From Octopus sinensis (taxonomy: Eukaryota), in contig NC_043020.1 of NCBI RefSeq assembly GCF_006345805.1, positions 25,854,001 to 25,918,000 on the forward strand: a stretch of DNA of 64,000 nt, in the 5' to 3' direction. Shown in pieces: positions 1 through 64,000 of this stretch. Position numbers and translations under genes: made by a program. Numbering within the stretch: the first letter of the stretch is position 1; each line of letters opens with the position of its first letter. The notes under the pieces were generated by a model. It was not told the DNA's origin. It saw only the letters and a list, made by a program, of their open reading frames with translations, and searched no databases.

Positions 1-714
1 TCGTTTCAAATTTGACTTTCTGTGTTGTTTTTTTTTTTTCTTGTTTTCGCAATTTTATAACCAAATAATGAAACGCATTCCTAATTTATTTAGTGACGTT
101 TCTTCATATTTTTCTGCCTGGGTCCTTAAAAGTGAAACAGGAAGACATCTTCTTCCTCTTCTCGTAAAGAAGTACAACCTTCCTCACTCCGCAACCTCCA
201 TAATAAAAAAGCGAATAAATATTCAAAAAACATTCAGAAATATTTGTCGCAATGGTTTCTTCATAACAAACTAATTGTTTTCCACTGAGTTATATCATCG
301 TTGCTATTGTTGCATTTCTCGCTATGTTTGATGATAATGCAAGCGTAACCGTTCTAGATGTTGGTATTGTTTTGCAGATTAACGCGTGATCTATCACACG
401 TGACTCGGTATTCCAACAGTAGTACCCATGCAATCCCTTTCCCATGTGGAGGGAGGTCATTGACCACAATATCACTTTATCCAGTATATTATTTTATTAA
501 ACATCAGAGAACGATTTGAGGGACATGCGCATGCCATTATATACAGCTCGGCAGACTTTACATTATTCACTTGGCTGATTGGAACTTTGCAGTTCAATAT
601 CTGATATTTGTCGTTTTACTTGAAGATGACACTGAATATTGCATAGATGCTCTTTTGGCTTTCGTTGGTGTTGTGGGCAAAATTTAAGTCAGGGACCAGG
701 TTTAGAGCTATATT

Positions 715-759
715 TAAGCGGATTTCATAGACGGAAACTGAAAGATGCTTATATTAAAG

Positions 760-812
<53 letters not shown>

Positions 813-1042
813 CGTGTGTGTGCGCACCTGTGATTGTCTTCCAGTACTGCTAAACAAGTGGTGTGTGCGTATTTACGTTACCATAATGTAGCGGTTTGGC
901 AGACACATATCGATATAATAAGTATCTGGTTGAAAAGAAAGATAGATACTGGGGCTGATACATTGGACTAAAACATTTTTCAAGGCGGTGCCCCAGCATG
1001 GACGGTGTTTAAATAGTAAAACAAGTAAAAATAAAGAAAAAG
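715..1042 (+). mobile_element. tRNA-derived SINE family A, diverged headless copy with internal (GT)n
   Basis: gacggaaactgaaaga-(GT)n-...ggcggtgccccagcatgg...aaacaagtaaaa matches the full copies at 17073 and 26564. Confidence 0.75.
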
Positions 1043-1044
1043 AT

Positions 1045-1104
1045 ACATTCATACATAAATACATACATATGTATATGTATACAAATACATATATATATAT
1101 AAAA

Positions 1105-1200
<96 letters not shown>

Positions 1201-1233
1201 TATATATTATATATATATATATTTATCAATATA
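1045..1233. repeat. (AT)n microsatellite, left flank of the ribozyme array
   Basis: direct reading. Confidence 0.95.
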
Positions 1234-1343
1234 GCGCGAGTGCGACGATTTGGCGCGAGTGCGACGATTTGAAAATTTTAGGTCAGATATTGACTTGGCA
1301 AGATTGGGTATGCCTCGTGTAAATATCTGTTCCGACTTGAGCT

Positions 1344-1450
1344 ATTTCTTGCTGAAGAATCCGAGGGCTTATGGAAGATTGGCTTGATTTAATTTAATCA
1401 GGTTAGTTTACCATTAAACAGCGGATGAAACGGTATACCGTACAAGAAAT
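1344..1450 (+). ncRNA. Type I hammerhead ribozyme 1 (long stem II); predicted cleavage after 1442
   Basis: ATTTCTTG-CTGAAGA-ATCCG-[58 nt]-CGGAT-GAAA-CGG-TATA-CC-GTA/CAAGAAAT; stem I 8 bp, stem II base 5 bp, stem III 4 bp. Confidence 0.88.
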
Positions 1451-1842
1451 TACAGGGTAAATGTTTTTTTAATTTTCTCCTGTTTACGGAATTAATCTTA
1501 TTTGCGGTAAGAGCTTTAGAAGCTTTGGCTGTTATTTCTAGTGGGTGAATGGCCTATTATGGCCGTTCCTTAATTGTTAATGTTGAACTTAAAAATGGTC
1601 TATGACTATTTAATTTTTTCCCACTGGGCCGCTGGTGGCAATAAAATTCTACAAAATTTTCCTTGCCACCCTATATTGATTAATTATGAATTTTTTGGTT
1701 AGTTCCGTAATGGAATCGGCGGCTGATATTTATTTGCTGCCGATAAATTTGGCGCGAGTGCGACGATTTGAAAATTTTAGGTCAGATATTGACTTGGCAA
1801 GATTGGGTATGCCTCGTGTAAATATCTGTTCCGACTTGAGCT

Positions 1843-1948
1843 ATTTCTTGCTGAAGAATCCGAGGGCTTATGGAAGATTGGCTTGATTTAATTAATCAGG
1901 TTAGTTTACCATTAAACAGCGGATGAAACGGTATACCGTACAAGAAAT
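1843..1948 (+). ncRNA. Type I hammerhead ribozyme 2; predicted cleavage after 1940
   Basis: same motif as copy 1, 1-nt deletion in the apical loop of stem II. Confidence 0.87.
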
Positions 1949-2329
1949 TACAGGGTAAATGTTTTTTTAATTTTCTCCTGTTTACGGAATTAATCTTTAT
2001 TTGCGGTAGAAGCTTGGCTGTTATTTCTAGTGGGTGAATGGCCTATTATGGCCGTTCCTTAATTGTTAATGTTGAACTTAAAAATGGTCTATGACTATTT
2101 AATTTTTTCCACTGGGCCGCTGGTGGCAATAAAATTCTACAAAATTTTCCTTGCCACCCTATATTGATTAATTATGAATTTTTGGTTAGTTCCGTAATGG
2201 AATCGACGGCTGATATTTATTTGCTGCCGATAAATTTGGCGCGAGTGCGACGATTTGAAAATTTTAGGTCAGATATTGACTTGGCAAGATTGGGTATGCC
2301 TCGTGTAAATATCTGTTCCGACTTGAGCT

Positions 2330-2436
2330 ATTTCTTGCTGAAGAATCCGAGGGCTTATGGAAGATTGGCTTGATTTAATTTAATCAGGTTAGTTTACCAT
2401 TAAACAGCGGATGAAACGGTATACCGTACAAGAAAT
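2330..2436 (+). ncRNA. Type I hammerhead ribozyme 3; predicted cleavage after 2428
   Basis: same motif as copy 1. Confidence 0.87.
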
Positions 2437-2820
2437 TACAGGGTAAATGTTTTTTTAATTTTCTCCTGTTTACGGAATTAATCTTTATTTGCGGTAGAAG
2501 CTTTGGCTGTTATTTCTAGTGGGTGAATGGCCTATTATGGCCGTTCCTTAATTGTTAATGTTGAACTTAAAAATGGTCTATGACTATTTAATTTTTTCCC
2601 ACTGGGCCGCTGGTGGCAATAAAATTCTACAAAATTTTCCTTGCCACCCTATATTGATTAATTATGAATCTTTTGGTTAGTTCCGTAATGGAATCGACGG
2701 CTGATATTTATTTGCTGCCGATAAATTTGGCGCGAGTGCGACGATTTGAAAATTTTAGGTCAGATATTGACTTGGCAAGATTGGGTATGCCTCGTGTAAA
2801 TATCTGTTCCGACTTGAGCT

Positions 2821-2927
2821 ATTTCTTGCTGAAGAATCCGAGGGCTTATGGAAGATTGGCTTGATTTAACTTAATCAGGTTAGTTTACCATTAAACAGCG
2901 GATGAAACGGTATACCGTACAAGAAAT
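2821..2927 (+). ncRNA. Type I hammerhead ribozyme 4; predicted cleavage after 2919
   Basis: same motif, one T>C in the apical loop of stem II. Confidence 0.87.
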
Positions 2928-3310
2928 TACAGGGTAAATGTTTTTTTAATTTTCTCCTGTTTACGGAATTAATCTTTATTGCGGTAGAAGCTTTGGCTGT
3001 TATTTCTAGTGGGTGAATGGCCTATTATGGCCGTTCCTTAATTGTTAATGTTGAACTTAAAAATGGTCTATGACTATTTAATTTTTTCCCACTGGGCCGC
3101 TGGTGGCAATAAAATTCTACAAAATTTTCCTTGCCACCCTATATTGATTAATTATGAATTTTTTGGTTAGTTCCGTAATGGAATCGGCGGCTGATATTTA
3201 TTTGCTGCCGATAAATTTGGCGCGAGTGCGACGATTTGAAAATTTTAGGTCAGATATTGACTTGGCAAGATTGGGTATGCCTCGTGTAAATATCTGTTCC
3301 GACTTGAGCT

Positions 3311-3417
3311 ATTTCTTGCTGAAGAATCCGAGGGCTTATGGAAGATTGGCTTGATTTAATTTAATCAGGTTAGTTTACCATTAAACAGCGGATGAAACGG
3401 TATACCGTACAAGAAAT
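3311..3417 (+). ncRNA. Type I hammerhead ribozyme 5; predicted cleavage after 3409
   Basis: same motif as copy 1. Confidence 0.87.
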
Positions 3418-3801
3418 TACAGGGTAAATGTTTTTTTAATTTTCTCCTGTTTACGGAATTAATCTTTATTTGCGGTAGAAGCTTTGGCTGTTATTTCTAG
3501 TGGGTGAATGGCCTATTATGGCCGTTCCTTAATTGTTAATGTTGAACTTAAAAATGGTCTATGACTATTTAATTTTTTCCCACTGGGCCGCTGGTGGCAA
3601 TAAAATTCTACAAAATTTTCCTTGCCACCCTATATTGATTAATTATGAATTTTTTGGTTAGTTCCGTAATGGAATCGGCGGCTGATATTTATTTGCTGCC
3701 GATAAATTTGGCGCGAGTGCGACGATTTGAAAATTTTAGGTCAGATATTGACTTGGCAAGATTGGGTATGCCTCGTGTAAATATCTGTTCCGACTTGAGC
3801 T

Positions 3802-3908
3802 ATTTCTTGCTGAAGAATCCGAGGGCTTATGGAAGATTGGCTTGATTTAATTTAATCAGGTTAGTTTACCATTAAACAGCGGATGAAACGGTATACCGTA
3901 CAAGAAAT
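3802..3908 (+). ncRNA. Type I hammerhead ribozyme 6; predicted cleavage after 3900
   Basis: same motif as copy 1. Confidence 0.87.
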
Positions 3909-4289
3909 TACAGGGTAAATGTTTTTTTAATTTTCTCCTGTTTACGGAATTAATCTTTATTTGCGTAGAAGCTTGGCTGTTATTTCTAGTGGGTGAATGG
4001 CCTATTATGGCCGTTCCTTAATTGTTAATGTTGAACTTAAAAATGGTCTATGACTATTTAATTTTTTCCCACTGGGCCGCTGGTGGCAATAAAATTCTAC
4101 AAAATTTTCCTTGCCACCCTATATTGATTAATTATGAATCTTTTGGTTAGTTCCGTAATGGAATCGACGGCTGATATTATTTGCTGCCGATAAATTTGGC
4201 GCGAGTGCGACGATTTGAAAATTTTAGGTCAGATATTGACTTGGCAAGATTGGGTATGCCTCGTGTAAATATCTGTTCCGACTTGAGCT

Positions 4290-4396
4290 ATTTCTTGCTG
4301 AAGAATCCGAGGGCTTATGGAAGATTGGCTTGATTTAATTTAATCAGGTTAGTTTACCATTAAACAGCGGATGAAACGGTATACCGTACAAGAAAT
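4290..4396 (+). ncRNA. Type I hammerhead ribozyme 7; predicted cleavage after 4388
   Basis: same motif as copy 1. Confidence 0.87.
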
Positions 4397-4780
4397 TACA
4401 GGGTAAATGTTTTTTTAATTTTCTCCTGTTTACGGAATTAATCTTTATTTGCGGTAGAAGCTTTGGCTGTTATTTCTAGTGGGTGAATGGCCTATTATGG
4501 CCGTTCCTTAATTGTTAATGTTGAACTTAAAAATGGTCTATGACTATTTAATTTTTTCCCACTGGGCCGCTGGTGGCAATAAAATTCTACAAAATTTTCC
4601 TTGCCACCCTATATTGATTAATTATGAATTTTTTGGTTAGTTCCGTAATGGAATCGACGGCTGATATTTATTTGCTGCCGATAAATTTGGCGCGAGTGCG
4701 ACGATTTGAAAATTTTAGGTCAGATATTGACTTGGCAAGATTGGGTATGCCTCGTGTAAATATCTGTTCCGACTTGAGCT

Positions 4781-4887
4781 ATTTCTTGCTGAAGAATCCG
4801 AGGGCTTATGGAAGATTGGCTTGATTTAATTTAATCAGGTTAGTTTACCATTAAACAGCGGATGAAACGGTATACCGTACAAGAAAT
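4781..4887 (+). ncRNA. Type I hammerhead ribozyme 8; predicted cleavage after 4879
   Basis: same motif as copy 1, in the last partial unit. Confidence 0.87.
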
Positions 4888-5004
4888 TACAGGGTAAATG
4901 TTTTTTTAATTTTCTCCTGTTTACGGAATTAATCTTTATTTGCGGTAGAAGATTTGGCTGTTATTTCTAGTGGGTGAATGGCCTATTATGGCCGTTCCTT
5001 AATG

Positions 5005-5009
<5 letters not shown>

Positions 5010-5099
<90 letters not shown>

Positions 5100-5139
5100 A
5101 TATATATATATATATATATAAATATATTATATATATATA

Positions 5140-5184
<45 letters not shown>

Positions 5185-5200
5185 ATATATATATTATATA

Positions 5201-5237
<37 letters not shown>

Positions 5238-5252
5238 GTGTGTGTGTGTACA
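5010..5252. repeat. (AT)n/(GT)n microsatellite, right flank of the array
   Basis: direct reading. Confidence 0.95.
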
Positions 5253-5317
5253 CATAAAATTAACAGGATGAGACAAAAATCCCGGACTGTGAAAGATTTC
5301 AGAACATTTTTAAAAAG

Positions 5318-5365
5318 GTCTTACAGCTGTTTCCGGGATATTTTATATATCCCTTCATCGGAGAC
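5318..5365 (-). ncRNA. Minimal Penelope-type type I hammerhead, slightly degenerate
   Basis: minus strand GTCT-CCGATGA-A-GGGATAT-ATAAA-ATATCCC-G-GAAAC-AGCT-GTA/AGAC; U4C change and A.G mismatch at the base of stem II. Confidence 0.65.
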
Positions 5366-5670
5366 GGTGTGAGAAAATGTTATGTTATAGAAGATATGAA
5401 ATAGAGAGTGAAGTGGAGGAATGAAAACAGATGATGGTTTTTTATCAAGTATTTAGCATGCTATAACAATTTATGGGCAATTATTTCATTACATTAATAA
5501 TAATATACATATGTATATAATTATATAAAGGGAGCTGGGGCGAAAACTATACAACTCCAGCATGGTCCAAGTGCCGTTACCTTCAAGTATGTTGGATATA
5601 AGTCATTTTCACCTTTGGTCCCTTTATATCAATATATATAAATGTATAGTATTATTAATTATATATATAT

Positions 5671-5908
5671 AATGGGGTGGATGCAGATGTCTTTAAAATG
5701 AAACTGGATCTCTTCTTGTCAGGTATCCCAGATGAACCAACTTCACGGCAGGAGGTGCAGATGAGGGCAGCTGCATCGAACTCTCTCATGCACCAAAGGC
5801 AATTGCTAAAAAGCATTCGTGAAGTAAAATCATGTAGCAACACCAAATGGCGGTGCCCCAGCATGGCCACAGCTTGTGAGCTGAAACTAGATAAATAAAT
5901 AAATAAAT
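5671..5908 (+). mobile_element. 3' end of a CR1/L2-like LINE (ORF2 C-terminus, 3' UTR hairpin, (TAAA)n tail)
   Basis: FKMKLDLFLSGIPDEP...RAAASNSL resembles a CR1/L2-group ORF2 C-terminus; 3' UTR resembles the SINE A tail. Confidence 0.7.
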
Positions 5909-6029
5909 ATATATATATATATATGTATATATATGTATATATACAGACAGAGAGAAGGTAAGGGAGGTGTGCATTTATATATATGCATACGAATATAATT
6001 ATACCAAAATATATTGATATATCTGTGTG

Positions 6030-6061
<32 letters not shown>

Positions 6062-6374
6062 ACTATATATTTATTTGCCCGGCATTTGAAGTGTGAATAT
6101 AATTTTTATTTGCAAATAAACACGGAAAACACATTCCTTGATCATTTAAGTAAAATTTCCATCTTTAATGATCCGAAACTGAAAGAATGGAAAAGAGAAA
6201 AGTCTTCAGAAACTGTAATATCGTACTTTCAAGTGAAATCAAACATATATTATTACAAATAAAATGCAAATTATATATAATTATATACACCGCAATTCAG
6301 TGCAACTCTAAAACAATCGGTTATGACCAATCAGCTTTTAACTAAGATTCATTGCTTTAAAATGTTTAAATATC

Positions 6375-6414
6375 TCCCCCCTTTCTCGTTCCTTCTCTCT
6401 GTCTCTTTCTTTTT

Positions 6415-6448
<34 letters not shown>

Positions 6449-6645
6449 ATCTCTGTCTTATTCTCTTTCTTTCTCTCTCTATCTCTCTCTTTCTGTCTCA
6501 TTCTTTTTCCTTCTCTCTGTCTCTCTATCTCACTTAATCTATGTATCATTCTCTTTCTTTCTCTCTCTCTTTCTGTCTCATTCTCTTTCCTTCTCTCTCT
6601 CTCTCTCTCTGTCTCATTCCCTTTCTTTCTCGCTGTCTCTCTCTC
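6375..6645. repeat. (CT)n-rich microsatellite
   Basis: direct reading. Confidence 0.9.
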
Positions 6646-6671
6646 ATTATGTATTTATATGGTTCTATTCT

Positions 6672-7200
6672 CCTATTATTTTACTGGTTTCAGTGTTTGG
6701 ACTGCGGCCATGCTGGGGCACAGCCCTTAAGGGTTTTATTTGAATGAATCGACCGATGTCCTTAGTTTTTACGCCTGGTATATATTCTATCGTTTGTATT
6801 TGCCGAACGGTTAGGTTACGGTGACGTAATCAAACCAACTCCGGTTGTCGAGGGGTAGTAGGAGACAAACACAAATACTAAGATACACACACACACACAC
6901 AAACACACACATAAACACACACGCAAACACACACACACACACACACACACATGCTTACACACAACAACACACACATACACACGCATAACAATTCTGTTTG
7001 TCCGCCACTGCCATTCGACGACATGAGTGCGCTAGTTTACGTTACGGGCTTCTTTCAGTTTACCTGTAGACAATCCTCAGACAAGGTTTTTGGCCTTCCC
7101 AGGGCTATAGCAGAAGACACTTGCTAAAGGTGCATGCAGTGGGACTGAACCCGGGAACATTTGTTTTTGAAGCAATTTTCTTACCACACTATCTGCGCAT
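6672..7200 (-). mobile_element. SINE family A, near full length with internal (CA)n
   Basis: reverse complement of tail (ttttactggtttcagtg...gcggccatgctgg) and head (gggactgaaccc...cttaccacac). Confidence 0.8.
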
Positions 7201-7314
7201 ATAAATGTATGCGAGCGTGGGAATATATGTATGTGCGTGCGTGTGTTTGCGTATATGTGTGTTTGTGTGTGAGTAATTTTTTGTCGAATTTTTTGATGAT
7301 ACAGCAATAAAATT

Positions 7315-7338
7315 TCATATATCTATCTTTCTATCTAT

Positions 7339-7405
<67 letters not shown>

Positions 7406-7419
7406 CCATCTATCTATCT

Positions 7420-7469
<50 letters not shown>

Positions 7470-7522
7470 CAGATATATATAAATGTGTATATATATACAT
7501 AAGTATATAAATGTTTATATAT

Positions 7523-7553
<31 letters not shown>

Positions 7554-7568
7554 CATACATATACATAA

Positions 7569-7599
<31 letters not shown>

Positions 7600-7762
7600 C
7601 ATATATATACATATATATATATATACATGCATATATATACATATATATATATATAGATATATGCATATATATATATGTACGCAAGTATGTATGGATGTAA
7701 ATATATATGTATGTATGTTGTATGTATGTATGTATGTATGTATGTATGTATGTATGTATGTA

Positions 7763-7814
<52 letters not shown>

Positions 7815-7830
7815 TATATATATATATATA
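7315..7830. repeat. (ATCT)n, (AT)n and (ATGT)n compound microsatellite
   Basis: direct reading. Confidence 0.95.
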
Positions 7831-8428
7831 TTCCATTTAAATAGGTTCAGACGTAGAAGTAGAGTGCTTGTTTTCTCTCTATGGTGAAGCTTACCATAGC
7901 TAACAGATAACTTGAATACGATTAATAATGTGTATGTACCCATGCATGCAAAAAAAAAACCTAAATCTTTAAATTTCCGTATTGGATGCCAGTGCATTCG
8001 TACTAAACGGATATATTGCAACGCTTCTAGTCGCTCTCAATGTGCCGGATATAATGAGCAAGGCGCCAGCCGATGCTTCTTCGTTGTAGTAAGGTTGTGG
8101 TATAGCATAGCGATAAGGAATCTGATTTGGAGTGTGTAAGCTCTAGAATAAGAGCGACCAATGAGGTGATTCTTCAGTCGAATTGTGATTCATTTTTTAC
8201 GCTATATTACTATATTCGTTCAGAGCATAAAGTGTAAAATAATGAGTCTGCATACTTAACTATGTATATGTGTGTGTGTGTATGTGTTGTGTGTGTGTGT
8301 GTGTGTTTTAGTGGCGTGTGTGTGTTTGTGAGTGTATAAGATGTAAGTATGTATATTGTATATAACCGTGAACACATTTATCAAATCTTAGAATATAAAC
8401 ACACATTTATTCATATACACACACAGAC

Positions 8429-8468
<40 letters not shown>

Positions 8469-8483
8469 ACACACACACATATA

Positions 8484-8623
8484 TTTTACTCTTTTACTTG
8501 TTTCAGTCATTTGACTGCGGCCATGCTGGAGCACCGCCTTTTAATCGAGCAACTCTACCCCGGGACTTATTCTTTTTGTAAGCCCAGTACTTATTCTATC
8601 GGTCTCTTTTGCCGAACCGCTAG
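8484..8623 (-). mobile_element. SINE family A 3' fragment
   Basis: ttttacttgtttcagtcatttgactgcggccatgctggagcaccgcc. Confidence 0.85.
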
Positions 8624-9059
8624 CTAATATATATATATATATATATATATAAATATTTGATTTTATTTGTGTGTATCTGCGATTGAACGTGTGTGTAGTT
8701 GGTATATTTTCAGTTACTGTGTGTATAGACATAACGACATGCATACATATTCATTCATGCATACATATTTTCATACATACGCACACAGGCATATGTAGAG
8801 ATACACATACATGCACACAATACATACACACATACATATACACACATATAGACATACATATGTACACAGGCACATGTCCATATATTTTTATGGTGTATAT
8901 TTGTGTATTATGCCTCTCTCACTTTTTCTCTCACTCCCCCTCTCTCTCTATCTCTCTCCATCTCTTTCTCTTTCTCTCTCTCTCTCTCCTTCTCTCTCTC
9001 CTCTCTCTCCCTCCCTCTCTCTGTACGTGCAACATGCACGTCTACTTCTATGCAAAGGT

Positions 9060-9438
9060 ATACTCTTTCTTCTTTTACTTGTTTCAGTCATTTGACTGTG
9101 GCCATGCTGGAGCACCGCCTTTAGTCGAGCAAATCGACCCCAGAACTTATTCTTTTGAAGCCTAGTATTTTTTTCTATTGGTCTCTTTTGCCGACCCGCT
9201 AAGTTACGGGGACGTAAACACGCCACCACCGGTTGTCAAGCAATGTAGAGGGGACAAACACAGACACACATACATGTATATCTATACATATATACGACGG
9301 GCTTCTTTCAGTTTCCGTCTAACAAATCCATTCACAATGCTTTGGTCGGTCCGAGGCTATTGTAGAAGACACTTGCCCAAGGTGCCACGCAGTGGGAATG
9401 AACCCAGAACCATGTGGTTCGTAAGCAAGCTACTTACT
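9060..9438 (-). mobile_element. SINE family A, near full length
   Basis: tail, body and B-box region all present in reverse. Confidence 0.85.
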
Positions 9439-10247
9439 TTTTGCGCCAATATATATATACACATATATTTATGTATACGTACATGTATATATACATATGT
9501 CTGTATACTGATATTTGAGCTAAAAGCGTTTGAACTTCGGCTTTTAATAGAAAGAAAACAAAAACCTACCGGGACATTGGCGTTTGGCAATGATACAGCA
9601 GGCCAAATCATTTAGAGAAATATAAATTTAATCACATCAGGTAAAACGAAATGAGCAGAGGAGGATTAAAATTAAAGGAGATTAAGTGTACAGCTCGTTT
9701 CATTGTTTCACCAGGCTGTGTATTTATAGTGATAAATATTGTATGTGGTTAAATGATCTAAGGTCTATTTTTCAGCATATTGGCATAGAAAGTTTCTTCT
9801 TTTGCCCTTATTTATAATTGTTTATATTTTCACCTTGATATATATTTTAATATGCTGGCTACTGATAAAATTATTTTTCGAAAATGTTACCCATATATTA
9901 GATGTATATTCATATATATTTAAAAGTGAAAGGGGTATAACAAACTGGCCTTTTAGAGGGGGATATCCAATGTTTCGAATGTAATCTTCCGTCAGATGGT
10001 AGAGAAAAAAGAGAAATTTGCATCCACTCATCTTGAAAAACTGACAGCCAATTTTTCAAACCGAGAGGATGTAAACGCTATCTTACTTCAACTTCTCTTT
10101 TACTCTACCCGCTGACAGCCAATTACAACAGAAACATTGGATATTCCACTCTTTGCAGCAAGTTCACTGTACTCCTATATTTTTCTATATTTTCCGAGTC
10201 TTGCCGACGCAGAGCTACACAGGATACCTTATAGTTTGCCTGATTAT

Positions 10248-10282
<35 letters not shown>

Positions 10283-10354
10283 CAATTATGTATCTATAAT
10301 TATTCATATATATAATTATACATCCATATATACATACATACTATTATGTATGTA

Positions 10355-10924
10355 TATATATATAGTCTTTGACTATTTTTTCTTTCTCGCTAGACCGCTG
10401 GTGGCGATAAATTTCTATTGAATTCTTTGCTACCCTATATTGATTAATTGATGTTTTTCTGACTAATTCTGAAATTGAATCAGCAGTTTATATTTACTGC
10501 TGATAAGTTGGCGCGAGTACGATGGTTTTGAAAATTTTAGGGCAGATATTCCTAGGGCATAGATACAGATGCCTCGTGTATATCCGTCTCTCCTGGCCTC
10601 TTTACCGACGAGGTGTAGCCTTTGGTGGATTGACTTGATTTAATTTAATTAAGCTGGTTTGCCATTAAAAACACCGAAACGATGCATTGTCTAAAGATGA
10701 TTTAGGGGAAATGTTTTAAATTTTCTCTAATTTCTGAATTACTACTACTTGACGGTTTGAGTCCTGGCTGCTCTTTCTAGTGGGTCGAATGGCCTATTAA
10801 GGCCATTCCTCAATTGTTGTTGAATTTATATATATAGTCTTTGACTATTTTCTCTTTCTCACTAGACCGCTGGTGGCGATAAATTTCTATTGAATTTTTT
10901 GCTACCCTATATTGATTAATTGAT
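10355..10924 (+). mobile_element. Diverged relative of the 490-bp unit, about 1.2 units with 472-bp period, inside (TA)n; second retrozyme subfamily
   Basis: shares ccgctggtggc, ccctatattgattaatt, ggcgcgagt, tttgaaaattttagg, atgcctcgtgta, cttgatttaatttaat, gaatggcctatta; about 95-bp terminal redundancy (tagtcttt at 10363 and 10835). Confidence 0.85.
10599..10697 (+). ncRNA. Type I hammerhead ribozyme with long stem II, U4C core variant; predicted cleavage after 10691
   Basis: TCTTTA-CCGACGA-GGTGT-[54 nt]-ACACC-GAAA-CGA-TGCA-TT-GTC/TAAAGA. Confidence 0.82.
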
Positions 10925-10938
10925 TTAAATATATATAT

Positions 10939-10992
<54 letters not shown>

Positions 10993-11376
10993 TGTATGTA
11001 TGTATGTATATATGTATGTATGTATAGTCCAGAAATGGGATCCAGAGTTTTTCAGTATAGAAGACAGTTATTATTGCTCAAAGATTCAATCTTGGGCTCC
11101 AATATCTTTACATGTGATTAATTCCACGAGGAAAAAAAAAGCTAATTAGAAGGATCAAGTTGAGCGGATATAAATACAAAATATAACAGTTTGGGCATGA
11201 AGTACAAAAAATATATATATATATATTAAACATGAAAAACGAGAGAAAGCAAAAGATGGAGACTTTCAGACGATGAATATGTAAGTATAAATATATTAGT
11301 ATTTATATTAATAACTCCAACTTACTCAAAGTGCAAACGACAGATAGAATTAAAGGTGTGCAATAAAGATGGTATG

Positions 11377-11456
11377 GATCCAACAGCTGTTTCTGGCTGT
11401 CGTTCATCATAATGTGCGGCAGTAATGGATAAGACGAGTCTCCGTCATCAGGGCTG
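11377..11456 (-). ncRNA. Degenerate Penelope-type hammerhead with ~50-nt stem II region
   Basis: minus strand CAGCC-CTGATGA-CGG...CCA-GAAAC-AGCT-GTT/GGATC; core intact, stems I and II imperfect. Confidence 0.45.
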
Positions 11457-11519
11457 AAAAGGTGGAACATTTCAGATCTTAATGCAGCGATGTTCACACA
11501 TATATATAGATATTGCATT

Positions 11520-11735
11520 CACATTTCCAAACTCAACTGAACGTCCTGTTCGATCTTCATCTTCAAGGCTGAAATTTCCACTTCTGAATTATGCAAACCA
11601 TCTTCTGCAAATCCTTTCATTCAAGCATTCTTTCCCATACATTGTGTGTATGTTTCGAGTCGCTTCGCCTGCAGAGATTCCTTTTTTGTACTCATAAAAC
11701 ATTATGTTGCTTACATGCTCTTTCGATACTTCTAT
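11520..11735 (-). pseudogene. Mariner-family transposase N-terminal (HTH) fragment
   Basis: EVSKEHVSNIMFYEYKKGISAGEATRNIHTMYGKECLNERICRRWFA*FRSGNFSLEDEDRTGRSVEF resembles a Mos1-like N-terminus, with one stop. Confidence 0.8.
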
Positions 11736-11915
11736 GTTAGAAAGGATTTTAATCAAAGAAATCTTAATTCTATTATTCAGTAAAATAATATTTAATTACT
11801 TTCAAGCTACACAAATGCATAAAAATAATTTTAAATTCTATTAGACATTCTAAAATACTATTAAATTTCAATCAGTTTAAACAAAGGTAAAATCGGACAG
11901 AACATATAGGATGAC

Positions 11916-11947
<32 letters not shown>

Positions 11948-11949
<2 letters not shown>

Positions 11950-12152
11950 TGTGTGTCTATGTTTGTCCCCATCCCGGGCATCACTTGACAATCGATGTTG
12001 GAGTGCTTACGTCGTAATTTAGCGTTTCGCCAAAATACACCAATAGAATAAGTACTAGGCTTACAAGGAATAAGCTCTGAAAACGATTTGTTCCACTAAA
12101 TGGGGTGCACCAGCATGGTCGCAATCAGATGACTGAAACAAGTAAAAGAATA
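11948..12152 (+). mobile_element. SINE family A 3' half
   Basis: tttgtcccc...ggtgcaccagcatggtcgcaatcagatgactgaaacaagtaaaag. Confidence 0.8.
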
Positions 12153-13094
12153 GAATACATACATACATGCATACATACATACATATATATATACATACAA
12201 CATACATAAACGCAGCCTTTGATACACGAGTTCGGTCTATCAAATCCTACTCGGAATATCCCAGAATCATAATGCATTTTGACCTCCCTAGTATTACCGC
12301 TCTTGTTAATTGCATTTAAGTATCTTTTCATTTAGTCAATCCACTTCATTGTACGCGCGAGAAAACACCAAGTCAGTAAACAGCGCAAACGAACCCAGAA
12401 CGAAGAGGATGCGAACTACACTACTTAACTAGGCAGCTATTACAGTATATAACGATAGTTTTAAAATGGTTCGGCAGCTGTTTGCCATAAATTACAAAGC
12501 AAATTTTTTTAGACCATATGTGTTTTGAGTCAACCGAAAATCGATAAAATACGGTTTCCTCTTCGTCTCGTAACCAAGGGAGATTGTGATATAAATAAGA
12601 CAAGATTTGTGTTTATATAGAGATCTACTTTTTTTTTTATTTCTCCTGTAAAATATTTATTTATTTATTTAAGGTTCTTGTTTATAGATCTTATTATTTC
12701 TTGGTTTCCTTCGCCGTCTTCCCTCTTTCTTAATCTATATCAAATTCATAATCCAACTATGTCTAACATGCATTTATACGTTTATGTATAGCATTATATG
12801 TACAGAACAAATATCCATTTAAACATGTTACTACGTTGATTCCGAGATAACAACACAGTTTATGTGCAGTCGCCCGACCTGAATACAATTGTCAAATAAA
12901 CGAATATGTATTTGATAATTCCATACAGGTCGGGCGACAACATATACATACATACATATATATAAATATATATATATATGTGTGTGTGTGTGTATACAAG
13001 GAAACCGAAAGAAAACAAACATGGAGGGTCGTTAGACCAGAACGAGAGGAAAATAGTGAACGTTGGGAGAAGTATTTTCTTGAAAACACAAAAG

Positions 13095-13385
<291 letters not shown>

Positions 13386-13485
13386 ATAAATAAAATCGTC
13401 CGTTCTTTTGAAAGTCCGTGCAGGAAAAGAAATATGTTCGCATGAAGAAAAGAAAAATGGACAATGGTCAGTGTGAGCAAAAACC

Positions 13486-13516
<31 letters not shown>

Positions 13517-14649
13517 GTATGTATGTATCTATGTATGTGTAGGTATATGTTCGTGCTAAATTATAAAATATGTAAACAATCCTCTCTTTCTCTAATATGG
13601 ATGTCTCAATCTTTTGTTGTTACTTTTTCTTATGTGTGTGTGTGTGTATGTGTGTGTGTGTGTACGTAAATGTCGAACAATGCGAACGAGTGCTCAACAC
13701 CGCATTGGTGGATAAATTTTATTTGTGTATTTCTTTATAGTGGCCTTTATATATAAATATATATATATGTGTGTGTCTCTGTGTTGTGTGTGTGTGTGTG
13801 TGTGTGCGTGTGTGTGTAACGTGAATAATCATTAAGCGTATATGATGAACAACAGTTCGACAACAACACACGATTGCCAACCTCTGGAAGTGGTAACTTC
13901 ATTAGGGGAACATTCACTAAAAATAAAGGCATACGTAATTATCGTATATCTATTTACGTGTCAGTGGAATGATTCTCGGTCGTACTGTACTACAGATGTG
14001 AGGAGGGGGAAATGTTTAGCATTGTTGCTCACAAAGACTTTGTCACAGATATGAAACAGATGCACGTTTTATGTGCATGTGTGTGTATATATGTGGCGTG
14101 ATCTATCTGTGTTACATACAGGCGTATCCATATACATCTCTAACTACACACACACATACACATTTATATATATATGTGTGTATGTGTATGTATGTGTGAG
14201 TATGCGTGTGTGTTTGTATGTGTGTGTATGTGCGTACGTATATATATATTCATATATATATATATGTACATTAAAATATACATTTATATATCTATATGTA
14301 TGTATATATATATTTATATATATATATATATCTATAGAAATAATACATTTATACATGAATTTATATATATATATATACATATATATGTAAGTACGTATGT
14401 ATGTATATGTATATATGTATATAAATGTATATATGTATGTATGGATATGCATGTATGTATGTAAGAAATGATACATATAATTAATACATTTAAACTTGTA
14501 CGTATAATTTCGTATTATGTGTCTTCGAGTGTGTGTTTGTGTGTGTATATTTATCTATACTTAAGTGTGGGTAAGACAAGCATTGTATTTATAAAAATCG
14601 ATTAATAAAATTAATAACACGCTTACAAATACCGACATACACACAGACA

Positions 14650-14967
14650 TGGTCATAGATAGATAGACAGACAAACAGAGAGAGAAAGAGAGAGAGACAG
14701 ACGGACATAGATAGATGTATAGATAGATAGATAGATAGATAGATAGAGAGATAGACACAGAGATAGATAGATAAATTGATTGATAGATAGATAATAGATA
14801 GATAGATAGATAAATGGGTAGATATGTCGATCGATAGATAGATTGATAGATAGATATGTATGTCGACACATAGGTTGGTAGATAGATACATAGATAGATA
14901 CATACATGCATATATACATACATACATACATACATACATACATACATACATACATACATACATACAT
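14650..14967. repeat. (AGAT)n and (ACAT)n compound microsatellite
   Basis: direct reading. Confidence 0.9.
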
Positions 14968-15297
14968 AGAACTTATGGTAGCTGTCAAGTTGTCTGCTAT
15001 ATTTCTCCAGCCAGTTAGATTCAACGTCAATTATTTGGAAACGTATATTTACTAATATGGAAATCTATCTAATATGTCATATTCGTGGTTTATCACGTGC
15101 ATATTTATATGTGTGTATGTGTGTGAGAGTGAGAGAGACTGTTTATGCGCAAGCGCGTGTATATATATATATATTTTATATATATACACATCCACTCACT
15201 TAAGCACCGGAAAACAGATGTATATATATATGTCTTACGTTATACTATTCGTGTGTGTGTATGAGGAGTAGTATGTGAGTATATATAATATATATAT

Positions 15298-15329
<32 letters not shown>

Positions 15330-15333
15330 CCGA

Positions 15334-15369
<36 letters not shown>

Positions 15370-15380
15370 AACATATATAT

Positions 15381-15682
15381 GACTCAGTGGGTAGAACATC
15401 GGGTTCACTATTATTAGGTTGTGAGTTCGAATCGTAGACCGGGCTGCATGTGTGTTCTTGAGCAAGACACTTTATTTCACGTTGCTCCAGTTCACTCACC
15501 TGTATCGTCCTCTTTGCTTTTCCCTTGGACAACATCGGTGGTGTGGAAATGCGGGGCTGAGCTGGTATGCATGAGTAACAGCTGGTCTTCCTTAAACAAC
15601 TTTGCCTGGACTTGTGCCTCGGAGGGTAACCTTTTAGGTGTAATCCCATAGTCATTCATGACCCAAGATGGCTCTTTACCCT
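15381..15682 (+). mobile_element. tRNA-derived SINE family C
   Basis: A-box-like gactcagtgg, B-box-like gagttcgaatc, then ttgagcaagacactttatttcacgttgctccag. Confidence 0.7.
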
Positions 15683-16874
15683 CTATATAAGTTAAAATTA
15701 AAAATTTAGATCTAAATTTAAAATTTAAACTGGATTTTCGGTATGTCCCTCGTAGTATGCCGAAGTTCAGTGTCTGGCTTCATCGCTGGATCTATATATT
15801 TATATATGCTCAAAGACATAAATACACACACACACACGCGTATATAAATATACTTTGTTGGATAAATGCATAGACAAAGAGACGGGTGGATAGACAGAGA
15901 GACATTGCCAAATATATAGAAGACAATCAGACAGAGAAATAGCTGTCTAGCTAGATAGATGGATAGTTAGATATGTTTACGGTAATACCTAGACTGAAAG
16001 CGTTACATAATCGACATCAGTAAACTCGATCGCCCGCAAAGACATATTAAACCATATGAAACGCCATCGTACGCATGCATTTAACTTTGCGTGCATGCAT
16101 AAGAACAAATAAATACTTGGGCATTGGAGAAAGAAAGCCTGTCTTCATTTGAATTTAGTAATTTGGCTTGTCGTGAGTTTAATCGTTCACTGAAAGATTT
16201 TAATAAAATGTGGCACTCGTGACACATCGGCATTTATCTTTATAACATTAGATTTGAATTACTTTTAATACCAACATTTTTTCAGCACAATCAAGACTTC
16301 CGGTTCCTGAGGACCATAATTACACGATGGAAATTTGGTTGCGTTGATCACTGTATCGTTCTTGTTTGTGATATATTAAATATCGCCCCCCCCCCCTCAA
16401 TCCACTTCTATTCTTTTGCAGTGGAAATCTGTTTGTGTTTTTAAAGATAAGTTGTTTTTTTCTCTTAGGGTCCAAGACATATGTCTCTCTGCAAAATGGA
16501 TTCTTTCCTTATTTCAATCCCTTTCCTTTGTGGCGGGGATTTTCTTGTCTCAACTATTTTTCCTTGTTTTTGAACGCTTCGCCATTATCATTTCATTTCC
16601 TTTGCAGTGGAAGTCTTGGCGGCTCCTTTTTACTCTGTCTTTTAATGACGAAGTCGTATAACTTTACATATTACAGATGCTGCCCTGCTAAAGTGCTGCC
16701 GCCATGTTTCATTCGCCCATTTTATAAATCGAATTAGGTATAGGCGTTCTCTAAAATCTACTCCTTTTATAAACGATAAAGTTATTCATTTGTAATGAAA
16801 GTAGTTGTAATATATTTTCACACATAAAAATCCAAATTAATATCCTGGTTAAAATTCCATTTTTATTGATACAT

Positions 16875-17250
16875 ACTAGAGTATTCTCGCCTCTTCTCTT
16901 TTTCCTAAGTGCATATTTCTCTTGTTTTTCATAAAAGATATAATACAATAGAATCATGACAATATTTCTCTATTCTGAAAGTATTCTGCAAGTTATTCTC
17001 TACGCTTGCTTGCGTAAAATTCTATATTTGAAATGTCTTCAAAGCTCGTATTGTCTTATGGGTAGAAATATAGGCGCAGGAGTGGCTTTGTGGTAAGTAG
17101 CTTGCTTACCATCCATATGGTTCCGGGTTCAGTCCCACTGCGTGGCACCTTGGGCAAGTGTCTTCTACTGTAGCCTCAGGCCGACCAAAGACTTTTGGGT
17201 GGATTTGGTAGACGGAAACTGAAAAGAAGTCCGTCTTATATATGTATATA

Positions 17251-17282
<32 letters not shown>

Positions 17283-17696
17283 GAGCGTGTGTGTTTGTGT
17301 GTCTGTGTTTGTCCCCCTAGCATTGCTTGACAACCGATGCTGCTGTGTTTATGTCCCCGTCACCTAGCGGTTCGGCAAAATAAACCGATAGAATTAGTAC
17401 TGGGCTTACAAAGAATAAGTCCCGGGGTCAGTTGCTCGATTAAAGGCGGTGCACCAGCATGGCCGCAGTCAAATGACTGAAACAGGTAAAAGAGTAAAAG
17501 AGTAAAGAACACTAGATTATTCTCGCCTCTTCTCTTTTTCCTAAGTTCATTTTATTTTTATTTTCATAGAAGATATAATACAATAGAATCAGGACACTAT
17601 TTCTCTATTCTGCAAGTTATTCCCTACGCTTGCTTGCGTAAAATTCTATATTTGAAATGTCTTCAAATCTCGTATTGTCTTATGGCTAGAAATATA
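16875..17696 (+). repeat. ~190-bp direct repeat (16875-17072 and 17511-17696) exactly bracketing the SINE
   Basis: actaga.tattctcgcctcttctctttttcctaag...cgtattgtcttatgg.tagaaatata on both sides. Confidence 0.9.
17073..17510 (+). mobile_element. SINE family A, full length
   Basis: ggcgcaggagtggc head, ggttcagtccc B box, internal (TA)/(TG) tract, cagtcaaatgactg hairpin and (AAAAGAGT)n tail. Confidence 0.9.
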
Positions 17697-18435
17697 TTTG
17701 TGTAAATAGCGATCATTTAAAAACAACGTCATCTATATCCAAAGTTAAGTGCAGCCATAGAAATCAGTTGAAATTGTTTAGTTCCAGTTAATCTATTTAT
17801 ATGGATAGCGGAAGAAATCATATTATAAGAAAATGATGCCATTTCGAGTAGGTATAGAAACTGAGCATGTTGACAGAAGTAAATGAAAATTACAATTCTC
17901 AGATAAATTCACTCGTTTAGTTTCTCCTTAGTACTCGATTGTCCTAAACCTGTAGAGATGTAAGACTTATTCAAATTTTAAAAAAAGTTAAGCAAAATTT
18001 GTTGAGAAAGAATTAAGGTACAAAAATGCATAATACATTATGATAAACTTATTTTTCATGTAAATTCAAATATCATTGTAAAAGATGAAAATAAAATAAA
18101 ACAAGAAAAGATATGAATAAATTTATCTGACGCCTTAATGTTGTTCCTCTTTCCATAAAGAGAGAGTAGATTATCAGGATTTTAAAATAATTCTTAATGG
18201 ACATCTTGTCCCGTTTTAGGTTACAAACCATTTTTGAGGCGACGCAGTAGGAAGAATTTCCTGTTCAACACGATAATTCTATCTTCTTTCCAGAACTTGT
18301 CTCCTAATGGAATATCATAAATCAATTCCTGCATAAAGACATATTAATAATTCACAACCAGGCAGACTTTATATTCTTGTCGTTACATAAGTGTTTATAC
18401 GCATATTTTACGCTTCCGTTCTTCTGTAACTATAC

Positions 18436-19055
18436 AAAATTTGGATCTCTTCAGTTTGACTCACAAATTTAAAAAAAAGTTTTAATACACTGCTTGAAAC
18501 TTCGTATACTGATGTAATTTCTTACGTTGAACACGGCTTACTTTCAACATTTTTTATTAAATTTCGTATTTTAGAAGTTTTTTCGGGATAAAGGTGTCGT
18601 ATTTGGGTAATTTTAACTAATCAACGACGTGTATTCAGCTAAAGAAACCTACTGCTGTTTGCGATAGTAATCGAAGTGCAACAACTTCGGGGTCATCTCT
18701 ACTAAATGTATTTTTCAATCACTGTGGATTAGCAGAAGAACACACCGAACAATCTACAGGTTGTTGGAAAATACATTTAGTAAAGATGACCTGGAAGTTG
18801 ATGCACTTCGATTACTATCGCGAAGAGCAGTAGGTTTCCTCAGCCGAATACACGTCGTTGATTGGTTAAAATAACCCAAATACGACAACTTTAACAACAA
18901 AAAACTTCTAAAATACGAATTTTTTGAAAAATATTGAACGTAACCCATGTTCAGCGTAAGAAATTACACCAGTATACGAAGTTTCAAACTGTTATGTTTT
19001 TAAAAATAAATAACTTAAAAGTCTGTGAGCCAAACAGAACATTCCTGAATTTTAT
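18436..19055. mobile_element. Foldback/MITE-like palindrome, arms about 290 bp, loop about 20 bp (18731-18750)
   Basis: tgaaacttcgtatactgatgtaatttcttacg vs cgtaagaaattacaccagtatacgaagtttca; ggtcatctctactaaatgtatt vs aatacatttagtaaagatgacc. Confidence 0.85.
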
Positions 19056-19442
19056 TTTAAAATTATCAATATTAATAAGATTTTTTCTCAAATATGAGGG
19101 AATATTGACACTGTAGGAGAACTATATTCTTCATCCTATTTTTCGTTTCAGTATTTCTAAACAGACTTTGGGTAAGGTATTTCTTATGAATTTTTCTAAC
19201 GATAGTGTATGACGTGCGGCACGTTTTGGCTGCGAATCCTATTAGGTCAAAAGATCGTGTAGAAGCATGTTAATTCGTATGAACATGCATTTCTGAATGT
19301 CTGTGTATATGTATGTGTACGTGTATGTGTGTGTGTGCATGTTTGCGTGTATATGTGTTGACAGGAGTATATGTAAGTATGTATGTATGTATATATATAT
19401 ACATATATATGTGTGTGTGTATGCGTGTATCTGTAGGACTTC

Positions 19443-19485
<43 letters not shown>

Positions 19486-19510
19486 CACACACACACATAT
19501 ATATATATGC

Positions 19511-19559
<49 letters not shown>

Positions 19560-19886
19560 TATATATATATATACATATATATATATCACCTGTCTTCGTC
19601 TTTTGTATTTTTCGTAAACTGTCCCTATATATATATGTGTGTATGTGTGTGTTTGTGTGTGTGTGTGTATAACCATAGTCAGAACACAAGGAGAGAAAAA
19701 TAGAGTGAGAGAGAGAAAGCGAAAGAGAGATAAAGACAAAAAAGGGAGCACGAGAAGAGGAAAAAGACGGAGAGAAATAACTAATAAAACAGTTGGATTT
19801 AATCAGTAGCTGAACTGAATGATAATATCCCTTGCATTTCTCAAGACCTCTGTTAAAGAAAGGTTACAGCTTCTTCTCTCTCTCTA

Positions 19887-19952
<66 letters not shown>

Positions 19953-20383
19953 CTCTCTCTTCCAATTTCTTTCAACTTTTGTAACTCGATAACCGCTGAA
20001 ACAAAGACACTCACAATACACGTTAATAGATTATATACATCGATATAAAAAAAAATATATTTAGAAATATATCCGTCTATATATATATATATATATATAT
20101 ACATACGTGCTTTACAGATGTGTGTGTGTGTGGTTGTCTGTTTCTGTGTTTCTGTGTGTGGGTGCGTGTATCTGTTTACCAATGTATTTCCAAGTATGTC
20201 CCCCTATCACGATGTCTGTAACGAACTAACTTACACACCAGCAGGCATACACATAAATACACAAACATTCTTATATACATACATACACACGCGCAAATAC
20301 ATTTGCATTTGTGTGTGTGCATGTACGTATATATATATATATGTGTGTGTGTTCATGCATATGCATATATATATATATATACG

Positions 20384-20426
<43 letters not shown>

Positions 20427-20620
20427 ATATGTGCGTATATTGCTGTCTTTACCTACAGATGTTTTTCTCTCTTACCTTGATCTTTGTATCTGGATCTCGC
20501 GTTTCTTTCTAACTCTATTAAAACAAATTGAAACAATGATTTAGATGCGTACACACACACACACACCACACACACACACCACACACACACACACATACAT
20601 ACACGCAAACATGTTCATAC

Positions 20621-20651
<31 letters not shown>

Positions 20652-21049
20652 CGAGGAAAGTATTAAACGATACACAGAAAAGACTGAGAACAAATAATAA
20701 TAATAATAAAAAAACAAATAACATAAAGAACGACACGATTGCTAAAGCAAGTTTTTCATATCCCTTTCGTGTTCGCAATGATAATTAGATCTCATTTTAA
20801 GATATCCCAATTCTGCTCCACCATAGAGGTTATCTTTTTTCTTTGTCTTCCGTTATTTTTCTTTCGTTTTCTTTTTGTTTTTTTTTATATAATATTACTC
20901 CATTGTTCCGCCATCTTTCCTTTTCAGTTTCTCTACTATTTTTGTATTACCGTATTTTCCACAGCAATATGGCCTTCACATCGTTATTTAACTGTCTCTT
21001 ACGCTCTTTCCCCAAATCTCTCTTTCTCCTACACTCAATCTCCCACTCT

Positions 21050-21083
<34 letters not shown>

Positions 21084-21359
21084 ACCCTCTTCTTTTCTTT
21101 GTCTCTCTTACGTTCTCTGTCCCTCTTCTTTTCTTTGTCTCTGTCATGTCACTTTTCCTCATCTATTTAGAATTTCCTTTTCTCTTAAGTTCTCTACGCC
21201 ATTGATCAGCTCCCGCTTGCACGTTGTTTTTCGGTATTCTTGAGTTCATTTTTTTTTTTTTTTTTTGTATTTTTACTGTATCTAGCTACATGGTTTAACC
21301 CTTTTATTGCTGCTTGCTCCGGTTTCACCTACATATCAATGTAGGTGTGTGTGTGGGGG

Positions 21360-21360
21360 G

Positions 21361-21446
<86 letters not shown>

Positions 21447-21451
21447 AATAC

Positions 21452-21483
<32 letters not shown>

Positions 21484-21514
21484 TAGAGAGAGAGAGATAG
21501 ATAGAGAGATATAG

Positions 21515-21546
<32 letters not shown>

Positions 21547-21565
21547 TAGATAGATAGATAGATAG

Positions 21566-21653
<88 letters not shown>

Positions 21654-21680
21654 CTGACAGATAGATAGATATATACATAT
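21360..21680. repeat. (AT)n and (AGAT)n microsatellite
   Basis: direct reading. Confidence 0.95.
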
Positions 21681-21762
21681 ATAGATACATATATATATAT
21701 CCATATACTTATACATATGTCTATAAATATATATATACATACACACATATATATGTGTATAT

Positions 21763-21800
<38 letters not shown>

Positions 21801-22380
21801 GTATATACATATGCATATATAAATATAGATATACATGTATACATGTATATATCAATATATCTATATATCTATACATACATATATATATGTCTGTGTGTGT
21901 GTGTGCATATATATATATATACGTATATATGAGTAGAGATATATATATATATATATTTATATTATATAAATGTTTTTGAACATATGTATGACTAAGAGAG
22001 TGTATATGTATATATGTGTGTATATATATATATATATGTATGTGTTATATACATGTATGTGTATGTGTGTATGCATATATGTATGTACGTCTCCCTTGCT
22101 ATAAGCTCACGCCTGCACGTTTATGCCTGTATGAGGTAGTTAGTGTTCAACAATAAAACAAATAAATGCCGCGAAATTCTCCTTTCGTTGACCTATTTGC
22201 TTCGTTTGCGATTCTCAAATTGCTTGCCAGGATCATTGCTTAACTGAAGGCCACGAAAATATTTCAGTTTTATCAGGGAATTATTGCTTCCACCTTCCTC
22301 CGTCTCTCACCTCTCATTGTCTCCATCCCCGCTCAGACACACCTTCTCTCACCTTAACTCTCTCGCTCACTCCCTCTCTC

Positions 22381-22464
<84 letters not shown>

Positions 22465-22613
22465 CCCCCCTTCTCCGCAGCCAATGCAGCCCGACTTTTG
22501 CGTAGAGTTCTGAGTTTCTCTTGGATGCCAGAACGCGCATTCGCATAAACATACGAAAAACACGCAAAAGCAAACATATACACATATGCATATTATAAAT
22601 ATATTATATATAT

Positions 22614-22674
<61 letters not shown>

Positions 22675-22699
22675 ATATGTATATGTATATATATCTGTA

Positions 22700-22748
<49 letters not shown>

Positions 22749-37835: not shown

Positions 37836-40502
37836 CAAATTTGCTTCCATTTCTTGCCGAGTGTCTTCCCGACTCCTAGGGCAAAGAAACTCATCGTATA
37901 CATTGGTAGGCCATTAAACTAAACTCACTAGTTCGTTCATTTTTTTTTTTTAAGTTAAATTAAAATACATGGGGAGTAATAGTTCTCACAGCGACAATGC
38001 TGTTCTCAATACGTGTGATGTACCAGTTAAGACTATCTTTTGCACTTCTTGCAGGGATGGTAAGCCATGGATCATTCTCATGTAATTTTCGGTTCCCTTC
38101 TTGATCATTCCTAGTGCTCCTACGATCACTGGTATTGTAACCGCCTTGAGATGCCACATTTTCTCAATTTCAATGAGCAGGTCTTTATATTTTCTGAGCT
38201 TGTCAAACTCTTTCGCCGAGATATTATGATCACAGGGGATGCTCATGTCGATCAATAAGCAAACTTTATTGTTTTTGTCTTGCACAACAATATCTGGTTT
38301 ATTGGTTTTCATGGTTCGGTCTGTATGTACTGGAAAGTCCCACAGAATCGTTACATTTTCTCCTTCATTTACAGCTTCAGGGTGGTGATTATACCATTTG
38401 TCGGCAGGTTTGATATTGTAATGCCGACTTATTAGCCAGTGTAGATATTGGCCAACTCTGTCATGATTTAATTTATACTCCACTGGTGCTAAGACTTTAC
38501 ATCCAGAGATTAGGTGGTCCACTGTTTCAATCATGTCATTGCAGAATCGGCATTTTGGGTCTGCTCCATTTTTCATCACATTGGCCTGGTAGTTCTGGGT
38601 TAATAGGCTTTGATCTTGAGCAGCCAGGATGAAACATTCGCTCTCTGCTTTTAGCCCTGAGCTCCGTAGCCACTGATGGGTTTGCTTCTGGTCAACATCT
38701 GCTTGTTTGCTACGGGCCACATATTTGCCGTGCAGAGGTTTCTCCTCCCACATATCAGCCAATTGCTCGTGCGCTTTTTTCATTGCCATCATTTTCACCT
38801 TCTTTGCAACAATAGTTGCCGTACTTCCCTCGGGTTGTTCAGTTTGGGTATCCTACACGAGATCAATAGCAAATTTTTTGCTTTCCTTTATGATAGAATG
38901 AAGCTTCTTTCGTCTCTCGTGATTTTCATTATTTCAAGATATTTGGCCAGTCCAATTGTGGTTGTTTTGTAAGCTAGTTCAAACTGGATCAGGCCTCGAC
39001 CTCCTTGGGCTCTGGGAAGGTAAAGGCGATCTACGTCTGCCTTTGGGTGGTGCATCCTATTACAACTCAGCAGCTTGCGTATTTTCCTGTCTATATTCTT
39101 TACTTCACTCGTATTCCAGTTCAACACATCGTAGCTACAAGTAACAACTGGAACTGCTAAGGAATTTATAGCTAACACCTTGTTACGTGCATTTAGTTCA
39201 GATTTCAGGACTGCACGAACTCTCCTATAACATTCCTTCCTGATCTTCTCTTTCATGCTTGCATGCTGAATACCAGAGCCTTCATTTATCCCTAAATATT
39301 TGTATGTTTGTTCTTGCTCAAGCTCTCTTATGACTGTGTCAACATCTAACACGACTGAATTTGTGGTCTTCACTTTCCCTTTCTGGAAAGTAGCCTTGGC
39401 ACACTTCTCAGTCCAAACTCCCATCCCGATGTCATCGCTGAATGCTTTCACAGTGCACAATAGGCCTTCAAGTTCATTATTGTCTTTACTATAAAGTTTT
39501 AAGTCATCCTATAAAATAGATGGCTTATTTTTTTATTGGCAATTTTATATCCATACCCTGTTCTGTTTACTTCACTTGTAAGGGGTATTAGGGATGCAGA
39601 ATATTAAAGGTGAAAGTGAGTCACCTTGAAAAATTTCACAGTTGATGTTTATATTTTCTGAGGCAGTACTCCATTAGAGTGGTATAATTGGAGATTCGTA
39701 TTCCACAACGACATATTGTGCTTCAGGAAGCTTGAAATCACAGGGAAATTTTGAAGATATCCAGCGATCTCAAGATCCATGGATGCGGTATACTGTCGAA
39801 GGCCTTTTTATAGTCAATCCATGCGGTGCTGAGGTTTCTGCGTCTGCGCTTGTTGTGACAGTTCTCAAGGATCATACGATTATTAGCAGTTGATCTTTGC
39901 ATCCGTAAGAGCCTCGGCGGCACCCTTTTTGTTCAATGGGGAAAATATCGTTCTTCTCCATGAATGCATATGTTTTCTCCGCCAGGATAGATGTTAGGAT
40001 TTTATACGTGGTGGATGACAGGTTATAGGCCGATAGTTTTTTGGAAGGTTGGTTTCGTTATTCTTTGAGAGTAGGTAAGTATACCACTTGCTAACCATTC
40101 AGCCATTCAGGTTTTTCTCTGGGTCTCTCATAATTCCATTGAGCAGCTGAACTAGCTTAACGTGTGCGCATAGGAGCGATGCGAGCCAGAAATTCGCACC
40201 CTATCTTTACCGGGGGATTTCCAATTATATGTCTTCGTGAGTGCCTTTCTTAGGTCTGCTATTGTGATGTCTTCCCATGCTTGTTGTTGTAAATTCTGGT
40301 AGGATCCTTCAGTTTGTATGATCCAGTCTGCATTTGTGTTGTACGTCTTCTTGTCACTCCAAATCCTTTTCCAAATGTTTTGAACTTCTTCCATGGGAGG
40401 GGGGGTCTTTAACGGTTACTTTCTCCTTCCCTATTTCTCTGTAGAATTTTTTGGCATTGGATGTAAACTGCCTATTTTGCTTGTAAAATTTGTTTCTCTT
40501 CT
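37836..40502 (-). mobile_element. R4/Dong-clade non-LTR retrotransposon, subfamily 1, copy A (5'-truncated, frameshifted)
   Basis: RT fragments, CCHC knuckle CRFC...HLISGC, REL motif KPDIVV...LIDMSIP; 3' end abuts (AAC/AAT)n. Confidence 0.9.
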
Positions 40503-40540
40503 TCTTCTTCTTCTTATTATTATTATTATTATTATTATTA

Positions 40541-40586
<46 letters not shown>

Positions 40587-40614
40587 TCATTATTATTATT
40601 TTTTTTTCTTCTTT

Positions 40615-43296
40615 CAAATTTGCTTCCATTTCTTTCCGAGTGTCTTCCCGACTCCTAGGGCAAAGAAACTCATCGTATACATTGGTAGGCCATTAAACCA
40701 AACTCATAGTTCGTTCATTTTTTTTTTTTTTTTTTTAAGTTAAATTAAATACATGAGCAGCAACAATTCTCACATCGACAATGCTCTTCTCAATACGTGT
40801 GATGTACCAGTTAAGACAATCTTTTGCACTTCTTGCAGGATGGTAAGCCAGGGATCATTCTCATATAATTTTCGGTTCCCTTCTTGATCATTCCTAGTGC
40901 TCCTACGATCACTGGTATTGTAACCGCCTTGAGATGCCACATTTTCTCAATTTCAATGAGCAGGTCTTTATATTTTCTGAGCTTGTCAAACTCTTTCGCT
41001 GAGATATTATGATCACAGGGGATGCTCATGTCGATCAATAAGCAAACTTTATTGTTTTGGTCTTTCACAACAATATCTGGTTTATTGGCCTTGATGGTTC
41101 GGTCTGTATGTACTGGAAAGTCCCACAGAATCGTTACATTTTCTCCTTCAGTTACAGCCTCAGGGTGGTGATTATACACTTGTCGGCAGTTTTGATATTG
41201 TAATGCCGATTATTAGCCAGTGTAGATATTGGCCAACTCTGTCATGTCTTAATTTATACTCCACTGGTGCTAAGACTTTACATCCAGAGATTAGATGGTC
41301 CACTGTTTCAATCATGTCGTTGCAGAATCGGCATTTTGGGTCTGCTCATTTTTCATCACATTGGCCTGGTAATTCCGGGTTAATAGGCTTTGATCTTGAG
41401 CAGCCAGGATGAAACATTCGCTCTCTGCTTTTAGCCCTGAGCTCCGTAGCCACTGATGGGTTTGCTTCTGGTCAACATCAGCTTGTTTGCTGCGGGTCAC
41501 ATATTTGTCGTGCAGGGGTTTCTCCTCCCACATATCAGCCAATTGCTCGTGCGCTTTTTTCGTTGCCATCATTTTCACCTTCTTTGCAACAATAGTTGCC
41601 GTACTTCCCTCGGTTTGTTCAGTTTGGGTATCCTGCACGAGATCAATAGCAAATTGTTTGCTTTCCTTTATGATAGAATGAAGCTTCTTTCGCCTCTCAT
41701 GATTTTCCACGAGCTTTAGCATCCAGTCATTCGATATTTCGAGATATTTGGCCAGTCCAATTGTGGTTGTTTTGTAAGCTAGTTCAAACTGGATCAGGCC
41801 TCGACCTCCTTGGGCTCTGGGAAGGTAAAGGCGATCTACGTCTGCCTTTGGGTGGTGCATCCTATTACAACTCAGCAGCTTGCGTATTTTCCTGTCTATA
41901 TTCTTTACTTCACTCGTATTCCAGTTCAACACATTGTAGCTACAAGTAACAACTGGAACTGCTAAGGAATTTATAGCTAACACCTTGTTACGTGCATTTA
42001 GTTCAGATTTCAGGACTGCACGAACTCTCCTATAACATTCCTTCCTGATCTTCTCTTTCATGCTTGCATGCTGAATACCAGAGCCTTCATTTATCCTTAA
42101 TATTTGTATGTTTGTTCTTGCTCAAGCTCTCTTATGACTGTGTCAACATCTAACACGACTGAATTTGTGGTCTTCACTTTCCCTTCTGGAAAGTAGCCTT
42201 GGCACACTCTCAAGTCCAAACTCCATCCCGATGTCATCGCTGAATGCTTTCACAGTGCACAATAGGCCTTCAAGTTCATTATTGTCTTTACTATAAAGTT
42301 TTAAGTCATCCATATAAAATAGATGGCTTATTTTTTTATTGGCAATTTTATATCCATACCCTGTTCTGTTTACTTCACTTGTAAGGGGTATTAGGGCTAT
42401 GCAGAATTTTAAAGGTGAAAGTGAGTCACGTTGAAAAATTCCACAGTTGATGTTTATATTTTCTGAGGCAAGTACTCCATTAGAGTGGTATAATTGGAGA
42501 TTCGTATTCCACAACGACATATTGTGCTTCAGGAAGCTTGAAATCACAGGGGAAATTTTGAAGATGTCCAGCGATCTCAAGATCCATGGATGCGGTATAC
42601 TGTCGAAGGCCTTTTTATAGTCAATCCATGCGGAGCTGAGATTCTGCGCTTGTTGTGACAGTTCTCAAGATCATACGATTAATTAGCAGTTGATCTTTGC
42701 ATCCGTAAGAGCCTCGGCGGCAACCTTTTTGTTCAATGGGGAAAATATCGTTCTTCTCCATGAATGCATATGTTTTCTCCGCCAGGATAGATGTTAGGAT
42801 TTTATACGTGGTGGATAGACAGGTTATAGGCCGATAGTTTTTTGGAAGGTTGGTTTCGTTATTCTTTGGGAGTAGGTAAGTAATACCACTTGCTAACCAT
42901 TCAGGTGTTTTCTCTGGGTCTCTCATAATTCCATTGAGCAGCTGAACTAGCTTACCGTGTGCGCATAGGAGCGATGCGAGCCAGAAATTCGCACCCTATC
43001 TTTACCGGGGGATTTCCAATTATATGTCTTCGTGAGTGCCTTTCTTAGGTCTGCTATTGTGATGTCTTCCCATGCTTGTTGTTGTAAATTCTGGTAGGAT
43101 CCTTCAGTTTGTATGATCCAGTCTGCATTTGTGTTGTACGTCTTCTTGTCACTCCAAATCCTTTTCCAAATGTTTTGAACTTCTTCCATGGGAGGGGGGG
43201 TCTTTACGGTTACTTTCTCCTTCCCTATTTCTCTGTAGAATTTTTTGGCATTGGATGTAAACTGCCTATTTTGCTTGTAAAATTTGTTTCTCTTCT
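40615..43296 (-). mobile_element. R4/Dong-clade copy, chimera of copy B (3' part) and copy A (5' part)
   Basis: same 5' truncation point as A; 3' SNPs and indel state match B. Confidence 0.88.
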
Positions 43297-43308
43297 TCTT
43301 CTTCTTCT

Positions 43309-43367
<59 letters not shown>

Positions 43368-43394
43368 CTTTATTATTATTTTTTTTTCTTCTTT

Positions 43395-46300
43395 CAATTT
43401 GCTTCCATTTCTTTCATTTCTTGCCGAGTGTCTTCCCGACTCCTAGGGCAAAGAAACTCATCGTATACATTGGTAGGCCATTAAACCAAACTCAATAGTT
43501 CGTTCATTTTTTTTTTTTTTTTTTAAGTTAAATTAAAATACATGAGCAGCAACAATTCTCACATCGACAATGCTCTTCTCAATACGTGTGATGTACCAGT
43601 TAAGACATCTTTTGCACTTCTTGCAGGGATGGTAAGCCAGGGATCATTCTCATATAATTTTCGGTTCCCTTCTTGATCATTCCTAGTGCTCCTACGATCA
43701 CTGGTATTGTAACCGCCTTGAGATGCCACATTTTCTCAATTTCAATGAGCAGGTCTTTATATTTTCTGAGCTTGTCAAACTCTTTCGCTGAGATATTATG
43801 ATCACAGGGGATGCTCATGTCGATCAATAAGCAAACTTTATTGTTTTGGTCTTTCACAACAATATCTGGTTTATTAGCCTTGATGGTTCGGTCTGTATGT
43901 ACTGGAAAGTCCCACAGAATCGTTACATTTTCTCCTTCAGTTACAGCCTCAGGGTGGTGATTATACCACTTGTCGGCAGTTTTGATATTGTAATGCCGAA
44001 TTATTAGCCAGTGTAGATATGGGCCAACTCTGTCATGTCTTAATTTATACTCCACTGGTGCAAAGACTTTACATCCAGAGATTAGATGGTCCACTGTTTC
44101 AATCATGTCGTTGCAGAATCGGCATTTTGGGTCTGCTCCATTTTTCATCACATTGGCCTGGTAGTTCCGGGTTAATAGGCTTTGATCTTGAGCAGCCAGG
44201 ATGAAACATTCGCTCTCTGCTTTTAGCCCTGAGCTCCGTAGCCACTGATGGGTTTGCTTCTGGTCAACATCAGCTTGTTTGCTGCGGGTCACATATTTGT
44301 CGTGCAGGGGTTTCTCCTCCCACATATCAGCCAATTGCTCGTGCGCTTTTTTCGTTGCCATCATTTTCACCTTCTTTGCAACAATAGTTGCCGTACTTCC
44401 CTCGGTTTGTTCAGTTTGGGTATCCTGCACGAGATCAATAGCAAATTTTTTGCTTTCCTTTATGATAGAATGAAGCTTCTTTCGCCTCTCATGATTTTCC
44501 ACGAGCTTTAGCATCCAGTCATTCGATATTTCGAGATATTTGGCCAGTCCAATTGTGGTTGTTTTGTAAGCTAGTTCAAACTGGATCAGGCCTCGACCTC
44601 CTTGGGCTCTGGGAAGGTAAAGGCGATCTACGTCTGCCTTTGGGTGGTGCATCCTATTACAACTCAGCAGCTTGCGTATTTTCCTGTCTATTCTTTACTT
44701 ACTTCACTCGTATTCCAGTTCAACACATTGTAGCTACAAGTAACAACTGGAACTGCTAAGGAATTTATAGCTAACAACACCTTGTTACGTGCATTTAGTT
44801 CAGATTTCAGGACTGCACGAACTCTCCTATAACATTCCTTCCTGATCTTCTCTTTCATGCTTGCATGCTGAATACCAGAGCCTTCATTTATCCCTAAATA
44901 TTTGTATGTTTGTTCTTGCTCAAGCTCTCTTATGACTGTGTCAACATCTAACACGACTGAATTTGTGGTCTTCACTTTCCCTTTCTGGAAAGTAGCCTTG
45001 GCACACTTCTCAAGTCCAAACTCCATCCCGATGTCATCGCTGAATGCTTTCACAGTGCACAATAGGCCTTCAAGTTCATTATTGTCTTTACTATAAAGTT
45101 TTAAGTCATCCATATAAAATAGATGGCTTATTTTTTTATTGGCAATTTTATATCCATACCCTGTTCTGTTTACTTCACTTGTAAGGGGTATTAGGGCTAT
45201 GCAGAATATTAAAGGTGAAAGTGAGTCACCTTGAAAAATTTCACAGTTGATGTTTATATTTTCTGAGGCAAGTACTCCATTAGAAGGGTATAATTGGAGA
45301 TTCGTATTCCATAACGACATATTGTGCTTCAGGAAGTTTGAAATCACAGGGAAATTTTGAAGATGTCCAGCGATCTCAAGATCCATGGATGCGGTATACT
45401 GTCGAAGGCCTTTTTATAGTCAATCCATGCGGTGCTGAGATTTCTGCTGCGCTTGTTGTGACAGTTCTCAAGGATCATACGATTGATTAGCAGTTGATCT
45501 TTGCATCCGTAAGAGCCTCGGCGGCACCCTTTTTGTTCAATGGGGAAAATATCGTTCTTCTCCATGAATGCATATGTTTTCTCCGCCAGGATAGATGTTA
45601 GGATTTTATACGTGGTGGATAGACAGGTTATAGGCCGATAGTTTTTTGGAAGGTTGGTTTCGTTATTCTTTGGGAGTAGGTAAGTAATGCCACTTGCATT
45701 CAGGTGTTTTCTTTGGGTCTCTCATAATTCCATTGAGCTGCTGAACTAGCTTACCGTGTGCGCATGAGCGCGATGCGAGCCAGAAATTCGGCACCCTATC
45801 TTTACCGGGGGATTTCCAATTATGGGCCTTCGTGAGTGCCTTTCTTAGGTCTGTTATTGTGATGTCTTCCCATGCTTGTTGTAAATTTTGGTAGGATCCT
45901 TCAGTTTGTATGATCCAGTCTGCATTTATGTTGTACGTCTTCTTGTCACTCCAAATACTTTTCCAAAAGTTTTGAACTTCTTCCATGGGAGGGGGGTCTT
46001 TAACGGTTACTTTCTCCTTCCCTATTTCTCCGTAGAATTTTTTGGCATTGGATGTGAACAGCTTATTTTGCTTGTAAAACTTGTTTCTCTTCTCTTCTCA
46101 ATCTTCGTATTCTTTGGGCTTTTGCTTGGACTTTTTGTTTCAGCTTTCTTTTATTGATATCAGTTCTTCTCTTGGTGAGGATCTAAATTTTCTCTCTTCA
46201 TCTTTCTTCCTGTTCTGGATCTTACATCATTTCCACATATTAGTTCATTTAATATTGATATTTCCCCTCTCATAAATTCAATCTCTTTTTCAATTTTACT

Positions 46301-47330
46301 TCTCCAGGTTTGATTTCTTCCCAGGTTTTTTTTTTCTTTTGTTTTTTCGGGGCATACAGCTGGTTTCAATTGCCCTAGCAGAAGCGTAAATAATTTCATT
46401 TAACTCAGTAAAATCAGGTTTTAATTCTCGTATTATTTCATTTGTTACATAGTTGCCAATTTGGATTTGTTTTTTATTTTGGTTTGTATTTGAGAGTTTA
46501 TGAAGTGGTTCTCTATCATTCATACTTGTATGTCTTACAACTTCAAGTGTATTCAGGATTTTCTGCCTCATTTCTGCCATAGACTCTCTCTGTGTTCTTC
46601 AGCAATGCGAGATCTTCAGTTACTGTTGTTCTTTTTCGTTTTCCTGGCTATCTTTAACAGGTACAATAGAATTTCTTGTATCTTCAGGCCTTTGCGTACT
46701 TTGGTCAGATGGCAGTCTTTCAATTAAGCCTCGTGGCGGGCTATACTGTTCATCTGATTCTTCATTTCCTTTGTGTCTTATATTTATGTCATTTTCCGTT
46801 GCGTGATTGATCGCGCTTATTTCACTGTCTGTGAGTCTGTTATTTCTAAGGATATCCCTCCTCACATTTGCTAATTTGTTCTCGTCCAAATAGGGCCTAC
46901 TGTCTTGATTCCGTGTTCTCCATATACTGTAAGAGTTTGCGGTGTGGCCTACCTAATGAGATGGCCTACCTAATGCATAGTAATAAGCGTATATTACTGC
47001 TTTATACTCTTCTCGGGTCCATTTGTTCCGCTTACATTTTTCTTTCTGTGGTGGTTGTGGTGGTGAACTTGGAGGGCTCGAGTTGGAGGATTTCCCGTTC
47101 AAGTGACCATCCATGTCCGTATTCGGAGAAGAGTTTGTGCCAGTTGATGACTTTTCGGTCCCAGGCTGGCTCTTCCCTGGGGACGCGCTTCCAGATTAAC
47201 CATAGACAAGCGATTTGGTATACTGATTTAGTTTTCCTTTAGTTTCCAAAAACATTTTGGTGCTACGATAATGTTATCATTTTTTAGCTTTGGTTGGCTC
47301 GTGGGAGACGGCCATCATTGCTGTTACAAT
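43395..47330 (-). mobile_element. R4/Dong-clade subfamily 1, copy B (near full length, several frameshifts)
   Basis: N-terminal KRNKWTREEY and DENKLANVRRDIL; RT FQGDSLSPL and YMDDLKLY; CCHC and REL domain in ORF 43600-44652. Confidence 0.9.
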
Positions 47331-47852
47331 TATAATCGTACCATTATAGCAGCCGTAGTCGGCTTATTATTGTTATTATCATCACCATTATTATCACTAT
47401 CATCATTATCACCCACCATTACCATCATCATTATATCATCATCACCATCACCATCACCACCATCATCATCAATGATATTGTTTTATGTGTAGTCACAGCA
47501 GTATCTTATTATTGTTATTTATGTTTTTTTTTCCTTATCACCATCACAGTAGTGTCTGTCTGTCTCGTTGGCTGGCTTGGTGGTTGGTTGGCTGACTGTC
47601 TTCAATGCCAGAGTTCTTGCCTGTCAAATAATTCTTTCATATTTGGTTAACAATAGAGGTGAGGTTTGTGTTGGTTGAACTCTTTGAGTGTGTGTGTGTG
47701 TAGATAGATAGATAGATAGATTATCAGCACTATTACTATTATTATTATCATCATCACCATCATCACCATCACCACCAGTGATATTTTTTTTTTTTAGGTG
47801 GGGTAAAAAAAAGTTCAGATGTTTACTACTATTAGCCTTAAGAACAATTAAG

Positions 47853-48752
47853 GAAGGGCTGTTCTGTATTGTTTGTGAATAGAGAAGTTGTGTTCGACCA
47901 GAGAGAATCTTAGCATCATCATTTTTTTTTTCCATGTGCGTTTGTGTTATTGCAATAAAAAGTGTTTGTATATTTCGTGTAAGGTAATATTGTGGAGGTT
48001 GAAGTTGACTTTTCTAGAGATGTTTGTATGTCCAGTTAGAAGAACAGGTGTGTTTTTGCAATAAAAAGTATATGTTTACATTTATATTTGAATATTCTGG
48101 GAGGAAGCAAAGAAAAGTCAGATTTTCATAGAAAGTTTTAGGGTTTTGTAAGTCCACAAAAAGAAAAGCGTGATGTTTTTAGAGAGAAGGAAAAAAAAGG
48201 ATGTTTACAGAGGCAATTGTGGGTATCAAAGTTTTTAAAGCTGGTCGAATGTATGATTGAAAACTGTAGATATGTAAATTTGTAAATTTTCTTAACTTAT
48301 TTTGAAGGGCTGTTCTGTATTATTCGTGAATAGAGAAGCTGTGTTCGACCAGAGAGAATCTTAGCATCATTATTTTTTCCATGTGCGTTTGTGTTATTGC
48401 AATAAAAAGTGTTTGTATATTTCGTGCAAGGTAATATTGTGGAGATTGAAGTTGACCCCTCTAGAGATGTTTGTATGTCCAGTTAGAAGAACAGGTGTGT
48501 TTTTGCAATAAAAAGTATGTTTACATTTATATTTGAATATTCTGGGAGGAAGCAAAGAAAAGTCAGATTTTCATAGAAAGTTTTAGGGTTTTGCAAGTCG
48601 ACAAAAAGAAAAGCGTGATGTTTTTAGAGAGAAGAAAAAAAAAGGGTGCTTACAGAGGCAGTTGTGGGTATTAAAGTTTTTAAAGCCGATCGGATGTATG
48701 TTTGAAAGCTGCAGATATGTAAATTTGTTAATTTCTTAACCCACTTTGAAGA
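47853..48752 (+). repeat. Tandem dimer of a 451-bp unit
   Basis: gaagggctgttctgtatt at 47853 and 48304; colinear throughout with scattered substitutions. Confidence 0.9.
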
Positions 48753-48915
48753 GAATTTCAAATACTCACGAGGTATTGTAGATGTTCCAGTCTTTGAGAG
48801 TTATTTTTCACCGTTGCTAAACTGGCCTATATTAGTGTTTCTATGGCTTTCGGCCACCGAACTGTCAGAGCAGTGAGGAACACGTCCAGCCGCTGTCAAG
48901 GCTGGTGCTCAACTC

Positions 48916-48953
<38 letters not shown>

Positions 48954-49047
48954 TAGTTTTATTTTTATAGCGTGCTTTCACTTCACTACCGAGCACAGCT
49001 CTGTGTGCCTTGGGTATGTGCTGTGATTTGTTGTGATGCTCTGATGA

Positions 49048-52000
49048 TTATTGTATGGAAAGTGCTCTGCGTAGGATGTGTGCAGTGCCTAGTAGTGCAA
49101 TTTTCTGTATGTTATATGTGTTTGTAAGTCCTGGTGTTTTTGTTATGTATTTGTCTGAATATTTTTTTATGATGCCTAATGCACCTACTATGATAGGAAT
49201 TGTTTCTGTTTTCAGATTCCACATTCTAGTTACCTCTATTTCCAGGTCTTTGTATTTTGAGAGTTTCTCCATTTCTTTTAGAGACACGTTGTTATCAGCC
49301 GGTATTGATACATCAATTAGAAAGCATTTTTTTTCTTCATGATCTCTGACAACTATATCTGGTCTGTTGGCCTTAATTTCTCTATCTGTGTGTATCGGCA
49401 TATCCCAGAGTATGGTTGCTTTCTCGTTTTCTGTGACCTTTTCTGGTGTGTGCCTATACCATCTTTTTTCTGTTGTTATTCCATAATGTTGGCATAGCTT
49501 CCAATGTATGTAGGTTCCAACTCTGTCATGTCTGTGAATATATTCCTTCTTAGCCAAGACTGGGCAGCTAGAGATATGATTTATTGTTTCTTGTCCATCT
49601 CCACATATTCTGCAGTTACTTGTAATATTTCTTTTCATTACATGTTTTTGGTAATTTCTGGTGGGGAGGCTTTGGTCTTGTGCTGCAATTAAAAATCCCT
49701 CTGTTTCTGCTTTGAGTCCTGAGCTTCTCAACCATTGCTGGGATTTTTCTTTGTCTATTTCTTTTGCGTTTAGTTTAGTCCAGTATTTACCATGGAGGGG
49801 CTTTTCTTGCCATCGTTTTATCATGGTTCGTTGCTGTTCTATTTTTAGTTTGGATTTCATTTGTTTTATAGCTTTTGTTGTTTCTTCATCTTCTTCTTCA
49901 TCTTCATGTTTATTAGGTGGTATGATTTCTTGTTTGTATTTGTCAGCTTCCTTAAATACTGAGAACAGTTTTTTGTTTTGCTCGTGTTTTGCCGCTATCT
50001 GGATCAGTTTTCCTTCCTTCTGAAGTAGATATTTTTGCAGTCCTATGGTGGTTATTTTATAGTAGTTTTCCAGCTGTATAAGGCCTCTACCACCTTCTAT
50101 ACGTTGTATATATAGTCTTTCTATGTCAGATTTTGGGTGATGCATCCTAGATCCTGTCATTATTTTTCTTGTTTTCCTATCTATTTTGGTCAGTTCATTT
50201 CGTGTCCAGTTAAGGATATTGTAGCTGTAACTTATAACTGGGACAGCTAAAGTGTTGATACCTATTATCTTGTTTTTAGTATTGAGCTCTGTGTTTAGTA
50301 TTGATCTAACTCGTCTATAATATTCTTTTTTTATTTTCTCTTTCATTTGTGTGTGTTGTGTCTTATCTAGTTCATGGATTCCTAAGTATTTGTAAGTTTG
50401 GCTTTGGTCTAATTCTTTTATTTCATTGGTTTTATCTAGTGTGATGTTGTTACTCTTAACTAGTTTTCCTCTTTTCAGGGTTACTTTGGCGCATTTTTCT
50501 AATCCAAATTTCATATCTATTTCTTTGGTAAATCCATGAACTGTCTTTAATAGTGTTTCCAGCTGTTTGTCATTTGCAGCGTATAGTTTTAGGTCATCCA
50601 TATATAAAAGGTGGCTGATCGTTTTGCCGTAACATTTATATCCGCATCCAGTTCTATTTAGCATATAAGATAGAGGTGACAGTGCCAAGCAGAAAAGGAG
50701 TGGAGAGAGCGTGTCTCCCTGGAATATTCCTCTTCTAATGGGGATGTATTTGGTTTTCATGAGTCCCTCTTTTGTTTGGAGGTGTAGGACTGTTTGCCAT
50801 TTATTCATAGAGTGCTCTATGAATTTTATGATTGTTGGTGCTACTTTGTTAATGGCTAGTGTTTCGAGGATCCATGTGTGGGGGATGCTATCAAACGCCT
50901 TTTTGTAGTCAATCCAGGCCATACTGAGGCCTTTCTTCTTTCTGTGGCTGTCTTCAGTTATGGCTTTATTAATCATTAGTTGATCTTTACAGCCATATGA
51001 GCCTTTGCGGCATCCTTTCTGCTCTTCTGGGAACAGTTTGTTTTCGTCCAGGTGCTTGTTCAGCCTTTGTGATATCACTGCAGTAAATGCCTTGAACATA
51101 GTAGGGAGGCAGGTTATTGGTCTGTAGTTTTCTGGTTTTTCTGTTTCATTTGATTTGGGAATTAAGATGGTTTTCCCCTTCGTGAGCCATTCAGGCATTG
51201 TCTCTGGCTCTGCTAGTACTTTGTTAAAGTTTTCAGCCAGCTTTTTGTGCATTCCTGTTAGATATTTCAACCAGAAGTTGGGGATCTTGTCATGCCCAGG
51301 TGCCTTCCAGTTGCTTAGTCTTTGCAGTGCCTGGGTGACCTCTTCAGTTGTTATGGGGGTCCAAAGTTGTTCAGATGCCGAGTTTGTTATTCTGATACTC
51401 CTTTTTTTTGGTGGTTCGTTCGCCGACCATATTTCTCCCCAGAATTCTTCCAATTCTTCTGCCGTTGGTGCTGCAGTGACTTCTATTTTATTTTTTCCCA
51501 GTTCTTGGTAGAACTTTTGGGGGTTAGAGTTGAACTTTTTGTTTTCTTCAAAGAAGCGTTGGCGTTTCTTGTACCGGCGGATCCTTTGTGCTTTGGCAAG
51601 TATATCTTGCTTCAGCTTTTCTTTTATTTCAGGCAAATCTTTCTCTGTGATGTTATATTTGCGGAGTATTTTTGTTCTCTTTTTGTTGCTCAGTAGCGTT
51701 GATTGTTTGCTGATTTCATTAAGAATCGACAGGTCTTTTCTAATTTTTTTTATTTTGCTTTGGATGTTATTTATCCACAGGGTTTGTTTGGGTGGTGGTA
51801 CTCCTGTTTGGGCGGGTTTGGGTAAGTATCCAGCTTCTTTTGTGGCTGCAGTGGCTGCTGCGTATATTAGGTTATTTAGCTCAGTGATATCACTTTTTTT
51901 TTATTTAGTGGCTATCAGTTCAGTGACGGCTAGGTTTATGCTGTTTATAATAGGTGTTGTTATTTTGTTTATTTTGATTCTTGGGAGGTATGGTCGGTGG

Positions 52001-52682
52001 TCCATTTTGGGCTCTGTGGTTTTCAGTTCTTTGATTATTTTATTTTTTATATTATCATAATCATTAGGCTCCCCTTCGTTGTTTACATCGTGTTTGTTGG
52101 GAATGTTGCGTTTGTCTTCGTGTTTCACAGTTTCAGTGTTTATATTATTGGGCATTGTTGTGTGGCTTCTATCTACATTTTCCTGGTGTATGTTTTTTTT
52201 TAGGTGTTCTATTTCTATTTCTGATATTTTTTTGTGTTGAGAATGTATCTTCGTACGTTAGCTAATTTATTAGGGTTCATTGCTGTATCCAAGTCTATAT
52301 CTCTATTATTTTCCTTCCATATTTTATATGTATGTGTTGTATTTTCATTTTTTGGGTAGAGTACTGCTGTGAAGTATGCGTGTAAGATAGAAATGTATTC
52401 CTCACGTGTCCATTTACGTCTTTTGGGTTTTATTTGCGGGACATGAGGTACAACGTCCGGCCCATTATTTTGACGGTCGTCATTTTCGTAGGGTACCGGT
52501 CCGTTTATTTCTGTTGTCACATTATTTCGCACGTGTAGTTTTTCGTACATTTTTTGTTGTAAGTTTAATGTTATAAGTTTATTGTTATTCTTGGGTTGAA
52601 TAGTATCGGTGGCATTTAATTTCTTCGTAGTTCCTTTGTACATGGTGTTTGGGGTCGGAGATGATCGTGATGTTCCACGCAT
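49048..52682 (-). CDS. R4-clade RT/REL-endonuclease polyprotein (~1210 aa once a 1-bp frameshift at the T7 run 52227-52233 and an in-frame TAA at 51901-51903 are bridged; open from 51900 to 49048)
   Basis: RRKWTREEY; DITELNNLIYAAA; YRPITCL; GIFQGDTLSPLLF; LLYMDDLKLY; CRICGDGQETINHISSC; RPDIVV...LIDVSIP...KYKDL. Confidence 0.85.
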
Positions 52683-52883
52683 GTTTACATGTGTTGCGTT
52701 AGAGGCGGAGATGATATCGAGTCAAAATATATCATTTCGTTTCGAAAATAATAATAAATTTCAATTAGTATTACTTACTCGGATACAGTCCAATTCTTTG
52801 TTAGTAAAACTTTGGCTCCATAGGATGTCCTTGTTTTCGATGTTTGTGGATAGATTTCGGAGCTCTGAATTTTCCTTCTTACA

Positions 52884-52992
52884 TCTTAAACGTCCCCGGT
52901 GTTCCTCTTAAACGTCCCCGGTGTTCTCTTAAACGTCCCCGGTGTTCCTCTTAAACGTCCCCAGTGTTCTCTTAAACGTCCCCGGTGTTCTC

Positions 52993-52994
<2 letters not shown>
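52884..52994 (-). repeat. Five 21/22-bp monomers at the 5' end of the R4 element
   Basis: tcttaaacgtccccggtgttc(c) starting at 52884, 52906, 52927, 52949, 52970. Confidence 0.95.
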
Positions 52995-53047
<53 letters not shown>

Positions 53048-53127
53048 CATTATTATTATTATTATTACTATTATTATTATTATATTGTTATTATTATTGT
53101 TGTTGTTATTCTTATTGAGTATAATCT

Positions 53128-53460
53128 TTTATCATTTACTTGTTTCTGTCATTAGACTGCGGCCACGCTGGGGCAACGTCGTGAAAAATCTTAATTGAAT
53201 GAATCCACCCTAGTACTTTGTATTTTCATGCCAGGTACTTTTTCTATCGATTTCTAGGTGATTTCTTTTTGCTGGAAATCGGGGCCATCAGTTTCGAGAG
53301 AGTCGGAGAAGTCGCTTAAATCGACCCTAGTTCTCAAATAGTACTGATTTTATTGACCCCAAAAGGATAAAAAAGCAAAGTTGACCGCAGCGGAATATGA
53401 ATTTAGAACTGAAAGACGGTCGAAATGCTGCAACGCAATTTGGCCGGTGTGTTTACCATT
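53128..53460 (-). mobile_element. Adjacent SINE fragments (A-type tail, then family B body)
   Basis: tttacttgtttctgtcattagactgcggcc; gcaaagttgaccgcagcggaat. Confidence 0.6.
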
Positions 53461-54034
53461 CTACCTTCTCTTCACCTCGATATTCTATGACCTAAATGAG
53501 AACGAAGTCAAATATGGCTTTCTGTCCACATCCATTCTCGTCCAGCTGAGGTCATCGATGTCCAATCTCTTCAAGCTACATTTTACCACTTATTTTTATG
53601 GAACATCCAGAACGAAGCAGGCAGAAAGGCAATGGTTCTATCAAAACTGGGCAGGATTGTTATTACCCATCTGCAAAAAGATCACCTCGTCGCAATTTCA
53701 ACTCAGTCTGTAGCTGAGATTTATAACAAATATCGCAACACGTTCTATGCGACACACGCCATCGATCGAATGAAGTTGCTTTACATCGGCATAGATTTTA
53801 CACTTAAATTTAACAGCTTTCGTGTTATAAAAAGTTAGTAGCTTTCAATATGCCGGTAGGTATAGTAATCATTCAACACTCAAAAATTATCTGCATTATA
53901 AAAATCCAGCTGATAAAAGCTTCGCTAGAAATAAACTTATCTCCCCAGGGAAACTAAATACGTTTAATGGACATTTGTTTTAAAATGTGAAAAAATTCAC
54001 TTTACATGAAATATGACTCATTTTGTAATATTAC

Positions 54035-54190
54035 AAAGCTGGCAAAACCGTTGACATTCGTCTGTCTTAACGTTCTGAGTTCAAATTCCGCTGTGGACGA
54101 CTTTCGCATTTATCCCTTAAGCGTCAATAAAATAAATACCACTCGTGTCGATGTAAACGCCAAACACCAACCTCTAAGAGTTTCAGGAAT
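54035..54190 (+). mobile_element. SINE family B, diverged
   Basis: gttctgagttcaaattccgc...gtcaataaaataaatacc. Confidence 0.6.
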
Positions 54191-54664
54191 TATACCTATG
54201 TTTACTATACAGAGTACTCATTTTTTTTTTCGCATCTGCAAAAGAGTTTTTCTAAGCTTATTACATTAATGTAATACAATCGTTCCTGCATTTAATAAAC
54301 AATTTTCAGTATCACACGTGATGTCACACATGATGGACATGTGACATTATTTTACGAAATATGTAAATAGAACAGCGATAAACTGGTTGTTGCAAAATGC
54401 ATTCATTAGCTCGAGTGTTTCACAAATTTACTTCGGCTGCAGAAATGGAAGAAAGAAAAATTGATTAGCTGGCTGGAAATTTACAAACACCGACGCTATT
54501 GTTCACTAAATGCCCTATAAATTATTTAAATGTATTAGTTTTGCGATAAGCCTGGTTTCCGTAGCACCTTTCAATCGAATTTTATTACAGTTTTCCTCTT
54601 GAAGTTATTGAGCACCTTCAAATGTGTTTCCAGCCGTCCATGACGTGATAAGTGTTTCCTAAAA

Positions 54665-55040
54665 GACGCAGGTGTGGCTGTGTGGTAAGGAGTTTGCTTG
54701 CCGCCCACATTGTTCTGGGTTCAGTCCTAATGCATGGCACTTTGAGTAAATGTCTTCTATAGCCTCGAGTCTACCAAACCCTTATGCGTGGACTATTTAT
54801 ATCCGTGTATGTTTACGTTTGTGACAATGCTGTCCCTCTACCACCACTTAACAACCGGTGCTGGGACGTTTATGTCCCCTCAGCTTAGGGAGGACATGAT
54901 TTCTTGCAAATTGAATAATCACCTAGAGATCGATAAAATAAGTACCTGGCATGAAAGTACAAAGTACTGGGGTGGATTCATTCAAATAAGATTTTTCACG
55001 GCGTTGCTCCACCGTGGCCACAGTCTAATGACAGAAACAA
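54665..55040 (+). mobile_element. SINE family A-related copy
   Basis: gcaggtgtggctgtgtggtaag head, gggttcagtcc B box, cagtctaatgacagaaacaagtaaaag tail. Confidence 0.75.
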
Positions 55041-55102
55041 GTAAAAGATAAAAGATTATATTCAATAGGAACTGGAATGCTTGTGATGTGACAGTCTCAG
55101 AC

Positions 55103-55530
55103 GGGATCATTTCGGTTTGAACGGCAGTTTTTAAAAATAATTTCCTCGTAACTAAACACTTTTAAACTTCGTATACTGGTAGAATGTGTTTATAAGACAT
55201 CTTTTTCTCTTGGCTTTATTGAGAAGATTCTATTGTTTGTAAGATATTTGTTGCTTTTTTCTTCAATTTCTGCAATTTCAACCAATCAATGACGTCTACT
55301 GAGGTAAAAAAAAAACATTCTGTACCGTATGAATATGTCCCTCGTTTAAGAAACAGATTGGGTTTATTGACGTTTGTGAAGAAAATAAGATACCCTTCCC
55401 CCACCTCTAAGGCTAACTCTAACCCTAAAACAGATTGAAATGCAATAGATCGATACTAGGGTCATAATTATGGGTGACAATTTCATATGATACCGCTAGA
55501 AAAAACTGCCGTTTAAACCGAAATGATCCC
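55103..55530. mobile_element. MITE with 30-bp terminal inverted repeats (1 mismatch)
   Basis: gggatcatttcggtttgaacggcagttttt (55103-55132) and aaaaactgccgtttaaaccgaaatgatccc (55501-55530). Confidence 0.85.
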
Positions 55531-56094
55531 TCATGTGTTTTATTCCTCCGTGAAAGTAGTGTAGTATGCTGTGTGTATTTCAACACGTTACTGTATTAAT
55601 AAACGGCGCGATGTAAAGGGCTTCTCGCCACAGAATAAGCCAGATATGTGCATATTAATCATATTAACTGGCCCTTTCAGTACCATTATGAGACGTTTAG
55701 AATTTACGGTAACATTCTGCCAGATAGCGCTCGATTCATTATAAAAGCAATATTTACAAGTACGAAAGTTTTTAGTTAAATCTAGGAAATTTGCTAAACC
55801 AAGATTCCTATCTGCCTCGATCCAACTCTTTGAATAGATTGACAGACGCTTTGCTAACGTCATCCATTCATAATTTACAAAATTAATAAAATTTCACGAT
55901 GGTAACGATTGCAATCTTCACAATTCTCCTCCGCTGTAACTAAGACTCAAAATCATTAAATCTCTACTATTAGTACCGAGGTATGACCCTGTGGCAATGC
56001 TATACATTATGCTAACCCTGAAATGTTTCTGTGTTACAATGTTCTCTTGTAATTCTGTTGCAAAATAAATATTACTCATACACCATACTCTTTG

Positions 56095-56425
56095 CTCTCT
56101 TTACTCTTTTACATTTTTCTGTCATTTGACTGCGGCCATGTTGGAGCACCGCCTTTCGTTAAAGAAATCGACTCCAGGACTTATTGTTTGTAAGCCTAGT
56201 ACTCATTCTATCTGTCTTTTTTGACGTACCGCTAAGTTACAAGGACGTAAACACAACTGATACTTACATCGATCCCAGTGCGTAAATGGTACATATTTAA
56301 TCTAACCCGAAAGGATGAAAGGCAAAGTCAACCACAGCGGAATTTGAACTAAGAACGTAAAGGTAGACGAAATATTGCTAAGCATTTCGCCCGGCGTGCT
56401 AACGTTTTTGCCAGTTCGCCGCCTT
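56095..56425 (-). mobile_element. SINE A 3' half followed by a SINE B fragment
   Basis: cattttctgtcatttgactgcggcc; gaaaggatgaaaggcaaagtcaacc...ttcgccgcct. Confidence 0.7.
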
Positions 56426-56444
56426 AAAAATAATAATAATAATA

Positions 56445-56516
<72 letters not shown>

Positions 56517-56536
56517 TAGTATTACTAATAGTAGTA

Positions 56537-56569
<33 letters not shown>

Positions 56570-56767
56570 CTACTACTACTACTACTAATAATAATAATAA
56601 TATAATAATAATAATAATAATAGGCAGAAGTAATAGCTGAAGCGTCAGCAGTAAGACACACTCCTACCCATGGGTGTATATATCCCTAAAATATGTACGC
56701 ATATAAATATTTATCTACATGTTATATATATATATGTGTGTGTGTGTATCTATATACATATATATGC

Positions 56768-56836
<69 letters not shown>

Positions 56837-56855
56837 TATATACATATATACATAT

Positions 56856-56896
<41 letters not shown>

Positions 56897-56959
56897 TACA
56901 TATACACACACATATATATATATATATATCATAAATGCGCCCTTTTAAAGCTTAGCTAG

Positions 56960-57180
56960 ACTCATGGGCTTGGTTTCCCAGTTTCTATGGCGTATATGTT
57001 CCCCAGATGGACGAGACGCCAGTCTATCGCAGCGTTACACATTTTTTCCAGCTGAGTGGATTGGATCAACGTGAAATGAAGTGTTTTACTCAAGAACACA
57101 ACGCCTCGCCCGGTCCAGGAATCGAAACCACAAGCTTACCATCATGATGCCGACACCCTAACCACTAAGTCACTCGCCTC
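56960..57180 (-). mobile_element. SINE family C
   Basis: reverse tRNA-like head (ggaatcgaaacc...cctaaccactaag) plus caacgtgaaatgaagtg body shared with the copy at 15381. Confidence 0.7.
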
Positions 57181-57409
57181 AAAACATACACACATACATA
57201 CACGCACACACATAAACACACACAGACACACACACACACATAACCACACATAAACACACACACACACTCTCCCATACAAATATTTACATTTATTTATGTA
57301 ATAGTCGACCTACGTACCAAATTATTTACGTATCTATCAATATATCTATCTATCTATCTACCTACCTACCTACCTATCTATCTATCTATATATCTATCTA
57401 TTTGTCTAC

Positions 57410-57465
<56 letters not shown>

Positions 57466-58118
57466 ACACACATACACACACATACACTTTTGTATATTGC
57501 AATATCAATATGTACAATTTCATAATAATGATCTGGTTGGGTGTAATACATAATAGATATAATTTTACCGTCAGTTCCGATTTGACAAATATGAAGGCCA
57601 CTTAACCAATAGAAATATATTATATATAATATATACAAAACAGCCAATCAATTCCACGATTTAATATAGTGTGTATTTGGCACACGGTAATTGAATTATA
57701 CATACAAACATAGGCATATTCATACAGACATATATATATATATATATATAATTTTATTATGTTATATTATTGTGTCCATATCGGTAGCTTGTTTCACACA
57801 TATTTCTCACAATTAATCTTGATAGCTTGTCTTTGGTTAATAATCTGGCTTTAGATATTGTACAGTCGTAGCGAATTTCTATTCGTCTGGTTCCAGAACG
57901 AAATAAACTTTCACACACTCGCATCATATTTTTCTAATTTATAGGTTTACTACAGCGCGATCTAATCATGTTAACATTATTATCCTCGTTTGTGAGCGAA
58001 TGTCTGTTTCTATATACTTTTAATTTTGGTTTATTTCAGTGCATTTCTGTATGAATGGCGCATTGGCAAAAACGTTAAAGAGTACGACAAAATTGCCTTG
58101 CGATGTTTATTGTCTCTA

Positions 58119-58965
58119 AGGCGGGCGGCGAGCTGGCGTTCTGAGTTTACAATCCGCCGAGGTCAACCTTGCCTTTCATGCTTTCGGGGTCGATAAATTA
58201 AATACCAGTCGCGTACCTTCGTCGATTTAATAGACTGGCCCCCTCACCGAAAATTCGGGTTTTGTGCCTAGTGTAGAAAAAATTCTTTAAGGTGGCGTGC
58301 TGGCAGAAATGTTAGCACGCCGGGCGAAATGTGTAGCCGTATTTGGTCTGCCGTTACGTTCTGAGTTCAAATTCCGCCGAGGTCGACTTTGCCTTTCATC
58401 CTTTCGGGGTCGATAAATTATGTACTAGTTACGCACTGGGGTCGATATTATCGACTTAATTCGTTTGTCTGTCCTTGTTTGTCCTTGGTGTTTAGCCCCT
58501 TGTGACTAGTAAAGAAATAGGTATTTCGTTTTTCGTTTCGCTCTGAGTACAAATTTCGCCGAAGTCGACTTTACCTTTTATCCTTTCGAGATCGATAAAT
58601 TAATTACTAGTTGCGTCCTCGGGTCGATCTTATCGACTGGCCCCTTCCCCCAACATTTAGGTTCTTGTGCCTAGAGTAGAAAAGAAAAGAATCTTTAGCA
58701 CACCAAAACCAAATACTTAGCGGCATTTTATCTGTCTTTGTGTTCAAATTGCATTGATTGCACTTTTACCTTTCATACTTTCGGGGTCGAAGAAATAAGT
58801 ACCTATCGAGCGCTGTGGCCGATGTAATCAAGTTGATCCCTGCTTCGAATTTGCTGGCCTTGTGCTAAAACTTGAAACCGATATTCATTGTGGGTCTAAA
58901 GCGTTGACCTGAATCGTGCCAGCCAAAATGCTTGGCGGTATTTTGTCTGTTTACCTTCTGAATAT
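58119..58965 (+). mobile_element. Cluster of 4-5 head-to-tail SINE family B copies and fragments
   Basis: repeated ctgagttc/tacaaat..cgccga..tcgactt..cctttcatcctttcggggtcga and cttgtgcctag..tagaaaa blocks. Confidence 0.8.
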
Positions 58966-59046
58966 ACAGTTCTATATTTGAGAGACGAGGAATTATGTAC
59001 ATTATTTGCATTTGACGGATATTTGTCCTCATTTTGTTTGTTGTTA

Positions 59047-59090
59047 GCACAACATTTCGGCTGATATACCCTCCAGCCTTCAACAGATAT
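59047..59090 (-). ncRNA. Decayed minimal Penelope-type hammerhead relic
   Basis: minus strand ATAT-CTGTTGA-A-GGCTG-GAGGGTATAT-CAGCC-GAAAT-GTT/GTGC; A6U and C15.2U changes. Confidence 0.45.
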
Positions 59091-59639
59091 CTTGGGGAAA
59101 TATCCACAGCCCCCAGAGGGGAAATACTGTCTACTTTGTGAACCACTGTTTTAAACCCTTCAAGGCAGTTCCTTGAACAGTTTCAAAACCCTCCAAAGAA
59201 TTATACAAATAAATCTTTCTACAGCCTCCCTTTTAAAACCTGGAAACTATTCAATCGGACTCTCTTCCCAAACTGTGGAATTTTGAAAGAAGTTTGTCTC
59301 GTTGCCCGGAGTATTTCAATTCCTATAAATTTCACGTAAAATATTAGGAAATATATTCTCATTCTTTTTAAATCTCACCAGAATTTATTCCCATCGTTCT
59401 AGATTAGATTACAGCTTTCTCTCGTTTTTCTCTTGAAACTATTTGATTTGTTGCAGCAATTTAATCGGTTTTAGGTTTTATTCTTCATGTTATATGGGGT
59501 TTCTTTGCTTTTTGTTGTTCAATTTTTATTAAGGAAAAATTATGATATATTTATAAGCTTCCTTACAATTTAATTTTACTTTTTTAAATTTGTGTTTCAA
59601 ACTCAAAGTAGACGCCATTAATCTTCATATCTTCTTTTC

Positions 59640-59814
59640 CTTCAGCATCTTCATCACCACCATCATCATCGTCTTCTTCTTCTTCTTCTTCTTCTCTTCT
59701 TCTTCTTCTTCTTCTTCTTCTTCTTCTTCTTCTTCTTCTTCTTCTTCTTTCCCTTTCTTTTCCCTTCTTCATTTATTTCTCCTTATACCATTCTTTTCTG
59801 CTTCGTTTTCCTTT

Positions 59815-59905
<91 letters not shown>

Positions 59906-60155
59906 GTTGCTACTACTACTGCTACTACTACCAATACTACTACTACTACTGCTGCTGCTGCTGCAACTACTACTACTATTACTACTACTTCTGTTGCTAC
60001 TAGTACTACTGCTGCTGCTACTACTACTACTACTACTACTACTTCGTCTTCTTTGTCCCTTCCTCTTCTCGTTTCTGATATTTTTACTTTTATTATATAC
60101 TTCTAATACTACTACAACTACTACCACCAGTACCACCACCACCACCACCACCACT
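59640..60155. repeat. Compound trinucleotide tract (CTT, ACT, AAT, GCT, CCA)
   Basis: direct reading. Confidence 0.95.
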
Positions 60156-60451
60156 GTTGTGGTTCGTATCGTCATCATCCCCAGCATAAAAAGTCCTAAA
60201 CTACGTCAGCACAGAACTACCTCTATCCAGATCATGTACTGTCAACAACACTTTTTTTTACTGTAGGCACAAGGGCCCAAAACATACACAAACCCATGTG
60301 GTTGGGAAGCACACATCGTACCACACAGTCACGTCTGTTTTTTTTCTTTATTTCTTTTTTTGGCTTCATAGAAGCACACCGTCAGATCTGGTATTATTGA
60401 AATGCTATGTGTTAAAAATGTGGTGTAAAATATATGGATATCATAGAACAA

Positions 60452-60820
60452 CCTCTTTTACTCTTTTACTTGTTCCGGTCATTTGACTGCGGCCATACTG
60501 GAGCACCGCCTTGAGTCGAGCAAATCGACCCCGGGACTTATTATTTGTAAGCCCAGTACTTATTCTATCGGTCTATTTTGCCGAACCGCTAAATGACGGG
60601 GACGTAAACACACCAGCATCGGTTGTCAAGCAATGCTAGGGAGACAAACACACACACATACATGTATACGACAGGCTTCTTTCAGTTTCCGTCTACCAAA
60701 TGTACTCACAAGGCATTGGTCGTCCCGGGGCTATAGCAGAAGACACTTGCCCAAGATGCCACGCAGTGGGACTGAACCCAGAAACATATGGTTGGTTAGC
60801 AAGCTACTTACCACACAGCC
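60452..60820 (-). mobile_element. SINE family A, near full length
   Basis: tail to head in reverse orientation. Confidence 0.88.
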
Positions 60821-60993
60821 AATTTTATCAAATTTCGTCATAATCAATTTCACTTTTTTTATTATTCGGGATACAATAAACTAGCGTATCAACAATGTAT
60901 TGAGGTCGATATTATCGGCTCTCCGCTCCCCCACAAATTCTTGTCCTTGTGTCTCACGTGAGAAAGGAATTTCCTTTAATTTACACGTTACTC

Positions 60994-61849
60994 AATTAGA
61001 AATATTGAATATATAAATGTCTCAAAGAGACATGAGCGATGGTGGAGCAATAGAGTGGTTGTATAAAGTCAACATAACGTGACAGTCCCGTACAGGGAAT
61101 TACACCACCGCTATATAGCCCTAGGAAGCATCGACGGTTCCTGTCGGCTTTGACACATTTCCTGTGTCCTTATATTTGCAAAGGGGAGGCAACCACCCCC
61201 TACGGAAGGAAGGGCAAGCCTTTTTCTATCATACTCTCAATTTTGGTTAACTTGCGCCGCAGGGTCTCGAAGGAGATAGTGTTAGTTGAAGGCTACCAAA
61301 CCTGCCATACACAGATAACTTCAGCTTTATATATATATATATAGATATTATATTGTTTTCTGGCCAAGACATTATAATTTAATAACTTGTTAATATTTAT
61401 TGTATGATAGTGTAGAAGATTTGCCGGAACGCTAAATATATTGTAGAATATAGAATGCATTATGGAAAACGGTGAAATGTTATTGGATTGTCCACAATCA
61501 GTTCTTCTAATTGGAGACAGGATAGCAACGTCCAGGTATTACCCGTCATCAGTCCAGGGTAGCGTGTCCCCGCTAGCGGTGTTACTTGCCAAGCCTTCGC
61601 AAATATATCTATTTACAGTGAAATCTATTCACTGGTCACCGTAATTAGAAATATTGAATTTCTAAATGTCTCAGAGAGACATGAGCGGTTGTGGAGCGAT
61701 AGAGTGGATGTATAAAGTGAACATAACGTAAAAGTCCCATAGAGGGAATTACACCACCGCTATATAGCCCTAGGAATCTTCGATGCTTCCTGTCGGCTTT
61801 GACACACTTCCTGTGTCCTTATATTTGCAAAGGGGAGGCAAGCACCCCC
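60994..61849 (+). repeat. ~207-bp direct repeat (60994-61200 and 61643-61849), about 18 substitutions by eye
   Basis: aattagaaatattgaat...tttgcaaaggggaggcaa.caccccc occurs twice. Confidence 0.9.
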
Positions 61850-62578
61850 AACAATCACAGATTATTCTAATATGAGAGTTTTGCATGAAATCCGTGGTCG
61901 TTTTGGGAGTAATTTAGCTTGCAATTATTACTGAAAACCCTTGTACGTAACTATTATTTGATGAGACTAATAAAAGGTTCGCCATTAATTTCCTAACCAC
62001 CCGTGTTGCATTTAGTTGTCTGCGATTATTTCTAGCAACTCATTCCACCGCATACAGACCTTCCCAATTTAGTTCAGCACCAACACAACCTCATGCCAAT
62101 TACGTTATATAAATATGACAGCAACATCAAGTAATACCATACAACGATGGAATAATAATGACATGAACAGCAGATGATACAAACATCAGTATGACAAGCA
62201 ACAATGGAATAACAACGTCACAAACAGCAGAAACTGCGAAATGACTTTCCAACAATGGACGTTGCTATCCTGTCTCCAATTAGAAGAACTGATTGTTGAC
62301 AATCCAATAACATTTCACCGTAATGCATTCTATATTCTACAATATATTTAGCATTCCGGCAAATCTTCTACACTATCGTACAATAAATGTTAACAAGTTA
62401 TTAAATTATAATGTCTTGGCCAGAAAACTATATAATGTCTTTATATATATAAAGCTGAAGTTGTCTGTGTATGGCAGGTTTGGTAGTCTTCAACTAACAC
62501 TATCTCCTCCAAGACCCTGCGGCACAAGTTGACCAAAGTTGATAGTAGGATAGAAGAAGGCTTGCTCTTCATTCCGTA
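61201..62578. repeat. ~330-bp inverted repeat (61201-61534 vs 62256-62578) containing a Helitron 5' end plus its upstream flank
   Basis: tggacgttgctatcctgtctccaattagaagaac...tataaagctgaagtt...ttccgta occurs on opposite strands. Confidence 0.9.
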
Positions 62579-63056
62579 GAAGGAAAAATTCAAATCGGAC
62601 CATGTTAAGACTAAAAATTATTTACATCAAAAAGGTGCTTTTTTGCTATGAAAATCCCTATTTTTCACTATTTATAAAGCTGAAGTTGTCTGTGTGTGTG
62701 TGTGGCAGGTTTGGTAGCCTTCAACTAACACTATCTCTTCCGAAACCCTGCGCCGCAAGTTGATCAAAATTGAGAGTATGATAGAAGGTTTACTCTTCAT
62801 TCTGTAGAAGAAAAAATTCAAATTGGACCATGTTAACACCAAAAATCATTTACATCAAAAAGGTGCTTTTCTTCTATGAAAATCCCTATATTTTACGACA
62901 TTTTGACTGCTGTGTCGTTTTTTACGGTCTATTTCAACGAGAAAAATATTCACTTAAAGAGAATAACAAGCTACATAATGCAAAATTTTTACTTTTCAAA
63001 AGTTCCAGTTCTAAAAGGTTGAAACTAACCCGAGCAACGCTTGGCGATACTGCTAG
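62438..63056 (+). mobile_element. Non-autonomous Helitron with an internally duplicated 5' segment (225-bp period)
   Basis: 5' TC(T)TTATATATATAAAG; 3' hairpin ccgagc-aac-gcttgg (63030-63044) then CTAG (63053-63056) followed by T; the inverted copy retains the A|TC junction at 61346/61345. Confidence 0.82.
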
Positions 63057-63350
63057 TTTAGTAATATGGCGACGACATAATCGGATTAATGTAAGCGTTA
63101 TTTGATCAGTAATAAACTTCACGACCCGTTAGAGGATTCTTTAAATCACATGACTTGATTTTTCTGCAAGACGGTAATGAGATATCAACTGAGAAAATAT
63201 AAAATATGTTTCTCTGCGGATAGAAGTTGTTTTCTTTAAGATTGCCTTTAAATGATGAAGGTCATGTGACTAAGAATGGGAAGACTCATCGATGTCTCTC
63301 TGTCTGTGTTTCTCTCACTCTCTCTCTCCCACTTTCTTAAAACTTTCATT

Positions 63351-63725
63351 CAGGCGCAGGAGTGGCTGTGTGGTAAGTAGCTTGCTAACCAACCACACGG
63401 TTGCGGGTTCAGTCCCACTGCGTGGCATCTTGGGCAAGTGTCTTCTGCTATAGCCCCGGGCCGACCAATGCCTTGTGAGTGGATTTGGTAGACGGAAACT
63501 GAAAGAAGCCTGTCGTATATATGTATATATATATGTATGCGTGTGTTTGTGTGTCTGTGTTTGTCCCCCTGGCATTGCTTGACAACCGATGCTGGTGTAT
63601 TTAGGTCCCCGTCACTTAGCGGTTCGGCAAAAAGAGACCGATAGAATAAGTACTAAAAGGTGGTGCTCCAGCATGGCCGCAGTCAAATGACTGAAACAAG
63701 TAAAAGAGTAAAGAGAGAGTAAAGA
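63351..63725 (+). mobile_element. SINE family A with a short internal deletion near the tail
   Basis: aggcgcaggagtggc head to cagtcaaatgactgaaacaagtaaaagag tail; the gggcttacaaag...gctcgatt block is missing. Confidence 0.88.
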
Positions 63726-63763
63726 GTATATTTGAAATACATGCACACACATGCACACACACA

Positions 63764-63818
<55 letters not shown>

Positions 63819-64000
63819 TATATGTATGTATGTATATATAATATATATATATATATGTATATATACATACATACATATATATATATATATACATACATAT
63901 ATATATATATACATACATATATCTATATGTATGTATGTATATATATATATGTATATATATATATATGTATGTATATGTATATGTATATATATATAGATAT

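Follow-up and report, generated by a model that had tools for sequence, protein, structure and literature searches.

A tandem array of 491-bp units bearing type-I hammerhead motifs, with a diverged copy nearby: a candidate non-LTR retrozyme

Non-LTR retrozymes, recognised only recently, give rise to small circular RNAs in abundance in animals; what mobilises these elements and what function they serve are matters of debate. Published members are constitutively and highly expressed (PMC7229834). The motif criterion, as given in the PMC7229834 supplement, combines perfect helices with the boxes CUGANGA/GAAAY/RUH. An operational definition asks for two or more tandem units in succession, each with a complete hammerhead and a minimum free energy (MFE) below -5 kcal/mol (preprint 10.64898/2026.07.22.740005); the pipeline behind it uses an rnabob descriptor. 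Reported units measure 150–450 bp in one source and 51–972 bp in another, mostly in arrays of seven units or fewer, and the GC content typical of the class is below 45–50%. Members of the class lack LTRs, PBS and PPT sequences and do not code for protein. A published hallmark of metazoan type-I hammerheads is that 15.2–16.2 and loop 3 are palindromic; their helix III is usually 1–2 bp (PMC4209133). In the canonical metazoan architecture, helix I has ~6 bp, helix II has ~4 bp and a small loop, and loops 1 and 2 make conserved contacts (PMC4209133). The G10.1–C11.1 pair is described as highly conserved (PMC4209133); in HHR_Amex2, which is active, a U-U mismatch takes its place, so G-C is not absolute. 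Among the Penelope-like elements, which are candidate mobilisers, a bias towards (TA)n is on record for Naiad and has been put forward as a hypothesis for Neptune (PMC8557442).

The DNA analysed here is a 64-kb window, in which a tandem array at 1234–5009 and a second, diverged copy at 10362–10925 belong to one family. The sequence provides good support for assigning the array to this known class, as a new example of a non-LTR retrozyme.

The tandem array and its hammerhead motifs

The array occupies 1234–5009 on the plus strand, as the preliminary description had proposed, and consists of 7.7 copies of a 491-bp non-coding unit (TRF, period 491, 98% matches at 1248–5009; unit alignment and consensus). 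At its 5' edge, a 19-bp direct duplication (GCGCGAGTGCGACGATTTG, present twice; 1234–1271, plus strand; TRF period 19, 2.0 copies, 100%) makes the 5' junction irregular. Counted from the cleavage site, the first base of the array corresponds to about unit position 283 and the last to about 130. The structural criterion for a retrozyme was judged on unit size, GC content, ORFs and flanks of microsatellite rather than LTR type. Unit length and copy number are within those reported (51–972 bp, mostly seven units or fewer), and the unit GC of 36.5% lies under the class-typical limit. The longest ORF of the array encodes 69 residues, and no ORF above this length was found in or beside either copy of the family. 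One ORF of 66 residues recurs, for which a homologue search found none. DNA-pattern and ORF-based searches of public collections with the array gave no matches, and comparison of the 491-bp unit with the rest of the window revealed similarity only to the copy at 10362–10925.

An exact search for the string ATTTCTTG-CTGAAGA-ATCCG-[insert]-CGGAT-GAAA-CGGTATACCG-TA-CAAGAAAT returned eight occurrences, all on the plus strand, at 1344–1450, 1843–1948, 2330–2436, 2821–2927, 3311–3417, 3802–3908, 4290–4396 and 4781–4887. The predicted cuts fall after 1442 (an A), 1940, 2428, 2919, 3409, 3900, 4388 and 4879, respectively. All eight units thus carry the type-I hammerhead at the positions and with the cut sites first proposed for them, and the spacing of the motifs agrees with the seven monomers of 488–498 nt that had been predicted (498, 488, 491, 490, 491, 488 and 491 nt). 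In copy 1, helix I is formed by 1344–1351 and 1443–1450, the core CUGAAGA spans 1352–1358, helix II pairs 1359–1363 with 1422–1426 below a 58-nt extension, GAAA spans 1427–1430, and helix III pairs 1430–1433 with 1438–1441 around a UAUA loop. The insert, said earlier to be 58 nt in every copy, has this length in seven copies; in the second, it is 57 nt owing to a one-T deletion. This deletion and a T-to-C change in copy 4 are both located in the helix II apical loop.

The catalytic boxes CUGAAGA/GAAAC/GUA are present in all eight copies, and the helices comprise eight uninterrupted base pairs (I), five base pairs at the base (II) and four base pairs (III), in agreement with the boxes and perfect helices of the PMC7229834 criterion. 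Helix III and its loop (ACGGUAUACCGU) form a perfect 12-nt palindrome. The motif departs from the canonical metazoan architecture in its 8-bp helix I, in a helix II that spans 68 nt (5 bp and a 58-nt irregular hairpin), and in the loops, where inspection revealed no recognisable canonical loop1–loop2 contact or loop nucleotides; the 10.1–11.1 pair is A-U. The preliminary description of a complete hammerhead therefore holds for the core and the three helices, but not for the canonical form, given the A-U pair, the long helix II, the lack of a recognisable loop contact and the lack of a covariance-model score. With a 68-nt helix II and no recognisable loop–loop contact, the cleavage rate is not predictable.

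The exact string was found in none of 100 shuffles. A type-I descriptor (CUGANGA, GAAA, A15.1–U16.1 and H17, with stems I/II/III of at least 4/3/3 bp) matched eight times in the window, always within the array, and not once in 300 dinucleotide shuffles (64 kb, both strands), while a very loose descriptor (stems 3/2/2) gave a mean of 0.13 matches per 64-kb shuffle. The MFE fold of 1335–1460 reproduces the three-way junction of the hammerhead exactly (-38.9 kcal/mol, z = -5.3, none of 200 shuffles as good), with stem pair probabilities of 0.80–1.0 for all three stems in this context; with eight consecutive units and this energy, the array falls within the operational definition of a retrozyme. 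In the MFE fold of an 801-nt transcript, helix I is not formed, alternative pairings are favoured, and the helix III palindromes of adjoining units pair together; activity would therefore depend on co-transcriptional folding. The circular plus-strand monomer is predicted to be highly structured (MFE -144.5 kcal/mol, 59% of bases paired, z = -6.1 against 60 shuffles).

Searches of the array with the Rfam hammerhead models (Hammerhead_1 and related) found nothing, whether the cut-off was the gathering score or E <= 10. Likewise, a covariance model (R1) derived from three validated hammerheads of coral, mussel and axolotl retrozymes found no match in the array; its best scores elsewhere in the window, of about 9 bits, are noise. 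The failure of the Rfam models is most plausibly explained by the 58-nt helix II insertion together with divergent stems. No other ribozyme family was detected on either strand, and the array ribozyme is present on one polarity only.

The diverged copy and the insertion sites

The second insertion of the family (10362–10925, plus strand) comprises about 1.15 units that are 73% identical to the main consensus (blastn E = 1e-38; nhmmer E = 7e-62; pairwise alignment), beginning near unit position 145, crossing the cleavage site and ending near unit position 245. Neither this copy nor the (TA)n insertion context had been noted in the preliminary description. It contains a hammerhead relic (10597–10699, plus strand), identified by pair-by-pair comparison, in which helix I is formed by 10597–10604 and 10692–10699 and helix II by GGUGU (10612–10616) and ACACC (10671–10675). 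GAAA spans 10676–10679, helix III pairs 10679–10682 with 10687–10690 around a UGCA loop, and the GUC triplet ends at 10691. Of its boxes (CCGACGA/GAAAC/GUC), the first, at 10605–10611, deviates from CUGANGA by a U4-to-C change, and the relic ribozyme is probably dead as a result. Its 10.1–11.1 pair is G-C, its helix III (ACGAUGCAUUGU) is near-palindromic, and its MFE fold keeps helices I and II and loses III.

When the array motif and the relic are aligned, no gaps are needed beside the core boxes. Among the 17 helix pairs, five are unchanged, one shows a single compatible change, ten show double compensatory changes and one is broken. In register, 16 of 17 positions are paired, versus 4–8 of 17 after the partners are shifted by 1–4 nt. 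Had the double-changed pairs been replaced at random, 10 or more of the 11 would remain paired with a probability of 0.0036. This pattern shows, from only two independent lineages, that the three predicted helices were maintained by selection in the history of the family; the two subfamilies side by side offer a textbook case of compensatory evolution in all three hammerhead helices. Between the array and the diverged copy, conservation within the unit is highest outside the hammerhead region. Within the array, two variant sites fall in the 107-nt motif and about 13 elsewhere in the unit, a distribution that is uninformative on selection.

Both insertions are flanked by dinucleotide microsatellites. 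An (AT)n tract lies to the left of the array (1051–1226; TRF and sequence), and another abuts its right end (5008–5237; TRF; junction ...GTTAAT/ATATAT); these are presumably the two halves of a single target tract. The diverged copy is bordered by a (TA)n-type tract on the left (10245–10364; TRF) and an (AT)n tract on the right (10929–11026; TRF). Such tracts make up 8.7% of the window, and the probability that both insertions would lie inside them is ~0.008. The two copies have different unit phases at both ends, and both 3' ends stop at ...AT beside (AT)n. Differing phases and ...AT ends are as expected if microhomology had primed synthesis on a template that was circular or multimeric.

Proposed origin of the array and alternative explanations

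The array is likely a satellite that bears hammerheads and represents a non-coding retroelement of the non-LTR retrozyme type. In the mechanism that we propose, each hammerhead in a multimeric plus-strand transcript would fold locally during synthesis and cut after GUA, releasing 488–498-nt monomers that end in a 5'-OH and a 2',3'-cyclic phosphate; neighbouring units could also pair through the palindromic helix III into a double hammerhead. The monomer ends would be joined by a tRNA-type ligase of the host (RtcB-like) into a highly base-paired circle with the junction CGUA/CAAGAAAU. A reverse transcriptase supplied in trans would then copy the circle repeatedly and integrate the product, giving arrays with arbitrary start and end phases. 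The trans enzyme would most likely come from a Penelope-like element, with a GIY-YIG endonuclease preferring (TA)n. The copy at 10362–10925 would have been inserted earlier, from a sister subfamily, and have lost activity through the U4-to-C change in the core. We infer self-cleavage, transcription and circularisation of the array RNA from these sequence features. The earlier assignment to type-I hammerhead satellites of the newt satellite 2, mussel and coral retrozyme kind is borne out by motif integrity, chance statistics, covariation, the published definition, low GC, the absence of coding capacity and the structured monomer.

The array could also be mere satellite DNA at present, left by a once-spread retrozyme family and now silent, with maintenance at the DNA level by unequal crossing-over and replication slippage and with intact hammerheads that reflect its youth. 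The units are indeed 98% identical, most of their differences are 1-nt indels in homopolymer runs, some variants are common to non-adjacent units, as from DNA-level exchange, and no promoter was identified; there has been too little time for the array to decay, and therefore purifying selection within it cannot be shown. We nevertheless consider this unlikely, since two independent (TA)n insertions with different phases point to insertion events rather than local expansion alone, the compensatory changes place the ribozyme under selection during the divergence of the subfamilies, and the published members of the class are highly expressed. A fragment of a Penelope-like element, consisting of tandemised pseudo-LTRs with their own hammerhead and involving no separate non-autonomous family, is improbable. 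Such elements do bear type-I hammerheads in their flanking repeats, form tandems and prefer microsatellites, and Xenopus retrozymes are reported to be sister to pLTR sequences (preprint 10.64898/2026.07.22.740005). However, no RT/GIY-YIG ORF was found between or beside the hammerhead units and no Penelope-like element in the 64-kb window, the unit resembles nothing else there but the second copy, and metazoan Penelope-like hammerheads are described as minimal, with helix III absent or of 1 bp and helix I of 4–5 bp (PMC4209133), against 4 and 8 bp in the array. The reverse transcriptases of the window are of LINE type only (RVT_1 and zf-RVT; 37986–45386 and 49048–51636, 33–47 kb from the array). 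They represent two LINE families whose best-matching named relatives come from penaeid shrimps (46% and 60–64% identity); the further relatives among the matches listed are from other arthropods, a hydrozoan and a fish, with no mollusc. The cephalopod origin suggested in the preliminary description gains no support from these matches. This explanation overlaps with the retrozyme assignment if retrozymes are themselves derivatives of Penelope-like elements.

Endogenisation of an exogenous viroid-like or circular RNA replicon would fit a small, non-coding, highly structured unit that has a hammerhead and forms head-to-tail multimers. It is very improbable given a ribozyme of one polarity, with no other family on either strand, two insertions of diverged subfamilies in a single 64-kb window, and a low GC content and palindromic helix III that are typical of genomic metazoan elements. 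That an ordinary satellite acquired a hammerhead-like motif by chance is effectively refuted: the covariance models do miss the motif, and its 10.1–11.1 pair is non-canonical, but the 300 shuffles contain no descriptor match, the loose-descriptor rate of 0.13 per 64 kb extrapolates to ~1e-5 per window for stems of 8/5/4 bp, the hammerhead is the MFE structure, ten pairs show double compensatory changes in the 73%-identical relative, and the context is exactly that of known ribozymes of this type.

As a non-LTR retrozyme, the locus extends the known picture and does not change it. The location of both insertions in (TA)n matches the target preference of some Penelope-like elements and thus supports mobilisation of retrozymes by them. 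An architecture invisible to Rfam (long helix II, stable palindromic helix III and A-U 10.1–11.1 pair) is a warning that model-based surveys may under-count. More tentatively, the family may belong to an undescribed retrozyme lineage, in which a 68-nt helix II has been overlooked by curated covariance models and perhaps by descriptor pipelines, and in which landing in (TA)n links the circles to a GIY-YIG Penelope-like mobiliser of the Naiad/Neptune kind. If so, retrozymes with a long helix II would be systematically under-counted in animal genomes, and (TA)n landing with ...AT junctions would provide direct sequence-level evidence for the pairing of one non-autonomous element with its particular mobiliser; should the host also be a cephalopod, no retrozyme would have been reported from that class before.

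Comparison with known hammerhead systems

The retrozymes Mg353 of Mytilus galloprovincialis and Amil224 of Acropora millepora (Cervera and de la Pena 2020, PMC7229834) resemble the array in carrying one type-I hammerhead in each unit, on a single strand, and in their low GC, the absence of ORFs and LTRs, the boxes CUGANGA/GAAAC/GUH and a predicted highly paired monomer circle. The tetraloop of the palindromic helix III is UAUA in the array and UGCA in the relic, and GUAC and GCGC in the Mg353/Amil224 families. The mussel motif, like that of the array, has no recognisable canonical loop–loop contact. The array unit is longer (491 nt versus ~170–400 in retrozymes of this type), its helix II spans 68 nt rather than 3–4 bp with a 5–7-nt loop, its helix III has 4 bp rather than 2–3, and its 10.1–11.1 pair is A-U rather than G-C. 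Expression and circularity have been shown for Mg353 and Amil224; for the array they are predicted. Beyond the core, the array motif does not resemble in sequence the coral, mussel and axolotl motifs that have been published.

Newt and axolotl satellite 2 (HHR_Amex1/2) has the same satellite organisation and type-I motif, with a palindromic helix III and loop that permit a double hammerhead between neighbours, and the helix II base of HHR_Amex2 is also not G-C. The amphibian motifs have a helix III of 1–2 bp and depend on dimerisation, whereas that of the array is predicted to be stable enough for a monomeric fold. The hammerheads of Penelope-like pseudo-LTRs (Cervera and de la Pena 2014, PMC4209133; Craig et al. 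2021, PMC8557442) share with the array the type-I topology, a larger-than-usual helix II and palindromic 15.2–16.2 and loop 3; the pseudo-LTRs themselves share its tandem arrangement and its insertion in microsatellites, including (TA)n, but the array has no RT/GIY-YIG ORF. With the Rfam hammerhead families, the array shares, on direct inspection, the catalytic core and the three-helix junction, yet it matches none of their models.

The tandem array and its hammerhead motif

The main array was delimited with TRF at 1248–5009 (period 491 bp, 7.7 copies, 98% matches), preceded by a 19-bp duplication at 1234–1271. The exact motif ATTTCTTG CTGAAGA ATCCG ... CGGAT GAAA CGGTATACCG TA CAAGAAAT occurs eight times in the window, always on the plus strand, and is absent from 100 shuffled sequences. 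Both searches agree with the preliminary description, which had placed an array with eight motif copies at 1234–5009; the array is a real feature, correctly spotted. Cleavage is predicted after positions 1442, 1940, 2428, 2919, 3409, 3900, 4388 and 4879, which reproduces the cut positions and the seven monomers of 488–498 nt claimed earlier (498, 488, 491, 490, 491, 488 and 491 nt). The 58-nt helix II insert ascribed to every copy is confirmed for all but copy 2, where it measures 57 nt; a T-to-C substitution in copy 4 and the shorter insert of copy 2 are both located in the apical loop.

Units 1–7 (1443–4879) were also compared with each other, with positions counted from the predicted cleavage site. 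A T deletion near position 83 is common to units 2 and 6, a C at position 251 is found in the non-adjacent units 3 and 6, and position 278 is split 3:4 between G and A. Most of the remaining differences are 1-nt indels in homopolymers and may stem from the assembly. Variation among the units is too low for conservation within the array to be used as a test of selection.

Each copy contains C3-U4-G5-A6-A7-G8-A9, G12-A13-A14, the A15.1-U16.1 pair and A17 (standard hammerhead numbering), together with a helix I of 8 bp, a helix II base of 5 bp, and a helix III of 4 bp (including the 15.1-16.1 pair) closed by the loop UAUA. The copies thus have the perfect helix topology and the CUGANGA/GAAAY/RUH sequences used as a criterion by the laboratory that defined the animal retrozymes (PMC7229834 supplement). 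The unconstrained fold of residues 1335–1460 is the hammerhead three-way junction (−38.9 kcal/mol, z = −5.3), with stem pair probabilities of 0.80–1.0, and none of 200 shuffled sequences folds equally well.

A type-I descriptor with loose minimum lengths for stems I, II and III (4, 3 and 3 bp) and up to 110 nt for the span of helix II returned eight matches in the window, all of them within the array. On both strands of the 64 kb, shuffled 300 times with dinucleotide composition preserved, it matched nothing. When the stems were relaxed much further, to 3/2/2, the mean was 0.13 matches per shuffle; extending this rate arithmetically by ten more base pairs gives about 1e-5 per window for the 8/5/4 geometry by chance. 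The ribozyme is confined to the plus strand, with none found on the minus strand of the array by Rfam or the descriptor.

A diverged copy and covariation of the helices

Comparison of the consensus unit with the remainder of the window by blastn identified a second, diverged insertion of the same repeat family at approximately 10362–10925, on the same strand as the array, with 73% identity over about 1.15 units. This copy had been overlooked in the preliminary description. Its hammerhead (10597–10699) was compared with that of the main array by a core-anchored, gap-free alignment, with sliding and randomisation controls. No gaps adjoin the core boxes, and the stem sequences differ. Helix I is CCUCUUUA/UAAAGAUG in the diverged copy and AUUUCUUG/CAAGAAAU in the main array; the corresponding pairs are GGUGU/ACACC and AUCCG/CGGAU for helix II, and ACGA/UUGU (loop UGCA) and ACGG/CCGU (loop UAUA) for helix III, and the cleavage triplets are GUC and GUA, respectively.

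Five of the 17 helix pairs are unchanged, one is changed on one side and ten on both sides with pairing retained, and one no longer pairs. With the strands in register, 16 of 17 positions are paired, compared to 4–8 after sliding the 3' partners by 1–4 nt, and the probability that at least 10 of the 11 pairs changed on both sides would stay paired under random replacement is 0.0036. Within this comparison of only two independent lineages, the covariation marks a structure that selection has maintained during subfamily divergence.

At 10.1-11.1, the canonical G-C pair is present in the diverged copy. In the first core box of this copy, CCGACGA, U4 is changed to C, although only U is allowed there by the published criterion (PMC7229834 supplement), and the hammerhead is lost from the MFE structure of the region (z = −1.9). 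Because of this core change and the non-hammerhead MFE structure, the diverged copy is read as a probable inactivated relic. The best-conserved stretch between the array unit and the diverged copy is not the hammerhead; the CCGCTGGTGGC, CCCTATATTGATTAATT and TTTGAAAATTTTAGG blocks are conserved better.

Insertion sites and neighbouring repeats

Both insertions are embedded in (TA)n tracts identified by TRF, at 1051–1226 and 5008–5237 for the main array, and at 10245–10364 and 10929–11026 for the diverged copy. Tracts of the (AT)n type make up 8.7% of the window when the two insertions are removed, such that two random insertions would both fall in them with a probability of about 0.008. The insertions differ in unit phase (the main array runs from approximately unit position 283 to 130, the diverged copy from approximately 145 to 245), and the 3' ends of both read ...AT and abut (AT)n. 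Since the phases differ and both 3' ends read ...AT against (AT)n, these features fit a model in which microhomology with a nicked (TA)n tract would have primed a cDNA longer than one unit, copied from circular or multimeric RNA and then integrated. This apparent (TA)n targeting is among the most useful aspects of the array.

Penelope-like elements have been proposed as mobilisers, and even progenitors, of animal retrozymes (PMC7229834; preprint 10.64898/2026.07.22.740005). A strong (TA)n insertion bias has been reported for the Naiad elements of this group, Neptune has been hypothesised to favour microsatellites, and (TA)n targeting masks target-site duplications (PMC8557442). The window contains no Penelope-like element, and its reverse transcriptases are of the LINE type only (RVT_1 and zf-RVT; 37986–45386 and 49048–51636). 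LINE-mediated (SINE-like) mobilisation was considered and rejected, since the unit has no similarity to the LINE copies or to other parts of the window. We infer self-cleavage, transcription and circularisation of the array units, as we do the identity of their mobiliser.

The LINEs belong to two families, both on the minus strand. The first consists of three adjacent, partly degraded copies (37986–45386) with RVT_1/zf-RVT ORFs at 37986–39460, 40811–42580 and 43600–45386. Its best named relatives are from Penaeus indicus (60–64%), followed by Clytia, Nothobranchius and Exaiptasia, and a 96%-identical fragment is present in an ENA metagenome contig. The second (49048–52995) contains an uninterrupted 862-aa reverse transcriptase ORF (49048–51636), apparently without the N-terminal part present in relatives of about 1200 aa, a 155-aa ORF upstream (52215–52682), and a 21-bp minisatellite, TCTTAAACGTCCCCGGTGTTC, of 5.2 copies (52884–52995). 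The best database identity of this reverse transcriptase is only 54–57%, and its named relatives, at 46–47%, are from arthropods (Diaphorina, Penaeus chinensis and Pediculus). No molluscs are found among the matches listed for either family. These matches lend no support to the cephalopod label of the preliminary description; kinship between LINEs is a weak marker of taxon.

Two further tandem duplications, with units of 445 bp (47853–48751, 2.0 copies, 92%) and 228 bp (62462–62894, 1.9 copies, 87%), show no relation to the hammerhead unit, and neither contains a hammerhead motif according to the descriptor. The microsatellite load of the window is very high: repeats with a period of up to 6 cover 15.7% of it by TRF (14% as perfect runs), and the microsatellites are mainly (AT)n, (TAA)n, (TC)n, (AC)n and (ATAG)n. 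Penaeid shrimp genomes typically show such a density, which offers no more than a hint about the host lineage.

Comparison with known hammerheads and retrozymes

Canonical metazoan type-I hammerheads have a helix I of about 6 bp, a helix II of about 4 bp with a small closing loop that contacts loop 1, a helix III of 1–2 bp, and a G10.1-C11.1 pair that is highly conserved (PMC4209133). In contrast, the array hammerhead has an uninterrupted helix I of 8 bp, a helix II consisting of a 5-bp base and a 58-nt irregular hairpin, a stable helix III of 4 bp, and an A-U pair at 10.1-11.1. The diverged copy retains most of the 14-bp distal stem of the hairpin. These departures from the canonical motif lower confidence in fast cleavage but would still be compatible with it, since HHR_Amex2 is active despite a U-U mismatch at the base of helix II and a mussel motif cleaves without the archetypal loop contacts (PMC7229834).

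Rfam reports no hammerhead or other ribozyme at the gathering score in the whole window, or at E ≤ 10 in 1200–5100. Its sole matches, mir-297 and mir-3149 at 5011–5100 (at most 35.6 bits, against gathering scores of 90–100), were dismissed as low-complexity artefacts, as they are wholly within an (AT)n/(AC)n microsatellite in the (AT)n flank of the array. A covariance model built from three validated retrozyme hammerheads, from coral, mussel and axolotl (PMC7229834 supplement; a fourth sequence, Ax330, was misaligned by MAFFT and left out), also has no match in the array. This result was judged uninformative, as such a model puts a heavy penalty on the 58-nt insertion and on the differing stems, and the silence of Rfam is probably due to the same helix II insertion. 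The array exposes a blind spot in model-based ribozyme surveys, which is also among its most useful aspects.

The 12 nt that contain helix III of the array, ACGGUAUACCGU, form a perfect palindrome. Palindromy of helix III and loop 3 is a hallmark of metazoan type-I motifs and permits a double hammerhead in tandem transcripts (PMC4209133). In the MFE structure of an 801-nt two-unit transcript (3200–4000), both helix III palindromes are paired together and the helix I strands are sequestered in alternative pairings. The pairing predicted between adjacent units suggests a double hammerhead or a regulatory alternative fold. Because helix I is replaced in this structure, the single hammerhead presumably forms as a local, co-transcriptional fold, and the mature monomer would favour a non-cleaving structure; the same behaviour has been described for viroids and satellite hammerheads (PMC4209133).

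The unit has a GC content of 36.5% and a longest ORF of 69 aa, and a recurring, spurious ORF of 66 aa has no homologue in a collection of 5.8 billion proteins. As a circle, the plus-strand monomer is predicted to fold with −144.5 kcal/mol (z = −6.1). No convincing Pol III A/B-box-like motifs were seen in the unit by eye, and none are conserved in the diverged copy. Two DNA patterns, one with helix II left free and one based on the blocks conserved between subfamilies, retrieved no relatives from metagenome, viral and prokaryotic-genome collections. A full-text literature search with unit sequence strings gave a single match, which is unrelated and primer-like, and the literature searched yielded no report of a hammerhead or retrozyme from a cephalopod.

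Non-LTR retrozymes are described as type-I hammerheads in short, low-GC tandem repeats without LTR, PBS or PPT (PMC7229834), and operationally as TRF arrays of two or more successive units that bear complete motifs and an MFE below −5 kcal/mol (preprint 10.64898/2026.07.22.740005). The array fits both the published description and the operational definition at the sequence level, and its 491-bp unit and 7.7 copies fall inside the ranges of that survey (units of 51–972 bp, mostly up to 7 units). The earlier reading of the array as a candidate retrozyme therefore stands in terms of the sequence-level definition, and gains support from the covariation. Retrozyme-like repeats have already been reported in molluscs and crustaceans (PMC7229834), and the array adds an example with an unusual helix II to this known class.
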